DNA from: a virus
Reading direction: 5' to 3' (one strand)
DNA: 59,749 bases
Virus genome (UHGV): UHGV-0185078
Part shown: one piece after another, positions 1 through 59,749 of the stretch
Layout of the letters: each line of letters starts with the position of its first letter
Position numbering within the stretch: the stretch's first letter is position 1
Position numbers and translations under genes: made by a program
The notes under the pieces: model-generated
Database searches by the model: none
Told to the model about the DNA's origin: nothing
What the model saw: the letters and a program-made list of their open reading frames with translations, nothing else

Positions 1-71
1 GTATGGTTCGTATTAACGTAGCGAAGCTTCCAATGTTGATACGTCAAGCTATAGCAGAAGGAAAACTATAA
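1..71 (+). CDS. 3' end of neck/tail-completion protein (HK97 gp10-like) continuing from 59413 across the window junction
   Basis: If window ends are joined, the frame opened at 59413 continues ...SQQAPN|GMVRINVAKLPMLIRQAIAEGKL to TAA at 69-71, which overlaps ATG 71 (TAATG). Confidence 0.45.
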   Translation, partial: MVRINVAKLPMLIRQAIAEGKL

Positions 72-520
72 TGCTTGGATACGATTTCATTAATGATGCA
101 TTTAATAAGATGCTACGCGAAGCAGTTGGACCGGATATTGGTATAGCGTGGAAGAATAAGAAGTTTACACCTAAAGCCAACCAGATGTGGTTAAAGGCAA
201 TTAATGCTCCCGCTTCCACTTACGCAGCAACGCTAGGCGATAACGGTCTGAATGAAATTCCAGGCTTCTACCAAATCACAGTATATAGCCCTTTAAACAC
301 TGGAACGTCTAAGCAGAATCAAATCTTGGATTCTATTCGGAAAAAGTTTAAACTGGGCTTGCGTATCCCGTGCCCGGATGACCACACGTTACGGATTGTC
401 AGTTTAGACTTTTCGCAAGGTGGACAAACTTCGCTGAATGATTTTACCAAAGGCGGGGTTGAAGATAACTGGGACGTTAACTTTATCACAATCTATTGGT
501 CGGCTCGTGAGCCGAGGTAA
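71..520 (+). CDS. putative tail terminator / tail completion protein
   Basis: 149 aa ORF, start overlaps upstream stop; sits between neck genes and major tail protein gene. Confidence 0.45.
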   Translation: MLGYDFINDAFNKMLREAVGPDIGIAWKNKKFTPKANQMWLKAINAPASTYAATLGDNGLNEIPGFYQITVYSPLNTGTSKQNQILDSIRKKFKLGLRIPCPDDHTLRIVSLDFSQGGQTSLNDFTKGGVEDNWDVNFITIYWSAREPR

Positions 521-534
521 GAGAGGATCTAAAT

Positions 535-1458
535 ATGGCTACAGGTTCACGTTATTCGTGTTACTACGTCAAAGAAGATGTAAGCAACACTACGCCAGCG
601 AGCGCGAAGTTTACCCCGTTCCGTGTGACCAGTTCCGGTCTGGACATTAATATTGCAACGCTGGAATCTGAAGAACTGCGCGATGACGCTGAAACTGCGG
701 ACTTCCGCCTCGGCGCTCGCAGTGTTGAAGGTACAGTAACGGGCGAAATGTCCTTTGGCACCTTCGATGATCTTATTGCTGCTGCACTTCGTGGGGAGTG
801 GCAAGATAACGTCCTTAAAGGCGGTATCATCCGTCAGTCCTTCACTTTCGTAGACTATAACGCAGATCTACCTTCAGGTAAATATACAATTTATCGTGGT
901 TGCGAAGTTAATAGCATGACTTTCTCATTGTCTGCGGAAAACATGACCACAGTGGAATTCGGTATTGTTGGTCGCTCGATGGAGATTGCAGAATCTCTCC
1001 CATCTGGTGCAACTATCAAAGACCGTACAACTACTTCACCGATGGATGGTTTCTCCGGTCGCTTGCTGGAAAACGACGAAGAGATCAGCGTTATTACGGA
1101 AATCGGTCTTACCGTTGAAAACGATATTGCGCCGCGCTTTGTTGTTGGTTCTAAGTTCTCCATTGAACCGTCTGCTGGTCGTCGTGCTGTAACTGGTACA
1201 GCCAACGTGTACTTCCTGGACAACAAGCTTCGTACGAAGTATCTGGATGAAGTCGAAACGTCAATCAAGTTTGACCTGATCGACCCAAGCAATCCGGAAC
1301 AAAAATACACTGTGGAAATCCCTCGCGTGAAATTCACTGAAGCTCCGCGTCCTATTGACGGCGAAGGGGATATCATGCTTAATATGGGCTATCGCGGATT
1401 GCTGGACCCAACAACCGCAAGTTCCATCAAAATTACCCGCGTTCTAGCGGCAGCATAA
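535..1458 (+). CDS. major tail (tube) protein
   Basis: 307 aa; GAGAGGA RBS upstream of ATG; immediately precedes chaperone pair and tape measure gene, the canonical siphovirus order. Confidence 0.6.
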   Translation: MATGSRYSCYYVKEDVSNTTPASAKFTPFRVTSSGLDINIATLESEELRDDAETADFRLGARSVEGTVTGEMSFGTFDDLIAAALRGEWQDNVLKGGIIRQSFTFVDYNADLPSGKYTIYRGCEVNSMTFSLSAENMTTVEFGIVGRSMEIAESLPSGATIKDRTTTSPMDGFSGRLLENDEEISVITEIGLTVENDIAPRFVVGSKFSIEPSAGRRAVTGTANVYFLDNKLRTKYLDEVETSIKFDLIDPSNPEQKYTVEIPRVKFTEAPRPIDGEGDIMLNMGYRGLLDPTTASSIKITRVLAAA

Positions 1459-1467
1459 GGATAAGAA

Positions 1468-1875
1468 ATGACCGACACCAAAAAAGCCAAAGTTGCAGTA
1501 GCTAAAAGCTTTCGTGATTTTAAAACTGTGAGCCGGGCAAACGACCCGGCAAACACTAAGCCAATGAATGTGGTTATTCCTGGTGTAGGCGACACTGGCG
1601 AAAAACTCTACATTCGTAGCCGTTACTGCACAGAGTACCGTGATGCTGAACTGAAAGCACAGCGTCAACTGTTGGCGCTTATGCAGGGTAACGACGGTGA
1701 AGTAACGGATGCTATGAAGGAAGATATCCTTACCCGTTCACTGTGTAACCTTGTAGCAGGTTGGACTTTTGACGAGCCACCAACTGTTGACAACGTGTTT
1801 GAGTTCTTAACGGAGAACCCAACTGTTCGAGAAGATCTTAACGTATTTGCCGCCAAAGATAGTAATTTTTTCTAA
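1468..1875 (+). CDS. tail assembly chaperone (lambda G-like)
   Basis: 135 aa ORF between major tail and tape measure genes; ends ...AAT TTT TTC TAA with a T6C slippery run at 1866-1872. Confidence 0.55.
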   Translation: MTDTKKAKVAVAKSFRDFKTVSRANDPANTKPMNVVIPGVGDTGEKLYIRSRYCTEYRDAELKAQRQLLALMQGNDGEVTDAMKEDILTRSLCNLVAGWTFDEPPTVDNVFEFLTENPTVREDLNVFAAKDSNFF

Positions 1876-2273
1876 AAGCGCGCAGACAGTTAATTGATAA
1901 GAAGATCCTCCAATGGGAACTAAATAGCAAAGTCCCCGGCGGGGGATCTTCTTTATTATCGCAACTGCAAAAGGTTGAGGAACAGTCTGGTAAGACGCCA
2001 CCTAAGCTTAAAGAATATCGGGAAAAGGAAATACCGATTTGCTTTGAATACCTGTCTACTTTATTTGATGACATTTACACTGGAGGGGATTTTAGCTATA
2101 CAGAATTGCACAGCTATCAGGTAACAATGGGCTTACATCTTCAACCGTACGAATGCGAAATACTGCGACAGCTATGGCTTGAAAAGCGCGTGTCTGAAGC
2201 TGAACAAAATGCTAAACTCATGGAAAGTCAAATGCAAAATCAGAATAAAGGTAGAAGGAAAAGGAGAAGGTAA
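1866..2273 (+). CDS. -1 frameshift extension producing GT-like tail assembly chaperone fusion
   Basis: The -1 frame is open from the slippery T_TTT_TTC (1866-1872) to TAA 2271-2273 (about 134 codons, ...LWLEKRVSEAEQNAKLMESQMQNQNKGRRKRRR) with no in-frame ATG or RBS of its own until 2127; stop overlaps tape measure ATG. Confidence 0.45.
   Translation, partial: FFLKARRQLIDKKILQWELNSKVPGGGSSLLSQLQKVEEQSGKTPPKLKEYREKEIPICFEYLSTLFDDIYTGGDFSYTELHSYQVTMGLHLQPYECEILRQLWLEKRVSEAEQNAKLMESQMQNQNKGRRKRRR
1932..1957 (+). terminator. weak hairpin plus U-rich tract inside the GT extension
   Basis: tcccc-ggcg-gggga stem-loop followed by tcttctttatt; may attenuate transcription into the tape measure gene. 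Confidence 0.3.
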
Positions 2274-5200
2274 TGGCCGAAACTGCTTCGCTAGTAATCA
2301 GGGTTGACGCGAAAGGGATTAGCACAGCGGACTCCATGCTGCGTAACCTTGCGCGTACAGGTGACACAGCGGAGCGTTCCGCTCAACGTGTCACATCCAG
2401 CTATAAAACATTGTCTAACACATCTAACGAACTTGCAACTGTCACAAGTCGTTTAGATGCTGCAATTGTAGGAATGATCAGCGTTGACACCATTAACCGT
2501 GTTATTTCGCTATCGGACTCCTGGACTATCCTCACCAACAAACTTGAACTGGCTCGTACGGGTAATGAAACCGTTGCGGATGCACAGCAACGCGTGTTTG
2601 ATATTGCCCAGCGGTCACGTACAAGCTTGGAAGCAACTGCAACTCTATATTCCCGTCTCCAGCGTGCAATGAAGAATACTGGTATGACGGGTATGGAGCT
2701 TGGACGTATCACTGAAACAATCAACAAAGCGATGATTGTTTCCGGTGCAACATCACATGAAGCAAGCGCTGCCCTTATTCAGTTTTCGCAAGCAATGGCA
2801 TCCGGTGTTCTGCGAGGGGATGAATTCCGTTCTGTTGCAGAACAAGCCCCGCGCTTAACGCAAATTATGTCCGATGCGTTAGGTGTTACCATTGGACAAT
2901 TGCGTGAAATGGCCTACAGTGGCAAGTTAACCGCCGATGTGGTTATCAAATCGTTGTCTGGTGCTGCGGATACAATTGATAAAGAATTTAGCCGCACTAT
3001 GCCAACGTTCAACCAGCAATGGACGGTCGCAACAAATAACCTGACTAAGTTTATGGGCGAATCCCAAAAGACTCAGGGTGCGGTTGCTGCATTGGGACAG
3101 ACGTTTGTTGCATTATCCGGAAACTTAGGAACGGTTGTAACGGTTGGTTCAGCTTTAGCCACAGTAATTACCGCCCGTATCATCACCGCAATGCTTGCTA
3201 AGACTAAAGCGTCTATAGCTGCTGCAAAAGCATCTCAGATGGAAGCTGCACAGACTGCGGCAACTACTGCGGTAATGCAAAGCTCTATTGGCGTTACTGC
3301 ACAGAAAGCGGCTGCGGATCGTGCTGCTTCGCTTGCGGCGTTACAGGTTGCTCGCGGGTCATTAGCGGTTGCTAAAGGTACGGCAGCGGAAGCAGGTGCA
3401 CGTCTTGCGCTTATTAACGCTACTCGTGCGCATTCTGCGGCAATTATGGCGGACGTACAAGCGCGGCAAGCGCTCAATGCTGCTCTTAATGCAACTGTAC
3501 CAGCGGCAAGCCGAGCCGCTACAGCAATGAGCGTGCTGCGCGGTGCTATGGGGTTAATTGGCGGTCCTGTTGGTGTAGCAATGCTGGCAGCGGGTGCAAT
3601 TTACTCCTATAAAGCGTCGCTGGAAGCTGGTCGTGCGGAAAACAATCAGTTTGCGGATAGTGTTGATACTGTACGCGATAAACTGATGCAGATGACAGAA
3701 GCTCAGTTAGCTGCTAACGCAGTTAAAGCTCGCGCAATTCTCCCCGAACTTGAAGAGCAAATGAAGCGGGAGCAAACTGCTCTTAAATCTGCAACGGAAA
3801 CGCAGAAGTTCTATGAAGCGCAATTAAAACGTCGTGCTGCGTCCGGTCGTGATACAGCCAGTGCTGAAAAGAATTTACAAATTGCAACGGATAACGTCAA
3901 GCTTGCTGCTGAACGTGCTGAAGAAGCTCAACGTCGTTACAACAATGTCTTAGAAATGACAAGCCCTGCTATCGAGAAGATAATCCCGTTAGCTCGTCAG
4001 CTTGCAGCGGATATGAAAGCAGTGCTTAATATCAAATCCGGTCCGCTTATTGACGAGAAAGTGCTTGATCGTTTTAAAGGTCAGTTAGGTGACGTTAACC
4101 GTGAGATTGACGTCAACACGGTTAAAGGTGCTGGTAACGCTCGCCAGGCTGCAATCCTTAGTGGGCTGTATCAAACTCTGGGCAAAGATGCAGACACCTA
4201 CGGAAGTCTTATTCGCAAAGTAGCTATGGGTCAGGACGTTAGCTCAGAGGCAACAAGCGAATCTGCTAAAGAGCTTGTTAAATATGCTCAAGATTTAGCC
4301 CAAGCTCTTGGCAAAAACTACGATCTTGAAGAAGCAGAGAGAAACCGGACTAAAGCTACAAAAGACGCTATTAAGGCGCATCAACAAAACGCTAAGGTTA
4401 TTGACGATTTACGAAACAAGCTTAACGAAGTAACCACAGGGGTTAAGGAAAACGCCAAAGCGAAAGCGCAAGCGGTGGCACTTAATAAGCTCAATGCGTC
4501 TGCAACGGCTGCGGAAAAAGAGGAAGTTGTTAGACTTGCTGCTGCAATCTACGATGCAGAAGAAGCTCAAAAGAAACTGGACGAGCGTAAGAAGAACCGT
4601 AAGTTTGCTCAGGGTCTGTTAGATGAAGGTATGACAGACTATGAAAAAATCGCGTACGAGCAAAATACAAAGATTGCAGAGCTTAATGCAAAACAGCGAG
4701 CTGATGATTTAGCTTACTATCAGCTTTACGAAGATGCTAAAACCCAAGTCCTGAAGAAAGCAAGCATGGAAAGGGAAAATCTGGATAAAGTTCTTATGAA
4801 CCGAATGATATCCTTTTCTCAGGAATCCTTAGGCATTATAATGGATGGACTGTCACAGGCTGTAAGCCAGCAGAACTTCTTTTATAAAGCTATGTTTGCA
4901 GCACAGAAAGCAATGCAAATCCCGTCAATCCTTGCTAACACGGAAACGGCAGCATCCGCGGCGCTTGCATGGGGTACACAGCAAGGCGGTGCTACAATGG
5001 GCGCAACAATGGCAGCTATAGTGAAAACTATGGGCTATGCGTCAGCAGCTACTGTGGGTGGCTTAGCAATTGCTGGTATGGCTCACGACGGTATTGATAA
5101 CGTTCCGCGTGAAGGTACATGGTTGCTGGATAAGGGCGAACGTGTACTTAATGCTCCGTCTAATGACAAGTTAAATCGCTTCCTGGATAGCCAAGCTTCA

Positions 5201-5389
5201 CAACAAGGTGGCGTGAATATGTCCGGTGGTGTTAGCATTGTTCAGTATATCACGGTGCAAGGAAATGGCGATGCAGCACTCACACAAGCCATGCAAAAAG
5301 CAGCCCGTGATGGCGCTGAGCAGGGATATAATAAAGTTCTTAATGACTTTGCATCCCGAGGAACAATTCGTAGAACTGCAATGGGGTAA
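2273..5389 (+). CDS. tail tape measure protein
   Basis: 1038 aa, Ala/Gln/Lys-rich predicted coiled coil, hydrophobic Gly/Ala segment near C-terminus; follows chaperone pair. Confidence 0.85.
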   Translation: MAETASLVIRVDAKGISTADSMLRNLARTGDTAERSAQRVTSSYKTLSNTSNELATVTSRLDAAIVGMISVDTINRVISLSDSWTILTNKLELARTGNETVADAQQRVFDIAQRSRTSLEATATLYSRLQRAMKNTGMTGMELGRITETINKAMIVSGATSHEASAALIQFSQAMASGVLRGDEFRSVAEQAPRLTQIMSDALGVTIGQLREMAYSGKLTADVVIKSLSGAADTIDKEFSRTMPTFNQQWTVATNNLTKFMGESQKTQGAVAALGQTFVALSGNLGTVVTVGSALATVITARIITAMLAKTKASIAAAKASQMEAAQTAATTAVMQSSIGVTAQKAAADRAASLAALQVARGSLAVAKGTAAEAGARLALINATRAHSAAIMADVQARQALNAALNATVPAASRAATAMSVLRGAMGLIGGPVGVAMLAAGAIYSYKASLEAGRAENNQFADSVDTVRDKLMQMTEAQLAANAVKARAILPELEEQMKREQTALKSATETQKFYEAQLKRRAASGRDTASAEKNLQIATDNVKLAAERAEEAQRRYNNVLEMTSPAIEKIIPLARQLAADMKAVLNIKSGPLIDEKVLDRFKGQLGDVNREIDVNTVKGAGNARQAAILSGLYQTLGKDADTYGSLIRKVAMGQDVSSEATSESAKELVKYAQDLAQALGKNYDLEEAERNRTKATKDAIKAHQQNAKVIDDLRNKLNEVTTGVKENAKAKAQAVALNKLNASATAAEKEEVVRLAAAIYDAEEAQKKLDERKKNRKFAQGLLDEGMTDYEKIAYEQNTKIAELNAKQRADDLAYYQLYEDAKTQVLKKASMERENLDKVLMNRMISFSQESLGIIMDGLSQAVSQQNFFYKAMFAAQKAMQIPSILANTETAASAALAWGTQQGGATMGATMAAIVKTMGYASAATVGGLAIAGMAHDGIDNVPREGTWLLDKGERVLNAPSNDKLNRFLDSQASQQGGVNMSGGVSIVQYITVQGNGDAALTQAMQKAARDGAEQGYNKVLNDFASRGTIRRTAMG

Positions 5390-5392
5390 TAT

Positions 5393-5977
5393 ATGCTCAC
5401 TTGGCCCGAAGAAATTAGACCTTCCGAGATGGAATGGTATCTTGTTTCAAACTCTGTTGAATTTACAAGCCCCTTTAATGGGGCTTCACAAACTGTGTCC
5501 TATCCTGGGTCACGATGGGAAGCAACATTAACGTTCAGCAATTTAAATGACTGGCAATCCAGAAAGCTTGAATCAACGTTAGCTAAGCTTGACGGTAAAG
5601 CTGGTCGTATTATGCTTCAGGATTTTGGTCGCTGGGGTCGTGCACCGATTGGATCACCTGTGGTTAATGGCGCAAACAATACAGGGACAACTTTATCAAC
5701 CAAAGGTTGGACTCCTAACAGAAAGGTTCTATGGGAAGGGGATTACATCGCAGTAAATAATGAATTAAAATTAATAACCGAAGATGCTTGGAGCGATTCT
5801 TCTGGTAACGTGATTTTAAATATTGCCCCAATGCTGAGGACTATTCCACCAAATGGGGCTAAAATCGAAACTCAAAAACCACAAGGGGCTTTCCGTTTAG
5901 CAGAAAACACTAACGGGGTTAAGCGTCAACCAGCTTTTAATAATTCATTTACTTTAAAATTCTCGGAGGCGTTCTAA
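5393..5977 (+). CDS. minor tail protein (lambda M-like position)
   Basis: 194 aa ORF directly after tape measure; function from synteny only. Confidence 0.45.
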   Translation: MLTWPEEIRPSEMEWYLVSNSVEFTSPFNGASQTVSYPGSRWEATLTFSNLNDWQSRKLESTLAKLDGKAGRIMLQDFGRWGRAPIGSPVVNGANNTGTTLSTKGWTPNRKVLWEGDYIAVNNELKLITEDAWSDSSGNVILNIAPMLRTIPPNGAKIETQKPQGAFRLAENTNGVKRQPAFNNSFTLKFSEAF

Positions 5978-6561
5978 TGCTATTCAGCCCTTTCAGTGAT
6001 ACGCTTCTTAATGCAATGGAGCAGCCAAACGTTAGTTTGGTCCTTGCTGCGGAAATTGACTTTCCTTCTGGTGTAACGCGTGTACATACTGGGACAGGTG
6101 TTGTTGTTATTAACGGTCAAACGTTCCTGGGCGTTGGTACGCTTGGAGACGTAGGATCTGTAACAGAAGAAAACAGCACAAGCTCCAGCACAATGTCCAT
6201 GGCGCTAAGCGGTCTGGATATGAGTCTTGTTGGGGAGACGTTAAACGAAGAAGTTATCGGACGTAATGTTGTTTGCTATATTGCAGTGATGAACGATCAA
6301 GGTAACGTCATTGCTGCTAATATTTTGTTTGAAGGTTTCATTACAGACACCGCATTACAAGCAGGTCAACAGAATGCATTGAGTTATGTTATTTCCAACG
6401 TGTTTGAGCGTTGGTCACAAGGTTTACCAGATCGCTATACAGATGAAAGTCAACAGCGTTTATATCCGGGCGACCGTTTCTTTAGATATATTGCACAAAT
6501 GGCTGAACGTTCAATCTTTTGGGGGAGTAAAAAAGATGCGCCAGGGTTCTCCTATGAGTAA
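5977..6561 (+). CDS. minor tail protein (lambda L-like position)
   Basis: 194 aa ORF, ATG overlaps upstream stop; synteny only. Confidence 0.45.
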   Translation: MLFSPFSDTLLNAMEQPNVSLVLAAEIDFPSGVTRVHTGTGVVVINGQTFLGVGTLGDVGSVTEENSTSSSTMSMALSGLDMSLVGETLNEEVIGRNVVCYIAVMNDQGNVIAANILFEGFITDTALQAGQQNALSYVISNVFERWSQGLPDRYTDESQQRLYPGDRFFRYIAQMAERSIFWGSKKDAPGFSYE

Positions 6562-6970
6562 GTTGCCAGGCTGGCAGACACGTTTATTAACCACAGTAAA
6601 GGAGTTGTCATCGACTCCTTTTTCTTGGGGTGAAAATGATTGCTGCACCTTCGCGGCAAAATGTGTTGATGCGCAATACGGAACAAATATCTACGAACAA
6701 GTCGCTGGAAAATATAGTACAGAGCTTGGAAGTAAAAAGTTCACTATTGAAAGAGTTGGAACCGCTTACCTTCCATTGTTATTGGATACATATCTGAGCG
6801 AACGCGTTAACAAGAACTATGCGCAAAGAGGCGATGTGGTTACATTTGAGGGAGCATTGGGCTTAACTGCTGGCATATTATGGACTGGATATGTATGGGC
6901 TATGGGTCCGAACGGTGTGGAAACATTCCCGCTTAATAAGATCAAAATTACGGATATTTGGAGGGTCTAA
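6536..6970 (+). CDS. tail assembly protein (lambda K-like position), possible NlpC/P60-type Cys motif
   Basis: Start chosen at ATG 6536 preceded by GGGGGAG RBS (track ORF from 6386 would overlap upstream gene by 175 nt); contains ENDCCTF motif; stop overlaps next ATG (TAATG). Confidence 0.4.
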   Translation: MRQGSPMSKLPGWQTRLLTTVKELSSTPFSWGENDCCTFAAKCVDAQYGTNIYEQVAGKYSTELGSKKFTIERVGTAYLPLLLDTYLSERVNKNYAQRGDVVTFEGALGLTAGILWTGYVWAMGPNGVETFPLNKIKITDIWRV

Positions 6971-9900
6971 TGCCACCAGCAATAATTGGAGCAGCGATAG
7001 CTTTAGGTGCGTCGGCTGCTGCTGCGGCTAGTATTATTTCGGCTACTACCGCTCTCGTTATCGGTATTGCTGCAACTGCGGCAGGTGCTCTTTTAACTAA
7101 GACACCAAATATGAACTTTGATGCTTACAAGGGGCAGCAAGAGCGTAAACAGGTTCTGCGTGCGGCTACAGCGTCACGCTCTGTTGTATATGGCACGACC
7201 GTAGCGTCCGGACTATTAGCATTTGCGGAGGAAGAAGCTGGAGAACAAGATGAAGGTGAATGGATGCATCTTGTTGTTGTTCTTGCTAGTCATAAATTGG
7301 AAGGTATTGAAACAATTTGGTTGGGTGATGACGGAATTGATTGGTTTGGTGAAAACGCTACTTGGGAGTTTCATAACGACCGTCAGACTGTTGACCCATT
7401 CATGTTAAGACATTGTCCTTCCTGGAAGGAGGATATGATTGGCAAGGGTATTGCATGGCTACGTTTAAGCTTAAAGTTTGATGCTGAAAAATTCCCATCA
7501 GGTTTGCCAAACGTCAAGGTGTTGAAAAAGGGACGTAGAGTCTATGACCCACGTTCCGGTCAAACTGTCTTTAGCGATAATGCTGCTCTTGTTATTCTTG
7601 ATTATTTCCGCACGTATTTAAAGCGCAAGGACGAGAATATCAACTGGGACCAATTCAAGGAAGCTGCTAACATCTGCGATGAGTTTGTTACTAACGCAGA
7701 TAACACTACGGAAAGACGTTACCGCATTAACGGTGAGTTTGAAGTGGATGAAGCACCTGCCAAAATCCTTGATGCTATGCTTGAAGCTTGCGGCGGGGAG
7801 CTTACCTATATTGGTGGTAAACACGGTCTGTTAGTTGGTGCTTATTACGGTCCAGCTACCATGACTCTGGATGAAAGCTGCATTGCTGGGGACATTAAGA
7901 TTATCCCTGAGACATCTTATAAAGAACGCACCAATACCATTACAGGTACATTTGTTGACCCGAAGCAAACATACGCTGAAGCAGATTTTCCTCCAGTTGT
8001 GGTTAAGGAATGGGTGGAAAAAGATGGCGGCGAAATAACGCAAGACATGGATTTCCGCTTCGTTACAAGTGAATATCAAGCGCAACGGCTCGCTAATATT
8101 ATTTTACGTCGTAAGCGTGTTGGTCGAACAATTGAAGTGCCATGTAACATGAAGGGGTATAAATTCCGCCCGGGCATGTATGTTAACGTAACAATTTCAA
8201 ATATTGGAATGAAAAATGTTGAGATGCGCGTTACTAAATGGTCATTCGATCCTAAAGGTGGGATTAATCTTGTCCTTCGTCAAGACTTCCTGGAAATGTG
8301 GGACGACGCTATTGGTAAACCAATGGAGCGCCCGGATCTGGTAGACCTCCCGTCTGGTGCTATTGCTCAACCGCAAAACCTTCAGTATCAGGCATTGCAG
8401 ATTAGCGATGTTGTGCAGGGTGTTTTAACGTGGAGCAATATTGGACAGGTAGCGTATAACCGCGTAGCCGTGCGACAGGGAGGTACAACGGTTTGGACCG
8501 CACAAGTCCCTGGCCAAAACGTTCGCGTTACTGGGTTGCTGCGGGGCGCGTATACAGCACATGTTCAAGCGGTAGCCTATAGTGGGGCGGTATCACCGGA
8601 AGCGTATCTGGAATTTAATATTCAAGCTCCACCTCCTCCAACGTCTATTGAAGTGCAACAAGGTTACTTTGCAATAAGTCTAATCCCTAAATCCGCGGAT
8701 ATTGCAAACGTTAGCACGCAATATGATTTCTGGACGTCCGGTGAAACAAGATTGTCTTCCGTGTCTACAGATATTGTGGAACGCGAAGCGACTCGTAAAG
8801 GTATGGGTACAACATGGACTTCAGAAGGTTTGAAGAATGGCCACACTTACTACTGGTATGTTCGCACTATTAACGCTTTTGGATCGTCTGCATTTGTAGA
8901 GGTTGCTGCATTGTGTTTCACAACAGCTACAGACTTAATGCCACAGATTGATTCTGAGTTCAAGAAGACGGAGACTTATAAAGAGCTTACTGCTGAAATT
9001 ACAGGTGTTAAAGACGGTGTTACACAACTCAGTCAAACTGTAGTAGACACAGAAAAGCGTTTAAGTCAAAGTGTTAGCAACGTTCAGCAAAGCGTTATTA
9101 CTTTGGACGGCGTTGTTCAAGATCAGGGTGTTACCATCAACGAACAGGGGCAACTCATTGATGCACAGGGTCGATTAATTGATACGCAAGGTAAAACTAT
9201 TCAGCAAGTCAGCGCCACTGTACAGGAAACAAGTAAAGCAGTCGTAGATCTGGAAGGTAATGTTAACGCGCAATGGGGTGCTAAGGTACAGGTTGACAGT
9301 AAAGGGCAAAAATACGTTGCTGGTATCCAGTTGGGTATGGAAGGTTCAGGCGGTGCTGTACAATCTTACTTCATGGTGAGCGCTAACAACTTTGCTATCT
9401 ATAACCCGACAAACAGCGTAGCAGAATTGGCATTTGCTGTTAAGAACGGTCAAGTGTTCATGAAGGCTGCATTTATTGAAAATGGTACAATTGACAGCGC
9501 TAAAATTTCAAACCAGATTCAGTCAACAAACTACGCTAGCAATAGCGCGGGTTGGATGATCAACAAGAACGGTAGCGCTCAGTTTAACAACGTGACGGTA
9601 CGGGGTACGGTATACGCTAACAACGGATCTTTCACAGGAACAGTGAACGCAACAAGCGGTAAATTCAAGGGTACTGTGGAAGCTACCAGTTTTGTGGGTG
9701 ATGTCGCGAATATGTGTGTCATTGCTGAGTCTGCAATACCAAACACACAAACTACAAGTTCAAGAACCTGGACAAAAACTTTCAAAGACTCATCTGGTTC
9801 AACATTATCTAAAGACTTTGTGTTGTTATTAAGTTATAGTTTAACCGCATATACATCAAATCAGGCAAGTCGTATAATTGTGACTGCTAACATAGGTGGA

Positions 9901-10092
9901 ACATCAATAACAAGGAGGATTGAGCGAGCTGCCAATGGGCCTGCTATGGATGTAACCATACCTTTAGCAGTGAAAGGAAAGACAGCGTCGAGGGTAACAA
10001 TAAGCGTTAAGGAGGAATATACGAATGTCTATGGGAGTTACTTGCGTCCGTCTGTAATATTAATGACTCGCGGAACTGGTAGTTGGTCGTAA
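6970..10092 (+). CDS. tail tip / host specificity protein (lambda I+J-like)
   Basis: 1040 aa from ATG 6970 (GGAGGG RBS 4 nt upstream); hydrophobic Ala/Gly-rich N-terminus, large central body; position after M/L/K-like genes. Confidence 0.75.
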   Translation: MPPAIIGAAIALGASAAAAASIISATTALVIGIAATAAGALLTKTPNMNFDAYKGQQERKQVLRAATASRSVVYGTTVASGLLAFAEEEAGEQDEGEWMHLVVVLASHKLEGIETIWLGDDGIDWFGENATWEFHNDRQTVDPFMLRHCPSWKEDMIGKGIAWLRLSLKFDAEKFPSGLPNVKVLKKGRRVYDPRSGQTVFSDNAALVILDYFRTYLKRKDENINWDQFKEAANICDEFVTNADNTTERRYRINGEFEVDEAPAKILDAMLEACGGELTYIGGKHGLLVGAYYGPATMTLDESCIAGDIKIIPETSYKERTNTITGTFVDPKQTYAEADFPPVVVKEWVEKDGGEITQDMDFRFVTSEYQAQRLANIILRRKRVGRTIEVPCNMKGYKFRPGMYVNVTISNIGMKNVEMRVTKWSFDPKGGINLVLRQDFLEMWDDAIGKPMERPDLVDLPSGAIAQPQNLQYQALQISDVVQGVLTWSNIGQVAYNRVAVRQGGTTVWTAQVPGQNVRVTGLLRGAYTAHVQAVAYSGAVSPEAYLEFNIQAPPPPTSIEVQQGYFAISLIPKSADIANVSTQYDFWTSGETRLSSVSTDIVEREATRKGMGTTWTSEGLKNGHTYYWYVRTINAFGSSAFVEVAALCFTTATDLMPQIDSEFKKTETYKELTAEITGVKDGVTQLSQTVVDTEKRLSQSVSNVQQSVITLDGVVQDQGVTINEQGQLIDAQGRLIDTQGKTIQQVSATVQETSKAVVDLEGNVNAQWGAKVQVDSKGQKYVAGIQLGMEGSGGAVQSYFMVSANNFAIYNPTNSVAELAFAVKNGQVFMKAAFIENGTIDSAKISNQIQSTNYASNSAGWMINKNGSAQFNNVTVRGTVYANNGSFTGTVNATSGKFKGTVEATSFVGDVANMCVIAESAIPNTQTTSSRTWTKTFKDSSGSTLSKDFVLLLSYSLTAYTSNQASRIIVTANIGGTSITRRIERAANGPAMDVTIPLAVKGKTASRVTISVKEEYTNVYGSYLRPSVILMTRGTGSWS

Positions 10093-10098
10093 TAAATA

Positions 10099-10127
10099 AT
10101 TAACCCCTCGTTTGAGGGGTTAATTTT
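10099..10127. terminator. bidirectional rho-independent terminator between J-like gene and lipoprotein gene
   Basis: Perfect inverted repeat attaacccctc-gttt-gaggggttaat flanked by A/T runs on both sides. Confidence 0.7.
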
Positions 10128-10360
10128 CAATAATCAATTACACAGTTTGAAGGTGAACCAATTCGTCGGTATTCATGATCAATCTCATGGCACCATTGTC
10201 CAGTCATTGGAAGCTTTTCGGTATCATAAATTAAAGAACCGTTACCATCACGATCTAACGGTTTTGGAATTACGCCGGAATTAGGTTTACCAGTATTTAA
10301 ACCGTTACCACATGCAGTGAGGGATAAAGTTAATGCCAGCATAATTAAAGCGCGTTTCAT
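10127..10360 (-). CDS. small lipoprotein, candidate superinfection-exclusion protein (Cor/Llp-like)
   Basis: 77 aa, MKRALIMLALTLSLTAC signal peptide with lipobox L-T-A-C; GGAG RBS; antisense to flanking tail genes and bracketed by terminator and intergenic promoter region. Confidence 0.6.
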   Translation of the reverse strand: MKRALIMLALTLSLTACGNGLNTGKPNSGVIPKPLDRDGNGSLIYDTEKLPMTGQWCHEIDHEYRRIGSPSNCVIDY

Positions 10361-10442
10361 TGGGACTCCTTTGTGTTGTTGTCAAGGTTCAATTCTAATA
10401 TACTTGTTGTGTTGAGTAAGTCAAATAAATGTGGGAGATATT

Positions 10443-13400
10443 ATGGCAACTCGTTTACGTGGTACTTTAGTTGATGGTTTAAATAAACCAATTGTCAACG
10501 CTACAGTTGCGCTTTTAGCGAAAGGGAATAGCTTATTGGTATTGTCCGGTAGTGAAGCTATCTTTAAAACAAGCGCAACCGGAACATATGATATTACAGT
10601 CCAAACAGGCTATTACAAGGTTATTATCGGTCCGCAAGGTAGCGAGCCTTATAAAGCTGGTGAAATTGCTATTTACGCGGACAGTAAAGAAGGTACGCTG
10701 AATAACTATTTAACTTCCTGGGCACCGGAAGAGTTAACTCCGGAAGTTATTGCACAGGTTAAAGATTTAGTTTCACAAGCTGAGACAGCTAAGAATGCTT
10801 CTGCTGCATCTGCAACTAAATCCGAGCAAGAACGCGTTAAAGCAGAAGCTGCGGCACAGAATGCTGTAAACACCGCTAACGGTATGAAGGCATCTATTGG
10901 TCTGACTACCGCGCCTAGACATGTTGCAGATATTACAGTCAATCCGTCATCATTCTTGGGTTTTATACGGATTTTACGGTCTAGTACAGTAGGTTATCCG
11001 GATATCGCGTCCTCAGAAAACGCATTGGCCGGTTTTGTCTCCGCTATGGATGGAACCCCTGGATTTATAGGTGTTTTTGTTGGAGACATGACCGGGACTA
11101 TATATAGCTATAGATGGATTAAGGACGTTGGTGTTACATGGTGGAAGCAAGTTAACTATTCTACTGTCAACAGATATACCCAGCTAAACGCAGAAACTAA
11201 TTTTACAAACCAATTAGGCAATGCAAAACTCCTCATAGATAATAATAAAGTTTGGGGAGCATATGATAATGAAAATAAACGCTTCATACCTCTAGCAATA
11301 GCTCAAGGTGGTACAGGAGGAACTACTGACGCGGATGCTCGTACAAACTTAAGACTTGGTTCTAACGATACACCTCAATTCAGAAACCTTAATCTTGTTA
11401 CAGTAGCAGACTCCGCACAAGCGCCTTCCGGCATTGTGAGCGGTTATTTAAATAATAGCTCTGGAGTTCAAAGATGCCGCTACCGCATATATTCTGAAAT
11501 AAGAGGTGACAATAAAGCGTGGTTAACCTTACACCTTCAATCAGACACAGCAACAAATAAATATGCTGGTCTAAGCGTTGATGGTAATTTTCAAATCAAT
11601 GGAAATTTTATTGGTAATGCTTTGCAGTTGTCAGACGCTCCAAATTCCAGGATTAATCTACAGTTAGATCGTTTTTATCAAAGTGCTAACGAAACGGTTA
11701 TTTATACTCCGTCTCGTCAAGCATATATGACAATTTCTAATAACAAGACTTGGGGTGCTTATGACGCGGAAGCTCAAAACTTCATCCCTTTACCTATTAA
11801 TAGGGGAGGGACTGGTGCTTTAACAATATCCGACGCTAAGACTAATCTTCAAATTCCGTCTGTAGGTGGGGGTGATTGGTTAACTTATAACGCTCCTCCT
11901 GGCGTGGAAGCTGGAAAGTATTATCCAGTTATCATCGATATGGCATACAGCTCTTTATATGCTTCTGGTGCTTTTATAGATATAAAGACACGTTCTGCCG
12001 CTGGTGACGATCCAATGAACTGTTGCACTTTTAACGGATTTATTAGATGTGGTGGTTGGAGCGACCGAAAAGACGGCGGTTATGGTTACTTTAACAACTA
12101 TGCAAGAAATGAAATTGCTATGAAATGTATTCTTTCTTCATCTAAAGATGCGGAAAGATACGTTGCAATATATGTTGAAGGTCGTGGTTTCCCTCTTCAA
12201 TTGCGTGTCCCTGCATTCTGTGAAGTAACAGTACCAACATCAAACTTTACTTATAAAAATACAACCTATGCGTGGGGTACAGCTAACCCTGCAACGGATT
12301 CTGTAGCTATAAACACCTTATTTGATTTTTCATTAAACCGCGTTGGTTTTTACCAGGCCACGACAGAAGGTAATTATTATATCGGAAATGGGGAACGTAT
12401 TGTTTTATCTAACGGAATGTCTGTGGGTGAAGAGTTAAGTCTAACCACACCTAAAGTGTCTTTCAGTGGAACCATTGCGGCTGGTAACGGTGTCATTGCA
12501 GATGGAACATCTGTATCCAACGCTACTTTTTATAGCCGTTATCGTGTTGGTGACGTAATATATGGCAGCGAGTTTCGCGCAAGTGAAAATGCTGGTCAAA
12601 TTATAGTCCGCGATCCAACGGGTGGGACTGCGCATCAATTCTTTAACTTCAATCTCAACGGGACATTCAGCGCCCCCGCTGGTTTGCTATCTTCTACTGG
12701 AGTAGATTGGAACGGTCAGATTAATACCGTCAATAAATTCTATGGGATTGCTGGACAAGTTAACACACCAGAAAACAATGTGGTTTATGGTGGTATACAT
12801 GTTGGATTCAGCGGCAACTATGCTTTCCAGATATGCGGAAGGAAAGGTAAATCCTTCTTCCGCACATTTGAAGCAGGAGTAGAAGGACAATGGCAACAAT
12901 TAGTAACTAAAGGGAACTACGGAGTTGGTCTAATTGGAACTTTTAAACCGGAAGATGGTTCAAGTGGTTTTTACACTGATTCCGATGGGGCAAATACTTG
13001 GTCGCCCGCTAACGGAGGGGGTTTTCAATCTTCGTATACTCAGCAGCGAATATTCCAATTTTGGATGACATCAAGCTCGCAGGGGTTTATTCGTTTTAAC
13101 AATAGCGGTAACGCGCAAGCGTCTAAGACAGATAGACCTTGGACAACGCTTCAAGCTGCTGGTACATCTGATATTAACTTCAAACGTGTTCACGGTGAAA
13201 TGGACACAGATGTTGCGTTAGATAATATTAGCAAGCTTGAATTTGTTTATTTCAACTACTTGTCCGACGGTCCGGAGCGTGAAATCCGTAGGGGTATTAT
13301 TGCTCAACAGGCCCAGGAAGTTGATCCTGAATATGTACATAGTGCTGAAACATCCGGAAAAATGACTTTGGATTCTAACCCATTGTTATTGGATGCATTA

Positions 13401-13529
13401 GCTGCAATACAATCCCTCAAGAAAAAGGATCAAGATAATAAAGACCGCATTAGCAAGCTTGAAACTGAAGTTGAGGAACTCAAAAAGCTAGTTGCTACGC
13501 TTGTTAATAAAGATCAACCATTACCATAA
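10443..13529 (+). CDS. tail fiber protein with C-terminal intramolecular chaperone (peptidase S74-like) domain
   Basis: ATG 10443 after GGGAGA RBS; repeated GGTG..A.TNL fiber motifs; C-terminus SDINFKRV...GIIAQQAQEVDPEYV...LLLDALAAIQSLKK matches the endosialidase-chaperone pattern. Confidence 0.8.
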   Translation: MATRLRGTLVDGLNKPIVNATVALLAKGNSLLVLSGSEAIFKTSATGTYDITVQTGYYKVIIGPQGSEPYKAGEIAIYADSKEGTLNNYLTSWAPEELTPEVIAQVKDLVSQAETAKNASAASATKSEQERVKAEAAAQNAVNTANGMKASIGLTTAPRHVADITVNPSSFLGFIRILRSSTVGYPDIASSENALAGFVSAMDGTPGFIGVFVGDMTGTIYSYRWIKDVGVTWWKQVNYSTVNRYTQLNAETNFTNQLGNAKLLIDNNKVWGAYDNENKRFIPLAIAQGGTGGTTDADARTNLRLGSNDTPQFRNLNLVTVADSAQAPSGIVSGYLNNSSGVQRCRYRIYSEIRGDNKAWLTLHLQSDTATNKYAGLSVDGNFQINGNFIGNALQLSDAPNSRINLQLDRFYQSANETVIYTPSRQAYMTISNNKTWGAYDAEAQNFIPLPINRGGTGALTISDAKTNLQIPSVGGGDWLTYNAPPGVEAGKYYPVIIDMAYSSLYASGAFIDIKTRSAAGDDPMNCCTFNGFIRCGGWSDRKDGGYGYFNNYARNEIAMKCILSSSKDAERYVAIYVEGRGFPLQLRVPAFCEVTVPTSNFTYKNTTYAWGTANPATDSVAINTLFDFSLNRVGFYQATTEGNYYIGNGERIVLSNGMSVGEELSLTTPKVSFSGTIAAGNGVIADGTSVSNATFYSRYRVGDVIYGSEFRASENAGQIIVRDPTGGTAHQFFNFNLNGTFSAPAGLLSSTGVDWNGQINTVNKFYGIAGQVNTPENNVVYGGIHVGFSGNYAFQICGRKGKSFFRTFEAGVEGQWQQLVTKGNYGVGLIGTFKPEDGSSGFYTDSDGANTWSPANGGGFQSSYTQQRIFQFWMTSSSQGFIRFNNSGNAQASKTDRPWTTLQAAGTSDINFKRVHGEMDTDVALDNISKLEFVYFNYLSDGPEREIRRGIIAQQAQEVDPEYVHSAETSGKMTLDSNPLLLDALAAIQSLKKKDQDNKDRISKLETEVEELKKLVATLVNKDQPLP

Positions 13530-13546
13530 CCACATCTAACTTCAAC

Positions 13547-13571
13547 AGCGCGTCTTCGGGCGCGCTTTTTA
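13547..13571 (+). terminator. rho-independent terminator after tail fiber gene
   Basis: agcgcgtcttcgggcgcgct hairpin followed by ttttt. Confidence 0.7.
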
Positions 13572-13700
13572 TTGGCTGTCAATCCTGATTTACAAAATCT
13601 TTACATATGGATCATTGTAAAAAGCATGTTAAGGGGTATGCTTTACTTCGTAACCAGTTGGTTACATCCGCTTAACAAATCCATATATGGAGATTTTCCT

Positions 13701-14408
13701 ATGTCTGACATGACTCTTTTACCTACTAATCTCGGTGGCGACGGTTTCGGCGGTGAAGCTGGTGCGGCTGGTATCGGTGGCGCGATCGGTGGCTTAATTG
13801 GTTCCTGGATCGGTAATGGTTGGGGTGGCAATGGTGGTTGGGGTGGTCGCGGTAACTTCGCTGGCCCGGTGGAAGTGCAAGCTTCTGTTGACACCAACGC
13901 AATTCTGCAAGCTATCAACAACGGTACTCTTCAGACCATTCAGGGGCAGAACGGTACTAACCTGACTGTTGAGCGCTCCGCTGCTTCTACCTATAACGGC
14001 ATCACTCAGCAGAACACTCAGAACATGCTGGCTTCCGTTCAGGGCTTTGCTGGTCTGAACACGCAAATTCAGGGTGGCACCAGCCAAGTGCTCGCGGCTC
14101 TGTGTAGCAACGAAGCGGCTAACATTACCCGTTCTTTCCAGGCCCAGTTAGCAGCCGAGAAGTGTTGCTGCGAAACCAACCTGAACATCGAGCGTCAAGC
14201 TGAAGCTACCCGTGCGCTAATCCGTGACCAGCACGCACAGGCGCAAGCAGTTCTGATCTGTGACCTGAAATCTCAGTTGCAGGAAGCTCGCTTTGCAAAC
14301 TCTCAGTTGGCACAAACGGCTGGTCTTACTTGTAAGATCAATCAGGTTGAGCAGTTAGTTAACTTTAAACTGCCAACTCCTCCAACTCCTCCGACTGGCT
14401 GCTGCTAA
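13701..14408 (+). CDS. glycine-zipper / Cys-cluster protein of unknown function (possible fiber-associated adhesin)
   Basis: ATG 13701 after GGAGA RBS; N-terminal GGDGFGGEAGAAGIGGAIGGLIGSWIGNGWGGNGGWGG, Gln/Asn/Thr-rich middle, CCC motif and C-terminal PTPPTPPTGCC. Confidence 0.55.
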   Translation: MSDMTLLPTNLGGDGFGGEAGAAGIGGAIGGLIGSWIGNGWGGNGGWGGRGNFAGPVEVQASVDTNAILQAINNGTLQTIQGQNGTNLTVERSAASTYNGITQQNTQNMLASVQGFAGLNTQIQGGTSQVLAALCSNEAANITRSFQAQLAAEKCCCETNLNIERQAEATRALIRDQHAQAQAVLICDLKSQLQEARFANSQLAQTAGLTCKINQVEQLVNFKLPTPPTPPTGCC

Positions 14409-14429
14409 TCGTTGAAGTGTGGTTAAACT

Positions 14430-14464
14430 AAAGCGCCTTTCGCTCCTCCGCTTGGGGCGCTTTT
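14430..14464 (+). terminator. candidate terminator after Gly-rich protein gene
   Basis: aagcgcc...ggcgctt inverted repeat (long loop) followed by ttt. Confidence 0.35.
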
Positions 14465-14479
14465 AACAGAGGTACTATC

Positions 14480-14848
14480 ATGAGCCACATTAAAATCGCA
14501 ACGATGGGAATGCCACGGGTCAAATTGCCTAAGGTTGCTTTACCTCGCATTAGCGTAGGCGAGCACCACCATGAACATGAGAAAGAGGAATATAAACATG
14601 CTCACTCTTATGCTCGAGATCATGAACATATGGCAGCTATGTCAAATGTTCTTGACCGGATGGAAGAACCTCCGCATACGTGGGCGGCGTACCACGACAA
14701 GCCCGGCGGTATGATGTCCATCGTTGAAATGGAATACCGCGAATTAATGGAGTGTAAGAAAGAAGGCGACCGCGCAGGGATCATGAAAGAGTTGACTGAT
14801 CTTGCCGCAGCTTGTACTTGCGCTCTTCAAAAAATGAAAGATATGTAA
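14480..14848 (+). CDS. His-rich protein, possible MazG-like nucleotide pyrophosphohydrolase domain
   Basis: 122 aa; HHHEHEKEEYKHAHSYARDHEH stretch; C-terminal EYRELMEC...KELTDLAAA resembles ExxE...ExxD of all-alpha NTP pyrophosphatases. Confidence 0.35.
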   Translation: MSHIKIATMGMPRVKLPKVALPRISVGEHHHEHEKEEYKHAHSYARDHEHMAAMSNVLDRMEEPPHTWAAYHDKPGGMMSIVEMEYRELMECKKEGDRAGIMKELTDLAAACTCALQKMKDM

Positions 14849-14863
14849 GAATAGGAAGCCGAC

Positions 14864-15394
14864 ATGCAAAACGTAAACGCAGGAATGGGCGTAACCCAGT
14901 TCAACGGGATGAAACCGAAAAACTCCATCAACATGGGCGGTGTTGATTGGACGTTACGTCGGGACGCTACCGATTCAACTACCATGTTCCCACACCAGAA
15001 GGTGAGCTGGCTTAATGCAGGCTGTGAACCTATGGGTGATGGAAGGGTTCATTACTGTTGGATTATGGGGGTGATACCGCCTACGCCGGGCACTATCGAA
15101 CGACCCGTGAATGTGATGTATGTCGGCTTCCACCAGTTTAAAATCACGATCGCTCCAAACTCCATTAGTCAGTCTGATCTTGATCGTATGCACGTTTACG
15201 TCAGCGATGGTACAGACTTTGCAGGGGATTTTATTAATAAGTTTCTTGGTATGCAACCTGAGCAGCCTGTAGAAGCACGCGAGCATATTAGCCCGTGGCC
15301 ACCCATGATTGATCAGGAAGTGCTGCAACCAAAGACCGCTCAAACGGTCCCTCAGAAACCGGAGCAGAAGGTGAAACCAAATGACGAAGAATGA
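14864..15394 (+). CDS. hypothetical protein
   Basis: 176 aa ORF with AGGAAG RBS. Confidence 0.45.
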   Translation: MQNVNAGMGVTQFNGMKPKNSINMGGVDWTLRRDATDSTTMFPHQKVSWLNAGCEPMGDGRVHYCWIMGVIPPTPGTIERPVNVMYVGFHQFKITIAPNSISQSDLDRMHVYVSDGTDFAGDFINKFLGMQPEQPVEAREHISPWPPMIDQEVLQPKTAQTVPQKPEQKVKPNDEE

Positions 15395-15665
15395 AGGTAT
15401 TGATAAAGTTGTTGAAGGACTTTCTATTCGTGCTCATGTTATAGCCGATGAAGGTCATGATCAACTTACTATTATGAAATCCGCATTCAGCGATTTCAAG
15501 TCGCTTGGAAACTTAAGCGGGTTAATGACAGTAGTGTCGACCGGAAAATTAACGCAGCAGCAAATCAGTCTAGCTCAACGTATTGCTGTTAAAGTTATTG
15601 CGGTACTTGGGATGATTGAAGCTGAAAAGCCCAGTTCCAAGCAGGATAACGAAAGCGACCTTTAA
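15381..15665 (+). CDS. hypothetical protein
   Basis: 94 aa ORF, GGTGA RBS, overlaps upstream gene end. Confidence 0.45.
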   Translation: MTKNEGIDKVVEGLSIRAHVIADEGHDQLTIMKSAFSDFKSLGNLSGLMTVVSTGKLTQQQISLAQRIAVKVIAVLGMIEAEKPSSKQDNESDL

Positions 15666-15676
15666 GGAGGTCTACG

Positions 15677-15880
15677 ATGTGTGGTAATACTAACCGTTGC
15701 TGTCTAGGCAGTCCTGCAACACAAGCAGGTATACTTCAGGGGCAATTGGCTCAAGCGGCGTGTAATTGCAAAACTTTTCAACCAGTAGCCCCAACTCCTG
15801 TTTTTGTGAATGCTTTTGCACCGCCTGTTTTCAATACTTTTGGCGTATACCCATACGGTGCTTTCTTTCGTATATTCTAA
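15677..15880 (+). CDS. small Cys-rich hypothetical protein
   Basis: 67 aa, AGGAGG RBS; MCGNTNRCC...ACNC; last gene of the rightward unit before a bidirectional terminator. Confidence 0.45.
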   Translation: MCGNTNRCCLGSPATQAGILQGQLAQAACNCKTFQPVAPTPVFVNAFAPPVFNTFGVYPYGAFFRIF

Positions 15881-15887
15881 GAAGAGA

Positions 15888-15913
15888 AAAGGGGGCAAAC
15901 GCCCCCTTTCTTT
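15888..15913. terminator. bidirectional terminator at the convergence of rightward and leftward units
   Basis: aaagggggc-aaac-gcccccttt perfect hairpin with A-run upstream and T-run downstream. Confidence 0.65.
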
Positions 15914-16193
15914 AACGCTTATGAAAAGCTGACAGGATTGCAAGTGTTACAGCACCCAATCCAACGACGGTAGCATAAGTGAGTTGATGTTGAACTTTAA
16001 CAAAACCGTAATGGGTGCTAGGGATCTCCACAACCCCAAACGCCATAGCAAAACTTGTCCCAAGCAGTGCAACAGCAAGGGCGCGTAATAACGCCCTGCT
16101 CATTGCTGTAAAGCCCTTCTCATTACTATCTCCGGTCATTATAACAACAATGATTAGAAATAGCGCAACGACAACTAATAGATATTCCATCAT
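15912..16193 (-). CDS. small membrane protein
   Basis: 93 aa with 2-3 predicted hydrophobic helices. Confidence 0.45.
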   Translation of the reverse strand: MMEYLLVVVALFLIIVVIMTGDSNEKGFTAMSRALLRALAVALLGTSFAMAFGVVEIPSTHYGFVKVQHQLTYATVVGLGAVTLAILSAFHKR

Positions 16194-16396
16194 TTGCGTT
16201 TCCTGTACATGTATTGATCATATGCAGTCGCAATAATAGTGACTGGCCAGCAAGCAAGTATACATAGAAGACTCACAAGCTTCTCCCAACGTTTCTTATG
16301 GGCTATCGCATAACCATAGTTATCCCAACAAAAGAAATAAGTCATTGCCGCAATAACTGCGCCGATTACAAAATACATAACTACATATTCATTCAT
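16190..16396 (-). CDS. small membrane protein
   Basis: 68 aa, two hydrophobic segments; ATG overlaps upstream stop (ATGA); GGAG RBS. Confidence 0.45.
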   Translation of the reverse strand: MNEYVVMYFVIGAVIAAMTYFFCWDNYGYAIAHKKRWEKLVSLLCILACWPVTIIATAYDQYMYRKRK

Positions 16397-16584
16397 TTAG
16401 CAAACTCCCAAATTAGATTATAATTATTGCCCACTGGTACATAACGCCCTGGACGTGAGTCGAAGCTTTTCACTGAAAATTCCAGCGTTCCAGCGCTATA
16501 TAATTGCACCTTCTGCCCGTCCCACGGTCCACCTATCAATTTAAAAGTCTGTCGATAACCTTTTGCTGCTCTAGCCATATTCAC
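16393..16584 (-). CDS. hypothetical protein
   Basis: 63 aa ORF with GGAG RBS. Confidence 0.4.
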   Translation of the reverse strand: MNMARAAKGYRQTFKLIGGPWDGQKVQLYSAGTLEFSVKSFDSRPGRYVPVGNNYNLIWEFAK

Positions 16585-16592
16585 TCCTTAAA

Positions 16593-16614
16593 ATACCCGC
16601 GCGAACGCGGGTAT
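16593..16614 (-). terminator. hairpin terminator within the small-protein operon
   Basis: atacccgcg-cgaa-cgcgggtat perfect palindrome; U-rich on the minus-strand 3' side. Confidence 0.5.
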
Positions 16615-16621
16615 TATTTTA

Positions 16622-16828
16622 TTACGCTTCCGGTGATTCCGGAGTTGGCTCATTTGGAACAACAATAACGTCCGCTAAAACTTTTAACGCTTCTTGCTGC
16701 TCCGCGGTCATATTATTCCAGTAATAGACGTGAATGTAAACTACTGGTTTGTCACCATGTTGCCACGGTTCGCGACTTACTACATCCGCAGCTAAATCGC
16801 TTGCTACGCTCTTTTCTTTACCAGCCAT
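16622..16828 (-). CDS. hypothetical acidic protein
   Basis: 68 aa ORF followed by a terminator hairpin. Confidence 0.4.
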   Translation of the reverse strand: MAGKEKSVASDLAADVVSREPWQHGDKPVVYIHVYYWNNMTAEQQEALKVLADVIVVPNEPTPESPEA

Positions 16829-16860
16829 GCTAATATACCCCTTTAAGGTTTTACACGCGG

Positions 16861-17154
16861 CTAGCCCCCAAAAGCACCCCTATGATCAAGGGTTCTAATG
16901 CGCTGCTCCAGCCAACGTGCGTTCTTTTCAAAATGTTTATTGGTACGCGCTGCTTTGCACGCATCAATAATACCTAACTCACATCCAAGCTGCGTTTGTC
17001 CCATCACGTAAGAATGGGTTAACATGCTGGATACAAGATCTTCACATTGTAACTTAATAGGATGGTCTTGGCATAGTTTCTTTGCTGCATCTTTTAAATC
17101 CACAGCTTGGACACCAGGCGCTATCAGCAAAGTTACGAGTAATAAACGTTTCAT
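16861..17154 (-). CDS. small secreted protein (signal peptide, 4 Cys)
   Basis: 97 aa, MKRLLLVTLLIAPGVQA signal-peptide-like N-terminus. Confidence 0.45.
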   Translation of the reverse strand: MKRLLLVTLLIAPGVQAVDLKDAAKKLCQDHPIKLQCEDLVSSMLTHSYVMGQTQLGCELGIIDACKAARTNKHFEKNARWLEQRIRTLDHRGAFGG

Positions 17155-17438
17155 TATGCTTTCCCTTTACGGCATAAGGCTTGAAGTTCCAGAAGCGCAT
17201 CAATGTCTTCCTGTGGAGTTACACCAACGTGAATTGGATATTTAGCACGGCATTCGTAGCCAACGTCAACAGTGTGGTTAATGTAGCCGTAAACACATCC
17301 ACCAATAACAGTGAAGATAAGCGCAACAATCATTGTAAGGTATTTACCTTGTTTGCGTTCTTCATTTTGTTTATTAAGCTGACGGTTAAGTTCCACCGCG
17401 TCAATTTTACCTTTATTGTAATCGTCTACTAAGCTCAT
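17154..17438 (-). CDS. membrane-anchored hypothetical protein
   Basis: Start set to ATG 17438 (AGGAGA RBS 7 nt upstream) rather than the TTG at 17510; one central hydrophobic helix. Confidence 0.45.
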   Translation of the reverse strand: MSLVDDYNKGKIDAVELNRQLNKQNEERKQGKYLTMIVALIFTVIGGCVYGYINHTVDVGYECRAKYPIHVGVTPQEDIDALLELQALCRKGKA

Positions 17439-17502
17439 TTTGCATCTCCTCTTGTTGTATGCATATATTAAAACAGACCAGCGAATGGTCTGCAAGTAGA
17501 AT

Positions 17503-19488
17503 TTAGGCATATCCCATGTCTTCGAGATACTTCTCTGCTTTAGCTATATAAGCATCATAATCTATGTCGTCCGGTATTTTATCCGGTAGCGTCATGATTG
17601 GGACACCTCCCGCGCTACCAGCTACACGGTTGCCCGAGTTAGCATAAATTATTTCGGGAGTTTCTTCATTGGTGCTTAAATACCAGCGTACAACCTTACC
17701 CAAAAATTCGCCATTCCATACCGCGCCACCTTTCACCGCACGTAGGATAATGAATTTTCTAATATCGTTGCAATTGCGTATAGTACGAGAAACAGGCGTA
17801 CCGTGGGCCAGGCATTCGCATACAGCTTCCATGATAATTTCACCAGTACAGTTCTTTTGAAGTCCTGTCTTAGCAAACCAGCCTTTACGTTTAACTTCAA
17901 TGTTACCTTCTGCATCAGGTTCTTTGACAGCTACATAGTTGTTAACGTTCGCACTATATAGCTTGTCATAATAAGTGGATTCCATTTCAAAACCTGTGAC
18001 GGATTCCCACCACTTGATCATGTTATCAACGAAGTCTTGCATGTGGTCAGGATACTTAACCACAATACCATCGGTATTTGCTGAAATTACTTTAACACCG
18101 TTCAGCTCAAATGCTTCAATAAGCATTAACAGTGATAGTTGCCCTGTGATAGTTACCTGTATCAATAATTGCGGCGCGTACAGTACGGACCACATGGACC
18201 CTAACTTACCGAACGATCCGTTGATTACGATCTTCAGCGTGTTGGCTGTGTTCTTGTCCCCTGAGTGCTTAGCTGCAATACGGCGATCTACAATACTTTT
18301 ATAAACACGAAGGAACGCTGGTCCCAACTGCTCAGGGTATAATCCCTGATTAAGAATAATTGAAGGGTAATAGGACGTTACGTCAATGTCCCGCTTCTTA
18401 ATACCGGGCTCTTTACCGTGACCAGCACACTCTTCGGAGCTGTGCAAACCGCCAATACCCATACGGTAGACACCGTCCGCAATCTTGATTTCAAGACCTG
18501 TTAACGCTGGAGGCAGGCTAACGCCACCGTTATCGCTAACAATAAAGCGGCAGTCCCGAACAATATCCAAAACACTGTTCATCAGAGGTGTTTGAAAACG
18601 AATAAAGTCCGGTATGTTATACGCATACTTTGTTCCAGGATAAACTTGTGGACGCTGCGGACGCACACCAGTTAACGCTTGAATTTCGTGTTTAATTACG
18701 TCTTCTGCAATCTGTGCATCAGACCGTGAACGCAGATCCACACCGTATTCTTTCGACATAATTTCACGAAGGTGCAAAGGCTCTTGCAATGCAATAAAAC
18801 ATTCTTCCGTCTGTACAAGGTCGTTAATACAGTACCAGCGTACAATTAACATCTGGTCCTGCGTCAACATTGTATTTGGCTTGAACGGTAAATCCTGCAT
18901 ACGGCGAGTATGTACACGTCCGCCATATTGTTTCAAACCACCGGACCCAGGCAGCACTTCCATGATATCAATGTGGTTAACGTTCTGCATACGCTTGAGA
19001 CGGTAACTCTTCAATACATCAGAAGGACGCCAGTCTTCAACGATTATTTTATCGGTCGCGTCTTTAAGCTGCGCATTAGAACAGCCGTTAAGCGCAAGCG
19101 TAGCAATGGGCATATCGTACCCGTTACCGTTAAAACTCACGATAAGGAAGTTTGTCATTACCCAGTTAAGTAGCAAGCAATTCAAACTACAACCGTGATA
19201 CATTTCGAAGTAGACAACTTTCTTAGTTCGTACTCCGCGAAATGCAATTAAGAAATAGTTTGGATAACATTCGATATCGTATACAAGCGGTTCGCGGTTA
19301 ATCCATGCTTGAATAAGTTCATCCTGCGTATACAGGTTGTATTGGAAGTTCCGCGCTTCCTCAAGGTTAGGTAGATAATCCGGGCGCTCCCAAGTGCGCT
19401 CCGGCGGTAAACGTTTAACCTTTTCTTTCTTCACTTTTGGCTCAGGCGGTAAGTCCTGCCAAAAGAAACCAATAGCATCTGTCCGCAT
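17503..19488 (-). CDS. DNA polymerase, family B (with 3'-5' exonuclease domain)
   Basis: Exo I YDIE, Exo II NGNGYDMP, Exo III YCINDLV; pol motif A DVTSYYPSII, motif B KIVINGSFGKLG, motif C NTDGIVV; ATG 19488 overlaps upstream stop (TAATG). Confidence 0.85.
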   Translation of the reverse strand: MRTDAIGFFWQDLPPEPKVKKEKVKRLPPERTWERPDYLPNLEEARNFQYNLYTQDELIQAWINREPLVYDIECYPNYFLIAFRGVRTKKVVYFEMYHGCSLNCLLLNWVMTNFLIVSFNGNGYDMPIATLALNGCSNAQLKDATDKIIVEDWRPSDVLKSYRLKRMQNVNHIDIMEVLPGSGGLKQYGGRVHTRRMQDLPFKPNTMLTQDQMLIVRWYCINDLVQTEECFIALQEPLHLREIMSKEYGVDLRSRSDAQIAEDVIKHEIQALTGVRPQRPQVYPGTKYAYNIPDFIRFQTPLMNSVLDIVRDCRFIVSDNGGVSLPPALTGLEIKIADGVYRMGIGGLHSSEECAGHGKEPGIKKRDIDVTSYYPSIILNQGLYPEQLGPAFLRVYKSIVDRRIAAKHSGDKNTANTLKIVINGSFGKLGSMWSVLYAPQLLIQVTITGQLSLLMLIEAFELNGVKVISANTDGIVVKYPDHMQDFVDNMIKWWESVTGFEMESTYYDKLYSANVNNYVAVKEPDAEGNIEVKRKGWFAKTGLQKNCTGEIIMEAVCECLAHGTPVSRTIRNCNDIRKFIILRAVKGGAVWNGEFLGKVVRWYLSTNEETPEIIYANSGNRVAGSAGGVPIMTLPDKIPDDIDYDAYIAKAEKYLEDMGYA

Positions 19489-20441
19489 TAGACACGTTCT
19501 CCAATTAATACACCGCGAAGATTTTCCCCAAAGAATGCGCAAGGTTGCGGATACAAACTAAAGTCCGCAGTCTTAACCACATTTTCGAGCAATAGCAGGA
19601 TGTCAATATTGTACACTCCCGTTATTGTACGGTCCTGTAATACAAAGCTTGCACCTTCCGCATCATCATAGTGAGTACGGGCTAGACCGTTTTCAATATA
19701 TACACGCGGTCGGTCTTCTGCGAACGGTTTAATTTTATGCAAGCCTTCAAAAAGACCTGGATCAACAGGATGTGCATTGCATTGAACATTTAAAATACGA
19801 CGTATATCGGGCCACTCTGCATCAATAAGCTGTGTGCGCAACCAGCGACCTTCCGGATAATGAAACGTCACATTATTCTTGCTAACCTGAATATGTGTCG
19901 GGTTAGCCTTAATGCGCAGTATTTCTTTAATTGCAACGGAAGGTATTATGCAATCGATAGGGAACTGATTACCAAACCAGTATTCCGCAATAGTGACGTT
20001 ATTTGTAGCAAACAGGCTACCGTTATTAATCAGGATACCGCAAGCCCACGGACGGGAAGCATCGGAGCCTACAAACGGAGCAACGGACTTTACACCATGC
20101 ACGAAGCGAGCACCGTCTATTTCGTACAAATCACCTTCAGGGAATACGTGCGGCGTTTCTTTATCGATGCAGCGTATAGCAACACGAAACGGACCGGACT
20201 TGATATTAAGTTTACCGTTAGCCATCATTGTTAGCTGCACCGTTTCATCGCAGTTTGAAATAGCTTTAATCATAGGTCCAGCTTCGGGCTTGCAATCAAT
20301 ATCCAGCTCAATAGGGCTACCCAGTGCAATAACACCGTTAAAGCCCTGTACTTGTCCATCACGAATAAGAAAACTGGTAAGCCCTTCTACCAGTTCCTTT
20401 TTAGCGACGGAGCCTTGAACAAATTTAAGAGCGTCTAACAT
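19488..20441 (-). CDS. DNA polymerase sliding clamp (DnaN/beta-clamp-like)
   Basis: 317 aa; RWLRTQLIDAEWPDIRRIL resembles DnaN KLVDGRFPDYRRVLP; translationally coupled to the polymerase gene. Confidence 0.55.
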   Translation of the reverse strand: MLDALKFVQGSVAKKELVEGLTSFLIRDGQVQGFNGVIALGSPIELDIDCKPEAGPMIKAISNCDETVQLTMMANGKLNIKSGPFRVAIRCIDKETPHVFPEGDLYEIDGARFVHGVKSVAPFVGSDASRPWACGILINNGSLFATNNVTIAEYWFGNQFPIDCIIPSVAIKEILRIKANPTHIQVSKNNVTFHYPEGRWLRTQLIDAEWPDIRRILNVQCNAHPVDPGLFEGLHKIKPFAEDRPRVYIENGLARTHYDDAEGASFVLQDRTITGVYNIDILLLLENVVKTADFSLYPQPCAFFGENLRGVLIGERV

Positions 20442-20668
20442 TAGCGATCCTCGATTGCTCTAATTGTGGTTAAATCTAATTCACAGGTTGGAGGTAATCC
20501 ATAAAGCCCCATTTGTCTTCCTTGCGCATTAAACCATGTACCTGACGGATCCTGCCACTGCTTAGGTGTCTTGTGGAGAAATACTACTCTGTTTTCACCG
20601 TAATAATTAATTCTTACACCTGTGTGAGTATATTTACGTTTACCTTTTGGTCTTCTTAAGTTAGCCAT
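20441..20668 (-). CDS. hypothetical basic protein
   Basis: 75 aa ORF, start and stop overlap neighbours. Confidence 0.4.
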   Translation of the reverse strand: MANLRRPKGKRKYTHTGVRINYYGENRVVFLHKTPKQWQDPSGTWFNAQGRQMGLYGLPPTCELDLTTIRAIEDR

Positions 20669-21588
20669 CAGAACAACTCCATTACACGATCACGGAATGT
20701 GCCATCATGGGTAGCGTTAATGTTTGCAGCAATTACACCATACGCCCATAAGTTGAAGGCAGCACGTGATTCATAGATTGTTGATAAACGTTCGTAAGTG
20801 AAACCGTTTTGCTCAAGGTATTTAAGGACAGCGTCTTGTTCAATTTCAGTTAATGTTGAAACATGCTTACCAAAATGATGGCGGTCCGGTGACTTATCTG
20901 ATACGCGCATTGGCCCCCACGGAGGAGTAACCACACTTCCAAACGCTGCCGCTTGAATCCAGGAGGATGAGTCACAACTATACCACGGATAACGTTCCAT
21001 AATGGTTGTTGACGTAATACCAAACGCATGAAGTTTAATCTTAGCACGTCCGCTACCATCGCAAATATATTTGTCCCACATGCGGTCAAGCCAAGTCTTA
21101 AGCGTGTCCGTTGAACGTCCTACCATGCCCCCGATGGTGATATATTCGTAGTTCTTCATGTAGTATTCAAGATAGCGGAAGTCCTCCCCAAAGTGAAAGC
21201 ACGGTAACGGTTTAGCACCGCGTGCTTCCATTTCAAGCTGGTTACGGTAGGTCTGCAACGGATCACCGATACCATCGAGCACTGACGCCATTACAGCACC
21301 ATCTTCTACCCGCAAAATGTCTTTATTGCGCTTGATGTACTCGCAGTATTCAACAATATCAATGTGAGCACCCAAAGAGTGAGCGGAGAATGCACCAGAG
21401 TCGAGAAACACTTTAGCCCCATCCGCACGCATTTGATCAACATACTTCTGACGCCCAACGTAGTGGTACGATTCCAAAATATGGGGCAGGTTGCGAGTGA
21501 TATTTTTCTCATGCTCGGATAGCTTTTCGTAACGCTGCTGTCCAGGCATATATCCGTTAGTATACACAGCCGCCATGAATACATTCAT
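20668..21588 (-). CDS. dpdA: DpdA, tRNA-guanine transglycosylase-like DNA 7-deazaguanine transglycosylase
   Basis: 306 aa; TGT-like VFLDSGAFS motif; clustered with folE, queD, queC, queE. Confidence 0.75.
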   Translation of the reverse strand: MNVFMAAVYTNGYMPGQQRYEKLSEHEKNITRNLPHILESYHYVGRQKYVDQMRADGAKVFLDSGAFSAHSLGAHIDIVEYCEYIKRNKDILRVEDGAVMASVLDGIGDPLQTYRNQLEMEARGAKPLPCFHFGEDFRYLEYYMKNYEYITIGGMVGRSTDTLKTWLDRMWDKYICDGSGRAKIKLHAFGITSTTIMERYPWYSCDSSSWIQAAAFGSVVTPPWGPMRVSDKSPDRHHFGKHVSTLTEIEQDAVLKYLEQNGFTYERLSTIYESRAAFNLWAYGVIAANINATHDGTFRDRVMELF

Positions 21589-21612
21589 ATCTTAAATATA
21601 CCTCCAATGACT

Positions 21613-21648
21613 AAAAAGCCCATACCAGTATTATGACCGATATGGGCT
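21613..21648 (-). terminator. rho-independent terminator between folE and dpdA
   Basis: Minus strand reads agcccata...tatgggct hairpin followed by ttttt. Confidence 0.55.
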
Positions 21649-21667
21649 TGATCTGTAAAGCTATCTA

Positions 21668-22270
21668 TTATTTACAAGCTTCAAGGAACTCCCGGCGCCA
21701 AATTTGCCCCATCTCGGTACATTGATCCGTTTCCCCGCGAAACGCCTTAGTGATGGTAGAGCTTCCGCACACTTGCTTAACGCCGCGCGACTCCATGCAC
21801 ATATGCTTGGCGTCAATATAAACACATACAGCTTTCGGGTTTAAATTCTCTTCAATAGCGTCTGCAATCTGGTTAGTAAGACGTTCCTGAACTTGCAGTC
21901 GACGACTAAAAGCATCCACCACGCGAGACAGCTTACTAAGCCCAACGATCTTCCCATTGGGGACATAACCCACAACAGCATGACCGATAATAGGAGCCAT
22001 GTGATGCTCACAATGGCTGTATACAGGGATATCACGGACAATGACCATTTCATTGGTGTTTTCCGCCCCATCCTCAAAGGTCTTAAACAGCCCAGCAATA
22101 TCTACATCGTAACCGCCGAACCATGTAGCATAGGCTTTAGCGACACGATATGGAGTCTCTTCCAAACCTGGACGTAATTCAGTGCGATTTTCAATTCGAG
22201 TTAGTAAAGCGCGCACCGCGCGAGTAATTTCAAATTGAATACTTTCGTCATTAATAGTAAATTTTGACAT
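21668..22270 (-). CDS. folE: GTP cyclohydrolase I
   Basis: 200 aa; conserved CEHHMAPI...GHAVVGYVPNGKIVGLSKLSRVVD signature. Confidence 0.9.
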   Translation of the reverse strand: MSKFTINDESIQFEITRAVRALLTRIENRTELRPGLEETPYRVAKAYATWFGGYDVDIAGLFKTFEDGAENTNEMVIVRDIPVYSHCEHHMAPIIGHAVVGYVPNGKIVGLSKLSRVVDAFSRRLQVQERLTNQIADAIEENLNPKAVCVYIDAKHMCMESRGVKQVCGSSTITKAFRGETDQCTEMGQIWRREFLEACK

Positions 22271-22305
22271 GGTTTGCAGTTTCCTTGTTTGTTAATGTGG
22301 TCATA

Positions 22306-22839
22306 TTACAGGCTATAGTTTACGTGACATTTCGAAGTTTCTTCGATGGTGCATTCTACAAGTTGAACACCATGTTCGTCAAGCAGTTGCGGCCCAATTA
22401 CGTTTACCATGTATGCAGCTAAGTTTTCCGCAGTAGGGTTGAACGGTAAAGATACCAGCGAGTCAAAGAAATGGTATCCGTCCTCTTGCTCTACCACGTC
22501 ATACCCTATAGCAGCGTCGTGACGTAAAAGAGCATCGAGTCCTTTAATGAGAGGATCATTTTCCCAATGCAGGAATTTATGATCCCAGTTATCTTCCAGC
22601 CATTGGCAGAGCGTAGTTTTAACCACACTAAAATCAATAACGCGCCCAACATCGTCCAGTTTACCTTCAACGGAGAAACCTTTCGCACCCGGGATGTAGT
22701 TTTCGCTTTCTACGCGCTTCGGTGCAACCTTAAAGTGAAACTTATAGTTGTGACCGTGAAGGTGGCGACATTTGCTTTCATGACCCACAACACGATGTCC
22801 GGCGCAAATTTCATGTGAACGAATTACTGTATAGCTCAT
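22306..22839 (-). CDS. queD: 6-carboxy-5,6,7,8-tetrahydropterin synthase
   Basis: 177 aa; CAGHRVVGHESKCRHLHGHNY zinc-binding signature. Confidence 0.85.
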   Translation of the reverse strand: MSYTVIRSHEICAGHRVVGHESKCRHLHGHNYKFHFKVAPKRVESENYIPGAKGFSVEGKLDDVGRVIDFSVVKTTLCQWLEDNWDHKFLHWENDPLIKGLDALLRHDAAIGYDVVEQEDGYHFFDSLVSLPFNPTAENLAAYMVNVIGPQLLDEHGVQLVECTIEETSKCHVNYSL

Positions 22840-23168
22840 TAGAACTTCTCCGCGTGTTTTTCGTATGCTTTATTAATGACAGTGAGAAAGCACTGGTCCC
22901 ACTCACTCCACAGGACTTTACCCATACTTACCGCTTCAATGTAAAAAGTATGAGTGGCATCATCTTGGAACAATTTAATAGTGACGTCCGAACCATTTTG
23001 GATATAACCCATCAACGCGCGTATTTTATCACCTACATCCATGTATGGATTAAACTGAGGAACTGCTTCTTCAACCGCATCAATTAAATCATAAGCTTGC
23101 TGAGGGATGGGATTTCCGAAGGCCTTATGGGCAACACCTATTCTTGCTAGATTGCTCAGCTTATTCAT
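22839..23168 (-). CDS. hypothetical protein inside deazaguanine cluster
   Basis: 109 aa ORF, start/stop overlaps with neighbours imply co-translation in the cluster. Confidence 0.45.
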   Translation of the reverse strand: MNKLSNLARIGVAHKAFGNPIPQQAYDLIDAVEEAVPQFNPYMDVGDKIRALMGYIQNGSDVTIKLFQDDATHTFYIEAVSMGKVLWSEWDQCFLTVINKAYEKHAEKF

Positions 23169-23755
23169 TTTAATACCTCTTTAGATTGTTCGATTTCTAA
23201 CGCACGCTGTGCAGACGCAATAATGTCTTTCAAATCTTCTACCAGACTTTTATGACCGCGTTCGCCCGGCTGCAACGCCTTTTTAATTAAATGTTGTAAA
23301 GCTGGGTTAGTTGTTTTCCAAGCTTCCAAGACATCATACACGTCCACGATGCATTTTACAACATTGCCGTTTTGATCTTTACCATGAATAATTCTCTGAT
23401 ATTTATTCATAGGGATTTTAGACGGTTCGTATTTCGTAAAAACTGCACCATTAAATGTATTACTTATGCTTATTTCACTAGAAGGTTGATGATACACTCC
23501 GGAGCGAGTATTTTCCCGGGCTTGTTTGACGTAATCATCCGCAACGATATATCTCCAGGCTATAATATCTTGAATTTTATAAGGGCTATCCTCATCCATA
23601 GCTGAACGCCCGTCTATAGCCCAATCCCATCCATGTAATAGATTCTTAACGTGTGTGCCGTTGCGCAAACGAACTTCAAACTTTTCATTGCGAAGAAAGA
23701 TTGGCATTCCTTTCCCATCGTGCTGGTGCCAAATTTTATTAAGATTATCTTTCAT
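23165..23755 (-). CDS. hypothetical protein inside deazaguanine cluster
   Basis: Start set to ATG 23755 (track start at 23794 is TTG); 196 aa; no recognised motif. Confidence 0.45.
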   Translation of the reverse strand: MKDNLNKIWHQHDGKGMPIFLRNEKFEVRLRNGTHVKNLLHGWDWAIDGRSAMDEDSPYKIQDIIAWRYIVADDYVKQARENTRSGVYHQPSSEISISNTFNGAVFTKYEPSKIPMNKYQRIIHGKDQNGNVVKCIVDVYDVLEAWKTTNPALQHLIKKALQPGERGHKSLVEDLKDIIASAQRALEIEQSKEVLK

Positions 23756-23756
23756 T

Positions 23757-24239
23757 CTACGCTCTTGCTGTACTTGAATGAACTTCGTAAACAATCCAAA
23801 GGATAGCGGATGCTGTGAACTTACTTAAGCTCATTGCCACCATTGATCCAGGATTAACAATACCTATAATACTTAAGAACACAATGGAGTCAATCGGTAC
23901 AGCTACCAAAGAGCTAATAAATACACGTTGATGAAACGGCTTCTTAGTAATCGTGTATACCGCATAGTCCGCAAACTCACTAAGCGCAAAAGACGCAACG
24001 GATGCAACTACAACAGCAGGATCCCCAAATACCCAGCTAAGGATGCAACCCACAATCATTGCAGGGATAACGCCTTTGCCAGCGTTACGCTGTGCGTAGT
24101 CACGCAACACAAAGATAATACCTACAAAGAAAGCCATCATTGGGACTACACCGAGTGGTGTATTAAGCATTGGAAGGTAGGAAAAGCCCAGGTTTACGAA
24201 TGTAATTGCAGCCAGATAAGCAACGATAAATTTCATACT
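23757..24239 (-). CDS. integral membrane protein, possible YhhQ/QueT-like 7-deazaguanine precursor transporter
   Basis: Start set to ATG 24239 (GGAG RBS 9 nt upstream); 160 aa with 4-5 hydrophobic helices; weak resemblance to the YhhQ family; lies between queD and queC. Confidence 0.4.
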   Translation of the reverse strand, partial: SMKFIVAYLAAITFVNLGFSYLPMLNTPLGVVPMMAFFVGIIFVLRDYAQRNAGKGVIPAMIVGCILSWVFGDPAVVVASVASFALSEFADYAVYTITKKPFHQRVFISSLVAVPIDSIVFLSIIGIVNPGSMVAMSLSKFTASAILWIVYEVHSSTARA

Positions 24240-24356
24240 TTTGTTCTCCAGTTTTAACAGCGTTATTCGCTGGTTGTTGGGTTTAAAAGCTTTAGTAGTA
24301 TAGTTGGGTTCCCGCACCCTAAACAATGCGCTAGCGGTGCGGTTTTCGCGGTAAGA

Positions 24357-25064
24357 TCAAGCTTTGCTAATAAATTCGCTGTACCCTTTAGCACGCAGTT
24401 TGCACGCAGGACATTCACCGCAACCATAGCCCCAGTCATGCAGAGTGCGACGGATACCATTATAGCAGGTATGGGACTGTTCAATTACTGTGGTTAAGAA
24501 ACCAACCTTATCCGCCAGTTCAAACGTTTCCGCTTTGTTTAAACGCATAAGAGGGGTAACAAAATGAATATCTGTTTCATATCCAACGTTTAACGTAGCT
24601 TCAAGGAGATCAACAAACTGCTGGCGACAATCCGGATAACCGCTATAGTCTGTTTCACAAACGCCTGTAACCACATATCGAGCGCCAACTTTCTGTGCGT
24701 AGGCGTGAGCGGTAGTCAGGAAAAGAGCATTACGGTTTGGCACAAAGCTTGCTGGAAGGTTGTTGTGCTGTTCGTGATGTTCGTTAACATCACCTTCGTT
24801 CCCGATTAAAGCGCTATTGCCAATCTGTTTTAAAGCAGGTAATTCAAAGACAACAAATGGGACATCGTGCTCTTTACAAATTTGATTAGCACAAGCCAGC
24901 TCAATGTTATGACGTTGACCGTATGCAAAACCAATAGCGTAGACCTTATCATAGTTATTAAGTGCAAGGCCCAAACAGGTTACGCTGTCCTGGCCGCCAG
25001 ACAGGACGACAACGGCGGAGTTATGATTTTTTACAGGGAATACCAGTTTATCTAATTTATTCAT
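24357..25064 (-). CDS. queC: 7-cyano-7-deazaguanine synthase
   Basis: 235 aa; PP-loop VVVLSGGQDS; C-terminal Zn-Cys cluster CYNG...CGECPAC. Confidence 0.9.
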   Translation of the reverse strand: MNKLDKLVFPVKNHNSAVVVLSGGQDSVTCLGLALNNYDKVYAIGFAYGQRHNIELACANQICKEHDVPFVVFELPALKQIGNSALIGNEGDVNEHHEQHNNLPASFVPNRNALFLTTAHAYAQKVGARYVVTGVCETDYSGYPDCRQQFVDLLEATLNVGYETDIHFVTPLMRLNKAETFELADKVGFLTTVIEQSHTCYNGIRRTLHDWGYGCGECPACKLRAKGYSEFISKA

Positions 25065-25269
25065 TTACTTCACCTTTAATATCACAAGGATTGATTGTTA
25101 CGTTTGACATCACAATTGGATGATTGCGTGCCCCAATTGTACTAACGTAATTAATATCTAATTCTACATGCACGCCCTGCATAGTAGCGTGAGCAATTGC
25201 AGAATTAAGTTTTTCCACCAGCTCAGTGATCATTTCCTGATGCTGTTTCGCTTCTTCCAAAGTGATCAT
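25057..25269 (-). CDS. hypothetical protein inside deazaguanine cluster
   Basis: 70 aa; ATG 25269 with GAAGGTGA RBS; overlaps the upstream ORF. Confidence 0.4.
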   Translation of the reverse strand: MITLEEAKQHQEMITELVEKLNSAIAHATMQGVHVELDINYVSTIGARNHPIVMSNVTINPCDIKGEVNE

Positions 25270-25522
25270 TTCTTTTCACCTTCACTAATGTTTGTTTATA
25301 ATCCATACCTTCAAGGTCAACTTCTGCCATTTCACAAAAGTTATTATCTTCCCAGTATGGTGTCCATTCAGTTTCACCATCCCTCAATGTTGGCTCATAC
25401 TCGAATCCGTAAACTGTACCGTCTTGATCCGTAGCCATCCACCGTACCCATTCAGGGACATCAATCTTATTGCCAAAGTATTCAACTTCTTTAGTATGCA
25501 CAACCTGACTTAACACACGCAT
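25223..25522 (-). CDS. hypothetical acidic protein inside deazaguanine cluster
   Basis: 99 aa ORF, start overlaps queE stop. Confidence 0.4.
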   Translation of the reverse strand: MRVLSQVVHTKEVEYFGNKIDVPEWVRWMATDQDGTVYGFEYEPTLRDGETEWTPYWEDNNFCEMAEVDLEGMDYKQTLVKVKRNDHFGRSETASGNDH

Positions 25523-26229
25523 TATTCCACCCCGATATATTTGTGAACCTGAAGCTGCAACGTGTACCCGTGTTTCATACAGCTTTGGACAACCGCTTGG
25601 ATGTTACTGTGGTTAAGATCTTCATCCTGCTCGTCCATTGGCTGTAAATATATCTTACCCTTGAACCCCTTCGGAGGTCTAGCGATAAATGGCGTAGCTT
25701 GATGATCTAATGCTTGAAGAGGTAAACCATCTTCCACGTTTACACAGCACGCTTTAAGTACATATTTAAATGCATTAGCGCGGTAAAGCACAGAAGGATG
25801 AATCTTTGAGGTCTTGGGACTACATACAATCACAGGCAACTGGGAAAAGTTCTTAGGTAAAGGCATAGACCCATTAGTTTCGATTTGCACCAAATAGCCC
25901 CGCGATAACAGTTGTTCAATAAACGGGTTAATTTGCTGACGGAACGGTTCACCCCCAGTAATAACCACAAGTGAGGTGCTATTGCCTGATTCCAGCTTAC
26001 GGCTTTCGATTAAACGCATGATATCAACAATGTGGTAAAGAGAACGACCAACAGTATAATCCGTGTCGCAGCCCGGGCATTGTAGGTTACATCCAGCAAG
26101 ACGCACAAATACAGCAGGTTGGCCGCAGAATGGCCCTTCACCCTGAATGGTAGAGAATACCGAATGCACGTCTAAATACATATCGTTTTCTTTAGAACGA
26201 GACTCGGGAGCTTGTTGATTAATATTCAT
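25522..26229 (-). CDS. queE: 7-carboxy-7-deazaguanine synthase (radical SAM)
   Basis: 235 aa; radical-SAM Cys triad CNLQCPGCDT; AGAGGA RBS. Confidence 0.9.
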   Translation of the reverse strand: MNINQQAPESRSKENDMYLDVHSVFSTIQGEGPFCGQPAVFVRLAGCNLQCPGCDTDYTVGRSLYHIVDIMRLIESRKLESGNSTSLVVITGGEPFRQQINPFIEQLLSRGYLVQIETNGSMPLPKNFSQLPVIVCSPKTSKIHPSVLYRANAFKYVLKACCVNVEDGLPLQALDHQATPFIARPPKGFKGKIYLQPMDEQDEDLNHSNIQAVVQSCMKHGYTLQLQVHKYIGVE

Positions 26230-26245
26230 CTTAAATCCTCTAGTG

Positions 26246-26274
26246 AAAAAGAAGGCGCCCCATTGGGCGCCTTC
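26246..26274 (-). terminator. rho-independent terminator upstream of queE
   Basis: 10-bp perfect stem gaaggcgccc/gggcgccttc, 4-nt loop, then ttttt on the minus strand. Confidence 0.7.
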
Positions 26275-26298
26275 ATTATAACGTGATATGTTTTGATA

Positions 26299-27102
26299 TT
26301 ACAAGCCGTTCAGGGCTTCCGGTACTGGTACAGGTACGCGACCAGTCACACCATTAAATTTCTTCCAGCGTGCATACTGGGTTTTAACAGTATCTTCGTT
26401 CAGACCGTGACGACCAGCCAGGTTCAGAACATAAGAGATCGGAGCAGGCTGGCCCAGCGTAGCGCTAATCTGGTCCATCAGAGCCCAGGCACGACCGCAG
26501 GAAGTTTCCGGTTGCGGACGGCGAACACCGTTCTGTTCCGGCATACGATTAGCTTCTTTTTCTTTCTCGCGGAGCTCTTTAGCGCGCGCTTTTTCCGCTT
26601 CTTTTTCTGCCTGTTTTGCAGCACGGATCTTGTCTTTGAAGCCTTTAATAGTAGATTCCAGTTCGTCGACCATGCTCTGAGCAGCAGTCACTGCACCGGA
26701 CAGATCTTCACCTTTGGATTTTTTAACAACTGCTTTCAGATCTTTCAGAGCATTCTTTAAATGCTTCAGCTGTTCAGAACCCTTAGATTCTGCTTCCGTA
26801 ATCTGTTCAACAGTGCTTTCATCGGTAATACCGGATAAAGCAAACTTCACGGTTTCAACTGCCTGGGAAAGAGCGGTAAATTTGTTTTCCGCTTCAGCGC
26901 GGATTTCAGCTTGTTTCTTTTCAGCGGCAGCTTTTTTCTCTGCTTCTTTTTTCTCTTTTGCTACGCGTGCAGCTTCAGCAGCAGCGGCTTTCTTAGCTTC
27001 TGCGTCATTCACAGTAGCTTCTTTCTTTGCAGGTTTAGCAGATTTTGCGGCGGCAGCGGCAGCGGCTGCGGCAGCAGCTTTTTTGTCTTCAATGTTGCTC
27101 AT
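26299..27102 (-). CDS. Lys/Ala-rich histone H1-like protein with conserved C-terminal domain
   Basis: ATG 27102 with GGAG RBS; poly-Ala run and KKAAAE repeats; C-terminal WALMDQISATLGQPAP...YARWKKFNG paralogous to C-terminus of ORF 43605-44219. Confidence 0.55.
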   Translation of the reverse strand: MSNIEDKKAAAAAAAAAAAKSAKPAKKEATVNDAEAKKAAAAEAARVAKEKKEAEKKAAAEKKQAEIRAEAENKFTALSQAVETVKFALSGITDESTVEQITEAESKGSEQLKHLKNALKDLKAVVKKSKGEDLSGAVTAAQSMVDELESTIKGFKDKIRAAKQAEKEAEKARAKELREKEKEANRMPEQNGVRRPQPETSCGRAWALMDQISATLGQPAPISYVLNLAGRHGLNEDTVKTQYARWKKFNGVTGRVPVPVPEALNGL

Positions 27103-27229
27103 TCTCTTCACTCCGAATTGTTATGGGTTCGTTTGTTACCAACGGGGTTAAATGTACCAAAGGATTTTGTGACACGCAACCCCTTATCTGAACATTTTTA
27201 AAAATATTTTTGATCAAGCTTAGAACTTA

Positions 27230-27724
27230 CTAGCTCTTTGCCCCTCTGCCCGGCGTCCATGCAGCTTGCAATGCGGGTTGCTCACAAACAACCCTGGCAC
27301 CGGAAATAATACCACCCTCCCGTTCAGCATCGTATTTGACACGGGCAGGTTTCCAAAGTCCTTCATCCATTGACGGAACGTATTGCCCAATTTGAGGTGA
27401 GCAAAAGCCTTGGATATCGTATTCCACACAGAATTCAGCTTGTGCGCTGATTTGGGCGTGATCCAGGATTGTTTCTGGAAGTTGCGTAAAGTAATCAAAC
27501 AAAATGCGCTCAACGATTTCCCGTTCATAAGGTGCAGCTCCTAAATTTTCTGTCAAGTTAATATAAAGCATTTGAAGATCAACATCTTCAAGATCGTGTA
27601 AATCGTCCACTGGTGTTACCAGTGTTGACTCCGGACAACAAATAATTCCAAGTTGGTGTAGTGTCAGCCAATTGGGATGCTTTGCCAAGAGCTCAAATTT
27701 ATCTGTATCAATTAGGACGTACAT
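27230..27724 (-). CDS. hypothetical acidic protein
   Basis: 164 aa; AGGGGA RBS 5 nt upstream of ATG. Confidence 0.45.
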   Translation of the reverse strand: MYVLIDTDKFELLAKHPNWLTLHQLGIICCPESTLVTPVDDLHDLEDVDLQMLYINLTENLGAAPYEREIVERILFDYFTQLPETILDHAQISAQAEFCVEYDIQGFCSPQIGQYVPSMDEGLWKPARVKYDAEREGGIISGARVVCEQPALQAAWTPGRGAKS

Positions 27725-27745
27725 TGCAATCCCCTGTAAATAAGT

Positions 27746-27768
27746 AATGCCCCAATAGTAGGGGCATT
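27746..27768 (-). terminator. candidate terminator after helicase gene
   Basis: aatgcccc-tactatt-ggggcatt hairpin followed by a U-rich stretch on the minus strand. Confidence 0.4.
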
Positions 27769-27783
27769 AGATGTTGAAGTCAA

Positions 27784-29763
27784 TTAGAACGGAACGTAAT
27801 CCGGATCATCTACTTGCACAGGATTAACCACATTGTTCACCGTTATGCCTTGCGTATTCTGTGAAACAATATCATCCCAGCTCACATCATCATTGTTATA
27901 GCTCGGACCTTCTGTTGTTCCATCCTGCCCGTATACTTTAACCTGAATAGCTTCGTCGTCCTGTGGTGCTTCAAACTTACCGAAACACGTACCATCATAA
28001 TCATAGTTCAATATCTCAGGCCATTTCTTATTGGTATGAACTTTGATGTATTTCGGTGTTTTAAGCATTGCAGCAACATCAAGGGCTTCTTCAATAGTTT
28101 GTGGTAAAGGAAGATGCGTCCTTTTCTTCCACCATGCAACCGCTTTACGACCTGCCCAGTCACCATGAAGCAGAGCTACCCATTCGCTGAATATTTTACT
28201 ACCGCAATAATAAGTCACCTTCATTGTTGGAGGTTTGGAGCTGTCATTGCGTTTAGTGTGCTTCGCATAAGTGACATGCGTAACTTTAAAGTCTTCAACT
28301 ACCGGAATGTCTTGCTTGATTAAAGCTTCGGTACTTGCTGCCTTTTTAAGTTTTGTCTGGAACTTAAACTCATGACCGCAAAATCCTTCTTTAACATAAT
28401 CCGTTCCACGTAGTCTGAATCCCTTCAAATACAATTGTTGAACTTGTTCCTGTGTAACGCTGTCCATAGGAATTGGTGCAAAGCCACCGCAATAGCGAGC
28501 AGATGCATGATTATACGACCCGCACACATCGCATTCTTTAACCGGAGCAGTACCAGCACCTTTTTCGCCCGGGCGCTTGGGTTTAACAGGGTCGTTAATA
28601 GGGCCCAAACGACGCGTATTACCGCTGAAATCCAGTACAAGGCAGTTCTGCTTAGGGCTTGCTGCAATAGCTTGCAAGCGACCTTCCTGCGTGGAAAGAT
28701 CAAAGCCCTCCGCATATACCGGACGCGTACCGCGACCCAACATCTGAACCCATAGCACTGCCGAGGCAGTGGGGCGAAGCATAATAATTAGATCAAGCAT
28801 CGGATGGTCGAACCCTGTGGTTAAGACGTTGTTGTTCGTCAGCGCTCGAAACTCTCCACGCTTGAATTTTTCAATAATTTCATCACGCTCTTTTGCATCA
28901 AGCTTTGAGTGAATACATCCGCAACTAATACCCATATCGTTCAGCATATCACACGCATCTTTAGCGTGTTCAATACCAGAACAAAATATAAGCCAGCTTT
29001 GACGGTCTTCACCACATTCAATGGCTTCCTCAAGTGCGCGGAGTGTTGCGTCGTCGCGGTTCACTGCACTTTGCAGCTCACTCTGAATAAACTCACCGCC
29101 GCGTTTACCTACCCCGTTGAGGTCCAGTTCCATCTTTGTACGCTTTGGCACAACCGGAAGCAAATAACCTTGCTCCAGGAACCAGTTAAAGGCTTCAGGA
29201 GTAGTCGCATCAAACGTTACTTTATCAAATAAAGCATCATCGTCTTCGTTTTCCTTAACAATTGAGCCGTAACCCAGTCGATAAGGTGTAGCGGTAAGAC
29301 CGATAATTTTTAAATACGGGTTAACTTCACGCAATGCTGCAAAGAACTTCTTATACATTGTTGCATCACGCGGACTAATAAGGTGCGCTTCATCCACAAA
29401 GATTAGATCAACCTTGCCGAACTTTTTAGGATGCTTAGCAACGGATGCAATCCCCGCAAATGTGATAAGATTATAAACTTCTTTACGCTTCAAACCTGCA
29501 CTGTAAATACCTGCTGGCGCTTCAGGCCAGACTTTCATTAATTTATCATAGTTTTGCGCGATCAACTCTTTGACGTGAGTTAACATCATTACGCGCTGGT
29601 TTGGATACCATTTATAAAGCAGATCGAGGAACCCCGCGATAACGAGCGATTTTCCTGTCCCTGTTGGTAACAGGATCAAAGGGTTCCCCGCGTTACCCTT
29701 TTCAGCATCAAAATAGCGGAATACGCTATAAACTGCTTCCTGTTGATAATCGCGGAGCTGCAT
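27784..29763 (-). CDS. SF2 DEAD/DEAH-box DNA helicase
   Basis: Motif I LLPTGTGKS, motif II FVDEAH, motif III LTATP, motif VI QMLGRGTR; start taken at ATG 29763 (track start is TTG). Confidence 0.85.
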   Translation of the reverse strand: MQLRDYQQEAVYSVFRYFDAEKGNAGNPLILLPTGTGKSLVIAGFLDLLYKWYPNQRVMMLTHVKELIAQNYDKLMKVWPEAPAGIYSAGLKRKEVYNLITFAGIASVAKHPKKFGKVDLIFVDEAHLISPRDATMYKKFFAALREVNPYLKIIGLTATPYRLGYGSIVKENEDDDALFDKVTFDATTPEAFNWFLEQGYLLPVVPKRTKMELDLNGVGKRGGEFIQSELQSAVNRDDATLRALEEAIECGEDRQSWLIFCSGIEHAKDACDMLNDMGISCGCIHSKLDAKERDEIIEKFKRGEFRALTNNNVLTTGFDHPMLDLIIMLRPTASAVLWVQMLGRGTRPVYAEGFDLSTQEGRLQAIAASPKQNCLVLDFSGNTRRLGPINDPVKPKRPGEKGAGTAPVKECDVCGSYNHASARYCGGFAPIPMDSVTQEQVQQLYLKGFRLRGTDYVKEGFCGHEFKFQTKLKKAASTEALIKQDIPVVEDFKVTHVTYAKHTKRNDSSKPPTMKVTYYCGSKIFSEWVALLHGDWAGRKAVAWWKKRTHLPLPQTIEEALDVAAMLKTPKYIKVHTNKKWPEILNYDYDGTCFGKFEAPQDDEAIQVKVYGQDGTTEGPSYNNDDVSWDDIVSQNTQGITVNNVVNPVQVDDPDYVPF

Positions 29764-29765
29764 AA

Positions 29766-30674
29766 TCAATCTTTCCCGTAATAGTTAGCTACTTGATAGT
29801 TTTGACAACCAACTTTTTGACCCTGAGTATCTACTGCAACGGAATGGAAATTGCAATACCATGTTCCATCATCTTTTGGCTCAAGAAATTGACATGTGCG
29901 ACAGTTTACTTCCGGCATAGTTTTACGCCAGCACAATGAGGAGTGGTCGCACCATTTGCATTCGAAGAAGGTAGAGTCTTTGAATGCACGGTCAGGAATA
30001 TCCGTAGCAATAGCAATCTGCACACCACGATCAATATACATGTCCGCAGTGACCGGATCAAATGGAATAATTTCTGCGTAAACTTCATCATCGTTCTTGT
30101 TTACAGCAAGATATAACGCTGCGCCAAGTCCAAGCTTTCGCATGTACACGTTCATTTGCACATAGTGCTCAGGTTTAGCTTCTTTGACACCTTTAGCTTT
30201 CAGCTTCTTGAAAGACTTATCGTTGTGGGTCTTCATTTCAGTAAGCACAGGCATCCCAGGCTGAACGTCCGGACAACCTATAACCACACCATCGCAGGAA
30301 CCTCCAAAGTGTCCACCCGCTTCACTGATACGGAACTGGTGTCCGTTTTCATCCTGCTGGTAGACCTGCATACCTGCCGCAAGAAGCATAGCAATGAAAC
30401 GCGCTTCTTCCAGATGTCCGCGGTTAAATAGGCGGAGCTGGCGTCCATCAAATTCTTTACGAGTAGCCCAGCGATACCCGTAGAACAGCTTGCGAGCACA
30501 TTGTTGTCCAATAAGGGAAGCACCTAAGTGACTGCGATTCCCGCTTTCAGGACGATATGCGTCTTCAATTGTGGGAATAACTACGCCGAGATATTTACGG
30601 TAAGTCCCACCCTGATCTTTTTGCACACCGTCATTGATCGCTTGAAGTGTTTTTTCTGCAATATAAATAGCCAT
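29766..30674 (-). CDS. PD-(D/E)XK exonuclease with C-terminal Cys cluster (RecB/Cas4-like)
   Basis: GSCDGVV...LTEMKT D/ExK core; CKWCDHSSLC...CRTCQF...WYC cysteine cluster. Confidence 0.6.
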   Translation of the reverse strand: MAIYIAEKTLQAINDGVQKDQGGTYRKYLGVVIPTIEDAYRPESGNRSHLGASLIGQQCARKLFYGYRWATRKEFDGRQLRLFNRGHLEEARFIAMLLAAGMQVYQQDENGHQFRISEAGGHFGGSCDGVVIGCPDVQPGMPVLTEMKTHNDKSFKKLKAKGVKEAKPEHYVQMNVYMRKLGLGAALYLAVNKNDDEVYAEIIPFDPVTADMYIDRGVQIAIATDIPDRAFKDSTFFECKWCDHSSLCWRKTMPEVNCRTCQFLEPKDDGTWYCNFHSVAVDTQGQKVGCQNYQVANYYGKD

Positions 30675-30739
30675 TGGAGCACCTTAGAAAAATAAGCCGT
30701 CTTTCGACGGCTTAGGGACACTACAGAGGGAGGGTTAAC

Positions 30740-31624
30740 TTACTGCTGCCACGGCGGGACTGCTGCTTGTGCCGGATGGGGTTCAGCTTGCTGCTGTGGC
30801 TGCGCTTGCTGCTGCGGTGCTGCTGCCTGGCCCGGCTGCGCTACCTGTTGCGCCCACGGTTGCTGAGCTGCTTCCGGCGCTACTGGTTGTTGTACCGGAG
30901 CTTGCTGAACTGGCTGCTGTGGCGCTGCGTTTTGAGCAGGGTTATCCCACGGCTGCGGTGCAGCATTCTGCCACGGTTGAGCTGCTGCGCCCTGCTGCGG
31001 TGCTGGTTGCTGCTGCACAGGCTGCTGAACTGGCTGCTGTTGCTGTACCGGAGCTTGCTGCTGTACAGGCGCTTGCTGTTGCTGAGCAAACGGGTTAGCT
31101 GCTGACTGCTGTGGCGCTGCGCCTGGGAAAGTCGGTTGCTGTGCTGGCGCACCTGCACCAAACGGGTTAGCTACTGCTGGAGCACCCATTGATGGAGCCT
31201 CTGCTGCTTTTTCTGCATATTTAACCGGATCGTTGATGTTAGCGTAACCGTTAGGCTCGTTGCTGTCTTCATAACCTTCCTGAGAACGAACTTTCAGACG
31301 CAGGTTCAGCGGAATGTTATGCAGTTGCGCAGGAGTATCCCAGCGAATTACACCAACTGCATGAGACAGAGCGCCCAGTTGCTCGTAAGCGATACGCACA
31401 GTATCTTCGTTGTCATTGATGACGTTATAACGAGCAAAGATTTTACGCCCTTTAGCAAAACCGTCAATGATGCTAAACGTTGCCTGGATCGCCATACCGC
31501 CATTTTTGGTCGGTTTAAATTCAGATGCTTCAATTACTGCTTTATACCAACCTTTCGGCAATGCGCCGTAAGAAGGTGCTTGATAGCTGCTCGCGTCAAA
31601 GTGGAAATTAGTTGGCATAGTCAT
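30740..31624 (-). CDS. putative ssDNA-binding protein with long Gln/Pro/Ala-rich C-terminal tail
   Basis: 294 aa; N-terminal globular part then about 160 aa of A/P/Q low complexity with PWQ/PWD repeats ending PPWQQ; adjacent to Sak4-like ATPase. Confidence 0.45.
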   Translation of the reverse strand: MTMPTNFHFDASSYQAPSYGALPKGWYKAVIEASEFKPTKNGGMAIQATFSIIDGFAKGRKIFARYNVINDNEDTVRIAYEQLGALSHAVGVIRWDTPAQLHNIPLNLRLKVRSQEGYEDSNEPNGYANINDPVKYAEKAAEAPSMGAPAVANPFGAGAPAQQPTFPGAAPQQSAANPFAQQQQAPVQQQAPVQQQQPVQQPVQQQPAPQQGAAAQPWQNAAPQPWDNPAQNAAPQQPVQQAPVQQPVAPEAAQQPWAQQVAQPGQAAAPQQQAQPQQQAEPHPAQAAVPPWQQ

Positions 31625-32352
31625 TAGTTGATACCTTTCATTTTGTTGATAACAGAACCTAAGTGTGGGACTTCAACCGCATCTAAACGTCCCGAACGAT
31701 CCTTAGCGATTGTATTAAAGTCCGGTTGAGTTTGCAAGTAACGATATGAGTTACCTTGCTGATCCTTATTTACATTCAGACGAAACACTTCGTCGAAGAA
31801 GTAAGGGAGCATTTGCCCCAATTTGGACCCAGGCATAGATGGAGCATACGCGGTAACACCGGAGACTTCATCTTTGTCTTTGCCCATTTTAGCAGACATA
31901 TAAACATGTTTGCCAGGAATATCGCGAAATTTACGGATCAGATCTTGCATCTTTTCAAGCAAAGTACCATAAGCTTGACGAGGATCTTTTGTTCCTTTTT
32001 TCGCATTGTTTAAACATTGTTCAGCAATTTCGCTCAAGCTGTCAAGCGCAATAGAATCGAAATACTGCTGGTTAGCTGGAGTTACACACCACTGATAAGC
32101 AGCTTCAACGTCCTCCAGACATTTAACTTCGATAACAGGAATATCATAAACGATCGGCAATCCCATGTTACCATAAACGCGATTAAGGTTTTCCGCTGCA
32201 ATAGATAACAGACCGGACTCTGCGCTGATCAAAATTGGTTTAGGTAGTGTGGCTACAAGGCTGGTTTTACCCATACCCGCTTCACCGTAAACCAGAATTT
32301 TAACGCCTGTGTCTTGCACTACTTGTGAAGACATTTTAATTTCAATGGCCAT
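31624..32352 (-). CDS. RecA-fold ATPase (Sak4-like)
   Basis: Walker A LVYGEAGMGKTS; hydrophobic-Asp Walker B IALDSLSE; 242 aa. Confidence 0.65.
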   Translation of the reverse strand: MAIEIKMSSQVVQDTGVKILVYGEAGMGKTSLVATLPKPILISAESGLLSIAAENLNRVYGNMGLPIVYDIPVIEVKCLEDVEAAYQWCVTPANQQYFDSIALDSLSEIAEQCLNNAKKGTKDPRQAYGTLLEKMQDLIRKFRDIPGKHVYMSAKMGKDKDEVSGVTAYAPSMPGSKLGQMLPYFFDEVFRLNVNKDQQGNSYRYLQTQPDFNTIAKDRSGRLDAVEVPHLGSVINKMKGIN

Positions 32353-32417
32353 TTAACGCCTCTCTTTTAAGTTCGTGCTCATTGTAACGTAATATACTTT
32401 GAACCCTCAATTACTTT

Positions 32418-33344
32418 TTAATCTAAAGCCTGATCAGTTTCATCGCGGAAATGCATAAAGTTAGCAAAACGCGGTTTATCTTTAACACCATGAGGGAAGT
32501 GTTTATATGAAATAGTCCGACCTTTAATCTTGTCAGGGTTATTCCAATAATAAATCTTATCCTCTTGTGTTAGTTTACCAGGACTAACGTTGATTGTATT
32601 ACCAGTCTTAACGTCTTTACAAACAAGCGTCCCAATCATACCGTTAGGAACTTTATTTTCCTGATGTGAAGATCGTGTAGTCCTTCCCAGCTCGTTAACG
32701 GTAGCTTCATTAAGATTAGTTTCACCCTCAATAATATCGAGGACAATAGCGTCTTCCTGAATAAAGCGTTTAATACGAAGATATCCACCTTCGCGAACTG
32801 TACCTCGCCCATGCTTATAAGGCTTTTCAGGATCGCGGATAATAATACCTTCATAACCCATATCAAGCCAGATGTTTTCCCAGTAGAGCAGCTCTTGCAA
32901 AGACTTAACCACATACATTGGCACAACTTGCAGATCGAGCAATTCGCCTTTAGCGTGCTGTGTGGTTATAAAGTCTTTCATCATGTTGTAGCGTGCTTCA
33001 TAGCCCAGCTCTGCAACACTTTCCGCGCACAGATCAAAGATGTGCCATTTCAGGAATGGTTCACCTTCAATTGTGTTTACCGCACTGGTTGTTTTACGGC
33101 ACAGATCCGGGTCCGTTTCAACTCCTGCCGCAAGCTCACCGTCATAGCCCATGTATTGAGGACCGCTGAAAATTGCGCTTGTATGGCGGTTTTTAAACAG
33201 CTTTAAGCTGCGCCCTACTATTTGCCCATCCGGATTTAAACCGCGCACACCGTCGATTTTAGGCAGTATACAGCACGGAAACTTAATCTTTTCTTCAACA
33301 GCGTCAGTCGCTAAATGTGGTTTGAATGCCATTGTTAACCTCAT
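32418..33344 (-). CDS. ATP-dependent DNA ligase
   Basis: Adenylation motif I KIDGVRG, downstream YDGEL and EGIIIRD motifs; 308 aa. Confidence 0.8.
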   Translation of the reverse strand: MRLTMAFKPHLATDAVEEKIKFPCCILPKIDGVRGLNPDGQIVGRSLKLFKNRHTSAIFSGPQYMGYDGELAAGVETDPDLCRKTTSAVNTIEGEPFLKWHIFDLCAESVAELGYEARYNMMKDFITTQHAKGELLDLQVVPMYVVKSLQELLYWENIWLDMGYEGIIIRDPEKPYKHGRGTVREGGYLRIKRFIQEDAIVLDIIEGETNLNEATVNELGRTTRSSHQENKVPNGMIGTLVCKDVKTGNTINVSPGKLTQEDKIYYWNNPDKIKGRTISYKHFPHGVKDKPRFANFMHFRDETDQALD

Positions 33345-33964
33345 TCATAATAATCATGTTGATGGGAACTGCTGCGTATACCGCAACGTTCTAAAAGTAT
33401 TGCAGCTTTTTGAGCTTTCTCTTTCATACGGGTATTACGGCGTAAATGTCCGCTACCCTTTTTAGGTCTATTTTCCTTTTTCTTTGCTTCGGAAATAAGC
33501 TCTTTGCATTCCTGCAAACGGATCTTGCTTCTTTCCAACCGCATAGCAGAACGCGCACGTTCATCGCAGAATCTTTGAGCTTTGCTACGCTGGTCCTGAT
33601 TACTTGTATGACCTTTAACGTGGCGAAACTCAATAGTAAGGTTATATTTACGAAGTTGATCGTTCAACCATTTGAAAGCTGTACCTTCCTGTTCGCTTTT
33701 CCAGCTTGCCTCTTTATACACTTTAATAGCTGTTGAACAATCTGTTTGCACAATTAAATGATCACCCGATTGAATTAAATTAGCTTTCAATCCTTCCCAA
33801 ATGACATTACAAATTGCCATTGTTTCAGCTGCATTGTTATCCGGAGCGCCGCGTAATGGACCACCATTAGCATTATTTCCACGGTTACAGACTACCCATC
33901 CACCATATCCCGCGGCTTTTGTATTTGGGCAAAAACTTGCATCAGAAATAATTGTTACTCTCAT
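33341..33964 (-). CDS. RNase H-like nuclease
   Basis: 207 aa; IISDASF, AAETMAI, QTDCS, KGHTSNQD arrangement consistent with RNase HI catalytic residues; basic C-terminal tail. Confidence 0.6.
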   Translation of the reverse strand: MRVTIISDASFCPNTKAAGYGGWVVCNRGNNANGGPLRGAPDNNAAETMAICNVIWEGLKANLIQSGDHLIVQTDCSTAIKVYKEASWKSEQEGTAFKWLNDQLRKYNLTIEFRHVKGHTSNQDQRSKAQRFCDERARSAMRLERSKIRLQECKELISEAKKKENRPKKGSGHLRRNTRMKEKAQKAAILLERCGIRSSSHQHDYYE

Positions 33965-34008
33965 TGTTTTTCCTTAATAAAAAGGGGGTCGAAAGACCCC
34001 CTTGTAAG

Positions 34009-34239
34009 TTATGCAGGAATAGATTCTTCCGGTTCTTCAGGGATCACAATTTCAATCTCTTCTTCATTTTGGAAGGTTAGACGGAAACCATCTCCTGGGC
34101 GCCCGAAAGCAAAGGTAAGGGCTATCGTATTATCCTGCTCGTAATGACAGATACTTTCTACTTTCATTTCGTTACCGTAAAAGTCACGGTAAATCATTCC
34201 AGGAAGCGCATCGGTCGCTTTGATCTTTCTTACAGCCAT
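34009..34239 (-). CDS. hypothetical protein
   Basis: 76 aa ORF. Confidence 0.35.
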   Translation of the reverse strand: MAVRKIKATDALPGMIYRDFYGNEMKVESICHYEQDNTIALTFAFGRPGDGFRLTFQNEEEIEIVIPEEPEESIPA

Positions 34240-34250
34240 TATTCCCCCGT

Positions 34251-35042
34251 TTACAGTTTGTCTTTGAACTCTTCGATATATTGCTCGATCGGATACTGCT
34301 TGCGCTTGAAACGATCAAACAAGATTTTAGCAGATTCTACGTCTTCGTCGCTCTCTTTACTTGCGCCCGGTGCCATAAAATCACGCCATGTAAAACCGTT
34401 CAGATTATGCATCTTAGCGATGTGTTTATTGTAACGACTTTCCCAGTCCACACGCGGGCCTTCCATCTTGCGTAAACCGCGCCCAAGCACCTGTACATAT
34501 AAATCTTTCTGACGTTGTACAGCTTCGCCATTATAAGGTCCGGTTTTAAACTCAACAACACTACCGTTAAGATCTGCACCATCCGCAAAGTTGTGTAGCA
34601 TAGTTTCAATAACGTCATTCAATGTTGGAACCGTCACTTTGCCCTGGGCAATACCTGCCAAATAACCAACATTTTCTTCACCGTACAACTCGATCAGTTC
34701 TTTCTTGGTCGCTTCTGCTTCTTTATTTGCAAACAGAGCTAACATCTGTTGTTCGAACATGTGTTCCTGTTCCAGGAAGTGGGCATAGCGTTCTTCGTCC
34801 ACTTTGCACACAATCCATTTATATTCAACATCCTTGCTGAAGTCCGGATACTGATCCACTTCTACTACTTCCGTAGTAAAGAACTTGCCGTTATATTGAA
34901 TAACAACAGTATCGCCCGGTTGTAGTTCGTCGCTTTCCAGGGCACGGTAGGTATAAAGACGACCACCTGCTTCAAACTTAACTTTGACAGTTACAACACC
35001 TTTTAACAGGGCATGATAAGCTTTCTGAAATTCTTTACGCAT
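34251..35042 (-). CDS. hypothetical protein
   Basis: 263 aa ORF in replication module, no recognised motif. Confidence 0.45.
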   Translation of the reverse strand: MRKEFQKAYHALLKGVVTVKVKFEAGGRLYTYRALESDELQPGDTVVIQYNGKFFTTEVVEVDQYPDFSKDVEYKWIVCKVDEERYAHFLEQEHMFEQQMLALFANKEAEATKKELIELYGEENVGYLAGIAQGKVTVPTLNDVIETMLHNFADGADLNGSVVEFKTGPYNGEAVQRQKDLYVQVLGRGLRKMEGPRVDWESRYNKHIAKMHNLNGFTWRDFMAPGASKESDEDVESAKILFDRFKRKQYPIEQYIEEFKDKL

Positions 35043-35083
35043 TTTAGTTTCCTCTTGGGCGGATTGACCGCCCGTTAATGTGG

Positions 35084-35494
35084 TTAAGCTTTATTTGGAA
35101 CGATTTCCAGTGATGCAGATCCAACTTTAGATTCAACACACTGGTTGAAGACTGCGGCTTGCTCCGCTGTAAGTTTACGCCAAGCCGCAACTTTCAATAC
35201 AGGTTTATTTTCCACAAGCTGATCAACGTTAACACCAACTTTAATCAGATCGCCCAGGATTCCGTTAAGACTTGGAAGATCAATCTTACGATCAATCTTG
35301 TGGGTCATTTTCATAACCCCGCCAGTAATTTCAACTTTATTAGTCCCCTCAGACGGCGCTGGGAAATAGGACTTAATAATCTTATCACGGAGTGCTCGCT
35401 CACGAGCTTGCAGCTTCTGCAATTCCGCTTTAGTTTTATACCACTCAATTACATCTGCTTCTGTTGCTTGTACTGCTTTATCTGCGTCGAACAT
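35084..35494 (-). CDS. hypothetical protein
   Basis: Start set to ATG 35494 (GAGGA RBS 7 nt upstream); 136 aa. Confidence 0.45.
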   Translation of the reverse strand: MFDADKAVQATEADVIEWYKTKAELQKLQARERALRDKIIKSYFPAPSEGTNKVEITGGVMKMTHKIDRKIDLPSLNGILGDLIKVGVNVDQLVENKPVLKVAAWRKLTAEQAAVFNQCVESKVGSASLEIVPNKA

Positions 35495-35558
35495 TTTTTC
35501 TGTCCTCTGTTGTGTTTCGATGTATGTATAGTAGCACATCCATGTGCTTAGGCAAGAC

Positions 35559-36152
35559 TTATTTTTTATCTAAATGACGTGAAGTCATGATCGGATGCGT
35601 AGCAGCTTCTTCCTCTGCTGTAACCACATTGGCAGATGTACCAGTGGACCCGAAACCATTAGCACCGCGCTCAGTAATTTTGAGCTCGTCTACTTCTACC
35701 AGTTGCACGCAAGGGACCTTAATAAGCATAGCTTGCGCAATACGATCACCATGACTAACGGTAAAACTACCATCATGATCAATAGTGAGCTTAACCTTAA
35801 CTTCCCCAGTGTAATCGCTGTCAATAACACCCACGCAGTTTGCCAGACGCACGTCATTTTTGAATCCGTGCCCACTACGGGAATAGACCATAAGCGCATA
35901 CCCTTTAGGGATATCAAACGCTAACCCTGTGCGGAATATGTGCTCGTAAGAGAAAATGATTTGTTCACAACCGTCTTCACTTTTGAGATCCGCGTGCAGG
36001 TCAAAGCAAGCTGCCCCGGCAGTAGCGAACGCTGGCAAGATGGCGCTGTCTGTTAAGCGTTTCACACCGACCGGAATTGTGCTTAATGATGCAGCAAGTT
36101 TTTCAACATCAATTGCAAAAGAATTTTTTGTGATATTTAATACGTCAGTCAT
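35559..36152 (-). CDS. dut: dUTP pyrophosphatase (trimeric dUTPase)
   Basis: AGAACFDLHA, YSRSG and GVIDSDYTGEV motifs. Confidence 0.85.
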   Translation of the reverse strand: MTDVLNITKNSFAIDVEKLAASLSTIPVGVKRLTDSAILPAFATAGAACFDLHADLKSEDGCEQIIFSYEHIFRTGLAFDIPKGYALMVYSRSGHGFKNDVRLANCVGVIDSDYTGEVKVKLTIDHDGSFTVSHGDRIAQAMLIKVPCVQLVEVDELKITERGANGFGSTGTSANVVTAEEEAATHPIMTSRHLDKK

Positions 36153-36164
36153 AATTTCACCTTA

Positions 36165-36629
36165 TTAAGAGTATGTACCTGTTTGAACAATGTGATTAAT
36201 AGCATGTGCTCTGAAGATTTCCCTAAAATCTTCAAGTTCTATTGTAGCACGAATTGGTTCCTTTTTAATATAATGATTGAACTCATTAATATCAAAGACG
36301 GAAGGGTTCATACATATAACAACTTTCCAACCTGCTCTAGGAATCTTATACATTAAGACTGGGATTTTATTACATTCCTGTGCAGACTTAACAGTTTGCT
36401 TCCACCATGTGTTAACAGCAAGAGTTGCATGGTTTTTGATCTCTACACAATATTGGCAAGTATTATCAATATCCGCACCACCTACAGCCGATTGATTTTG
36501 TCGCCTTTGTGCAATAGGTTTAGGTGGTAACGGTTTACCAATAAGCTTATGCACTTCCGCATAGATATCGTTGAAAAAATCGCAAGCTTCCCTTTCAGCT
36601 CTCTGACCTTTTTGCCGTATGTTGACCAT
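36165..36629 (-). CDS. PD-(D/E)XK-type nuclease-like protein
   Basis: GGADID...CVEIK motif; start placed at ATG 36629 (AAGGA RBS); 5' end overlaps HNH gene by 35 nt. Confidence 0.45.
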   Translation of the reverse strand: MVNIRQKGQRAEREACDFFNDIYAEVHKLIGKPLPPKPIAQRRQNQSAVGGADIDNTCQYCVEIKNHATLAVNTWWKQTVKSAQECNKIPVLMYKIPRAGWKVVICMNPSVFDINEFNHYIKKEPIRATIELEDFREIFRAHAINHIVQTGTYS

Positions 36630-37107
36630 GATTTGCAAATTCCTTATGTAATTCCAATCTTTTAGTTCTAACCCAAGCTTTAGCAGCTTGTAAACCTTCA
36701 GGTGTAAGTTCAAAATATTTTGATACCAAAACACCTTTTACATGTAAGTTTGCATAATAGACTTGAATGCCATTATGTTTTGTAATAGTTACGCACTTAA
36801 CACCAGTCTTTGAGTCTTTACGAATAACCATATTATAATTGTTCTGTGAACGATCAGCCAGTCTAAGATTTTCTATTCTGTTATCATCTCGAACTCCGTT
36901 AATATGATCAATTATCTTGTCTTCAGGAATATCACCATTGAAGTATTGCCATATTAACCTGTGAGCGAAATAAAATCTCTTATCAATTTTACCTTGAATG
37001 TAACCATCCTGACGTTTTGTACCAAATGGTCTTTTATTATAACCGTTTTTATTTCTTTGAAATAATTTGCCATCTATATAAATAAAGCGATCGTTTACAT
37101 TGATCAT
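36595..37107 (-). CDS. HNH homing endonuclease
   Basis: HRLIWQYFNGDIPEDKIIDHINGVRDDNRIENLRL HNH motif; start taken at ATG 37107. Confidence 0.75.
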   Translation of the reverse strand: MINVNDRFIYIDGKLFQRNKNGYNKRPFGTKRQDGYIQGKIDKRFYFAHRLIWQYFNGDIPEDKIIDHINGVRDDNRIENLRLADRSQNNYNMVIRKDSKTGVKCVTITKHNGIQVYYANLHVKGVLVSKYFELTPEGLQAAKAWVRTKRLELHKEFANHGQHTAKRSES

Positions 37108-37153
37108 GTTTACCTCCTTTATATGTATTTTAATATGAAGTAAAATCAATCTC

Positions 37154-37185
37154 AATAAAAAAGCGCAACGTTTTCACGCTGCGCT
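37154..37185 (-). terminator. rho-independent terminator closing the structured non-coding island
   Basis: Minus strand agcgcagcg-tgaaaa-cgttgcgct hairpin followed by tttttt. Confidence 0.6.
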
Positions 37186-37491
37186 TAGTTTAAATAAGGT
37201 ACTTGACTATTCAGCTTCCCTTATTTCCGGTAAATTGTACAGCCTCGCCAAAGGCTGGTGACGGTTTGGTACATCTGGCGCCGTCGCGTTAAACATCGTT
37301 TACATCGTTCAGTAAGTTGCGGGTTTACCCTGTCCGCTCCAGGAAGCCCAGCGAAAGTAGTTGCTGTAAGGAGGTACAGCTACCGCTTTCAAGGGCTTGA
37401 GTTAAGCATCGTTCACTAAGTTAATGTTGTTAAATTGTTAAACCTCGTTAACTGTGGTTATCTTAAAGGATGCAGTCTTGAATGGCAAGCT
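37186..37491 (-). other. GC-rich structured non-coding island (candidate ncRNA or cis element) between the HNH genes
   Basis: No ORF on either strand; multiple short perfect stems (cagcct-cgccaa-aggctg, gctgta-aggagg-tacagc, gggt-tt-accc); closed by terminator 37154-37185 on the minus strand. Confidence 0.4.
37294..37423. repeat. direct repeats catcgttca(g/c)taagtt within the structured island
   Basis: Copies at 37303-37318 and 37408-37423 (15/16 identical) plus partial copy catcgtt at 37294-37300. Confidence 0.5.
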
Positions 37492-37806
37492 TCAATTTTG
37501 CGCGGTTCCCTTTGCCGCTTTTGGTGCTAAAGTACCATCATTTAACATCAACTCAAAACCTGTTACTTGATCGGTTGGAACAATAGGGTAATTCATAATA
37601 GCCATGTGGATACGATGCCCTCCCTCACACTCGTCGATGTATTCATTACCCCAATAGTATAAATGCCCATCTCTTCGAATATCCATTGCCGTCGGGAAAT
37701 CTACAAGAATTCTTTTAATTTCTTTTCGTCCTTCTTTATGCAGATTAGTTTCAATACGGATAAGCTCCGCATAAATTGCTTCACAGATAGTATTTACAAT
37801 ACTCAT
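37492..37806 (-). CDS. hypothetical protein
   Basis: 104 aa ORF followed by about 300 bp non-coding structured DNA. Confidence 0.4.
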   Translation of the reverse strand: MSIVNTICEAIYAELIRIETNLHKEGRKEIKRILVDFPTAMDIRRDGHLYYWGNEYIDECEGGHRIHMAIMNYPIVPTDQVTGFELMLNDGTLAPKAAKGTAQN

Positions 37807-37831
37807 TTTTCGTTCCTCACAGAATGTACAA

Positions 37832-38386
37832 TTAAGATTCTTTTCCGTGTCTAAGACTATACCCTAATTCATACTCTTTGGCAAATCTTACTTCAATAGC
37901 TTCATCTTTTGTAGGATAACTACCAAGATGCGTCCATTTTCCGTCAATACTTATAGCAGCTTGCCAAAGTCCTGTAGCAGGATTAAATTTTACGCCCGTA
38001 CATCCGGACGTGTTGTTAATGTTCATGCGTCTATTCTTTTGGTTATCTTGTCGTGAACTATTTTTTAAGTTCCATGGACGGTTATTCAACCCATTCCCGT
38101 CATCATGATCAATTTCTTCAGGTTCTTCATTATAGAGCATCTTCCAGATTATACGATGTGCCAGATAATGAAGACCGTCTAGACCAACAAGAATATAAAC
38201 GTTTCGGTCTTTAACAACAGCGCGACCAGCTTCTTTTCCTGCGAACTGAGAGTTGAATTTGGAACAAGCTCTTTGTGTTTTAAAGAACTTTAAAGGCGCT
38301 TTCTTCCATCTTAAAATGCCAGTCTCTTCATTATACTCAAAACGATCATGCAAATAGTCAAATGAAGGTAAAGGTCTAAATCTCAT
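37832..38386 (-). CDS. HNH homing endonuclease with AP2-like C-terminal domain
   Basis: HRIIWKMLYNEEPEEIDHDDGNGLNNRPWNLK HNH motif; C-terminal GVKFNPATGLWQAAISIDGKWTHLGSYPTKDEA AP2-like; start taken at ATG 38386. Confidence 0.75.
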   Translation of the reverse strand: MRFRPLPSFDYLHDRFEYNEETGILRWKKAPLKFFKTQRACSKFNSQFAGKEAGRAVVKDRNVYILVGLDGLHYLAHRIIWKMLYNEEPEEIDHDDGNGLNNRPWNLKNSSRQDNQKNRRMNINNTSGCTGVKFNPATGLWQAAISIDGKWTHLGSYPTKDEAIEVRFAKEYELGYSLRHGKES

Positions 38387-38627
38387 ATTATTACCTATAA
38401 CCAATATGTAAACCAGAAATAACCAGCTACGAAAATAGCACCCGCAAATAATTTTAAAAGCTCGAACATTGTCCCCTCCGTTAACTTTATGCTGTAAGTA
38501 TAGCAGGACTTGCGATGTATGCAACAACTTTAGACTTGAAATGCATCTATAAAATAGCACGATTTGCCTTTACCTCTGATCCGTCTAGCTGTACTATTAA
38601 CCCATAAACAGAGCGGAGGATTACAAA

Positions 38628-38852
38628 ATGGTCATGCTGAATAAAGTATATAGCACAATGGGCGCGGATTATAAAGTTGTACGTCACCCGCGTACTGGTA
38701 AATTTGAAGCATACATCCGTCCAATGGGTGAAGGTTGGATGTATTACGGTACTTATGACGACGCTGAGAAAGCTTATAAAGAAGCGGAAAGTACAGCGGA
38801 AGCATCCGAAATTATGGCAAGGTACGACGTCGATGATTACTACCTTAACTAA
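38628..38852 (+). CDS. small hypothetical protein encoded antisense to the replication module
   Basis: 74 aa; GGAGGA RBS 7 nt upstream of ATG; followed by a perfect hairpin terminator. Confidence 0.5.
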   Translation: MVMLNKVYSTMGADYKVVRHPRTGKFEAYIRPMGEGWMYYGTYDDAEKAYKEAESTAEASEIMARYDVDDYYLN

Positions 38853-38857
38853 CAATA

Positions 38858-38883
38858 AAGGGCCTTTCGGCCCTTTATTTATT
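38858..38883. terminator. bidirectional terminator between small + gene and primase gene
   Basis: aaagggcc-tttc-ggcccttt perfect hairpin flanked by A and T runs. Confidence 0.7.
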
Positions 38884-41221
38884 CCTCTTCACCTAAGTTT
38901 GCCATAATTCCTTCAACATCTTGCGTAATGCGCCAAGCTGCCCCAGTAAATCCCAGTTTAATAGTCTCCTCCCGTGTTACCGGAACAAGGGCCCCCATAG
39001 CAACCATTTCCTTGATCGTAGACTCGATCGCTGCGGACAATCCGTGGTGATAGTTTTTAAACGCGGACTTACTTGCAAGACGCGTAGTAATATCCCCCCG
39101 CGTGATAATACCTTCTTTACGTAGATCTACACGTTTAACTTTCACCCAATCTTTAGTTAGATAATTCACACAAACCTGGCACATAGTACGGATACGAGCT
39201 TCGTCATTAGTACCAATACCCCCGCTATGCCATTCCTTCATAATGATATCCTGTCCATGGCGCACAAAGTCCAAGGCCCATTGAACATGATAGGTCTGCA
39301 CAACTGGATTGATCCAATTTTCTCCCACAGCTAACAGGGCGGATAGACGTAATACCTTCAGGTGTGCACGGTTCCATGGCTGACGGATTGCTTCATCTTT
39401 GGTTGCGTTAATATTACGGTCGCATTCATCGTTAAACTGATCACATAATGCTTCAGCATCCGGACTAAACTGCACTTCAATACTTTGATGCTTTGCCATT
39501 GCGACTAAGGTGTGGTTAACAAGATGGCACACCATATCCCGCAAATGCTGATCCATTGTAGTCTGCTGGTTCTTGTTTAAAGGCGGTCGATCCCCTTCAT
39601 AGCGGACAACATGGAAACGGGATAAGAAACCATCCTCCATCATTTCACGGGTTAATGCTTCAAAGAACGTATCCGGTGTCGTTTCGCCCATGATGCTATA
39701 TGCCACACCTTGTTGAGCTTCCGTATTATTAGCCTTATCAGAATAAGACATACCACCAACAATAGACATCTGACCGGACTTTTGATAAACATCGGTAAGG
39801 TCATTCTTGAAGCTTTGCATTGGTGAACCTGCTGGTGCCGTAGCCATTGCTTTAATAATCTTACCAAACTCACCGTTCAAGTTGATAAAAGATTGTTTGT
39901 CCGCAAAAGATTTACGCAGTGCGGAGCCGGAAGCGCATCGGTCAAAAGATACAAAGCTATGAATCTGCGGGAACGGTTCCTGAAGCTGGCTAACTATATT
40001 AGATAGCCCACTGTTCAACGTTTCTTTACCAACACCAGAACGAGCAATAAGGACGAAATATCCATTAAGACCAGATTGCGGAATCTGCCAGACCTTCCCG
40101 CATACCCCAGCCATAAAGCCTAGCGCTGTCACAATAGAAATTTCTTTCACTGGTCGGACGGATGCTTTGTAGATGTACTTCGCAAGCTCCCCAGCAAGCC
40201 CCGGCGGCCAGTCAATAGCGGTTGCATCAATAGATGTACTTTCTGCAACTACGGTCTGCCCCTGAGTTGTTTCAACAGTTACGGGCATTTCCGCTACCTG
40301 CTGCATTGCACTGTGTGCAGCTTGCATACGGGCAGCATAATCCCGCGCCAGCGCAGCTACGTTTTCCTGGGCAATGCGCTCACGCTCCATGCGTCCGCGA
40401 CACATACGCAAGCAACGGTCAATATGAACATTGTTCTTATTAGCCTTCTCACGTTTGCCCAGTGCACTGTAACGGAACAGACGACGGCATTGCTCATTAC
40501 TTTCCGTGTAAAATGCATACATAGAAATAAGGGCAAGGTCTGCTTCAGACTGGGAAGGGAAACCCATTTCAACCCATTCACCATTGAATAACCGTGAATA
40601 CTTATCGCCGTTATCTGCTTCAAGTGCGCGCTGATGAATAGTTGCATCATCTTCTACCGGATCTTTTTCTACCAGTTCAATTTCATATGTCTTGCGCTGA
40701 AGATCAATTTCATTCACAAGCATAGTAAGGTAATGATCACGTTCGGCAACTGATTTATTGTAGACAGGATTGCCCGTGCAGATAATAAAACGCTCCTGAC
40801 TATAAACCTCGACACCATCACGTCGACGACCTTTACCGATGTTACCTCTTAACCACAGGTGAACACCTAAGCCTGAGCGACTTACTTCGGTGTAAGTATC
40901 GAACGCAGTCATGATCTGTTCGAAGCGGCGCAACTGTTCCGGCGTCGTGTGCTTCTTGGGATCCGGTTCATTGGTTGCGTTCTTCACATCCAGGTCGATG
41001 CAGGTGAACGGGTCTTGTGCAGTAAGCACGAATCCAATATAAGGTTTATTGAAATGAGCGGCGCAACCTTTGGCAGCTTCAAACGTCATAAGCATATCCG
41101 GATCGGTAACGTCCGCCGCCATCAAACGTCCAATATCGCTATCCCATACCAACGGCTTTTTATCCGCATCGGCGACCGCCCATTGTGGGAAAGCTTTAAT
41201 TTCAGCGGGAAACAGTTCCAT
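38879..41221 (-). CDS. DNA primase (AEP/prim-pol-like N-terminus) fused to P-loop helicase domain
   Basis: 780 aa; N-terminal GLGVHLWLRG-type primase signature; Walker A-like ARSGVGKET in the second half. Confidence 0.6.
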   Translation of the reverse strand: MELFPAEIKAFPQWAVADADKKPLVWDSDIGRLMAADVTDPDMLMTFEAAKGCAAHFNKPYIGFVLTAQDPFTCIDLDVKNATNEPDPKKHTTPEQLRRFEQIMTAFDTYTEVSRSGLGVHLWLRGNIGKGRRRDGVEVYSQERFIICTGNPVYNKSVAERDHYLTMLVNEIDLQRKTYEIELVEKDPVEDDATIHQRALEADNGDKYSRLFNGEWVEMGFPSQSEADLALISMYAFYTESNEQCRRLFRYSALGKREKANKNNVHIDRCLRMCRGRMERERIAQENVAALARDYAARMQAAHSAMQQVAEMPVTVETTQGQTVVAESTSIDATAIDWPPGLAGELAKYIYKASVRPVKEISIVTALGFMAGVCGKVWQIPQSGLNGYFVLIARSGVGKETLNSGLSNIVSQLQEPFPQIHSFVSFDRCASGSALRKSFADKQSFINLNGEFGKIIKAMATAPAGSPMQSFKNDLTDVYQKSGQMSIVGGMSYSDKANNTEAQQGVAYSIMGETTPDTFFEALTREMMEDGFLSRFHVVRYEGDRPPLNKNQQTTMDQHLRDMVCHLVNHTLVAMAKHQSIEVQFSPDAEALCDQFNDECDRNINATKDEAIRQPWNRAHLKVLRLSALLAVGENWINPVVQTYHVQWALDFVRHGQDIIMKEWHSGGIGTNDEARIRTMCQVCVNYLTKDWVKVKRVDLRKEGIITRGDITTRLASKSAFKNYHHGLSAAIESTIKEMVAMGALVPVTREETIKLGFTGAAWRITQDVEGIMANLGEEE

Positions 41222-41232
41222 GATTTATCCTT

Positions 41233-41448
41233 TTACTGAGAACTAACCATTGCACAACCGATAGCAGCAAATAAGTGCTTCTTAGTCTCATTGATCACTT
41301 TCTCTGCATCCAGATAGCTCTCATAATGTCCAAGGTAAACAATAGTCCCTACAACCATAATATAAGCTGTGCGGTAATGCATGTAATGACCAATGAACCA
41401 TCCCTGCTCCCGAAGCTTATTTTGTCCAACTTCACTAAGTACCATCAT
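41233..41448 (-). CDS. hypothetical small protein
   Basis: 71 aa ORF with one hydrophobic segment. Confidence 0.35.
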   Translation of the reverse strand: MMVLSEVGQNKLREQGWFIGHYMHYRTAYIMVVGTIVYLGHYESYLDAEKVINETKKHLFAAIGCAMVSSQ

Positions 41449-41648
41449 GACCTCCGACGCTTATCGCCTTGCATCTTTTCCAGGGCGGGTACTGCTAAGG
41501 AACGTTTGTAGATGTACTGGTTAGCAATTCTAATAGCGCCCGGGATGCTGTCACGTATGCGCGACATCTTAAACTTAGATATACCGTAACGGTCTTCAAT
41601 TTCCGCCGCCGTTATGTAGTTCAAATCAAATTCCGATTCGTGATCCAT
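41445..41648 (-). CDS. small DNA-binding protein (helix-turn-helix-like)
   Basis: Start set to ATG 41648 (GGAGG RBS 6 nt upstream); ITAAEIEDRYGISKFKMSRIRDS resembles an HTH. Confidence 0.4.
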   Translation of the reverse strand: MDHESEFDLNYITAAEIEDRYGISKFKMSRIRDSIPGAIRIANQYIYKRSLAVPALEKMQGDKRRRS

Positions 41649-41673
41649 AATACCCTCCGTTACAACCGTCCAC

Positions 41674-41702
41674 ACAATACACAGTAAAGTCTTACTTTGC
41701 AA
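41674..41702 (-). promoter_or_regulatory. candidate sigma70-like promoter upstream of HTH gene, with palindrome in the spacer
   Basis: Minus strand TTGCAA-17-TATTGT; spacer contains agtaagactttact palindrome. Confidence 0.35.
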
Positions 41703-41713
41703 CTATTTTTGCA

Positions 41714-42442
41714 TTATTGCGGAGTTGTGATAATATGGTTACCAACTTCTAACATAACGTCCTGTGGCTCCCTTCCCTGTCTTAAGCTAATGAGCCAATT
41801 ATCAATATTGGGAAGAATATTTTTAGCCTGCTCAGAATCCCTGTATAGTGCAAGGTCTACCCATTGAGCCCCAAGCTTCACACGTATAGCGGTAGCGGTT
41901 TCGTAATGGTGCAGGGAACAGGTAGGCCAGCGACCGCGATTATCCCAATCCTGGATATCGCCGCTCCGGCGCATCCTGTACCAACGATGTGTCAATTTAT
42001 CCGCTTCCTTATCTGTCAGAGGATCCCCTTTAAGCAAAGCTTGGCGCTGTATCCAGGCCTTAAGTTCGGCGTTCTCCTTGCGCCCTGTTTTACCCTTATC
42101 CACTTTTACCTTCAGTGCTTCTTCATATGGGTCGTTACCCTTGCCCATGTGGTAATTGAATTTGCCCGTATAGCTGCGAAGCTCTTTGGCGTCCATCTCA
42201 TGCCCCAGCTTATCGCTAACCCATGCAAGGAAAGCCGCCCGCTCTGCATCCAGCTTACCTGCTTTTTGTCTTACCGCTTTTTTAACTGGTTGCTCCACAT
42301 CTTCGTTGAAGTAATCCTCCACCATAGCAAGCGCCTGAGCCTTAGTGGGCGCGCCCCGTAACCGCGAGCACGCTTGCACGACCCAGGCGGCAAAGCACAA
42401 ATCCTTAACCACAGTTTTAGATGTAATAGTTTCTTCGCTCAT
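41714..42442 (-). CDS. hypothetical protein, first gene downstream of the iteron region (candidate replication initiator or regulator)
   Basis: 242 aa; AGGAGG RBS; transcribed from a promoter that overlaps an iteron. Confidence 0.5.
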   Translation of the reverse strand: MSEETITSKTVVKDLCFAAWVVQACSRLRGAPTKAQALAMVEDYFNEDVEQPVKKAVRQKAGKLDAERAAFLAWVSDKLGHEMDAKELRSYTGKFNYHMGKGNDPYEEALKVKVDKGKTGRKENAELKAWIQRQALLKGDPLTDKEADKLTHRWYRMRRSGDIQDWDNRGRWPTCSLHHYETATAIRVKLGAQWVDLALYRDSEQAKNILPNIDNWLISLRQGREPQDVMLEVGNHIITTPQ

Positions 42443-42463
42443 AAATCCTCCTAGTGAACTGGT

Positions 42464-42740
42464 AATGCCACTATAAAACAGCTATTAGCTATTTGCAAGA
42501 ATTGTTTTAATATAGTGCTTAGTGGCGTACATAGTGGGCAAAACGTGTATAGTACGTCGTTACTGGCTTTGTAAAAGTTTGCCACTATAAACCACTATCC
42601 CACTATCCACTAATTTTTTATTTTTACACAGAGCAAAGTTTATAAGTTTACGGTTTCCCCCTTATTACCCCGTTTTCAAACAAAGAATTAGTAGTAGTAG
42701 TGAAAACGTGTAAATGCCACTATCACTACTATACTATTAA
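42464..42740. repeat. iteron cluster, repeated (G)CCACTAT motif in both orientations
   Basis: gccactataaa (42467), inverted atagtgc/tagtggc/atagtggg (42512-42538), tandem gccactataaa-ccactatcc-cactatcc-actaa (42581-42613), gccactatcactactatactatt (42716-42738). Confidence 0.55.
42470..42498 (-). promoter_or_regulatory. candidate sigma70-like promoter for gene 41714-42442, overlapping an iteron
   Basis: Minus strand TTGCAA-17-TATAGT, then AGGAGG RBS and ATG; the -10 is the reverse complement of the CCACTAT iteron. Confidence 0.45.
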
Positions 42741-42769
42741 TTATCTGAAAAAAGTTGGGAGTATACCCC

Positions 42770-42935
42770 TATAAACTTATAAACTTTCAGTCAACTAACT
42801 AAAATAAACCAAATTAAACTAATATTAATAATAACTATAAATATATATAAAATAAGGATTTATTATTATTGTATATAGTACCTATTGGTATTATGTGATG
42901 AGTTTATAGTCACTAAATAAACTCTATAAATTTTA
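42770..42935. other. strongly AT-rich tract with ATAAAC repeats (candidate DNA unwinding element)
   Basis: About 165 bp of mostly A/T with repeated ataaac/ataaat motifs immediately beside the iteron cluster. Confidence 0.5.
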
Positions 42936-43110
42936 ATAAACCTGAACGGATGCAGATCAAAAACGAGAAGTCAAGTGCTTTTGAGGGAAATTTATTGAAC
43001 TATTGTGATCGAAAGGTATATCAAGCTATAATGCGCTTAATCGCGGAGTATTGGAGGAGGACTTTATTGCGCGGTTAACCGGACCAGTTGGAGGGCTGAC
43101 CCGGTTGGAG

Positions 43111-43440
43111 TTAAAGTTCGGTGATTTGGTAAAGGCTAATAGTGTCGTTGGACATTACGCCGGACAGGATGCCGTTCGTCCAGTTTATGCAGTAAGGCGA
43201 ATGTAACGTGTTATGCATGAAGTAAAGGTCGTTATTGATAATGCTTCGCATCGGCTGTACTGCAATAAGGTTGTCTTCTAAAACGTGCTTTACATAGTCG
43301 TCATTAGGAATAGTAAAGCTGTCTTTAAACTTGCCGAACATTGGCGTTAATTTTACAAGGCGACCTTTTTGTTCAACCTTGTATACGTTCTTGCGGAAGA
43401 ACTGACCGTGTTCAATATAGCTGCGTACGAAACTAGTCAT
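43111..43440 (-). CDS. hypothetical protein
   Basis: 109 aa ORF. Confidence 0.4.
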   Translation of the reverse strand: MTSFVRSYIEHGQFFRKNVYKVEQKGRLVKLTPMFGKFKDSFTIPNDDYVKHVLEDNLIAVQPMRSIINNDLYFMHNTLHSPYCINWTNGILSGVMSNDTISLYQITEL

Positions 43441-43551
43441 TTATTCGTCCTCCATCAAAGCGCGTTTCATGTCACCGTTGCATACAACGGCAATTCCCAT
43501 TTCATAAAGTGCTTCAAGTTGCTCGATAGTAATTGTTTCATAGTAAGACAT
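43441..43551 (-). CDS. small hypothetical protein
   Basis: 36 aa from ATG 43551 (GAGGA RBS); longer track ORF starts at a non-ATG codon and overlaps the upstream gene. Confidence 0.3.
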   Translation of the reverse strand: MSYYETITIEQLEALYEMGIAVVCNGDMKRALMEDE

Positions 43552-43604
43552 GTTTGTATCCTCAGGTTGTTGAGGGCTCCCGCAGAAGCCGATGTGGTTA
43601 TCGA

Positions 43605-44219
43605 TTAAGCGTCCAGGCCGTTGTACTTGCGCCATGCGTAGAACTGGATTGCTACTGTTGTGCCGTTGTAAGAAGGCATTGCAGCTTTCATTTCTTTCAG
43701 CTCAGGTGTACGTCCCAGCTCAGCGAGCAGCTTGTCACCCATTGCCCAAACTTCAGCAGTTTTACCTTTCAGCGGCTTGCGAGCGCCATTTTTAAAATCA
43801 CAGCGAGCAGCTTTTGCATCTTGTTTTGGCGCGGCAGCTTTTGGCTCTTCAATTTTGATTTCAGAAACCTGCGTGGCAGCTTTTGCGTGTTTCATATCTT
43901 TCTCTTCCTCCTGCTCCAGAGCTTCGAGGCAGCTTTTGACGATTTCCGGATTTACCATCGGGCGCAGTACCGAGACGCTAGCAGCAGGCGCGGCGGTCGG
44001 TGCCGGGACTTTCTGCCCCGGCTGTTGCGCTTTTTTATGGTCGCGCAGTACCTGAAGCACTTCCTTCTCGACGATATAAAAACCGATTTCGTCCTGATGG
44101 ATAAGCTGTTCGTGTGCATCGCGTGCAACCTGGCCCCAGCGGGTCTTAAGGGCACGGCGTGCATTCGTTTTCATGGTGTAACGCATTTTGTCCTGTTCGC
44201 GGTGAGTTACTTTAGACAT
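43605..44219 (-). CDS. Lys/Ala/Glu-rich protein with conserved C-terminal domain (paralog of 26299-27102)
   Basis: 204 aa; C-terminal VWAMGDKLLAELGRTPELKEMKAAM...FYAWRKYNG aligns with the C-terminus of ORF 26299-27102. Confidence 0.45.
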   Translation of the reverse strand: MSKVTHREQDKMRYTMKTNARRALKTRWGQVARDAHEQLIHQDEIGFYIVEKEVLQVLRDHKKAQQPGQKVPAPTAAPAASVSVLRPMVNPEIVKSCLEALEQEEEKDMKHAKAATQVSEIKIEEPKAAAPKQDAKAARCDFKNGARKPLKGKTAEVWAMGDKLLAELGRTPELKEMKAAMPSYNGTTVAIQFYAWRKYNGLDA

Positions 44220-44308
44220 GGTATGTTCCTTCTGTTAGATTGTTTAGTTGTCTTGCTAAGTTGACTTATTATTGCCCACCGTGTTGAAATGGGCAAGATA
44301 TAAATCAC

Positions 44309-44458
44309 TTAATTTGTAATTTTATCTACACAGTAGTCAGCATCAAATTCCGCCGGGCTAATACCCAATTGGGCAATTGCAGCCGCTTCAGCTTCAACGA
44401 AATTGTTGGCTTCAATGAACGCGACGATAACACCGTATTTATTAATGACTTCGTACAT
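44309..44458 (-). CDS. small hypothetical protein (first leftward gene)
   Basis: 49 aa ORF MYEVINKYGVIVAFIEANNFVEAEAAAIAQLGISPAEFDADYCVDKITN, translated by hand; below the track size cutoff. Confidence 0.3.
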   Translation of the reverse strand: MYEVINKYGVIVAFIEANNFVEAEAAAIAQLGISPAEFDADYCVDKITN

Positions 44459-44795
44459 GGTCTAACCCTTAATGTGGTTAAGCAGTATTGCTTTGTTGAA
44501 GTAATAATAGCCTTGCATCGTGATATTGAATAGGCCAAAAGTGCTATTTTAGATCACTATTACATCTACAGCTTTGCAGTAACGCTACGCTAAAAATGCA
44601 AAGTTTTACGTTTGCTAAACATGTAGATTTTGTGCTCATCCCTCTTAGTACGTATAACGTCTATTATGTTAAATAGCTAAGTTATTGATTTATGGTAAAT
44701 CTTGTATCAATTTGGACGTTATAGGCGTCTAACGTATTGATTTATAAGGGTGTAAAATTTTGCTGTTTGTAGCGCATAAAAAGGAACAAACCGGG

Positions 44796-44824
44796 ATGTC
44801 ATAAAATGACATGTGTTTTGTCAT
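44796..44824. promoter_or_regulatory. operator-like overlapping inverted repeats in the divergent control region
   Basis: atgtcat-aaa-atgacat perfect palindrome overlapping atgaca-N7-tgtcat; three TGTCAT-type half sites just upstream of the putative rightward promoter. Confidence 0.4.
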
Positions 44825-44844
44825 TATAAATGCCACGTTTGGCC

Positions 44845-44873
44845 TAGACATAGATCAAGTCATGGCGTACTAT
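44845..44873 (+). promoter_or_regulatory. candidate rightward early promoter
   Basis: TAGACA-17-TACTAT about 45 nt upstream of the first rightward ORF and its GGAGG RBS. Confidence 0.35.
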
Positions 44874-44916
44874 ATAGTCAAAGGAAAGATAAAGCCGAAA
44901 GGCGGAGGAAAATAAA

Positions 44917-45066
44917 ATGAGAAAGTTTAAAGTCATGTACTACGGTAACTACATTGGAGACGTTAAAGCTCCGAATCGTGCAGATGCAGAAGGTTTCGTT
45001 CGCGCAGAGATGCAGATTGGAATCGCCGATTTTGCAGCCATTATCGAACTGGTAGAGGTATTTTAA
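44917..45066 (+). CDS. small hypothetical early protein
   Basis: 49 aa ORF, GGAGG RBS 9 nt upstream of ATG, directly downstream of the putative rightward promoter; hand-translated. Confidence 0.4.
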   Translation: MRKFKVMYYGNYIGDVKAPNRADAEGFVRAEMQIGIADFAAIIELVEVF

Positions 45067-45067
45067 T

Positions 45068-45208
45068 ATGTCACGCAAATACACGCTTACACGCGCACAG
45101 CACGCGTTATTAATTGCAGCAATGCACGCAGAATATGCAGTTCATGGCTGGCATAGTGCCATGATGCGCGGTAAAAGCATATATGCGGACATGCGCTCGC
45201 AAGGATAA
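45068..45208 (+). CDS. small hypothetical early protein
   Basis: 46 aa ORF starting 1 nt after the previous stop; hand-translated. Confidence 0.3.
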   Translation: MSRKYTLTRAQHALLIAAMHAEYAVHGWHSAMMRGKSIYADMRSQG

Positions 45209-45244
45209 CGCACACAGCGCCACGCTAGCGAGCTAATGTACATA

Positions 45245-45264
45245 GGTAATGGTAATGCATTACC
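45245..45264. repeat. ggtaat direct repeat followed by 14-bp perfect palindrome ggtaatgcattacc
   Basis: Read directly from the sequence in the 45209-45774 non-coding region. Confidence 0.5.
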
Positions 45265-45475
45265 AACACACAACGAGCGCGCTGTACCCCACAAAGCGGC
45301 GCTAATTTCAATACTCACAGGCTGTACGTTAACGCGTACGGCCTGCTCTTCTATATGCACGCCATGTATATAGCCAGCTCACGATGCACATCAATATAAT
45401 TACGAATGAAATGGATTCGTTTTGGAAGAATAACGATTCTTACCGTCGCAGACCGGTCCGATGAGCCAACTCATA

Positions 45476-45600
45476 GACCCCACCTAGGATCATCAGGGTA
45501 CTAATAATCACCCAAGGGCGCCTTATCCATCCTGATAGTAAGTGCTTGTCTAAATCTCACCCATCACATAGCCTATCCACCTACATCCATGACCCCACCT
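45476..45600. repeat. direct repeats gaccccacct (45476-45485 and 45591-45600) with tatccac-like motifs between
   Basis: Two 10-bp identical copies 115 bp apart; intervening ccatcc / ctatccacc motifs. Confidence 0.45.
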
Positions 45601-45774
45601 ACCTTCTTTTTGAATATATTGCGCTCATCCTTTCTAAATATATGGATTTTGGTAGTAAATTCTAAGTCGTCAACGTATAATTCGTCTTGTAGCTGCTCCA
45701 TAGCTACCATCTTTAAGCGGATGCAACCAATTTCTATCAATTCACACCTGTTTTTAGAGCATCAAGGAGGTATT

Positions 45775-46026
45775 ATGTGCGACTCCAGTGCAAGCGCTAC
45801 ACCCAGCACCTCCAGCAATGTGGTTACAGAGGTAAATGCAATGCGATTAGGTCCATATCGCGGCTATTATGGTCGTGCTGCATGGAATGACGCTACTCAA
45901 CGTTTTGAAGGCTGGATTATCTGCCCGGAACGTGTTAAATTTCACTCCGTAAAAGAGAAAAATATCGTTCTTAATTTTCAAAAATGTGTCACTAAATATG
46001 TAGAGGAGCAAGAAGAATGCGTGTAG
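45775..46026 (+). CDS. hypothetical protein
   Basis: 83 aa from ATG 45775 with AGGAGG RBS. Confidence 0.45.
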   Translation: MCDSSASATPSTSSNVVTEVNAMRLGPYRGYYGRAAWNDATQRFEGWIICPERVKFHSVKEKNIVLNFQKCVTKYVEEQEECV

Positions 46027-46307
46027 AAGAGATTGTTGAAGGTAAAGAGTATCGTTTACTGACCGATATTGGCGGTGTTGGGTATACTCCGGATGGTGCA
46101 GCTTGTTTTAACGTCCTTCCGCAAGCTGCTATCGTGACAGTTAACAAGGTTGTTACAGATTTATACAGCGTTCATGACGGCAACTGGCCACATGCAGTTA
46201 TTGTCACCTTCGGTAAAGATGGGTATGTGGATCTTGACGGTGAAGATGACACTTACGAAGTTGCTTATACAGGTCTTGTAAGCCCCAATTTCCTGGAAGA
46301 AGTATAA
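46017..46307 (+). CDS. hypothetical protein
   Basis: 96 aa, GAGGAG RBS, start overlaps upstream stop. Confidence 0.45.
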   Translation: MRVEEIVEGKEYRLLTDIGGVGYTPDGAACFNVLPQAAIVTVNKVVTDLYSVHDGNWPHAVIVTFGKDGYVDLDGEDDTYEVAYTGLVSPNFLEEV

Positions 46308-46358
46308 TTATCATTCTATAATGGGCTCTACGGAGCCCTTAATTATCTGGAGGTTGTT

Positions 46359-46661
46359 ATGCTGTATTTAGGAATGGACGAAACTGGACACGCAATTCCT
46401 TCTGTCAACAAGAAGACGCAAGTATTTACAGACTATTACGGGTCTGCTATCCCTGTAGAGGCTTGGGCTAACTTTATCGCTGTAGATGCAGACGGTAAAG
46501 TTCATTGTTATGACGCCAAACCTTCTTGCTATGAATCTGGTAAGCAATGGATGCTTGGCGTATACGGTTTGCATGTTCGCTACTGCGGCGAAGTTGACAT
46601 TGAAGGTGTGGACTGGCGCGATACGCTAATGGAAATTAAAGAATATAGGCTTAACCAATGA
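46359..46661 (+). CDS. hypothetical protein
   Basis: 100 aa, GGAGG RBS. Confidence 0.45.
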   Translation: MLYLGMDETGHAIPSVNKKTQVFTDYYGSAIPVEAWANFIAVDADGKVHCYDAKPSCYESGKQWMLGVYGLHVRYCGEVDIEGVDWRDTLMEIKEYRLNQ

Positions 46662-46882
46662 AAATATTCATGATACTAGGCGTTATAATTGCCGCTTTCG
46701 TTGTATTTGCAATTGTAGACTCTAAAGAAATGGAGCGGCAAAACTGCCAACGTACTGGTAACAGCCGGGATGATATCATTTGGCAATATATTTATGATGC
46801 AAAAGGTAATGTTATGTCAATGTATCCTCAAGTCATTACTGAGTATGAATATAAATGTGATGACCGTAACAGGTGGAGATAA
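46658..46882 (+). CDS. small membrane protein
   Basis: 74 aa, N-terminal hydrophobic helix. Confidence 0.45.
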   Translation: MKIFMILGVIIAAFVVFAIVDSKEMERQNCQRTGNSRDDIIWQYIYDAKGNVMSMYPQVITEYEYKCDDRNRWR

Positions 46883-46884
46883 TA

Positions 46885-47424
46885 ATGAGCTGTCAAAAAT
46901 GTAACGGAACGGGAATGGTTGATAGTGGTGGAGTTCAACCGTGGGGTGAGTCTATTCTGGTGGAGTGTGATTGTTTATATCGTGATCGCGACGCTTGGGA
47001 ACTGGATCAAGCTGGAGGTTATTACTCCCGTCATGTTATGGCAATGACATCCGAAGGTTTGCACAGCAAAGGTGATATTGCTGCGGAGCTGGGCTATCGT
47101 GATATGCGGATTGACCAGTTAGAAGCAGAATGGCGTGCTCAGGAAGAACGTGCCGAAAATGCTGAAACTAACCTTGTCGACATGCGTGCTGCTGAGCACG
47201 CTCTATCCGATTCTTATATTCGTTTGCGTCAAATTGTTGGTGCAATGAATCCGCCGGGTGTGACCAGCGAAGAGGTGTGGGCGCATACCGAGAAGAAGGC
47301 TCAAGAGTTGCGTGATCGCTGCGAAGCTCTGGAAGCTGTAGCAAAGGACTTCCTGCGTCGTAACGCTAACGGTCCTTTGTTCTATCGTGATCTGTATAAC
47401 CGTTTTAAGGAGATTGTAAAATGA
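46885..47424 (+). CDS. zinc-ribbon protein (DnaJ-type CxxCxGxG motif) with coiled-coil C-terminus
   Basis: ATG 46885 after GGTGGAG RBS; N-terminal CQKCNGTGMV...CDC. Confidence 0.45.
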   Translation: MSCQKCNGTGMVDSGGVQPWGESILVECDCLYRDRDAWELDQAGGYYSRHVMAMTSEGLHSKGDIAAELGYRDMRIDQLEAEWRAQEERAENAETNLVDMRAAEHALSDSYIRLRQIVGAMNPPGVTSEEVWAHTEKKAQELRDRCEALEAVAKDFLRRNANGPLFYRDLYNRFKEIVK

Positions 47425-47690
47425 TTACTGCTCAAGAAGCTCGTGAATTAAGCGATAAGCTGGATATTAGCGAAGATATTGAATTTATCAGTGACAGCAT
47501 TCGCGTAGCTGCTACAAAGGGATACAATAAAGTATCACTGGTAACCAAATACGGAGCTGTTGGCAATCCTGACACTCAAGACCCGACCACTATGAAGATT
47601 GCTAAATGGTTAGCCGATTCTGGTTTTACGGTGCTATATTATCCTTCCATGGACCAACGTGATAACGAGCGTACTGAGGTGGCATGGTGA
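47421..47690 (+). CDS. hypothetical protein
   Basis: 89 aa, GGAG RBS. Confidence 0.45.
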   Translation: MITAQEARELSDKLDISEDIEFISDSIRVAATKGYNKVSLVTKYGAVGNPDTQDPTTMKIAKWLADSGFTVLYYPSMDQRDNERTEVAW

Positions 47691-47757
47691 TTGAAGAAAA
47701 TATCAAATATTGGAAAGGCTTTATTGACGAAATGTTGAAACCATTGGAGAAGAAATA

Positions 47758-48150
47758 ATGCTATTAGTCGTCACCGGAGGTCGAGATTTTAAGCATGTGG
47801 AGTATATTTACGCTCAATTGGATAAGCTGCATATGCAAAGAAGGATAACCACACTTCGCCACGGTGACGCTGACGGTGTTGACCGGATTTGCGCACATTG
47901 GTCAGAGCGCAACGGTATTAAGACAGAAGCGTTCCCTGCCCCGTGGGACAATCTTTCGCTTCCAAATACTAAGATACGGTATAACGCCAGAGGTGCTTAT
48001 AATGCCCAAGCGGGCGCTTACCGTAATCAATTAATGCTGGATACTGATCCTAAACCAGATCACGCTATTGTGTTTCCGGGCGGAGCTGGTACTATGGACA
48101 TGTACAGACGGATTAAAGCATCCGGTATTCCTTACACATTAGCGGAGTAA
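47758..48150 (+). CDS. SLOG/DUF2493-like Rossmann-fold protein
   Basis: LLVVTGGRDF...RHGDADGVDRICAHW...FPAPWD...GAYRNQLML...AIVFPGGAGTMDMY pattern typical of the SMF/DprA-LOG superfamily. Confidence 0.4.
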   Translation: MLLVVTGGRDFKHVEYIYAQLDKLHMQRRITTLRHGDADGVDRICAHWSERNGIKTEAFPAPWDNLSLPNTKIRYNARGAYNAQAGAYRNQLMLDTDPKPDHAIVFPGGAGTMDMYRRIKASGIPYTLAE

Positions 48151-48153
48151 ATA

Positions 48154-48624
48154 ATGGCTGACGTTAAAACTATTGTTGATGCAATGGACGAATCCAAAGA
48201 CTGCCAACTGAAGAAGTCGTTTGAAGTAAAACAGGTTACAGAGACTCAGTTAATAGCAAGATTCGCACGTCGTTGCGGCTTGGGGCGCGGGAAAGACTGG
48301 AACGGGCTTATTGTTATGCCCACATCACAGATCCTTGTCTATGTCCGTAATGTTGTAGAAGATCTTTTACGTCTTCAAATAGATATTGGTGACGTAGAAA
48401 TTAACATGACCGCGAGCACTACTATTGTGGTTAAATGGCAGTCGGGCGAGACACTGCGTTTGGAAGCGTGCCATTGTGCTAAAAGCTTGCACCACCTGCG
48501 CGGTTGTTACTACCAGTTTGTTGGGTTTGTGCATCCGCAAGGGTTAAGCGAGCGTACGGCGCTGGTAGCGCGTTTGCTGCTGCGTCCTTATAATAACGAG
48601 CCGGAAGTCATATACGAGGCATAA
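48154..48624 (+). CDS. hypothetical protein
   Basis: 156 aa, GGAG RBS. Confidence 0.45.
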   Translation: MADVKTIVDAMDESKDCQLKKSFEVKQVTETQLIARFARRCGLGRGKDWNGLIVMPTSQILVYVRNVVEDLLRLQIDIGDVEINMTASTTIVVKWQSGETLRLEACHCAKSLHHLRGCYYQFVGFVHPQGLSERTALVARLLLRPYNNEPEVIYEA

Positions 48625-48626
48625 AA

Positions 48627-49052
48627 ATGTCAGTAAATTTTGTCAAACAGCCAACTTTAAATACATGCGTTTCTGCGTGTTTGGCAATGATCCTTAATAA
48701 ACCTGTTGAGAAGGTGATTGAGGAATTTCATAGTCGTTATTATAACAACTGGGAAATCACTATCAGCGAATATTTGACTAAAAACGGCGTCCAGCATCAT
48801 TGTTCAGAAGGTGGTGGGCGCGAAACTTTGCATATGGGGGGTTTGTTCCTGTGCACGGTGCCAAGTCTTAATATTCCGGGCGCATTGCACCAGATTGTGA
48901 TTGATATGACAGATCACAAGTTTATTGTGCATGATCCAATTAAAGGATGGGAAGGTAAAAAGTTCTATGTTGGTCCGGATCAAGATCCTGAAGAGCCAGG
49001 AGCTTTTATCATTCATACTTGGGTCAAAGACGTTGAAATCCTGCCTTATTAA
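48627..49052 (+). CDS. papain-like cysteine peptidase (C39-like)
   Basis: N-terminal QPTLNTCVSACLAMILNK resembles the C39 catalytic Cys region; later HQIVIDMTDHKFIVHD supplies candidate His/Asp. Confidence 0.45.
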   Translation: MSVNFVKQPTLNTCVSACLAMILNKPVEKVIEEFHSRYYNNWEITISEYLTKNGVQHHCSEGGGRETLHMGGLFLCTVPSLNIPGALHQIVIDMTDHKFIVHDPIKGWEGKKFYVGPDQDPEEPGAFIIHTWVKDVEILPY

Positions 49053-49114
49053 TTTTCTTGCTATCACATAACCCTTCATTGTATTGTGTACCCATCGAAT
49101 AAGAGGGGTACACA

Positions 49115-49300
49115 ATGACCAAACTATACGCCGGATTGTTTTTATTTGCGACGTTAATGTTCGCTGGGCTTTATACCTATACAGTAGTCGAACAACCTTC
49201 CACGGTTATCCGAATCTTTGCAAGTACAGGGCTTTGTATCTGTCTTATTCTATTTGTTTTATGCATTGTTATTATCCAAGACCAAAGGAAAATTAAATGA
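49115..49300 (+). CDS. small two-helix membrane protein
   Basis: 61 aa, AGAGGGG RBS, two hydrophobic helices. Confidence 0.4.
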   Translation: MTKLYAGLFLFATLMFAGLYTYTVVEQPSTVIRIFASTGLCICLILFVLCIVIIQDQRKIK

Positions 49301-49761
49301 CCACAATTGCGTTTGATGGAAAAGTATTAGCTGCGGACCGTGGAGTTATGCGCGGGGAAGCTGTGACTGCTTATAAGAAAGTTCATAGCGTAAATGGACA
49401 TCGTGGACGGTTTTTACTGGGCTTGTGCGGCCTTACAGCATTTACCGATCAGGTGTTGCGTTATTTTAATAGCGCGGAACCTGTTAAGTTCCCTGATATT
49501 AAACTTTACAGCAAAGATGATGATTACGGGCAAACTTGCGGTCTTGCGGTTACTCCGGAAGGTACTTGCCATTTTATTTATAATGATGGTACTTTGAGCG
49601 AACCCATGCTGGATGGATGGGGATCTGAGGGTAGCGGTTGTGTGTTTGCTGCTGGCGCGTTAGCTGCTGGTGCAAGTGCGAGCGAAGCTATTGAGTTAGC
49701 AATTAAACACACCACATGCGCATTCCTGGGAGTTGATACAATATCATTTGAGGGTTTTTAA
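49297..49761 (+). CDS. HslV/proteasome beta-subunit-like Ntn hydrolase
   Basis: N-terminus MTTIAFDGKVLAADR parallels HslV MTTIVSV...IAGDG (Thr nucleophile after Met); GSEGSGCVFAAGALAAG parallels the HslV GSGG...A motif. Confidence 0.55.
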   Translation: MTTIAFDGKVLAADRGVMRGEAVTAYKKVHSVNGHRGRFLLGLCGLTAFTDQVLRYFNSAEPVKFPDIKLYSKDDDYGQTCGLAVTPEGTCHFIYNDGTLSEPMLDGWGSEGSGCVFAAGALAAGASASEAIELAIKHTTCAFLGVDTISFEGF

Positions 49762-50022
49762 ATGACTACATTCAGTCACCTGATCCCACCTGCTTATCAT
49801 AGTAAGGTAGTTGACCACGGGACGCATGTTGTAATTGGTGGCGAAATCTTTATCACAGATAACGAGGAAATCGCCATTGCAATTATTGACAGCACTCAGC
49901 ATGACTTTATGGTTATCCTGCAACACGAACCAGATAACTTCACTTTTTACTCCAACTACGGGGTCGATAAAGGTGGAAAAGGTCTTGTTAGCTGGTACAT
50001 TAACGACTGGTTTGACGGGTAA
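49762..50022 (+). CDS. hypothetical protein
   Basis: 86 aa, GAGGG RBS. Confidence 0.4.
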   Translation: MTTFSHLIPPAYHSKVVDHGTHVVIGGEIFITDNEEIAIAIIDSTQHDFMVILQHEPDNFTFYSNYGVDKGGKGLVSWYINDWFDG

Positions 50023-50104
50023 TCTCCTTAGATCAATTCTCCTTGCGCCGTATCAAGTTTCTCTGTTACCCTTGAGTGGTTCATGTCAAGCGGAGGAACT
50101 CGAT

Positions 50105-50542
50105 ATGGCACTTCAACCTCGTGGTATTCGTAATAACAATCCAGGTAATATTCGCTGGGGTGACAATTGGCAGGGCTTAGTTCCTGCTGATAAGCGAACC
50201 GATAAATCTTTTGCTCAATTCACGCAACCGATTTACGGCATTCGTGCACTAGCGAAAATCCTGACAAACTACACCAAACGTGAAGGCTTACCCAATGTGG
50301 GTAAGAAAAACATCGACACTGTACGTGAAATCATCACTCGCTGGGCACCGCCTAACGAAAACGATACGGAAGCGTATATTCGCTCTGTTGCCAAAGCAAT
50401 TGGTGTTCAACCTAACGATCCAATTAATGTCTTTGACAAGGCAATTATGTCAGGATTGGTGAAAGCAATCATTCGTCATGAAAATGGCATGATGCCCTAT
50501 ACCGACGACGTAATTAACCGCGCTATTGCAATGGTAATTTAA
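50105..50542 (+). CDS. putative endolysin (peptidoglycan hydrolase)
   Basis: ATG 50105 with GGAGG RBS; 145 aa soluble protein immediately upstream of holin and spanin genes; fold class not assigned. Confidence 0.5.
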   Translation: MALQPRGIRNNNPGNIRWGDNWQGLVPADKRTDKSFAQFTQPIYGIRALAKILTNYTKREGLPNVGKKNIDTVREIITRWAPPNENDTEAYIRSVAKAIGVQPNDPINVFDKAIMSGLVKAIIRHENGMMPYTDDVINRAIAMVI

Positions 50543-50547
50543 CTGAC

Positions 50548-50569
50548 GGGGCGTTAGCCCCTTTTATTT
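50548..50569 (+). terminator. candidate attenuator/terminator between endolysin and holin
   Basis: ggggc-gtta-gcccc hairpin followed by ttttattt. Confidence 0.4.
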
Positions 50570-50578
50570 GGAGGGAAC

Positions 50579-50923
50579 ATGTTCAATTCACCCAACGAAC
50601 ATTGGGCAGTTCTAGCGGGGTTTGCGTTTATCTCCCTTATTGGGGGAGCTCTCGGTTATGTTATGCGTACAATAGACGCTGGTAAGAAAGTACGGGCAAG
50701 CATTGCATTTCTTGAAGGCTTATCCGCCGCTTTCTTTGGCGTTATAATGTATGCGATCTACAGGGAGTTTAACATCAGCCTTTGGTTCGCTTTTGGCCTT
50801 GCTGGCCTATTTGCTTGGGCAGGTTCACGTGCTACGCTAAAAGCCCTAACGTCGCTTATAGCTTCACGGACAGGGATCAAACTCGATTCAGGGGACTGCA
50901 AACATGAAAACGATTCTAAATAA
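50579..50923 (+). CDS. holin (three transmembrane helices)
   Basis: 114 aa, three hydrophobic helices, charged C-terminus; GGAGGG RBS. Confidence 0.6.
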   Translation: MFNSPNEHWAVLAGFAFISLIGGALGYVMRTIDAGKKVRASIAFLEGLSAAFFGVIMYAIYREFNISLWFAFGLAGLFAWAGSRATLKALTSLIASRTGIKLDSGDCKHENDSK

Positions 50924-51380
50924 CTTCTTCGGTTTTATAAAAACTAAACCGCGTCTGTTTATCGAGTATTTGATGATCGGCGCGGTTGTGTTTTTATGCG
51001 GGGTGGCTGCTTACTTGTGGTCACAGAACGAGCTCAGCAAAACTAATTTAAATCATGCTGAGCAAAGACTAACCGTTGTAGAACGGGACAATGCAAAGCT
51101 GGGCGAAGCTGTTGTATTTCTTGCATCCCAACGGGAGAAGGATACTGAATCCTATCGAAAATTGGCTTCAGCAATTGAAAGTGAGCAACATAACCACAGG
51201 TTGCTTCAGGACAAATTAAAAGCACTGGAGAAAAGCAATGCCGACGTCAAAGCTTATCTTAATGAGCGTGTTCCTGATGATTTGCGCAGGCTGCTCGACG
51301 GAGATACAACCTCCACCACCGCCACAGATAGTGAAGATAAAACTTCCGGCTCATCTGTTGGTAGAATGTCGGGAAGTTGA
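50904..51380 (+). CDS. i-spanin (Rz-like)
   Basis: N-terminal transmembrane helix, coiled-coil periplasmic domain; contains the o-spanin gene in another frame. Confidence 0.55.
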   Translation: MKTILNNFFGFIKTKPRLFIEYLMIGAVVFLCGVAAYLWSQNELSKTNLNHAEQRLTVVERDNAKLGEAVVFLASQREKDTESYRKLASAIESEQHNHRLLQDKLKALEKSNADVKAYLNERVPDDLRRLLDGDTTSTTATDSEDKTSGSSVGRMSGS

Positions 51381-51543
51381 TAAATATCCTTTGGTTTATA
51401 CAAGGGACATTATCCAACGTTTGCAGGATACAGAAACAGCTCTGACTGAATGTAAACTGAGGGTTAAGGAAATCATACGCTATGAAGCTGAAAATGTTTC
51501 GCTTGATTTTGTAGGATCAAGCAATTATATTCAGCCTAAATAG
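51238..51543 (+). CDS. o-spanin (Rz1-like lipoprotein)
   Basis: LMICAGCS lipobox then PPPPP tract; starts inside the i-spanin gene and extends past it. Confidence 0.55.
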   Translation: MPTSKLILMSVFLMICAGCSTEIQPPPPPQIVKIKLPAHLLVECREVDKYPLVYTRDIIQRLQDTETALTECKLRVKEIIRYEAENVSLDFVGSSNYIQPK

Positions 51544-51566
51544 CAATAAGAAAAGGGGGGGCTTCC

Positions 51567-52124
51567 ATGAACGGGGCAAGTCAAGAGCAATATGATCGTG
51601 ACTGGACGAATTACATCCAGTATGCAAATAGCTTGTCCGCTGAAGAGATGGCAATACGTGACAAAGTTGTTGCTGAGTACATGTTCGACTACAATTGGAC
51701 TAACGCTTGCATGAGATGCGGGTTCAATGCTATGTTTGCACAGGAGCTTGGCCAACGCTTTGCCACGGACTGTTATGTTCGATGGAAGCTCAAGGAGATT
51801 GAAAGATCCCGTGTTCAACGTACTTCTGAGCAAGCTAACATTGAAGCAGACCTTGAGCGTCAGCATATCATTGAAGCATTAAAACGTGAAGCTCATTATA
51901 CAGGACCGGGGTCTTCTCAAGCTGCTAGAGTCGCTGCATTGGGCAAGCTTGCACAAATTTATGATTTGGATGCTCCCAAGAAGGCTAAGATTGATGTTAC
52001 TAACAGAGGCGGCGTAATGATAGTCCCTGCTGTAGCAAATATTGACGAATGGGAAAAAACTGCATCCGAGTCTCAACAACGACTAGTTAAAGAGACTGAA
52101 GATGGAGCTAAACCGACAACCTGA
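51567..52124 (+). CDS. terminase small subunit
   Basis: 185 aa ORF directly upstream of, and overlapping, the large terminase gene. Confidence 0.55.
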   Translation: MNGASQEQYDRDWTNYIQYANSLSAEEMAIRDKVVAEYMFDYNWTNACMRCGFNAMFAQELGQRFATDCYVRWKLKEIERSRVQRTSEQANIEADLERQHIIEALKREAHYTGPGSSQAARVAALGKLAQIYDLDAPKKAKIDVTNRGGVMIVPAVANIDEWEKTASESQQRLVKETEDGAKPTT

Positions 52125-53661
52125 TAACATGCCGCGAGTAGTCTGGAAGCCACATCCAGGTTCACAGACGCTCGCTTTATCCTGTCCTGCTGATATCATT
52201 TTATACCACGGTACTCGCGGTCCTGGAAAGACGGACTGTCAGCTTATGCGTTTCCGTAAGAATGTTGGCGTAGGGTACGGTAAATTCTGGAAGGGTATTA
52301 TATTCGACCGTGAATATAAAAACCTTGATGACCTTGTAACTAAGTCACAGCGTTGGTTTCCTGAATTTAAAGACGGTGCTAAATTCCTTAGTTCCAAGTC
52401 TGATTATAAATGGGTTTGGCCTACTGGGGAAGAATTGCTGTTCCGTGTTGCTTGCAAAGAAAAGGATTATTGGTCTTATCATGGTCACGAATACCCGTTT
52501 ATCGGATGGAACGAATTAACAAAGTATCCGGACGGGCGTTTGTTTGAAGCAATGATGTCCTGTAACCGTTCATCATTCCTACCCGAAGATAATCCAATCA
52601 TCAATCCGGACGGTACTGTCACATATTTACCAGACATTCCTCTGGAAGTGTTTGCCACCAGTAACCCGTTTGGCGCGGGGCATAACTGGGTTAAGAAACG
52701 CTTCATTGACGCTGCACCGATGGGTAAAATACTCAGGAAAACTACGCGAGTGTTTAACCCGCGGACGCAGAAAGAGGAAGATGTGGTTACGACGCAATGC
52801 CATATCTTCGGATCTTACCGTGAGAACAAAAACCTGAGCCCGAAATATATTGCAGAGCTTATGTCCATCACAGACCCGAACAAACGAGCTGCATGGTTAG
52901 GCGGTAGCTGGGATATCACCTCCGGCGGTATGTTCGATGATCTGTGGCGTAGCACTGTTCATAAAATACGCCCATTCCCAATCCCATCAAGCTGGAAGAT
53001 TACACGTTCTTTCGACTGGGGTTCTTCAAAACCATTCTCCGTTGGCTGGTGGGCTATTAGTGACGGTTCGGATGTTATACGTGAAGATGGTACTACATTC
53101 TCTACTGTTCGCGGTGACTTATTCCGTATTAACGAGTGGTACGGCACTAATGGTAAAACAAACGAAGGTCTACATTTGCTGGACTCAGAGATTGCAAGCG
53201 GTATACTGGAGCGGGAATTGGCCTGGGGTATACACGACCGTGTAGTTCCCGGACCTGCGGATAACTCTATTTGGGATCTGGAGAACAATAACTCTACCGC
53301 CGCAACAATGGCGAAGAAAATCCGTCTTAACGGCAAGCTGTATAACGGTATTCATTGGAAGAGAAGTGATAAATCTGCTGGGTCGCGTAAACGCGGATGG
53401 CAGAAAATGCGTGAGTTTCTTAAAGCTGCATTGCGGGAAGATGCAAACGGTAAACCTTTGCCGGGACCACGTGAAAATCCAGCAATGTATGTTTTTGATA
53501 ACTGCAATTATTTCTTTGAACTTGTTCCAAGTCTTCCGCGCGATGAAGTAGATCAGGACGACGTTGATACGGAATGTGAAGACCATATGGGCGATGAAGT
53601 ACGTTATATGGTTCTGGATCAAGCTGTTTATACAGGTGTCGGTAAAACTATCGGTATTTAA
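52102..53661 (+). CDS. terminase large subunit
   Basis: 519 aa; P-loop YHGTRGPGKTD; acidic nuclease-domain motifs in C-terminal half; followed by portal gene. Confidence 0.85.
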   Translation: MELNRQPDNMPRVVWKPHPGSQTLALSCPADIILYHGTRGPGKTDCQLMRFRKNVGVGYGKFWKGIIFDREYKNLDDLVTKSQRWFPEFKDGAKFLSSKSDYKWVWPTGEELLFRVACKEKDYWSYHGHEYPFIGWNELTKYPDGRLFEAMMSCNRSSFLPEDNPIINPDGTVTYLPDIPLEVFATSNPFGAGHNWVKKRFIDAAPMGKILRKTTRVFNPRTQKEEDVVTTQCHIFGSYRENKNLSPKYIAELMSITDPNKRAAWLGGSWDITSGGMFDDLWRSTVHKIRPFPIPSSWKITRSFDWGSSKPFSVGWWAISDGSDVIREDGTTFSTVRGDLFRINEWYGTNGKTNEGLHLLDSEIASGILERELAWGIHDRVVPGPADNSIWDLENNNSTAATMAKKIRLNGKLYNGIHWKRSDKSAGSRKRGWQKMREFLKAALREDANGKPLPGPRENPAMYVFDNCNYFFELVPSLPRDEVDQDDVDTECEDHMGDEVRYMVLDQAVYTGVGKTIGI

Positions 53662-53672
53662 CTGGAGGGTAT

Positions 53673-55169
53673 ATGGGTATTGATGCAACTCACCCGCTAT
53701 ATGACAAGTGGAAGGATGCATGGGTTAAGTGCAACGACTGCTATGAGGGTGAAGATAAAATTAAGGAAGAAGGTGTTAAATATCTGCCACCTTTAGCTTC
53801 CATGCTTATTGATGGGATGAATAATCCTAATGATTTGGGCTTTCAACGTTGGCTCGCTTATCGTCTGCGTGCTAACTTCCCTGACGATTATTCAAGTGCT
53901 GTCACAAACAATTTAGGTCTGTTGCACCAGAAGCCTCCTACAATCCAGCTTCCTCCTGAAATGGAGTACATGCGGGAGCTGTGTACTGCGGACGGTGAAG
54001 ACATTATTGCTCTGCTACGTCGCATCAACGAAATGCAGTTAAAAAATGGACGTTTGGGCCTGCTGCTGGACTTGCCGAAAGGTGAGGATGTAAATAACAG
54101 ACCTTATATTAGCGTTTATGATGCTTTATCCATTATCAACTGGGATGATGGTAAAGATGAACTGGGTAATATCAACTTGAACATGGTTGTACTGGATGAA
54201 AGCGGTCCTGTACGTGTCAATCAGTTTGACTGGAAAGAAGAGAAGCGTTATCGCGTTCTGCAATTAGGTCCAATGGACACAGATGAAGTTGCAGGTGGGG
54301 CAGTTTACTCCCAGCATTTATTTATTAACAATACCAATTATGATGAAGGGCAAATGATTGCTCCTTATTATAAAGGTAACACGCTGGACGAAATACCTTT
54401 CCAGTTTGTCAATACAACAGATATTACCCCAGCACCGGAAGCGCCTCCATTGTTAGGTCTTGCTAACATTTGTCTAAGCATGTACCGAAGTGACGCGGAT
54501 TACCGCCAAAGCTTGCATATGCAGGGGCAGGACACTTTAGTCGTTGTTGGCGGTACTGGGGAGAATGGAGATAAAGCCCCTCAGCGCATCGGTCCTGGAG
54601 CGGTCATTAACGTTGCTATTGGTGGTGACGCTAAATATGTAGGCGTTAGCGGTGACGGTTTGTCCGAGCAACGCCTCGCATTAGCAGCGGATAAGCAAGA
54701 AGCTCAGATTAAAGCCGGGCAGATGGTAAACAACACCAAGAGCACGCAGGAATCGGGCGAAGCTATGAAAACGCGTATTGCTGCGCGTACCGCTAGCCTG
54801 ATTCGAATTGCGTATACTGGTGCGGCAGGTTTGGAAAACTTGCTGAAGGTTTGTGCTAAATGGATGGGTGCTGATCCAGAGAAGGTTGTGGTTAAGCCTA
54901 ATCTTGAATTTACCAAGAGTATGTTTAACGGTCAGGACTTTGTTCAAATTATTACTGCACGCAACCTTAAGGCTCCGATCAGCTTGCAGTCTATTCATGG
55001 CTGGCTTGTTGATCAGGGCTTAACCACACTAAGCTTTGAAGAAGAAATGGCAATTCTTGAAGAAGAGCTTAAGAAGTGGCCTCTGCCCGATGATGCTAAA
55101 GCTGATTTAAACGCAGAGCAGCAAGTAAACAAAGATCCTAAGGAAGACGACGCTTCCGATAAAGAATAG
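53673..55169 (+). CDS. portal protein
   Basis: 498 aa with acidic C-terminus, between terminase and scaffold/capsid genes. Confidence 0.7.
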   Translation: MGIDATHPLYDKWKDAWVKCNDCYEGEDKIKEEGVKYLPPLASMLIDGMNNPNDLGFQRWLAYRLRANFPDDYSSAVTNNLGLLHQKPPTIQLPPEMEYMRELCTADGEDIIALLRRINEMQLKNGRLGLLLDLPKGEDVNNRPYISVYDALSIINWDDGKDELGNINLNMVVLDESGPVRVNQFDWKEEKRYRVLQLGPMDTDEVAGGAVYSQHLFINNTNYDEGQMIAPYYKGNTLDEIPFQFVNTTDITPAPEAPPLLGLANICLSMYRSDADYRQSLHMQGQDTLVVVGGTGENGDKAPQRIGPGAVINVAIGGDAKYVGVSGDGLSEQRLALAADKQEAQIKAGQMVNNTKSTQESGEAMKTRIAARTASLIRIAYTGAAGLENLLKVCAKWMGADPEKVVVKPNLEFTKSMFNGQDFVQIITARNLKAPISLQSIHGWLVDQGLTTLSFEEEMAILEEELKKWPLPDDAKADLNAEQQVNKDPKEDDASDKE

Positions 55170-55264
55170 TTGCAACTTCCAAATTGATTGGTTTATATTA
55201 ACGAACACGGGGCTGGGACGGCTCAGCCCCAAAAACGTCACACGGGTGACAACGGAGATAAGAA

Positions 55265-56137
55265 ATGAAAAAGAGTTCTGTAGCTATTAATGTTGGTATG
55301 GCTTTAATTAATCCACGCGCTCGCGGTGAAGGTGATGTGGAACTGGAATACGAATATGCATCTGCGGAAGAGATTCCGGCAGAGTTTGCTGCTCTTTACG
55401 CAGAGCAGGGCGGTAAATACGTTCTTGCAAAAGTTAAAGGTGTAGCCCCTGCTGATAGCGTTCGTCGTCTGGAAAGTGCGTTAGCTAAAGAACGTAACGA
55501 CCATCGTCAGGTGAAGCAACAGATTAGCGCACTTGGGCGTCCGGTTGAAGAAGTCCTTGCGGACCTTGATCGTATCCCTCAACTGGAAGCTGCCGCTAAC
55601 GGTAAAGGTACTCCGGAAGACATCGAAAAGATGGTTAAAGCCCGTCTTGCTCCACTCGAGCGTCAATTGCAAACTGTAGCAGCTGAACGCGATTCCGTTA
55701 AACAGGAAATTGAAGGCTACCGCACTCGCGAAACTAAAGCGAAGATTAAAGATGCAGTTATTGCCGCTGCTTCTGGTGCTAAATTGCGTCCATCCGCTAT
55801 CGAAGACGCTGTAACTTATGCACAGTTGCAGATGACCGTCGACGAGAACGGCAATGTGGTTACGAAAGATGGGGCTGGTGTAACTCCTTACCTGACTCCG
55901 GCTGACTGGCTGAACGAAATCCTTCCGAAACGTCCGCACTGGGTTGAAGGATCTGCTGGTGGTGGTGCATCTGGTCCGGGCGCTGGTGGCCATCACGGTG
56001 AAGATCCATACAGTCACGACGGTTGGAACATCTCTAAGCAGATGAACCTCTGGAAAACTAACCAATCTTTAGCTAAACGTTTAGCTGAAAAGAATGGCGT
56101 AGACCCGCTGAAGCCTGTACGTCCTGCTAAGAAATAA
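55265..56137 (+). CDS. scaffolding protein
   Basis: 290 aa, Ala/Glu/Lys-rich predicted coiled coil, directly upstream of the major capsid gene. Confidence 0.5.
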   Translation: MKKSSVAINVGMALINPRARGEGDVELEYEYASAEEIPAEFAALYAEQGGKYVLAKVKGVAPADSVRRLESALAKERNDHRQVKQQISALGRPVEEVLADLDRIPQLEAAANGKGTPEDIEKMVKARLAPLERQLQTVAAERDSVKQEIEGYRTRETKAKIKDAVIAAASGAKLRPSAIEDAVTYAQLQMTVDENGNVVTKDGAGVTPYLTPADWLNEILPKRPHWVEGSAGGGASGPGAGGHHGEDPYSHDGWNISKQMNLWKTNQSLAKRLAEKNGVDPLKPVRPAKK

Positions 56138-56138
56138 G

Positions 56139-56184
56139 TTGACATCCCGACGTCCCTGATGTTAAGTTTCAACACATCAGGGAC
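56139..56184 (+). promoter_or_regulatory. candidate promoter with overlapping 11-bp inverted repeat upstream of capsid gene
   Basis: TTGACA-18-TAAGTT; inverted repeat gtccctgatgt...acatcagggac spans the -10 region. Confidence 0.3.
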
Positions 56185-56259
56185 ACGGGTTCCTAAACAG
56201 CCTTCCACGGGGAAAGGCTACCAACAGTAAACAAATCAATCCTTTTCCTGGAGACAAGT

Positions 56260-57321
56260 ATGTCTAAATCTAAAATTATTCTACCATTTGGTCGTGGTGA
56301 AACTGACCTGACTCGTTTGAAGGATGTCATTGTCCCTGAAATCTTCACTGGTTATGTGCAGACGCAGACCGCTGAACTTTCTGCTCTGATTCAATCCGGT
56401 GCAGTTGTAATGGACGAGCGTTTATCTGCTAACCTTGCTGGTGCAGGTTTGACTTTTAACGAGCCGTTCTATAACGACCTGAAAGATGAAGACGAAGATA
56501 TCGCGGTTGATAAAGGTAATCCGTCCAAACCGTCAAACATCACTACCGGATCTGAAGTTCAGGTTCGTATGAGTCGTTCAAAATCCTGGGGTTCTGCGGA
56601 TCTGGTATCTGCTTTGATTGGTAACGACCCAATGACCGCTATCGGCAACCGCGTGTCTGCGTGGTGGGTTCGCCGTCTGCAAGCTGCATACATCGCAACC
56701 TGGAAAGGTGTATTTGCTAATGCGAAGAAATCCCATAACGACGATTTGACTTTCGATATTTCCGGTTCTTCGTTTGTAAACAACCAGACCAACTTTACCG
56801 CGTCTAACTTCATCAACGCAACTGCAACGATGGGTGATGCTGCTCGCGGTCTGACCATGATTATGGTACACTCTACCGTTCGTAACCGTATGCGTCAGTT
56901 GAACCTGATCGACTTCATTCCAGATGCTCGCGGTGAAACTCAGTTTGAGTATTATCAGGGTCTGCGTATTATTGAAGACGACTCCATGCCGCACGATCCG
57001 TCTACTGGTGTCTTCGAAAGCTGGCTGTTCGGTCCGGGCGCCACTGCAATGGGTGCTGGTTCACCAAAAGTTCCGACCGCTGTGGTTCGTGACGAAGCTG
57101 CTAACAATGGCGCTGGTGAAGAAGTTCTTCACAACCGTGTTGAATGGATTCTGCATCCGGTCGGTCATGCTTGGGCCGCTGCCCAAACTGCTAAAGGTGG
57201 TCCGTCTAACGCTGCTACCACTAACAACCTGGCCCATGAAGATTCCTGGCGTCGTGCGTTCCCTGAGCGCAAGCAGCTTAAAGTCGCACGCCTGATCACT
57301 CGTGAGTATCAGGGTTCCTAA
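56260..57321 (+). CDS. major capsid protein
   Basis: 353 aa; GGAG RBS; followed by a strong terminator; position after portal and scaffold. Confidence 0.7.
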   Translation: MSKSKIILPFGRGETDLTRLKDVIVPEIFTGYVQTQTAELSALIQSGAVVMDERLSANLAGAGLTFNEPFYNDLKDEDEDIAVDKGNPSKPSNITTGSEVQVRMSRSKSWGSADLVSALIGNDPMTAIGNRVSAWWVRRLQAAYIATWKGVFANAKKSHNDDLTFDISGSSFVNNQTNFTASNFINATATMGDAARGLTMIMVHSTVRNRMRQLNLIDFIPDARGETQFEYYQGLRIIEDDSMPHDPSTGVFESWLFGPGATAMGAGSPKVPTAVVRDEAANNGAGEEVLHNRVEWILHPVGHAWAAAQTAKGGPSNAATTNNLAHEDSWRRAFPERKQLKVARLITREYQGS

Positions 57322-57352
57322 GGCTTCACTCAACGCCGCGCTGTAGTATTTT

Positions 57353-57378
57353 GGGGACATTTATGTCCCCTCTTTTTT
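57353..57378 (+). terminator. rho-independent terminator after major capsid gene
   Basis: ggggacat-tt-atgtcccc hairpin followed by tctttttt. Confidence 0.75.
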
Positions 57379-57390
57379 AGGAGAACAACC

Positions 57391-57714
57391 ATGCGTTATC
57401 AACGTTATGAACGACATGACTTGATGGAAAAATCGTTGCAGGTGGAGCCAATTTCGATTACTCTTGATCCTGCTAAGATTGACACCACAACTTCAGAAGT
57501 AAAGACGGTTACTGTTAAAATAAACTTTGTCCCAGGCGGAACTACAAACAAAGCGTATAGCGCGTCAGTTGACGGTTCCTCTGCTACAATTAAAGACAAC
57601 GGGGACGGTACAATTACCGTGACCACAACCGCAAGCAGTGGTACTTCAAACTTGACAGTAACGTCCAAGGCAAAGGATAGTGTTACTGGTACATGTGTTA
57701 TTAATGTGACCTAA
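57391..57714 (+). CDS. Ig-like (Big_2-type) domain protein, possible capsid decoration protein
   Basis: 107 aa, Thr/Ser/Val-rich beta-strand pattern typical of bacterial Ig-like domains. Confidence 0.55.
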   Translation: MRYQRYERHDLMEKSLQVEPISITLDPAKIDTTTSEVKTVTVKINFVPGGTTNKAYSASVDGSSATIKDNGDGTITVTTTASSGTSNLTVTSKAKDSVTGTCVINVT

Positions 57715-57730
57715 AAATAAGGATTAAACA

Positions 57731-58384
57731 ATGAAGACATTAATTGAAGCATTGTTAGAACTTGATCCGGATAACCCGAATCATTGGACTAGCGACGGTC
57801 TACCTAAAGTTGACGCTCTGCGTTTCGCTACTGCTAACCCGTCTTTAACCCGCGACGATATTACAACTGCTGCTCCGCTGTTTACTCGCGATAACCGCGT
57901 GCTGGAAGAGCCAGAGCCAGTGGAACCTGTTAAATCTGCTGATCCAGTTTTACATGAAGCTGTCAAACAGGAGAAAGCTCATGAAGAACAAAAGAAAGTC
58001 GCGGTTGCAACGATGCAAATCGAAGTTAAGATTAGCGAAGCACTGCGTGCTCTTCTGGAGCCGGAAAAAATCGGTGACACTTCCAGCCTAAGCGATGAAG
58101 AGCTAAAAGCGAAGCGTGAAAAGCTTAGCAATGTGGTTAAAGAGATTGCCCACACTAAGCACGCGCTGGAGCTTGCTATTACCGACGTTCAAGCGGATCT
58201 GGATAAGATTATCGTTGAGCAGGAAAGTCGTCGTCCTAAGTCCGGTCTTACTGCAACTCAGATGTATCTCGAGGCGCAGAAAAAACGTAAACCTGAAGAC
58301 ATGCTTTCTGACCATCGCTTCCAGAACCCTATTGACGATCCGGTTGCCCGTATGGTTGCACGTAATATGATGCGTCGAGGTTAA
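57731..58384 (+). CDS. hypothetical structural-module protein
   Basis: 217 aa, acidic coiled-coil-rich. Confidence 0.4.
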   Translation: MKTLIEALLELDPDNPNHWTSDGLPKVDALRFATANPSLTRDDITTAAPLFTRDNRVLEEPEPVEPVKSADPVLHEAVKQEKAHEEQKKVAVATMQIEVKISEALRALLEPEKIGDTSSLSDEELKAKREKLSNVVKEIAHTKHALELAITDVQADLDKIIVEQESRRPKSGLTATQMYLEAQKKRKPEDMLSDHRFQNPIDDPVARMVARNMMRRG

Positions 58385-58522
58385 TCATGGAAATGAGCCA
58401 TAGACAATATGTGTTGTGGCTCCTCCGACGTAATAGAAAACGGCGTCAAGAAGACGCCGTTTCTGTTCCTGAAGAAGAGCTCCCGCCACTTATCCCTACA
58501 ACCATCGCAATGAGGAAGAAAG

Positions 58523-59029
58523 ATGGAGATTCCACTGATAGTTGAAGATGGTACTGGTGTACCGGACGCCAACAGTTATGTGACCATTGAACAAGTCCGC
58601 ATGTATGCAGCAATGCGAGGTATTGTACTTCCAAGTGAAGATGAAGATCTAAAGACAAAGATCTTTGACGCTATGGATTTTGTGGAAGGGTACAGCCAAC
58701 GCTTTAAAGGTTATAAAATTGACCCACAGCAACCGCTAAATTGGCCACGCTACGGGGTGTTTGTGGACGGGTTCGAGCTACCCCAAAGCCCCTTACCAAA
58801 GGCGCTTATAAACGCTGTTTGCCAGCTTACAGCGGACTCATCTACTGGCGGTCCTCTTAATGGGAAAACTACTGCATACGCAGTCAAAAGAACTAAAGTA
58901 GAAGGTCTTGAGATTGAATATGCAACTGGTAGCACCGCACAGTCCGGTCCAGCAAAAACATATGATAAAGCTATGACGTTTTTATCACCTTTGCTGGGTT
59001 ATCAAATGGGTAATAGATTGATACGGTGA
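58523..59029 (+). CDS. head-tail connector protein (gp6-like)
   Basis: 168 aa; position between capsid and tail genes. Confidence 0.45.
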   Translation: MEIPLIVEDGTGVPDANSYVTIEQVRMYAAMRGIVLPSEDEDLKTKIFDAMDFVEGYSQRFKGYKIDPQQPLNWPRYGVFVDGFELPQSPLPKALINAVCQLTADSSTGGPLNGKTTAYAVKRTKVEGLEIEYATGSTAQSGPAKTYDKAMTFLSPLLGYQMGNRLIR

Positions 59030-59032
59030 TTT

Positions 59033-59413
59033 ATGAGCTTTCCTTACGAGCAGCTAGTTGAAGCCGCAAAGCAAATGATCAACGATGCTGGTGTTAACTG
59101 TACCCTTGTGGTTATGGAGCAAGGGGAAGGTCAAGATGAATGGGACGATCCAAGCGTTGAAAAACGATACCCATTCATTGGAGCTTTCCTTTCACCAAAG
59201 GAAAAGATGATTGGTGGCAGCCTTGTTTCTGCTGGTGAACTGAAAGTGTTAACTTACCCAATGACACCTCCATTGACTCGCGATAAAGCAATGACTGCAC
59301 GCATTGAGCGTATGTCGCCGGATGGGGAGCTGGAAGTGTGGACCATAAATGAGTTTGTTGATACACGACCAGCTAACGTTTCTGTTCTTTACACTTTTAA
59401 GGTGACGCGATAA
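59033..59413 (+). CDS. head-tail joining (head closure) protein
   Basis: 126 aa; position in neck module. Confidence 0.45.
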   Translation: MSFPYEQLVEAAKQMINDAGVNCTLVVMEQGEGQDEWDDPSVEKRYPFIGAFLSPKEKMIGGSLVSAGELKVLTYPMTPPLTRDKAMTARIERMSPDGELEVWTINEFVDTRPANVSVLYTFKVTR

Positions 59414-59749
59414 TGGGATTCGGGGCGGATATTCGACGTGCGAGCCAGAAGGTACTTGTTCAGACAAGCGAGCAAGCCAAAAAAGTCGTTGTCAAGTTCA
59501 CAGAGAACGTGATACAGGATACTCCTGTTAAGACCGGACGTACAAAAGGTGGTTGGCGGTCATCCATTGGCGCGCCGTATGCAACGGAAACTATCCGCCT
59601 CGATCCTACTGGAGAGATGGCTAAAGCTGAAGCCCGAGTTGTTGCACGTCAACTACCTAATGATAAAGACTGGACTTTCTATTTTAGCAACCTGACACCA
59701 TATGCTGGCAAACTGGAGTTCTTAGGTTGGTCACAGCAAGCTCCGAACG
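59413..59749 (+). CDS. neck/tail-completion protein (HK97 gp10-like), 5' part, runs off window end
   Basis: ATG 59413 (GGTGA RBS) overlapping upstream stop; open to the last base of the window. Confidence 0.5.
   Translation, partial: MGFGADIRRASQKVLVQTSEQAKKVVVKFTENVIQDTPVKTGRTKGGWRSSIGAPYATETIRLDPTGEMAKAEARVVARQLPNDKDWTFYFSNLTPYAGKLEFLGWSQQAPN

What the first reader, a model, noticed from the sequence alone, without database searches (positions are those of the whole stretch)
42464..42935. Candidate replication origin or master control region: CCACTAT iterons in both orientations next to a 165-bp AT-rich tract
A 670-bp ORF-free region carries at least eight copies of (G)CCACTAT, including a tandem array at 42581-42613 and inverted copies at 42512-42538, followed by a run of almost pure A/T with ATAAAC repeats. 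Iterons plus a DNA-unwinding element is the classic origin architecture. One iteron coincides with the -10 of the promoter for the adjacent gene 41714-42442, suggesting autoregulation by an iteron-binding protein. Several repeats (ctatccact, ctatcccac) are also close to the DnaA-box core TATCCAC.
Basis: seen in the sequence. Interest (0 to 1): 0.6.

Follow-up and report, generated by a model that had tools for sequence, protein, structure and literature searches.

The report
Probable replication origin of a Seuratvirus phage
A 668-base gene-free stretch of this E. coli phage genome has the layout of a DNA replication origin, built from two interleaved sets of short repeats that each change in step with a different neighbouring phage protein; this points to where and how a poorly studied phage group may start copying its DNA.

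Summary
The gap 42443-43110 carries 6 of the genome's 9 exact CCACTAT and about 17 copies of the looser Y-ACTA-Y core. Next to them is the most AT-rich stretch of the genome (42771-42940, 16% GC), which also contains the global minimum of cumulative GC skew (42835).

The window is a Seuratvirus coliphage. Comparing about 25 related genomes shows two interleaved repeat sets.
- Set 1 (CACTAT here; CCCTAT, CCCCTA or GGAATA elsewhere, at the same positions) tracks the adjacent orphan gene 41714-42442 ("A"). It does not track the helix-turn-helix (HTH) protein or the primase.
- Set 2 (AAGTTTA here; AGTTTTG or AATTTTA elsewhere) brackets the AT-rich core as inverted copies. It tracks the variable C-terminus of the primase-helicase (38879-41221), which has an N-terminal primase domain homologous to the self-loading primase-helicase of staphylococcal island SaPI5.

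One set-1 copy overlaps the -10 of A's promoter. DnaA-box and IHF matches are absent or not conserved.

Best reading: a phage origin recognised by two proteins, with an autoregulated promoter. Everything is inferred from sequence; no binding or replication data exist. A purely transcriptional control region remains the main rival.

The parts
42443..43110 (.). Whole 668-bp noncoding gap (candidate origin plus control region)
   Evidence: No conserved ORF. The same gap (about 600-830 bp) is present in all Seuratvirus-like genomes examined.
42470..42498 (-). Promoter P_A for gene 41714-42442: TTGCAA-17-TATAGT. The Shine-Dalgarno AGGAGG lies at 42447-42452.
   Evidence: An equivalent TTGCAA-17-TACCAT is overlapped by CCCTAT-type repeats in CAjan.
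42468..42474 (+). Set-1 iteron CCACTAT overlapping the -10 of P_A
42512..42554 (-). Set-1 cluster A, left arm: four copies in minus orientation (CACTAT 42512, CACTA 42520, CACTAT 42531, TACTAT 42549)
   Evidence: Positionally equivalent to the ATAGGG copies in CAjan and L008.
42582..42612 (+). Set-1 cluster A, right arm: tandem CCACTAT x3 plus CCACTA
42635..42650 (+). Set-2 repeats AAAGTTTATAAGTTTA (two AAGTTTA copies); left arm of a perfect 16-bp inverted repeat
   Evidence: (I4, 100% complementary). The type tracks the primase C-terminus.
42652..42672 (.). C-rich patch GGTTTCCCCCTTATTACCCCG between clusters A and B; present at this relative position in every lineage; role unknown
42689..42737 (.). 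Set-1 cluster B: TAGTAGTAGTAGTG (minus-orientation copies), a spacer, then CCACTATCACTACTATACTAT (plus-orientation copies)
   Evidence: In CAjan the same positions read ATAGGGGTACTAGGG ... CCCTATACCCTACTCCCTAT.
42772..42787 (-). Set-2 repeats TAAACTTATAAACTTT; right arm of the 16-bp inverted repeat, abutting the AT-rich core
   Evidence: In SA80RD the two arms are AAAGTTTTGGGTTTTTGG / CCAAAAACCTAAAACTTT, so the inverted repeat is kept with a different sequence.
42771..42940 (.). AT-rich tract (16% GC), the candidate DNA-unwinding element. The core 42788-42895 (17% GC) is conserved as a variant specific to each primase type.
   Evidence: conservation; cumulative GC-skew minimum at 42835.
42900..42924 (.). 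Set-2-like inverted pair right of the core: GAGTTTA (42900-42906) and TAAACTC (42918-42924)
   Evidence: Type II and III relatives carry their own set-2 type at this place.
42989..43104 (+). 'Universal block': plus-strand promoter TTGTGA-18-TATAAT (43003-43032) plus a two-hairpin leader, firing away from the AT-rich core
   Evidence: 93-97% identical in all type I and II loci. The same promoter precedes an HNH endonuclease gene in four relatives.
41714..42442 (-). Gene A (242 aa, phrog_27223, orphan family): proposed binder of the set-1 iterons
   Evidence: Covariation. No Pfam family. Only 2 representatives among 1.84 billion proteins. Model pLDDT 76, no confident fold match.
41445..41648 (-). 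67-aa HTH protein (phrog_11967). It always sits upstream of the primase gene, also in Vid5 and JenK1, but co-varies with neither repeat set.
38879..41221 (-). Prim-pol / SF3-type helicase (780 aa). The last ~120 aa (about 38882-39241) are the variable cassette that tracks the set-2 repeats.
   Evidence: PF22763, PF13148 in homologues, PDB 7OLA hit; C-terminal model pLDDT 91.
42406..42413 (-). TGTGGTTA (minus strand), a candidate prim-pol priming site at the left border of the gap
   Evidence: Present at -551 to -657 from the universal block in all 15 loci checked, and in noncoding DNA in phages that lack gene A. Motif rationale.
43593..43600 (+). TGTGGTTA (plus strand), the first candidate priming site right of the gap. 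The next one (44473) is also on +.
   Evidence: In 15 of 15 loci the first site right of the gap is on the plus strand.

Best explanation
The gap is most likely the phage's origin of replication, fused to the autoregulated promoter of the replication operon. It appears to be recognised by two proteins.

Proposed mechanism:
- Set-1 iterons (CACTAT type) lie in two palindromic clusters plus one copy on the -10 of P_A. They would be bound by protein A, encoded next door. A thereby marks the origin and represses its own promoter.
- Set-2 repeats (AAGTTTA type) bracket the AT-rich core as inverted copies. They would be bound by the variable C-terminal, probably winged-helix, domain of the prim-pol/SF3 helicase. 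The helicase would load itself on both sides of the core and melt it, as SaPI Rep/PriRep proteins do.
- Two promoters (P_A leftward, the conserved promoter at 43003-43032 rightward) fire away from the core and may help unwinding through negative supercoiling.
- Candidate priming sites TGTGGTTA face inward on both flanks (42406 on the minus strand, 43593 on the plus strand). Primers laid down there would be extended through the origin.

Shown directly: the repeats, their statistics, their positional conservation, the two independent covariation patterns and the promoter overlap.

Inferred: protein binding, unwinding, priming and origin activity.
For: 1. Non-random clustering of both repeat sets, next to the most AT-rich DNA of the genome.

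2. The cumulative GC-skew minimum is at 42835, inside the AT tract. Skew is already positive over 43-45 kb although the genes there are still on the minus strand.

3. Set 1 changes at the same positions in step with gene A:
- A_win, A_SA80 and A_L011 types go with CACTAY (8-13 copies).
- A_CAjan and A_L008 types go with CCCTAY (12-13 copies).
- A_L013 goes with CCCCTA.
- Phages that carry AP2-like proteins instead of A have GGAATR, or CCCCTATA in yong3.
- Phages whose primases are 98-100% identical carry different iterons, and so do CAjan and L013, whose HTH proteins are 100% identical.

4. Set 2 tracks the primase C-terminal cassette in 10 haplotypes without exception: type I with AAGTTTA, type II with AGTTTTG/CAAAAC, type III (including L114) with AATTTTA. 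The primase N-terminal coding part lying between the cassette and the gap is 91-100% identical across types, and the A/HTH segment assorts independently.

5. The primase N-terminal domain matches SaPI5 PriRep5 (7OLA, E = 5e-11). PMC9371898 reports that such self-loading helicases bind 5-6-nt iterons, arranged in opposite orientation on both sides of an AT-rich region, through a C-terminal winged helix. The C-terminal model here (pLDDT 91) returns mostly winged-helix and ORC/Cdc6 DNA-binding domains, though weakly.

6. The region lies at the head of the replication gene cluster: A, HTH and primase, then ligase, helicase, clamp and polymerase.

7. TGTGGTTA sites show a conserved minus-gap-plus orientation in 15 of 15 loci and in yong3.
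Against: - No experiment exists. No paper in the held library maps an origin in Seuratvirus or Queuovirinae.
- GC skew largely follows gene orientation. The minimum is broad: -549 at 42835 against -524 at 45750.
- The winged-helix assignment for the primase C-terminus is not significant (best Foldseek E = 0.09).
- Covariation of set 2 with the primase rests on only three or four cassette types, and shared ancestry cannot be fully excluded.
- Related phages Vid5 and JenK1, which have homologous primases, show no comparable gap beside the gene.
- Away from the gap, TGTGGTTA sites show no strand polarity.
Confidence: 0.62

Rival explanations
1. A purely transcriptional control region. Protein A is an autoregulating transcription factor, and the repeat arrays are operators or enhancer-like sites for the promoter of the 26-kb leftward DNA-metabolism operon. 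The AT-rich tract is an UP-element or curved DNA, or a transcription boundary between early and middle genes. Replication starts elsewhere or by recombination.
For: - An iteron overlaps the -10 of P_A, and in relatives iterons sit in the spacer and -10.
- In type II phages, set-2 repeats flank P_A.
- The gap separates small early-type genes from the replication genes.
- A covaries with its sites exactly as repressor and operator pairs do.
Against: - About 17 sites spread over 270 bp, reaching 270 bp upstream of the promoter, is far more than promoter control needs.
- No cluster of the motif occurs at any other promoter in the genome.
- A second repeat set brackets the AT core and tracks the helicase C-terminus rather than any regulator.
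- The most AT-rich DNA of the genome and the skew minimum coincide here.
- This rival does not exclude the origin reading; both functions are combined in iteron plasmids.
Confidence: 0.25
2. A packaging (pac/cos) or partition-type site: the repeats are binding sites for the small terminase or for a centromere-binding protein.
For: Arrays of short direct and inverted repeats next to the gene of their binding protein also occur at pac sites and plasmid centromeres (general knowledge).
Against: - TerL is at 52102-53661, so terS lies about 9 kb away.
- Seurat is predicted to package by the headful mechanism, and its record was opened at terS (PMC4342423).
- These are virulent phages with no partition genes.
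- The repeats co-vary with A and the primase, not with packaging genes.
Confidence: 0.03
3. A host-DnaA-dependent origin, as the DnaA-box likeness suggested.
For: CTATCCACT within the tandem array matches 7 of 9 positions of TTATCCACA (read directly from the sequence).
Against: - No match with up to 1 mismatch lies in the gap.
- The resemblance comes from the iteron sequence itself and is lost in CCCTAT- and GGAAT-type relatives.
- The phage encodes its own primase-helicase, polymerase and clamp.
Confidence: 0.02

Closest known systems
SaPI replication origins with Rep / PriRep5 self-loading primase-helicases (PMC9371898; PDB 7OLA)
   Same: - A fused primase and SF3-type helicase with a variable C-terminal domain. 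The N-terminal primase domains are homologous (E = 5e-11).
- Short 6-7-nt repeats in opposite orientation on both sides of an AT-rich region.
- Repeat sequence matched to the helicase C-terminus.
   Different: - Here the origin lies 1.2 kb upstream of the primase gene, not immediately downstream of rep.
- A second, more numerous iteron set and a separate orphan protein (A) are added.
- The winged-helix nature of the C-terminus is not established.
Phage lambda ori and O protein, with the specificity swaps among lambdoid phages (own knowledge; O-iteron binding also in PMC7466680, listed)
   Same: - Iterons next to an AT-rich region.
- A phage-specific initiator whose specificity is exchanged together with its iterons between otherwise similar phages.
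- Dependence on nearby transcription is plausible.
   Different: - Lambda's origin lies inside the O gene and has four 19-bp iterons. Here the region is intergenic, with a 6-7-bp core in inverted clusters.
- A shows no similarity to O.
- The helicase is phage-encoded rather than host DnaB recruited by P.
Satellite phage P4 ori/crr and the alpha protein (own knowledge)
   Same: A primase-helicase with a C-terminal origin-binding domain that recognises short repeats in direct and inverted orientation at two separated sites.
   Different: - P4 needs no second specificity protein.
- The repeats and the protein are unrelated in sequence. P4 alpha has a bacterial-type primase domain, not an AEP prim-pol.
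Papillomavirus origin with E1 helicase and E2 (own knowledge)
   Same: It works like a two-key origin: an SF3 helicase with its own inverted binding sites beside an AT-rich element, plus a separate sequence-specific DNA-binding protein with multiple nearby sites that also regulates transcription.
   Different: Eukaryotic virus, with no homology to A. This is an analogy of mechanism only.
Iteron plasmids (for example pPS10, RK2, P1, F; reviews PMC4980987 and PMC5043065 listed)
   Same: Iterons plus an unwinding element, and autoregulation of the initiator gene through repeats that overlap its promoter.
   Different: - No DnaA boxes are present.
- A is not a winged-helix Rep by sequence.
- The repeats are shorter and arranged as inverted clusters.

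Membership tests
Iteron-type replication origin | Cluster of three or more copies of a short repeat, beyond chance | tested here: met
   8 of 16 CCACTA copies lie in 668 bp (P = 1e-13). No other noncoding cluster exists in the genome.
Iteron-type replication origin | Adjacent AT-rich DNA-unwinding element | tested here: met
   42771-42940 is 16% GC, the lowest in the genome.
Iteron-type replication origin | A cognate initiator encoded nearby whose specificity matches the repeats | tested here: met
   Met at the level of covariation only. Repeat type follows gene A or its AP2-like replacements, and does not follow the HTH protein or the primase.
Iteron-type replication origin | The protein binds the repeats, and the region supports replication | not testable with these tools
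   Needs EMSA or footprinting, an ori-cloning assay and marker-frequency analysis.
SaPI-type origin of a self-loading primase-helicase | Primase fused to an SF3-type helicase | tested here: met
   PF22763, PF13148/DUF3987 in near homologues, 7OLA hit, phrog_3022.
SaPI-type origin of a self-loading primase-helicase | C-terminal winged-helix domain that reads the iterons | tested here: inconclusive
   Model pLDDT 91. The top Foldseek hits are winged-helix, ORC and CodY DNA-binding domains, but the best E is 0.09. The C-terminus is the most variable part of the protein.
SaPI-type origin of a self-loading primase-helicase | Repeats on both sides of the AT-rich region in opposite orientation, matched to the helicase type | tested here: met
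   Set 2: TAAACTT x2 at 42772-42787 against GAGTTTA at 42900-42906. The type follows the primase C-terminus in 10 haplotypes.
SaPI-type origin of a self-loading primase-helicase | [quoted passage not shown] | tested here: not met
   The gap lies upstream of the primase gene, separated from it by A and the HTH gene. A second repeat set tied to A is present.
Lambda-type ori/O | Origin inside the initiator gene; initiator homologous to O | tested here: not met
   The region is intergenic. A has no Pfam, PDB or other homologue.
DnaA-dependent origin | DnaA boxes (TTATCCACA) in the origin | tested here: not met
   No match with up to 1 mismatch in the gap, and the resemblance is not conserved in relatives.
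Operator array of a phage regulator | Binding sites overlap the regulated promoter | tested here: met
   The iteron at 42468-42474 overlaps the -10 of P_A.
Operator array of a phage regulator | Sites at several promoters across the genome (master regulator) | tested here: not met
   The three CCACTAT copies outside the gap are isolated. The best other 300-bp window holds 2 CACTAT.
pac/cos packaging site | Located in or beside the small terminase gene | tested here: not met
   TerL is at 52102-53661; a headful mechanism is predicted for Seurat.

The most novel reading that the evidence does not exclude
Seuratviruses use a modular, two-lock origin. An orphan origin-marking protein (A, or an AP2-domain protein in other lineages) and the helicase's own C-terminal domain each read a separate, interleaved repeat set. 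Both locks are exchanged independently by recombination, producing at least ten replicon-specificity combinations within one genus. This would be a phage counterpart of the papillomavirus E1/E2 arrangement. It may be driven by competition between co-infecting relatives or by pressure from origin-targeting parasites or defences. In addition, the dispersed TGTGGTTA 8-mer (45 copies) would be the genome-wide priming signal of the prim-pol.
Probability: 0.35. Interest if true: 0.7.

Novelty: new variant of a known kind. Interest (0 to 1): 0.5.

Why it matters
Seuratviruses include members of the BASEL reference collection and the 7-deazaguanine model phage CAjan, yet I found no described origin or initiator for them. 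A defined origin with two exchangeable recognition modules would:
- give a function to an orphan protein family (phrog_27223);
- explain a recombination hotspot in these genomes;
- provide parts for phage engineering, such as origin-compatible vectors and incompatibility tests;
- offer a natural system for studying how initiator and origin specificity evolve.

The predictions are cheap to test by gel shift, origin cloning and marker-frequency sequencing.

Tried and rejected
- DnaA boxes: none in the gap. The scan instead uncovered the dispersed TTAACCACA motif.
- IHF consensus: none in the gap.
- Rfam at E up to 1: no RNA family.
- HTH protein as the iteron binder: rejected. CAjan and L013 have identical HTH proteins but different iterons, and the L008 HTH groups with the CACTAT phages.
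- Primase as binder of the CCACTAT set: rejected. Primases 98-100% identical occur with three iteron types.
- afdb50 fold library was unavailable.
- A homologue search with the C-terminal fragment of the primase returned nothing.
- pac site: rejected on position.
- Relatives outside the genus (Vid5, JenK1): no comparable gap next to the primase gene, so the arrangement could not be extended to them.
- E. coli chromosomes and plasmids: no copy of the gap, so no sign of a satellite or plasmid using this origin.
- Strand polarity of TGTGGTTA genome-wide: none (26 plus, 19 minus), so it cannot map fork direction.
- The metagenome pattern scan gave mostly chance hits; 8 loci were kept after a BLAST screen.

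Full report
**What the window is.** The region is 97% identical to Escherichia phages SHIN8 and KurtStettler (Bas22) and matches 34 phage records, almost all of genus Seuratvirus, subfamily Queuovirinae. The finding lies in a 668-bp gap (42443-43110) between two minus-strand genes. To its right is 43111-43440, a 109-aa protein of unknown function. To its left are 41714-42442 (242 aa, here called A), a 67-aa helix-turn-helix (HTH) protein (41445-41648), a 71-aa ORF, and a 780-aa prim-pol/helicase (38879-41221; PF22763 NrS-1-like helix-bundle domain (HBD), phrog_3022). Further left on the same strand are ligase, exonuclease, helicase, DpdA, clamp and DNA polymerase. TerL is at 52102-53661. The gap therefore sits at the head of the replication module, about 9 kb from the packaging genes.

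- Six of the nine exact CCACTAT in 59.7 kb lie in 42468-42723.
- CCACTA occurs 8 times in the gap against 0.09 expected from the rest of the genome (P = 1e-13). CACTAT occurs 7 times (P = 2e-8). No other 300-bp window has more than two, and simulated genomes never exceeded four.
- With the degenerate core Y-ACTA-Y there are about 17 copies. One lies on the promoter, and the rest form two palindromic clusters: A (42512-42554 inverted, 42582-42612 direct) and B (42689-42702 inverted, 42717-42737 direct).
- The AT-rich tract is 42771-42940 (16% GC). It contains the most AT-rich 120-bp window of the genome.
- A scan of every 300-bp window for repeated hexamers found no other noncoding cluster.
- A sigma-70-like promoter TTGCAA-17-TATAGT at 42498-42470 (minus strand) has its -10 inside an iteron.

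**Skew.** The global minimum of cumulative GC skew is at 42835, inside the AT tract. Local skew turns positive there although the genes up to about 44.5 kb are still on the minus strand. The minimum is shallow (-549 against -524 at 45750), and skew in this genome mostly follows gene orientation. This is consistent with an origin but not decisive.

**Comparative anatomy, set 1.** Every Seuratvirus-like genome examined has a gap of about 600-830 bp at this place. At the same positions the repeat sequence differs by lineage:
- CACTAT/ATAGTG in the window, KurtStettler, SeppeHuegi, SA80RD, CSP1C, SA126VB, Dru_SM1 and L011;
- CCCTAT/ATAGGG in CAjan, slur01, SLUR76 and L008;
- CCCCTA in L013;
- GGAATA in GottfriedDienst, Skure, L096 and L114;
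- CCCCTATA in Hafnia phage yong3.

The type follows the gene next to the gap. CACTAT goes with the A_win, A_SA80 and A_L011 alleles. CCCTAT goes with A_CAjan and A_L008. Phages that lack A carry small or mid-sized proteins with an AP2-like DNA-binding end (Gott g69: PF00847 at E = 2e-4, below Pfam's threshold; the L114 195-aa and yong3 207-aa proteins carry AP2-like motifs at their C-terminal ends, judged by eye) together with quite different repeats.

The type does not follow the primase. The window, CAjan and L013 primases are 98-100% identical but sit next to three different iteron types, and L011 and L008 are 99% identical with two types. Nor does it follow the HTH protein. CAjan and L013 share an identical HTH with different iterons, and the L008 HTH groups with the CACTAT phages. 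Protein A, or its replacement, is therefore the best candidate for the set-1 binder.

A belongs to an orphan family. It has no Pfam family, no PDB relative, only 11 clusters in 5.8 billion proteins, and two representatives in 1.84 billion. Its model (pLDDT 76) ends in a three-strand-plus-helix unit with only weak likeness to AP2 or HNH-associated DNA-binding domains.

**Comparative anatomy, set 2.** A second repeat family is interleaved with the first. In the window, AAGTTTATAAGTTTA (42636-42650) and its perfect inverted copy (42772-42787) enclose the C-rich patch and cluster B, and the right-hand copy abuts the AT core. A further inverted pair, GAGTTTA/TAAACTC, lies just right of the core. 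Other lineages carry AGTTTTG/CAAAACT or AATTTTA/TAAAATT at the corresponding places. In SA80RD the long inverted repeat is kept with a different sequence.

Across 24 non-duplicate loci plus L114 (10 distinct haplotypes), this family follows the primase type without exception: type I with AAGTTTA, type II with AGTTTTG, type III with AATTTTA.

[quoted passage not shown] At the nucleotide level, window against SA80RD, the divergent primase 3' part (38900-40300, 47-84%) is flanked by 95-99% identical DNA on one side. On the other side lies the 91-98% identical 5' part of the primase gene. That is followed by the independently assorting HTH and A segment, and only then by the gap. L114 is informative: the middle of its primase is equally close to types II and III, but its C-terminus is 95% type III, and its set-2 repeats are of the type III kind. 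This linkage across recombining DNA argues for co-adaptation between the helicase C-terminus and set 2. With three or four cassette types, however, shared ancestry cannot be fully excluded.

**Precedent.** The primase N-terminal domain matches PDB 7OLA, the PriRep5 primase-helicase of staphylococcal island SaPI5 (E = 4.6e-11). PMC9371898 reports that SaPI Rep/PriRep proteins are self-loading helicases. Their C-terminal winged-helix domain recognises penta- or hexanucleotide iterons. Six to twelve iterons lie on both sides of an AT-rich region, with at least two on each side pointing in opposite directions. Set 2 fits that description. A high-confidence model of residues 600-780 (pLDDT 91) retrieves mostly winged-helix and ORC/Cdc6/CodY DNA-binding domains, but none significantly (best E = 0.09). 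The domain assignment therefore remains open.

**Edges of the gap.** The right-hand 116 bp (42989-43104) are 93-97% identical in all type I and II phages, even where everything around them differs. They hold a strong plus-strand promoter (TTGTGA-18-TATAAT, 43003-43032) and a leader that folds into two hairpins on the plus strand (-28.4 kcal/mol, z = -3.5, against -16.9 on the minus strand). In four relatives the same promoter precedes an HNH endonuclease gene. In the window no conserved ORF follows it. P_A and this promoter point away from the AT core, so both would put negative supercoils into it. This is my inference, by analogy with gidA at oriC.

**Candidate priming sites.** While scanning for DnaA boxes I found that TTAACCACA occurs 25 times and its 8-mer core TGTGGTTA 45 times, against a Markov-3 expectation of about 2.5. 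Mean spacing is 1.34 kb, and it is the commonest 8-mer and 9-mer of the genome. The NrS-1 prim-pol, whose HBD resembles that of this primase, recognises template sequences 5'-TTTGGTTA-3' and 5'-GTGG-3' (PMC8718748). TGTGGTTA is therefore a plausible priming signal.

Genome-wide it shows no strand bias. At the gap, however, its arrangement is conserved. A minus-strand copy lies at the left border in 15 of 15 loci and in yong3: inside the conserved VVK codons of A where A exists, and in noncoding DNA where it does not. The first site to the right is always on the plus strand. Primers made at these two sites would be extended toward and through the AT core.

**Alternatives.**
- A purely transcriptional control region is the main rival. 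It explains the promoter overlap and the covariation of A with its sites. It does not explain the number and spread of the sites, the second repeat set tied to the helicase, or the AT core, and it is compatible with a combined function.
- A packaging site is excluded by position.
- DnaA and IHF involvement finds no support.
- No RNA family matches.
- No copy of the gap exists in E. coli chromosomes or plasmids.
- Related phages outside the genus (Vid5, JenK1) lack a comparable gap beside their primase gene, so the arrangement is specific to the Seuratvirus lineage, including yong3-like phages.

**Verdict.** The region is most likely the replication origin of this phage group, combined with the autoregulated promoter of gene A. 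It is unusual in carrying two interleaved recognition modules that are exchanged independently. None of the Seuratvirus or Queuovirinae papers I searched or opened mentions an origin. Everything beyond the sequence patterns is inference. The proposed gel-shift, origin-cloning and marker-frequency experiments would settle it.

Noticed in passing
whole window; e.g. 186, 5659, 7998, 42406-42413, 43593-43600, 44473: The 8-mer TGTGGTTA occurs 45 times, 25 of them as TGTGGTTAA. This compares with about 2.5 expected. It is on both strands, mostly inside genes, with mean spacing 1.34 kb, and is the commonest 8-mer and 9-mer of the genome. It is also enriched in relatives, including Vid5. It resembles the NrS-1 prim-pol recognition sequences TTTGGTTA and GTGG (PMC8718748), so it may be the priming signal of this phage's prim-pol. 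No phage paper in the held library mentions it.
   Followed up: partly
window 42989-43104: A 116-bp block is conserved at 93-97% across the genus. It holds a strong plus-strand promoter and a two-hairpin leader with GGAGG-type loops, running antisense into the 3' end of gene 43111-43440. In SLUR76, Dru_SM1, L058 and L013 the same promoter drives an inserted HNH homing-endonuclease gene. In the window no conserved ORF follows it. It could be a small RNA, an antisense regulator or an origin activator.
   Followed up: partly
window 42652-42672: A C-rich patch (GGTTTCCCCCTTATTACCCCG) lies between iteron clusters A and B. A run of four or five C is found at the same relative position in every lineage, although the surrounding repeats differ. 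No explanation.
   Followed up: no
L006 3046-3589; L114 3908-4495; L115 3878-4501: In phages without gene A, its place is taken by proteins with an AP2-like DNA-binding end: 93 and 89 aa in GottfriedDienst, 195 aa in L114, 207 aa in Hafnia phage yong3. Each comes with its own iteron type. This looks like non-homologous replacement of the presumed origin-binding protein.
   Followed up: partly
window 44678-44690 and 44730-44742: Two perfect matches to the IHF consensus WATCAANNNNTTR lie 52 bp apart on the minus strand, in the noncoding region where leftward and rightward genes diverge. Only 4 matches occur in the whole genome.
   Followed up: no
window 30951-31250: A dense CAGCAG repeat (10 copies in 300 bp) lies in this 300-bp stretch of the minus-strand gene cluster (about 16-44.5 kb). 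It was the only window with more hexamer copies than the iteron region.
   Followed up: no
L003 (CSP1C, PQ202980.1) 3997-4891: The deposited annotation calls the 67-aa HTH protein a 'redirecting packaging protein' and starts gene A 39 codons late. Other neighbouring names in that record ('maltose-binding periplasmic protein', 'Hfq') look like over-annotation of small ORFs.
   Followed up: no
window 43111-43440: The 109-aa protein to the right of the gap is only about 27% identical to its counterpart in CAjan, GottfriedDienst and CSP1C, which share 92-97% with one another. In SA80RD and SA126VB a 58-aa gene takes its place. This is another freely assorting cassette bounded by the universal block.
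   Followed up: partly

Follow-up and report, generated by a model that had tools for sequence, protein, structure and literature searches.

How does a virulent phage with two diverging gene arms start the transcription of both, and does a conspicuous palindrome that lies between them take part in the process? The question is raised by one locus of the window, a term used here for the whole stretch of DNA analyzed (59,749 bases). BLAST of the region identified the window as a Seuratvirus genome (subfamily Queuovirinae, phages with 7-deazaguanine DNA), that is, a virulent siphophage of E. coli. The genome is complete, and its size agrees with that of Seuratvirus relatives. The nearest BLAST relatives of the region are SLUR76 and SLUR26 (98.5%), followed in descending order by VogelGryff, SHIN8, Seurat (86%), and WildeMaa and SLUR75 (about 77%). 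A literature search found no paper on Seuratvirus promoters or transcripts.

The Two Gene Arms Diverge at a Single Point

The ORF map contains a minus-strand gene block (15704-44458) and a plus-strand block that runs from 44917 to the end of the window and then from 71 to 15665. The 458 bp found between them (44459-44916) are the sole divergence point of the genome, as anticipated by an earlier note on this DNA in which leftward and rightward gene blocks were said to diverge there. The leftward arm carries replication and DNA-modification genes, and the rightward arm carries small genes, lysis genes and structural genes. Searches of Pfam and PHROG gave no family match for the 49-aa product of the first leftward gene; when the products of the first two rightward genes were run, the 46-aa protein matched phrog_37795, a family that has no assigned function itself. 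The features of the region are listed in Table 1.

Table 1. Features of the divergence gap and its surroundings, and half-site layouts in type I lineages.
Feature	Position	Strand	Basis and remarks
First leftward-arm gene, 49 aa	44309..44458	-	ORF list; DNA common to phages CSP1 and CSP1C
Predicted 5' leader of leftward transcript	44459..44497	-	start predicted at ~44497 from the position of the P_L -10
P_L -10, TATTAT (5/6 consensus)	44504..44509	-	invariant in 10 Seuratviruses, including Hafnia and Salmonella phages
P_L -35-like, TATTCA (3/6 consensus)	44527..44532	-	TAATCA in STP-SP5; below promoter-scan threshold
P_L upstream element, AAAATAGCACTTTTGGCC	44533..44551	-	counterpart of P_R upstream element; inverted repeat I1
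IHF-consensus match 1, AATCAATAACTTA	44678..44690	-	kept in 7/7 type I sequences (alignment)
IHF-consensus match 2, AATCAATACGTTA	44730..44742	-	intact only in the window's own subgroup
Half-site 1, ATGTCAT	44796..44802	+	centre about -81 from predicted P_R start; invariant in 7/7 type I sequences
Half-site 2, (A)TGACAT	44806..44812	+	inverted relative to half-site 1; centre about -71
Half-site 3, (T)TGTCA(T)	44818..44824 (TGTCAT 44819-44824)	+	centre about -59
P_R upstream element, TATAAATGCCACGTTTGGCC	44825..44844	+	type I alignment
P_R -35, TAGACA (5/6 consensus)	44845..44850	+	promoter scan; identical in 16/16 carriers
GATC (Dam site) in P_R spacer	44853..44856	+	in both promoter types, with a 1-nt shift between them
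P_R -10, TACTAT (4/6 consensus; A at position 2, T at position 6), then ATA	44868..44873	+	promoter scan; identical in 16/16 carriers
Predicted P_R leader	44880..44916	+	start predicted near A44880
Small hairpin in P_R leader, GCC-GAAA-GGC	44894-44903	+	sequence, fold
Ribosome-binding site, GGAGG	44904-44908	+	sequence
First two rightward genes, 49 aa and 46 aa	44917..45208	+	ORF list
12-bp GC-rich hairpin	45318..45345	+	-20.6 kcal/mol, z = -4.6
Half-site layout, window group			ATGTCAT AAAA TGACAT GTGTTT TGTCA
Half-site layout, Seurat			ATGTCAT TAAC TGACAT AAAATGT TGTCA
Half-site layout, WildeMaa and SLUR75			ATGTCAT TTAC TGACAT AAAATGT TGTCA

A Probable Rightward Promoter with Invariant Hexamers

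Two types of sequence were distinguished by what lies upstream of the rightward arm. Type I, with half-sites followed by CACGTTTGGCC, is made of the window, SLUR76, VogelGryff, SHIN8, Seurat, WildeMaa and SLUR75 (n = 7); type II, with an A/T tract, is made of CAjan, slur01, GottfriedDienst, SeppeHuegi, SLUR25, Dru_SM1, ECP2304, yong3 and SA126VB (n = 9). SLUR26 is probably a type I phage too, as judged from its 98.5% BLAST match alone.

The earlier note had pointed to TAGACA-17-TACTAT as a promoter candidate for the rightward genes. Sigma-70 promoters have hexamers close to TTGACA and TATAAT at a distance of 16-18 bp. This candidate, which we call P_R, lies 44 bp ahead of the point where translation of the rightward arm begins, and in the promoter scan its core has a 17-nt spacer and agrees with the consensus at 9 of 12 positions. 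The scan as a whole performed at chance level, with 7 sites found and 6.1 expected. The candidate is strengthened by comparison with relatives: TAGACA-N17-TACTAT heads the rightward arm in 16 of the 17 Seuratvirus sequences inspected, including the window and one Hafnia phage, and these 16 agree at each of the 12 hexamer positions. The exception is Salmonella phage STP-SP5, which carries a diverged version of P_R. Within type I, 6 of the 17 spacer positions are variable; between types, GATC apart, the spacers are essentially unrelated. Because the hexamers never vary while the spacer does, P_R is very likely a sigma-70 promoter, with a predicted start. On either side of the core, type I sequences share further stretches: CACGTTTGGNC in the upstream element is identical in 7/7 (N is C in six of them and G in VogelGryff), and the beginning of the leader, ATAGTCAAAGGAAAG, is conserved in all.

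Downstream of the first two rightward genes, the strong hairpin at 45318-45345 could, according to its predicted fold, be the terminator of the P_R transcript. A further promoter-like site (45371-45400, plus strand) is found downstream of this hairpin. The hairpin and the promoter-like site beyond it raise the possibility that the P_R transcript may be a short unit of roughly 470 nt.

A Related Candidate Promoter for the Leftward Arm

A candidate leftward promoter, P_L, was located at 44504-44551 on the minus strand. As its -35-like hexamer fails the threshold of the scan, the call relies on conservation and on resemblance to P_R. Relevant observations can be listed as follows:

(i). The -10 hexamer of P_L is invariant across ten Seuratviruses, while the 17-nt spacer is variable. 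In the upstream element, 12 of 18 positions are identical in 10/10 sequences, and the other positions differ only in STP-SP5, in SA126VB or in three sequences (a T-to-G change). A stretch of the predicted leader, CTTAACCACA, is nearly invariant in 10 Seuratviruses.

(ii). Over the 90 bp that lie beside the first leftward gene (44464-44554), 36 phage records match; identity is 97-100% for most of them and 80-85% for more distant ones. This identity holds even where both flanks fail to align.

(iii). The composite TTTGGCCTANNCA-N17-TAYTAT has exactly two zero-mismatch sites in the genome, one at P_L (minus strand) and one at P_R (plus strand), an observation that explains the 19-nt inverted repeat I1. 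Zero-mismatch matches to CACKTTTGGCCTANNCA are likewise found at P_L and P_R only, and the motif GCAC(G/T)TTTGGCC precedes both promoters alike.

Since the composite is matched without mismatch at these two places only, the control region would be a pair of related, back-to-back sigma-70-type promoters with predicted starts and with -35 elements about 313 bp apart, P_L being a probable paralog of P_R. Neither P_L nor the A/T tract that type II phages carry on an identical core promoter was described in the earlier note.

A Cluster of Three Half-Sites Upstream of P_R

The feature that had attracted attention to the locus is a perfect palindrome, atgtcat-aaa-atgacat, described as overlapping a second inverted repeat (three TGTCAT half-sites) and as lying about 25 bp upstream of the promoter candidate. 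The palindrome is indeed formed by half-sites 1 and 2 around AAA, with 7-3-7 symmetry (inverted repeat I23), and the overlap is real as well: the third TGTCAT and the middle arm make up a second, imperfect inverted repeat, I11 (TAAAATGACA / TGTCATTATA, 90%). The three TGTCAT half-sites are all present in the window, but the third is conserved as TGTCA only, with TGTCAG or TGTCAC in relatives; its conserved part includes the preceding T (TTGTCA). The distance given was approximate, as the gap to the -35 measures 20 bp from the third half-site and 32 bp from the palindrome. Half-sites 1 and 2 have cores, TGTCA and TGACA, whose starts are separated by 10 bp in every type I genome, approximately one helical turn.

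By itself, the palindrome is within chance and is not significant. Perfect palindromes with arms of 7 nt and a loop of at most 6 nt number 50 in the genome, and at least one comparable palindrome appears in 23.5% of the shuffles of the 458-bp gap. ATGTCAT is not enriched in the genome either (7 copies, 8.8 expected). The arrangement TGTCA-N5-TGACA occurs exactly once in the window; there is one copy per type I genome, and none is found in the type II genomes CAjan and GottfriedDienst. What places the half-sites above chance is their conservation in relatives.

The general layout ATGTCAT-N4-TGACAT-N6/7-TGTCA is shared by three diverged type I lineages: the window group, Seurat, and WildeMaa/SLUR75. 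Across type I, where loops and flanks differ, the half-sites start 48-49, 38-39 and 25-26 bp ahead of the -35, as counted to its first base. When invariant positions were counted in a MAFFT alignment of these sequences, whose independent lineages are only three, 18/18 half-site positions and 13/47 neighboring positions were invariant (p = 4e-8). The default MAFFT alignment, an alternative, yields 12/18 and 16/47 (p = 0.018); this alternative requires that an identical layout was rebuilt after a 9-nt insertion or deletion. The half-site arrangement is maintained under either alignment. Two traits are those of a site where a helix-turn-helix dimer binds: the half-sites are inverted, at a distance of about one helical turn, and they are conserved around a variable spacer.

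Relatives outside type I carry other sequences at this place. In the nine type II sequences, cAAAATATTTTTATAAAAAG(A)TGCAAAAAGGTG replaces the half-sites upstream of an identical core promoter; in our reading this A/T tract resembles an UP element. Salmonella phage STP-SP5 has a different palindrome with 5-5-5 symmetry, GATGC-ACAGA-GCATC, at a similar position. In the BASEL collection, Bas23 and Bas25 have the half-sites and Bas21 and Bas24 have the A/T tract.

The search was also extended to other DNA. BLAST of 44770-44900 gave no match in E. coli genomes, so there is no visible sign that the module came from the host. In viral contigs, the triple half-site pattern had 5 matches, approximately the number expected by chance. 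In three of the five, the extended sequence TATGTCA-N5-TGACATA is accompanied by a third half-site, TATGTCAT; these three matches amount to two independent elements, as two of them (L025 and L026) are near-identical copies, and one element with the extended sequence is a CTX-like filamentous phage. The contexts of the viral-contig matches are unrelated and reveal no binding protein. A search of viral contigs for additional relatives with three promoter or P_L patterns gave 0, 0 and 1 match (slur01), and one promoter pattern had no match in metagenome contigs.

Comparison with Known Control Regions and Binding Sites

Divergent early control regions are found in phages lambda (PL and PR, with their operators) and Mu (Pe and Pc, with an intervening IHF site). 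The locus resembles them in that one intergenic region would fire both arms, in the existence of inverted repeats as putative protein sites and in the IHF-consensus matches between the promoters. It differs in that the phage is virulent and has no adjacent repressor gene, in that its two predicted promoters are probable paralogs about 313 bp apart, and in that a single half-site cluster is located upstream of the -35 instead of overlapping the promoter.

This location bears on the suggestion, made in the earlier note, that the palindrome is a repressor or activator binding site. Invariant half-sites separated by variable spacers do look like a binding site. In contrast, a promoter-blocking operator is not supported: relative to the predicted P_R start, the cluster spans about -57 to -83, without overlap with the polymerase footprint. 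A classical repressor operator overlaps the -35, the -10 or the start and usually has several copies; half-sites that end 20 bp upstream of the -35, with one cluster per genome, do not make one. The position of the cluster, ahead of a core promoter that is usable as it is, is reminiscent of class I activator sites and of UP elements, and the A/T tract of sister phages is found at the equivalent place. Usual class I activators are centered at -61.5, -72.5 and -82.5; the center of the palindrome, about -76 from the predicted start, is half a turn off these class I/CRP positions.

Specific E. coli sites were also compared with the cluster, as leads, by their consensus sequences:

(i). The CRP site consensus is TGTGA-N6-TCACA. 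A CRP or FNR site was rejected because both the bases and the 5-5-5 spacing differ.

(ii). TGTCAT is contained in the Pho box (PhoB) and in the CusR/HprR box, and these resemble the cluster in the half-site and in the A/T-rich spacers. A Pho box has at least two adjacent direct CTGTCAT repeats with 11-bp spacing, replaces the -35 and lies about 10 bp upstream of the -10. Half-sites 1 and 3 of the window are 22 bp apart, equal to two 11-bp Pho units; however, half-site 2 between them has the opposite orientation, Seurat and WildeMaa have 23 bp in place of 22, and P_R has a -35 of its own, so a Pho box was rejected. In the CusR box, TGACA and TGTCA are 4 nt apart, compared with 7-8 nt here.

(iii). 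The Zur box, ATGTTAT-AWT-ATAACAT, has the same 7-3-7 symmetry as the window site, from which it differs by one base per arm. However, no lineage varies at that base (C in TGTCAT), the 7-3-7 symmetry is lost in Seurat and WildeMaa, and the half-sites are in the wrong position for a promoter-blocking repressor.

To our knowledge, no E. coli factor matches TGTCA-N5-TGACA: among the sites that we know, those of PhoB, CusR/HprR, CRP, FNR, Zur and ArcA do not fit in bases and spacing together, and those of LexA, NifA, GlrR, MatP, DnaA, Tus, Fis and Fur fail in bases or in spacing. A literature search found no paper that names this arrangement. Other readings were also discarded: TTGTCA as a -35 hexamer (no -10 lies at a suitable distance), a small ORF across the palindrome (indels among relatives break the frame), and a sigma-54 promoter for which the half-sites would be the upstream activator sites (inspection by eye showed no GG-N10-GC element).

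A Putative Docking Site, Probably for a Host Protein

Our preferred reading, to which we give an even chance of being correct, is that the half-site cluster is a putative docking site for a DNA-binding protein, probably of the host, upstream of P_R. A sequence-specific protein would occupy the cluster, with a dimer on the inverted pair (a single helical turn separates its two cores) and with the third half-site as an extra contact. Once bound, it would tune P_R from upstream, for instance through the alpha subunit of the polymerase or by DNA bending, and would not block it. The A/T tract that sister phages carry on the identical core suggests that the position upstream of the core promoter is where promoter strength is set. 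Phages without half-sites manage without them, and any effect of the half-sites may therefore be small.

The preference for a host protein comes from a search for a phage partner. The earlier remark that no obvious repressor gene is nearby can be extended, as Pfam and PHROGs detected no regulator or DNA-binding family among the ten ORFs neighboring the gap or among 49 non-structural ORFs, with the caveat that these collections can miss small new DNA-binding proteins. Co-variation was examined by comparing every window ORF with VogelGryff, WildeMaa and Seurat (type I) and with GottfriedDienst and CAjan (type II). No ORF is present in all type I genomes yet absent from type II, and no allele tracks the half-sites, within a test that is blind to a phage protein shared by the whole genus. 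WildeMaa has half-sites and no copy of the 49-aa first rightward gene; GottfriedDienst has no half-sites and a copy with 88% identity. For the 46-aa gene, the window carries the type II allele. The primases of the window, Seurat and CAjan are 99-100% identical and show 77% identity with those of VogelGryff, WildeMaa and GottfriedDienst; as Seurat and CAjan share the primase and differ in the half-sites, the primase allele does not track the site. Because no phage gene does so, a host protein is favored, and a protein bound at the half-sites would more likely be encoded by the host than by the phage.

The co-variation results weigh against a regulator encoded by the phage itself, such as an early protein of small size that represses or boosts P_R, in which case the cluster would be a true phage operator with a partner too novel for family searches. 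A single cluster that does not overlap the promoter is also hard to reconcile with it. Candidates exist, nonetheless: most small early ORFs lack a family, an 85-aa ORF (41445-41702) has a stretch that looks by eye like a helix-turn-helix, and a 204-aa ORF (43605-44219) weakly resembles a DNA-binding repeat of homing endonucleases (E = 0.044). Besides, the different palindrome of STP-SP5 recalls the swapping of operator specificity among phages. On balance, we consider a phage regulator unlikely.

Other Explanations for the Half-Sites

Conservation of the cluster admits a trivial explanation: a functionless palindrome might have arisen by chance in an AT-rich spacer and might appear conserved because of shared ancestry and the choice of alignment. 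The shuffling result and the genome-wide motif counts agree with it, as do the small number of carrier lineages, the weaker outcome of the default alignment and the lack of half-sites in type II. What chance would not easily produce is the identity of 18/18 half-site bases in three lineages whose 4-nt and 6/7-nt spacers and flanks show near-random identity, nor a layout that keeps within 1 bp of a constant distance to the -35 in either alignment. An accident of this sort seems rather unlikely to us.

Another possibility is that the palindrome works at the DNA level in a process other than transcription control, for instance as the landing site of an initiator or a primase at a replication origin located between P_L and P_R. 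The gap is long and AT-rich (35% GC, compared with 44% genome-wide), the primase gene is 3 kb away, and repeats are found in the gap together with matches to the IHF consensus WATCAANNNNTTR, which has four matches in the genome, two of them here. Both are contained in a 17-nt direct repeat (D2) and are not, therefore, independent events. Type II relatives carry up to 4 ACCAGG repeat copies in the corresponding gap, but slur01 has none. An iteron origin has at least three direct repeats, an AT-rich region for unwinding and a co-varying initiator. When compared with such an origin, the gap has AT-richness and IHF-consensus sites on the one hand, and half-sites of mixed orientation and a primase allele that does not co-vary on the other, the latter exemplified by the nearly identical primases of Seurat and CAjan. 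Furthermore, a far more AT-rich stretch exists elsewhere (42700-43000, 22% GC), and the fixed distance between half-sites and -35 points to a role linked to the promoter. An origin is thus a doubtful explanation, and we regard it as quite improbable.

DNA modification provides a more speculative view. In the related phage CAjan, GA and GGC motifs carry dPreQ0 in place of G (PMC7544227), a modification that depends on the phage's own genes; a CAjan phage with queC deleted exists. The DpdA ORF of the window (20668-21588) is 100% identical to that of CAjan. Each half-site reads TGACA on one strand and thus contains a 5'-GA-3' target, and target motifs are also found in the -35 (TAGACA), in GGCC and in GATC. 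Whatever reads incoming DNA at the half-sites would consequently meet modified bases. One may then imagine the half-sites as one of several swappable upstream modules on a fixed core promoter, with an occupancy gated by DNA modification (incoming modified DNA as opposed to freshly replicated, unmodified DNA) that would serve as a timing switch. The type II A/T tract and the different palindrome of the Salmonella phage would be other modules of this kind. We consider this scheme very unlikely.

The least credible explanation, a hairpin that terminates or processes a transcript across the gap at the RNA level, can draw on GTGTTTTG directly after the first hairpin in the window and on what we read as a possible extended -10, TGCTATTTT (44542-44550), that could start such a rightward transcript, but the folds are weak (-5.3 to -9.3 kcal/mol, z -0.4 to -2.3), the pairing arms differ between lineages without compensatory changes, Seurat and WildeMaa lack the U-tract, and Rfam offers no match (a sub-threshold SprX match in the gap, 22 bits for a cut-off of 80, and nothing in the WildeMaa insert). 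Half-sites acting as an intrinsic terminator or as a structured RNA were therefore rejected.

Discussion

There is nothing unusual in a phage promoter that has a conserved protein site upstream, and the main value of this analysis is to provide a map for the first transcription experiments in Seuratviruses, with testable coordinates for the predicted promoters that would start both gene arms. The rightward promoter appears to have at least two natural versions that differ only upstream, and because both are found in the BASEL collection, which is publicly available, swaps and mutations should be straightforward to make. If the half-sites are bound by a host protein, as in the reading that we favor, the first transcription of the phage would be tied to a host signal.

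Versions and copies of the predicted rightward promoter

The predicted rightward promoter P_R (TAGACA-17-TACTAT) has a degenerate relative in the same 458-bp intergenic gap. At 44591-44628 of the window, the region upstream of P_R and its -35 region are found again in altered form, TAAAAATGCAAAGTTTTACGTTTGCTAAACATGTAGAT compared with TATAAATGCCACGTTTGGCCTAGACATAGAT at P_R. No -10 lies at the right distance after this copy. A decayed duplicate is one possible reading of it, a decoy site another. When Seuratviruses with three TGTCA half-sites upstream of P_R (type I) were compared with those carrying an A/T tract instead (type II), the P_R spacers were unrelated apart from a GATC kept in both. 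The G of this GATC also sits in the GA context at which the related phage CAjan carries dPreQ0. A third upstream version, known from one record only, occurs in the Salmonella phage STP-SP5 (L029, around 872-930): a 5-5-5 palindrome unlike that of the window, GATGC-ACAGA-GCATC, directly upstream of AAAATAGCACAATTGGCC TAATCA, a region that looks like a diverged P_R.

The divergence gap in relatives and the half-site array in other viruses

In the type I phages WildeMaa and SLUR75, a GC-rich noncoding insert stands in place of the 49-aa gene. The insert could be a structured leader RNA; an Rfam search of the WildeMaa copy gave no match. Type II relatives harbor up to four copies of the repeat (A/C)(T/G)ACCAGG(G/T)G in the gap (none in slur01); the copies may act as iterons or be recognised by another protein.

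The array TATGTCA-N5-TGACATA with a third TATGTCAT was also detected in two unrelated IMG/VR viral contigs, with the half-sites pointing as they do in the window. The GC content of one contig is 58%. The second, a CTX-like filamentous phage, carries RstR-like and RstA-like genes. Matches to the triple half-site pattern in viral contigs are, in all, about as many as expected by chance.

Features in the window and in compared records (L-numbers)
Feature	Position	Remark
GATC (Dam site)	44853-44856	Inside P_R spacer
Strong hairpin	45318-45345	Inside ORF-less stretch 45209-45777
Promoter-like site TAGCCA-18-TATAAT	45371-45400	Inside ORF-less stretch 45209-45777
GC-rich noncoding insert, ~270 nt	L005 (WildeMaa) ~1600-1872; same in L006 (SLUR75)	Between conserved P_R and first gene
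Repeat (A/C)(T/G)ACCAGG(G/T)G	L009 (GottfriedDienst) ~480-640; L012 (Dru_SM1) ~440-600; L007 (CAjan) ~1700-1760	
TATGTCA-N5-TGACATA + TATGTCAT array	L023 3085-3112; L025 1174-1202	IMG/VR contigs

Other stretches without ORFs

An ORF-less gap of 668 bp (42443-43110) contains the most AT-rich stretch of the profiled 42000-47000 region, with GC down to 22% at 42700-43000. The gap is a candidate for an origin or for a region where the DNA unwinds. Convincing ORFs are also lacking at 45209-45777 (569 bp) and 36735-37491 (757 bp).

A conserved block at the predicted leftward promoter

Identity across the noncoding 90-bp block 44464-44554 reaches 97-100% for most of the 36 matching phage records, against 80-85% for the more distant ones, and the block stays alike even where the flanks on both sides cease to align. 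We interpret it as the predicted leftward promoter P_L with its leader. The upstream element of P_L, ATAGCACTTTTGGCCTATT (44527-44551, minus strand), fits 12 of the 14 specified positions of the MarA/SoxS/Rob 'marbox'; this motif is degenerate, which makes the match only a lead. The element overlaps the -35, an arrangement shared with class II marbox promoters. The identity of the block seems to exceed what a promoter alone would require.

Follow-up and report, generated by a model that had tools for sequence, protein, structure and literature searches.

The window, a circular assembly of 59,749 nucleotides, is the genome of a Seuratvirus (Queuovirinae), a group of E. coli phages, and the locus around 45209-45774 is 92-96% identical to other Seuratvirus genomes. 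A 260-nt core of this metagenome contig is identical to ENA ERZ1034925 NODE_71 over the length compared. A first-pass annotation had described positions 45209-45774 as free of ORFs, and this is borne out in practical terms: ORFs of 30-72 aa can be called mechanically, but none of them is conserved. For example, a plus-strand ATG at 45236 is missing from relatives, an ORF at 45406 is frameshifted in them, and an upstream extension of the gene at 45775 does not keep its frame. The region is non-coding, non-structured DNA, and it is composite, comprising a conserved 54-bp block, a swappable cassette, a cut-site core, and the promoter and leader of the gene that follows (Table 1). Ten neighbouring small proteins match only function-unknown families in PHROGs and Pfam, together with one YAcAr/SLOG domain in a protein 2 kb downstream of the region, and these searches gave no clue to a candidate binding protein among the ten. 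A tRNA and tmRNA scan found no match.

Table 1. Features in and around the non-coding region, with the terminase genes; positions refer to the 59,749-nt window
Feature	Position	Strand	Details
Predicted left boundary of the terminal repeat, ~42726	42700-42750		ORF-free AT-rich region 42443-42950
Conserved 54-bp block, predicted to lie inside the terminal repeat	45209-45262		Carries GGTAAT-GGTAAT and palindrome TGGTAATGCATTACCA
Terminator-like hairpin	45318-45345	+	12-bp stem, 4-nt loop, then CTCTTCTATA; consensus scan
Sigma-70 promoter-like site	45371-45400	+	TAGCCA-N18-TATAAT; 10 of 12 consensus positions
Left GACCCCACCTA copy	45476-45486		Ends 38 nt before the predicted cut
Predicted terminase cut and right boundary of the terminal repeat	45515-45534		GGGCGCCTT/ATCCATCC; cut 45524/45525, uncertainty about ±5
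Conserved core just beyond the predicted repeat	45525-45605		ATCCATCCTGATAGTA...AAATCTCAC...ACCCCACCTACC; contains the right GACCCCACCTA copy
Putative promoter and leader of the first gene outside the predicted repeat	45606-45774	+	-10 TATAAT, RBS GGAGG
Terminase small subunit (TerS)	51567-52124	+	Weak Pfam Terminase_2 match; 46% identical to 9g protein
Terminase large subunit (TerL)	52102-53661	+	Pfam Terminase_6N match; 67% identical to 9g protein

The 54-bp block is 92-98% conserved in all E. coli Seuratvirus relatives, irrespective of the gene that precedes it or the cassette that follows. At its right end lies the 14-bp palindrome GGTAATGCATTACC (45251-45264) reported in the first-pass annotation, whose full extent is a perfect 16-bp palindrome (45250-45265); the extra GGTAAT copy said to precede it is likewise present at 45245-45250. 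Genomes of the CAjan type carry a 10-bp-stem inverted repeat, CGAGCTAATG...CATTAGCTCG, in place of the palindrome. By itself the palindrome is unremarkable, because genome-wide counts are not above chance (2 observed vs 0.9 expected for 16-bp palindromes, and 3 vs 3.65 for 14-bp palindromes), and it lies 260 bp from the predicted cut. The block is possibly a protein-binding site or a hairpin.

The cassette that follows carries features that the first-pass annotation had missed, namely the terminator-like hairpin, which folds at -20.6 kcal/mol and is followed by a poor U-tract, and the sigma-70 promoter-like site. The hairpin is restricted to a "window-type" cassette found in SLUR25, SHIN8, GottfriedDienst, ECP2304, SA126VB and Skure as well as in the window, and both hexamers of the promoter-like site are kept in all seven of these genomes. 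The SA126VB record annotates a rho-independent terminator and a promoter at the equivalent sites. The predicted transcript would begin with two short hairpins (45402-45444), which fold at -10.2 kcal/mol. The short inverted repeats that had been noted earlier are also present, AGAAT-AACG-ATTCT at about 45428-45441 and ATGAG-CCAA-CTCAT at about 45462-45475. Promoter-like matches in the wider area number 12, against 11.9 expected from shuffled sequence; the terminator-like and promoter-like elements are putatively functional. Most relatives, those of the CAjan type, lack the terminator/promoter cassette altogether, yet they retain the cut-site core.

Two identical repeats 115 bp apart had been recorded within the region, and they prove to be exact copies of the 11-mer GACCCCACCTA, the second at 45591-45601, beginning 67 nt past the predicted cut. 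Shuffling the region 2000 times produced an exact 11-mer repeat 81 times, a chance probability of about 0.04. In CAjan-type genomes the left copy is imperfect, GACCCGACCCA. The predicted cut lies between the two copies, directly after GGGCG plus 4 nt, and the islands around it are invariant across 26 distinct Seuratvirus sequences, including relatives in which the neighbouring protein has diverged to 72-76% identity; the core islands are invariant even in the diverged members STP-SP5, yong3 and SD04. The core itself (45525-45605) gave neither a coding signal nor an RNA-structure signal, and the positions from 45550 to 45599 are C-rich and G-poor on the plus strand (C=23, G=2). A scan of IMG/VR with a 16-nt core pattern returned 18 loci, three of them true relatives, all close, which added no divergence. 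In five independent genomes of the CAjan type, BLAST similarity sets in at 45515-45526, so that a mosaic junction coincides with the predicted repeat boundary. Among the features of the first-pass annotation, the GACCCCACCTA pair is the one that matters; the palindrome is left unexplained. The two copies, together with the islands GGTACT and TCCATCCTGATAGTA, would plausibly position the terminase or an accessory protein.

Beyond the core, a perfect -10 hexamer (TATAAT, 45676-45681, also missed by the first-pass annotation) is preceded by conserved AAATTCTGAGTCGTCA, and an RBS (45766-45770) stands ahead of the ATG at 45775, so the block reads as a putative promoter and leader. It is non-coding, because indels in T-runs occur among relatives. 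In SD04, two inserted ORFs separate the leader block from the cut-site core and the block stays with the downstream gene; in Skure, WildeMaa and SA80RD, an HNH endonuclease gene replaces the block.

The evidence that best accounts for this arrangement comes from a single Seuratvirus record, ECP2304 (OR880647.1), the only one found to bear a direct terminal repeat (DTR). Its positions 1-3695 are identical to 59896-63590 without a mismatch, forming a perfect DTR of 3,695 bp, and across the region it is 93% identical to the window. The right end of this DTR, ...CACCCGAGGGCCCTT, aligns to 45524/45525, between the two GACCCCACCTA copies. The left boundary is poorly conserved and only roughly placed: position 1 of ECP2304 aligns weakly near 42726, within an ORF-free region that contains CCACTAT repeats, and similarity to slur01 and SLUR76 starts at 42749. 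A search for a sequence motif common to the left and right boundaries found none. We found no paper on how the ECP2304 ends were determined, and the BASEL, Olsen, Sazinas, Korf and Kot papers yielded no statement about the ends of Seuratvirus DNA. Long contigs encoding the downstream gene are all arbitrary permutations, with no contig ends marking the boundary, as is to be expected of a repeat that assembles into a cycle. In the window, assembled as a circle, the DTR would accordingly be collapsed to a single copy.

Further evidence for the position of the boundary comes from the sister genus Nonagvirus. For phage 9g, 91 read starts in a single orientation were reported at nt 28,243, with other reads crossing the site, and the authors concluded that the DNA ends physically here and carries a terminal repeat (Kulikov et al. 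2014, PMC4276943). The position falls in a non-coding gap ahead of the first rightward gene. Two further phages, HdSG1 and HdK1 (the MK373795/MK373794 pair), have perfect DTRs of 3,363 bp and 3,367 bp, respectively, whose last nucleotide, in ...GGGCGGCTC, coincides exactly with the 9g pile-up. A duplication at both ends is therefore present in HdSG1 and HdK1 as in ECP2304, and nanopore reads established a DTR of 1,091 bp for Pseudomonas phage iggy, another member of the subfamily (PMC10484667). In both genera with mapped ends the cut follows GGGCG plus 4 nt. An alignment-independent repeat search recovered the same geometry as in the window, with two copies of TCACCTCACC in 9g at a spacing of 111 and the cut 40 nt after copy 1; PSTCR7 has two copies of CACCCCACTA, also at a spacing of 111. 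The boundary sequence is fixed and conserved, and in Seuratvirus and Nonagvirus alike the cut keeps its distance to a flanking exact repeat pair. The gaps of these other phages additionally contain repeat arrays, with three copies of a 21-nt unit in 9g and four copies of a 25-nt unit in PSTCR7. The link between the genera is architectural and is not an alignable homology, because an nhmmer profile of the Seuratvirus core gave no significant match at the Nonagvirus, Craquatrovirus and Vid5 loci, the only hit being in Vid5, where GACCCCACCYACCTTCTT was matched at 18/20 positions (E=3.3). In one multiple alignment the cuts fell within 2 columns of each other, an agreement that counts for little because the input segments had been pre-centred on the cuts.

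The terminase genes point in the same direction, in that both subunits are orthologous to those of a phage with DTR ends (Table 1), and TerS and TerL are the enzymes expected to make the cut. A comparison of TerL with the PDB found no sequence relative, and to our knowledge this terminase family has not been studied biochemically.

We consider it likely, from these sequence comparisons, that the region contains a DTR terminus, that is, an exact end of the virion chromosome lying at the inner edge of a repeat of about 2.8 kb. Such a terminus is a known kind of feature, new here for the genus Seuratvirus. Transferring the ends of ECP2304 to the phage of the window, we infer that its virion DNA would be linear and would carry a segment of about 2.8 kb (~42726-45524) at both ends, with the divergent early promoters and a few very small genes on it. 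The terminase would cut concatemeric DNA at about 45524/45525 to give the right chromosome end. The rest of the region would be devoted to transcriptional control, since rightward transcription must pass from the repeat into unique DNA: inside the repeat, the terminator-like hairpin and promoter-like site would act on an exchangeable cassette, and outside it the conserved -10 and leader would serve the first unique gene. The earlier proposal of a pac or cos site was right in that a physical end of virion DNA falls in this region in ECP2304 and, by the read-start mapping which that annotation had suggested as a check, at the equivalent place in 9g, but wrong as to type, the end being neither cos nor headful pac.

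The main rival to a DTR end holds that the region serves transcriptional control only, as a terminator, a fresh promoter and a long leader, and plays no part in genome ends in this phage. The terminator would then close the first two small rightward genes and the leader would serve the next operon, and the C-rich, G-poor leader could be a Rho-loading site. Lambda-like nut/boxA elements and an HK022 put RNA were considered as well, as speculative readings of the sequence. The stability of the hairpin, the retention of the promoter-like hexamers in seven genomes, the submitters' annotations in SA126VB, the base composition of 45550-45599 and the perfect TATAAT all speak for control elements; however, these elements are also compatible with a DTR end and form part of that explanation. 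Control alone leaves unexplained why the ECP2304 DTR ends exactly here, why the repeat geometry resembles that of Nonagvirus, and why mosaic breakpoints fall at this point. The U-tract is poor, the count of promoter-like matches equals the shuffle expectation, and the cassette is missing from most relatives while the core is kept. We regard an explanation by control alone as unlikely.

Three further readings fare worse, two of which the first-pass annotation had proposed. A replication origin was suggested by the TATCCA(C)-like motifs, which are indeed present at 45523 and 45573, and by iteron-like and inverted repeats. These two TTATCCACA-like motifs, the exact 11-mer repeat, a cumulative GC skew minimum near 43 kb and the repeat arrays in the syntenic gap of related genera (9g and PSTCR7) are all what an origin might display. 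However, both motifs have 2 mismatches, and matches of this quality occur about once per 230 bp genome-wide and at the same density in 45209-45774, which leaves the locus without enrichment. Only two repeat copies are present in the window, the arrays of the other genomes are missing, and neither iterons nor a DnaA-box cluster was found; the GC-skew turn, 2 kb off, tracks the point where genes change direction; and no initiator gene adjoins the region, the neighbours having no assignable function. An origin at this position is very unlikely. The search for DnaA boxes (≤2 mismatches) also turned up a separate over-represented motif. The proposed early regulatory RNA, taking the form of a structured leader or of antisense transcription from a minus-strand promoter-like site (TTGACG-N16-CAAAAT, 45673 to 45646), would fit the high conservation of sequence that lacks coding capacity, and the minus-strand site matches 9 of 12 consensus positions, with its -35 within a conserved island. 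Against it, Rfam gave no match for the whole window at the gathering threshold or for 44600-46100 at E≤1. Single-sequence folding z-scores for 45401-45790 were -0.31 on the plus strand and +0.55 on the minus strand, and RNAalifold, run on seven Seuratvirus sequences aligned over 224 columns, returned weak consensus energies of -8 and -12 kcal/mol; on either strand the covariation term was positive, which is a penalty. The structured-RNA reading was dropped because the z-scores are near 0 and RNAalifold showed no covariation; moreover, conservation in short islands with variable spacers is the pattern of protein-DNA sites, and a regulatory RNA appears highly improbable. Small protein genes that have escaped annotation are an exceedingly faint prospect. 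An example is a minus-strand ORF of 43 aa with its ATG at 45702. Most close relatives keep it intact in nearly identical form, some pipelines call it, and the SHIN8 and ECP2304 records annotate it. However, a frameshift disrupts it in CAjan, SD04 has it cut short or replaced, and three stops interrupt it in STP-SP5, with the nucleotides still conserved; the few substitutions in close relatives alter amino acids (L/S, E/G twice, and G/C), and there is no convincing ribosome-binding site. Plus-strand candidates lose their start codon or frame in relatives.

If the ends do lie at about 42.7 and 45.5 kb, the true chromosome would be some 3 kb longer than the assembly and the small genes borne by the repeat would be present in two copies. 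Most deposited Seuratvirus and Nonagvirus genomes are arbitrary circular permutations of about 57-61 kb from which the terminal repeat has been left out; with a DTR end placed here, the gene map would gain a defined left-to-right order that is relevant to DNA entry and early gene expression, and engineering and packaging-based uses would have to preserve the site. The GGGCG-N4 cut and its flanking repeat pair also provide a concrete, testable model of recognition by the terminase. More tentatively, and with more doubt than confidence on our part, the Queuovirinae and their neighbours (Seuratvirus, Nonagvirus and Craquatrovirus) may share a modular end-forming site, in which an exact C/A-rich word of 10-11 nt is repeated 111-115 bp apart and the cut falls 38-40 nt after copy 1 and after GGGCG-N4, the word co-varying with the fast-evolving TerS and the geometry remaining constant. 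If so, the physical ends of dozens of arbitrarily permuted GenBank genomes would become predictable from sequence alone.

The closest parallels to the predicted terminus are those of 9g, HdSG1 and HdK1, phages of the same subfamily in which a repeat of about 3.4 kb covers the region of the divergent early promoters and the right end falls within non-coding DNA immediately ahead of the rightward genes, with the cut at a matching distance past the first copy of an exact repeat pair. The two genera differ in the repeat word, TCACCTCACC there vs GACCCCACCTA here, and in the first gene past the boundary, which is unrelated; the Seuratvirus repeat additionally holds two to four rightward small genes, and the three iteron-like 21-nt repeats of the 9g gap are absent from the window. 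More broadly, T7-like DTRs have exact, sequence-defined ends that arise when the terminase processes the concatemer junction, and the predicted Seuratvirus end resembles that of T7 in having the same sequence at both termini, short repeats flanking the boundary and promoters near the junction. However, T7 has a non-coding repeat of about 160 bp, as opposed to about 2.8-3.7 kb with genes here, and the present system lacks a phage RNA polymerase and any sequence similarity to T7. Cleavage at cos leaves short single-stranded overhangs and duplicates nothing, headful packaging from pac yields ends that are permuted and imprecise, and both kinds of site usually adjoin or sit within the small terminase gene. 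The lambda cos site and the P22 and SPP1 pac sites resemble the region as places where terminase acts to create the ends of virion DNA; the predicted Seuratvirus site differs in its exact ends, its duplication in the kilobase range and its position 6 kb upstream of terS. A cos site does not fit, as relatives duplicate 3.4-3.7 kb, terS is 6 kb away and 9g reads cross the end, and a headful pac site does not fit the pile-up of 9g at a single nucleotide or the independent records that end at the identical base.

A final comparison is with T5, also a siphovirus with a long, gene-bearing DTR that carries very early small genes. In T5, too, repeats, inverted repeats and palindromes abound in a stretch without ORFs at the inner DTR end. 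We know of no two-step injection in the Queuovirinae. The T5 repeat is about 10 kb long, and its injection stop signal (iss) contains eight ordered DnaA boxes (Davison 2020, bioRxiv 10.1101/866236). An injection stop signal of the T5 type was considered for the present region, whose location at the inner DTR end would be analogous, and was rejected on the grounds that DnaA boxes are not enriched; the DnaA-like motifs here occur at background density, and the two loci have no sequence similarity. By analogy with the T5 iss, the non-coding DNA rich in repeats that lines the inner DTR edge in Seuratvirus might nonetheless control DNA entry or early transcription.

The window is a complete Seuratvirus genome (subfamily Queuovirinae), the genus comprising E. 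coli siphoviruses whose DNA is modified with 7-deazaguanine. Between 44500 and 46500 it is 90-96% identical to SHIN8, SLUR76, Seurat, CAjan and about 30 other phages, and across the 260-nt core compared it is identical to the metagenome contig ENA ERZ1034925 NODE_71, whose 59,804 bp equal 59,749 plus a 55-nt assembly overlap; the assembly is therefore circular-looking and its start point meaningless. Rightward genes extend from ~44.9 kb past the window end to ~16 kb, with small genes followed by terminase and structural genes; leftward genes extend from ~44.6 kb down to ~16 kb, with small genes followed by those for replication and modification. The region 45209-45774 is flanked by a 46-aa ORF ending at 45208 and by an 83-aa ORF whose start at 45775 follows a GGAGG ribosome-binding site, and most likely contains the right end of an exact-end direct terminal repeat (DTR) in this phage.

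The Seuratvirus ECP2304 (OR880647.1; 63,590 bp), 93% identical across the region, was matched twice by our query, and its first 3,695 bp equal its last 3,695 bp with 0 mismatches. Such a duplication is the hallmark of direct terminal repeats; in ECP2304 the ends are as deposited in the GenBank record. The repeat terminates on the right with GGTACTAATAATCACCCGAGGGCCCTT, and the equivalent point in the window, GGGCGCCTT/ATCCATCCTGATAGTA, i.e. 45524/45525, is the exact start of universally conserved sequence and falls between the two copies of GACCCCACCTA. BLAST similarity to five CAjan-type genomes, which carry the alternative cassette left of the cut, starts at 45515-45526, and a recombination junction therefore coincides with the boundary. 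The left repeat end maps to an ORF-free, AT-rich stretch where the alignment is poor. This second ORF-free region carries six or seven CCACTAT(C/A) repeats with the predicted left boundary inside; at the boundary itself the window and ECP2304 agree poorly, and the matches to slur01 and SLUR76 start at 42749.

Physical ends are documented in the sister genus Nonagvirus. In phage 9g, 91 reads start in a single orientation at nt 28,243 and other reads cross this position, from which Kulikov et al. concluded that the DNA physically ends here, with a terminal repeat (PMC4276943). This nucleotide sits in a 603-bp non-coding gap ahead of the first rightward gene, and HdSG1 and HdK1, as deposited in GenBank, have perfect repeats at their termini (3,363 and 3,367 bp, respectively), whose right ends lie at precisely the 9g pile-up nucleotide, after GGGCGGCTC. 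The terminases of the window and 9g share 67% (large subunit) and 46% (small subunit) identity. In the same subfamily, Pseudomonas phage iggy has a 1,091-bp repeat defined from nanopore reads (PMC10484667).

Between genera, the sequences surrounding the cut share no alignable homology, and a Seuratvirus core profile gave no significant match to Nonagvirus or Craquatrovirus; MAFFT placed both cuts within two columns, a result of little weight since the inputs were pre-centred on the cuts. The shared layout (see table) comes instead from an alignment-free repeat finder. GGGCG plus four nucleotides precedes the cut in each of the two genera whose ends are mapped, and Providencia phage PSTCR7, with a syntenic 645-bp ORF-free gap, carries GGGCGTTAC at the predicted cut place. 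Periodic arrays occur to the left of the cut, whether predicted or mapped, in the syntenic ORF-free gaps of PSTCR7 and PSTCR4 (extracted loci L031 1229-1873 and L032 1237-1882, local coordinates) and 9g (L037 3451-3524): in PSTCR7 a strong terminator and a TTGACT/TATAAT promoter come first, followed by four copies of a 25-nt TGTAACAATAACA... unit with a period of 30-31 bp, and in 9g the 21-nt unit GTGCCGGAAATACCAGGTAAC is present three times at intervals of 26-27 bp. No such array exists in the window, which also lacks the four CGCACAGCG copies of CAjan; arrays are therefore not essential for end formation. In Pantoea phage Vid5 (L033 1964-1983), CGACCCCACCCACCTTCTTA matches window GACCCCACCTACCTTCTT at 18/20 positions (E=3.3, not significant), about 1 kb upstream of the 83-aa gene homologue, in the right neighbourhood.

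Features of the region and related loci
Feature	Position	Properties
Palindrome block	45209-45262	54 bp; conserved whichever gene lies before
16-bp palindrome TGGTAATGCATTACCA	45250-45265	
Swappable cassette	45263 to about 45519	common to the window and only six other genomes
Hairpin	45318-45345	within cassette; 12-bp stem, -20.6 kcal/mol
Promoter-like site	45371-45400	within cassette; TAGCCA-N18-TATAAT
Conserved DNA	45520 rightward	94-98% conservation in all relatives
C-rich, G-poor stretch	45550-45599	C=23, G=2
Leader block	45606-45774	stays with downstream gene
TATAAT	45676-45681	perfect; in conserved leader, outside repeat
Repeat pair, window, GACCCCACCTA x2	45476 and 45591	spacing 115 bp; cut 38 nt after copy 1 (ECP2304-derived), 67 nt before copy 2
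Repeat pair, 9g, TCACCTCACC x2		spacing 111 bp; cut 40 nt after copy 1 (mapped end), 62 nt before copy 2
Repeat pair, PSTCR7, CACCCCACTA x2		spacing 111 bp; end not mapped
Left repeat end	about 42726	predicted
Second ORF-free, AT-rich region	42443-42950	
TTAACCACA/TAACCACA, example copies, + strand	6587, 18056, 19573, 22619, 27824, 32905, 40849, 42405, 55020	
TTAACCACA/TAACCACA, example copies, - strand	194, 5667, 8006, 14426, 17281, 18980, 20473, 24497, 25616, 28824, 35087, 39519, 44481, 48434, 54895, 58140	

Alignment of ten relatives, widened to 26 distinct Seuratvirus sequences, resolves the region into modules. The hairpin and promoter-like site of the cassette were both annotated computationally by the SA126VB submitters; in place of the cassette, most relatives (CAjan type) carry GC-rich CGCACAGCG repeats spanning about 118 bp. 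Right of the cassette, islands such as GGTACT, TCCATCCTGATAGTA, AAATCTCAC and ACCCCACCTACC show no variation, not even in STP-SP5 and yong3, where the neighbouring protein is just 72-76% identical. The leader block lies apart from the core in SD04, which has two small ORFs in between, and in Skure, WildeMaa and SA80RD an HNH endonuclease gene stands in place of the block. These insertions define a hot spot directly after ACCCCACCTACC, just right of 45605 and about 80 nt outside the DTR boundary, which also holds an HNH homing endonuclease gene at the equivalent place in Nonagvirus HdK1 (L007 1264-1737, L034 2008-2481, L044 1226-1708, L042 3536-4015 and L012 1357-1450 overall); every insertion is accompanied by a TGnTAAAAT promoter-like sequence. 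Two kb downstream, a 130-aa protein (47758-48150), labelled GTP-binding domain by pipelines, matches the YAcAr/YspA-related SLOG family (Pfam PF10686, E=5.6e-17) and is the sole neighbour with a family assignment.

All sequence features listed in the first-pass annotation are present, some with altered dimensions or significance. The palindrome, described as 14 bp, is 16 bp long and is unremarkable by chance alone, because the genome holds 2 of this length against 0.9 expected; the repeat pair is an exact 11-mer, and such a repeat arises in 81 of 2000 shuffles, making it mildly unusual. The absence of convincing ORFs was also confirmed, which speaks against small genes as an explanation: the ORFs within the region are mechanical, their start codons or frames being lost among relatives, and none survives comparison. 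A minus-strand 43-aa ORF that some pipelines annotate has a frameshift in CAjan and stops in STP-SP5, though its nucleotides are conserved. GenBank hypothetical proteins drawn across the non-coding region and predicted boundary in Seurat (gp70, L003 2445-2825), CAjan (L008 828-1106) and SHIN8 (L001 2237-2709) are probably spurious, because they are not kept between relatives.

The same annotation had offered a pac/cos site, a second origin or an early regulatory RNA. As to the first, a genome-end site is supported by the ends of relatives, although its type is most likely neither cos nor headful pac but an exact-end DTR terminus. A replication origin is unsupported, the TATCCAC-like (DnaA-box-like) motifs being present only at background density with no local excess. 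A structured RNA is likewise unsupported: Rfam returned no match even at E<=1, folding z-scores were -0.31 and +0.55, and covariation was absent. A purely transcriptional control region would account for the hairpin and promoter-like site as well as the C-rich, G-poor stretch, but leaves the coincidence with mapped ends unexplained.

For a DTR terminus, we propose that virion DNA is linear and has a copy of the same segment of about 2.8 kb (about 42726-45524) at each end; divergent early promoters and a handful of tiny genes would lie in this segment. Once the DNA has entered the cell, its ends would recombine or be replicated into concatemers, which would account for the circular closure of assemblies. 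Terminase (51567-53661) would then cut at fixed sites, the right end being 45524/45525; the repeat pair and invariant islands may position the enzyme or a helper protein, and the repeat word may co-vary with the diverged small subunit. Rightward transcription would have to cross the repeat edge, hence the terminator- and promoter-like elements inside the repeat and the conserved leader outside.

Genome-wide, the 9-mer TTAACCACA occurs in 25 copies against about 0.5 expected, and the 8-mer TAACCACA, with 45 copies, is the most over-represented word. Copies occur on both strands, mostly within genes and in any frame, without extended flanking conservation. Because the top words in 50 kb of 9g, TTGACCACA (19 copies) and TGACCACA (30 copies), each differ from these by a single base, TGTGGTYAA looks like a DNA-level signal common to the subfamily.

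Our literature search found no publication describing Seuratvirus terminal repeats, and their sole trace is an unannotated duplication in one GenBank record. Among known systems, the predicted terminus has its nearest counterparts in the ends of 9g, HdSG1 and HdK1 and resembles in kind the termini of T7 and T5. Its setting, repeat-rich DNA devoid of ORFs on the inner side of a long repeat that carries genes, recalls the T5 injection stop region (bioRxiv 10.1101/866236), but the DnaA boxes of the T5 region are missing.

Follow-up and report, generated by a model that had tools for sequence, protein, structure and literature searches.

Arbitrary opening within the Neck1 gene of a Seuratvirus genome record, and predicted fixed ends of the virion DNA

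Results

A gene divided between the two ends of the window

The window analyzed here, a stretch of viral DNA of 59,749 nucleotides, very probably represents one complete, non-redundant genome unit, derived from a circular assembly that was opened at an arbitrary base within codon 113 of the gene encoding the Neck1 protein, and its two ends are arbitrary. In our interpretation, the assembly had become a closed circle, which was then output as a linear sequence beginning at an arbitrary position; the junction 59749/1 (the slash denotes a boundary between two bases) is an artefact of representation at which nothing biological happens. Arbitrary opening is a well-known kind of artefact, found here in a known phage genus.

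An ATG-initiated open reading frame extends on the plus strand from 59413 to 59749 (337 nt, that is 112 codons and one base) and is free of stop codons up to the end of the window. Once base 59749 is joined to base 1, bases 1-2 complete codon 113 (G/GT) and the frame stays open from base 1 to a TAA at 69-71, the last A of which is the first base of the ATG at 71-73 (TAATG). The same one-nucleotide TAATG overlap connects the upstream gene at 59033..59413 to the split ORF. The joined ORF measures 408 nt and encodes 135 amino acids. The original prediction had read the stop-free frame from 59413 across the junction to the TAA at 69-71 with its TAATG overlap, and its coordinates proved exact.

Taken alone, the open frame across the junction is weak evidence and does not go beyond chance: a direct count on the plus strand of the window shows at least 23 further open codons at 41% of arbitrary continuation points. 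The observation is significant because homology spans the junction, not because the frame is open. The joined 135-amino-acid product matches PHROG 169 (tail completion or Neck1 protein) with an E value of 7.8e-43 over residues 1-134, and therefore the 23 residues coded at the start of the window are part of the conserved protein. The assignment was supplied by PHROGs, the joined protein having no Pfam-A match at E ≤ 0.01. Furthermore, the length of the joined ORF equals that of gp10 of phage CAjan (tail completion or Neck1 protein; 7848..8255, 408 nt), and the neighbours are the same: in both genomes the gene sits between those of the head closure protein Hc1 and of the tail terminator. The joined ORF is a full-length tail-completion/Neck1 protein, and the split gene is absent from the ORF listing of the linear window. 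The genes on either side of the junction are as follows.

58523-59029, head-tail adaptor Ad1, upstream of Hc1
59033..59413, plus strand, head closure Hc1 (PHROG 161, E = 2.7e-15); its stop overlaps the Neck1 ATG (TAATG)
59413..59749, plus strand, 5' part of the Neck1 gene: codons 1-112 and the first base of codon 113 (PHROG 169; equivalent to CAjan gp10)
1..71, plus strand, 3' part of the Neck1 gene: last two bases of codon 113, codons 114-135 and the TAA at 69-71
71..520, plus strand, tail terminator (PF13554, E = 2e-18; PHROG 179); its ATG overlaps the Neck1 TAA
535-1458, tail tube (PF18906), downstream

In the phage, the Neck1 gene is intact and translationally coupled through TAATG within a head-tail connector module made of Ad1, Hc1, Neck1, the tail terminator and the tube.

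Contiguity of the junction in related genomes

The junction was then compared with independent sequences. A 675-nt query centred on it gave one single ungapped alignment covering 675/675 nt, at 86-98% identity, in 33 out of 33 related GenBank records. These records are opened at many different places, including terS, terL and internal points (for instance 37,805/37,806 for SLUR25 and 30,088/30,089 for slur01). The intact 135-amino-acid gene was also present in all ten independent ENA, Logan or NCBI contigs examined, from metagenomes or isolates; all ten encode an identical tail-terminator protein, and the Neck1 gene lies directly upstream of it. Six of them code for a Neck1 protein with 100% identity to the product of the joined ORF, and no indels were found around the junction.

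Around the whole circle the window is collinear with KS_A8, SLUR25, CAjan and others, and it is an exact cyclic permutation of such Seuratvirus genomes. Positions 1-25000 of the window correspond to KS_A8 8185-32961 and positions 25001-50000 to KS_A8 32962-58290; the last 2.75 kb of the window ends at KS_A8 8184, while base 1 is KS_A8 8185. Placed on the maps of the relatives, the three segments of the window follow one another end-to-end around the circle. The unit lengths of these relatives range from 59,399 to 59,895 bp (59,670 for CAjan) as compared with 59,749 bp for the window. The two ends of the window have no exact repeat of at least 5 nt in common, and self-BLAST of the window (E = 1e-10 or better) revealed neither an internal repeat nor a second repeat copy. 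The contiguity of the junction in the 33 records and the ten contigs, together with this cyclic collinearity, bears out the earlier proposal that a complete genome was opened arbitrarily and that the window ends are not physical. No result spoke against arbitrary opening.

Identity of the window and other features of the genome

Nucleotide identity between the window and Seuratvirus relatives (including CAjan, Seurat, the SLUR and KS_ phages and the BASEL Seuratviruses) amounts to 93-98% over 80-100% of each of the three segments. The ICTV genus threshold is about 70% nucleotide identity. By its nucleotide sequence, the window belongs to a coliphage of the genus Seuratvirus (Queuovirinae). Gene order, the 135-amino-acid Neck1 gene and a preQ0 cluster are shared with CAjan, Seurat, KS_A8 and the SLUR phages. 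The window is identical to no record, the best match for whole segments being about 95-98%. CAjan, Seurat and most other records are opened at terS, whereas the window is opened inside Neck1, at the equivalent of CAjan 8184/8185. The terminase genes, which mark the conventional opening point (as in the CAjan map), occupy 51567..53661 of the window.

51567-52124, plus strand, small terminase gene terS (PHROG 5334)
52102-53661, plus strand, large terminase gene, TerL (PHROG 2; weak PF03237 match)

Overall, the records of the genus are opened at a dozen different points; that of PLYYY01 ends at window position 58,384. Two relatives carry unexpected host labels: Aeromonas phage SD04, whose TerL is 99.8% identical to that of the window, and Cronobacter phage CSP1, with 95.9% nucleotide identity to window positions 50001-59749 (the terminase-to-neck block).

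A cluster for DNA modification and a putative frameshift site were also located.

20,668-26,229, minus strand, preQ0/7-deazaguanine DNA-modification cluster: DpdA homologue, FolE, QueD, Vut_1-like transporter, QueC and QueE-like radical-SAM protein

FolE, QueD and QueC have clear Pfam matches. The QueE candidate gave a Radical_SAM match only, at 27.0 bits, which is below the Pfam curated cut-off of 29.5, and the DpdA homologue (20668-21588), for which no Pfam match was obtained, is assigned by synteny with CAjan gp35. Directly before the stop codon of the 135-amino-acid gene at 1468-1875 lies a canonical -1 slippery heptamer, T_TTT_TTC (1866-1872). The -1 frame (1872-2273) is open for 133 codons up to a TAA at 2271-2273, which overlaps the ATG of the tape-measure gene. 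From its sequence and position, the slippery site is predicted to be that of the usual G/GT tail-assembly-chaperone frameshift. The slippery motif of phage 9g, CCCUUUUUUU (PMC4276943), is absent from the window, which has a different slippery site. Scans of the window for tRNAs and Rfam families yielded nothing.

Terminal repeats in the records of related phages

Two Seuratvirus records contain both copies of a long direct repeat. The record of Escherichia phage ECP2304 (OR880647.1; 63,590 bp) carries an exact terminal repeat of 3,695 bp, leaving a unit of 59,895 bp, and that of Hafnia phage yong3 (OM868075.1; 62,823 bp) carries an exact terminal repeat of 3,424 bp. Although the two phages are quite divergent, homology puts the right ends of both records at one and the same nucleotide, 1 nt before the 15-mer TCCATCCTGATAGTA. 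Their left ends are no more than about 7 alignment columns apart and fall in one AT-rich non-coding region, although the unit lengths differ by 496 bp. Opening a 60-kb circle arbitrarily on two occasions would not produce such agreement, and these ends were therefore taken as real termini. In our literature search nothing was found on how the ends of ECP2304 or yong3 had been determined, yong3 appearing only in passing mentions. The same search returned no statement of a terminal repeat in a Seuratvirus, and the BASEL and SLUR papers have nothing on termini.

Comparable ends are seen in the sister genus Nonagvirus. The record of HdSG1 (MK373795.1; 63,595 bp) shows an exact repeat of 3,363 bp at both ends, for a unit of 60,232 bp; its last bases are ...GCCGCGGGGCGGCTC, and the left copy is followed by TTAGATC. 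In the accessible part of the article by Korf et al. (PMC6563267), this repeat is not mentioned. The record of HdK1 (64,059 bp) gave matches at two places. For phage 9g, a sharp one-sided hot spot of read starts was reported at position 28,243, from which a terminal repeat of unknown size was deduced (Kulikov et al., PMC4276943). In the 9g record this position falls 4.6 kb upstream of terS, within a non-coding stretch of 605 bp that separates the early genes, directed leftward, from the late genes, directed rightward. The 9g hot spot and the right end of the HdSG1 repeat (...GGGGCGGCTC/TTAGATC) agree to the nucleotide, the two results coming from independent laboratories and different methods. 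Finally, a direct terminal repeat of 1,091 bp was established by nanopore read mapping for the Pseudomonas phage iggy, another member of the Queuovirinae (PMC10484667).

The total lengths of ECP2304 and HdSG1, 63,590 and 63,595 bp, are nearly equal despite different unit lengths and genera. This may be a coincidence or a hint of a limit in head capacity.

Predicted ends of the virion DNA

The boundaries of the ECP2304 and yong3 repeats, two phages with the same gene map as the window, are homologous to window positions around 42.7 kb and 45,524. The following features were placed accordingly.

42700..42740, plus strand, predicted left end zone (start of the repeat), mapped from the first bases of ECP2304 and yong3; low-confidence alignment, about ±20 nt
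42724..45524, no strand, region predicted to be present twice in the virion DNA and once in the window: direct terminal repeat of about 2.8 kb, from ECP2304 and yong3
45526..45540, plus strand, conserved 15-mer TCCATCCTGATAGTA, 1 nt to the right of the predicted right end 45,524/45,525

The last base of ECP2304 aligns to window position 45,524, and the right end is therefore predicted at 45,524/45,525, where the terminus sequence would read GGGCGCCTT/ATCCATCC. This point is located within a non-coding stretch of 566 bp (45,209-45,774) at the head of the rightward gene block. The 15-mer TCCATCCTGATAGTA occurs once in the window, as compared with 0.05 matches expected by chance, and is invariant in ECP2304, yong3 and CAjan, where it occupies the corresponding position. 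Since the terminal repeats of ECP2304 and yong3 stop 1 nt short of it, it is a candidate terminase cleavage or recognition site. A search of IMG/VR with the extended terminus motif, using a pattern verified on the loci, returned 0 matches.

Gene annotation around this point calls for two remarks. The 145-amino-acid ORF at 45,589-46,026 matches PHROG 24875 only from residue 63 onwards; the real start of this gene is probably the ATG at 45,775, the first 62 codons being non-coding. In CAjan, TCCATCCTGATAGTA (record position 53,993) falls inside the annotated hypothetical gene gp75 (53842-54120), and the homologous region of the window has no convincing ORF. The gp75 annotation may be spurious.

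The predicted left end lies within the AT-rich non-coding region 42,443-43,110. Several copies of (G)CCACTAT(A/C) are found in this region, and a perfect inverted repeat of 16 nt, AAAGTTTATAAGTTTA / TAAACTTATAAACTTT (42,635-42,650 and 42,772-42,787), brackets the predicted cut. At the homologous place, ECP2304 and yong3 carry different short iterated motifs, GGAATAAT-like and GGGTATAAT-like, respectively. Such differences suggest that the iterated motifs could be phage-specific protein-binding sites.

Six small genes without a known function would lie in the predicted repeat, together with the divergent intergenic region at 44,459-44,916. Both copies of the repeat are present in ECP2304 and yong3, as against a single copy in the window. 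Extra small genes make the repeats of these two phages longer, at 3.7 and 3.4 kb, than the repeat of about 2.8 kb predicted here. The opening points of the SLUR75, SLUR76 and SLUR26 records fall within the predicted repeat region.

Fixed ends or headful packaging

It is fairly likely, in our view, that the virions of this phage contain a linear DNA whose ends are fixed and which carries a direct terminal repeat of about 2.8 kb (about 42,72x to 45,524), with the right-hand cut placed 1 nt before TCCATCCTGATAGTA. In a short-read assembly the two repeat copies would collapse and give a circle of unit length, whereas the packaged molecule would be about 62.5 kb long. For Seuratviruses in general, this genome included, we lean towards fixed-end DNA with a direct repeat of 2.8-3.7 kb, cut 1 nt upstream of TCCATCCTGATAGTA, in preference to pac-headful packaging.

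The main alternative is headful packaging initiated at a pac site: a first cut would be made precisely near 45,524, about 105% of the genome would then be packaged in the leftward direction, and the virion DNA would be terminally redundant and partly circularly permuted. The announcement of phage Seurat infers this mode from a comparison of TerL, the record itself being opened at terS by convention (PMC4342423). The authors of the OddieOddie genome interpreted a circular assembly as "possible headful" (PMC9022592), and S4, a more distant relative as regards TerL, was called P1-type headful by PhageTerm (PMC11769102). A 2026 preprint on phages that include Seuratviruses describes circular contigs and failed PhageTerm reorientation. 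The reads of 9g, with a single one-sided hot spot that other reads cross, also fit a precise pac cut (PMC4276943), and the near-equal totals of 63,590 bp for ECP2304 and 63,595 bp for HdSG1 fit a head-capacity limit. The TerL of the window, moreover, has a weak Pfam match to Terminase_6N, of T4 type. Against this mode stand the exact repeats, with both ends defined, in the three records that were checked directly (ECP2304, yong3 and HdSG1), and the two matches within HdK1. In addition, the left ends of ECP2304 and yong3 are only a few alignment columns apart in the same non-coding region in spite of the 496-bp difference in unit length, and the terminal repeat of iggy was defined by long reads (PMC10484667). 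Taking the two sides together, we regard pac-headful packaging as unlikely for this phage.

TerL comparisons give 64-69% identity between the window and PBPA162, a close relative of iggy, or Nonagvirus phages, and 49% identity with SCUT-S3, a close relative of S4. Of the TerL relatives for which there is evidence on the ends, the nearest are phages with terminal repeats. A sequence search of the PDB with TerL found no match even at E ≤ 1.

The original prediction had left a choice between an arbitrarily opened circular map and a circularly permuted assembly. The first fits better than circular permutation as a property of the virion DNA, since relatives have exact terminal repeats with conserved boundaries; the DNA in the virion is probably not circularly permuted. 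Whether packaging uses fixed ends or the headful mode, the window ends are arbitrary, and we hold this with a confidence that is very high or higher still.

Two further readings concern the junction itself. According to one, positions 1 and 59749 are at or near true physical ends and the continuity of the ORF is coincidental. The sole point in its favour is that chance alone would leave 23 further codons open at about 41% of arbitrary joins, and its probability is negligible: the junction is ungapped in 33/33 relatives, six independent assemblies encode a full-length protein identical to the joined one, an essential connector gene would be split, and the ends of relatives, whether deposited or read-mapped, map 14-17 kb away. 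A defined end near position 1, the result named in the original prediction as speaking against it, was not what emerged, the predicted ends being 14-17 kb distant. The other reading, an incomplete or misjoined contig with sequence missing or duplicated at the break, had nothing in its favour and can likewise be dismissed, given the ungapped 675/675 nt, a gene of exactly 408 nt as in CAjan, the lack of terminal overlap, the end-to-end mapping of the segments around relatives and the matching unit length.

Discussion

The opening of the window has an immediate consequence for annotation. A gene caller applied to the linear record loses or truncates an essential connector gene, and annotation or comparison should start from a rotated record. 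The genome ends of this phage cannot be read from the record as it stands.

If the predicted terminal repeat is real, the virion DNA measures about 62.5 kb and not 59.7 kb. Each virion would then contain two copies of the divergent promoter region that separates the leftward and rightward blocks, and two of about six small genes, which would enter the cell first. Such a repeat would also bear on the rebooting or synthesis of the genome, on sizing by restriction or PFGE, and on the "headful" label published for the genus. What appears mildly new is the concordance of database evidence for long terminal repeats and a conserved terminus motif in Seuratviruses, which, at the level of deposited sequences, would run contrary to the headful label of Seurat.

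A closely related system is that of the Nonagviruses 9g and HdSG1, members of the sister genus, whose TerL is about 67-69% identical to that of the window. Their end also lies in a non-coding stretch that heads the late rightward block, several kb upstream of terS. The terminus sequences differ (GGGGCGGCTC/TTAGATC in 9g, GGGCGCCTT/ATCCATCC predicted in the window), and local alignment of the 9g end region (27.7-28.4 kb) with the window gave nothing above chance. Since DNA similarity is not detectable there, the 9g end can be transferred to the window by position only.

Phage T5 has long terminal repeats of about 10 kb, with early genes present in two copies, and in assembly such repeats collapse to give a circular contig. 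The repeat predicted in the window would likewise provide two copies of small genes, but it would extend over only about 2.8-3.7 kb, and, in contrast to T5, no first-step-transfer mechanism is indicated for this phage. With the pac-headful phages P22 and P1, assemblies also circularise and records are opened by convention. These phages, however, have no fixed second end, whereas relatives of the window have been deposited with two defined ends.
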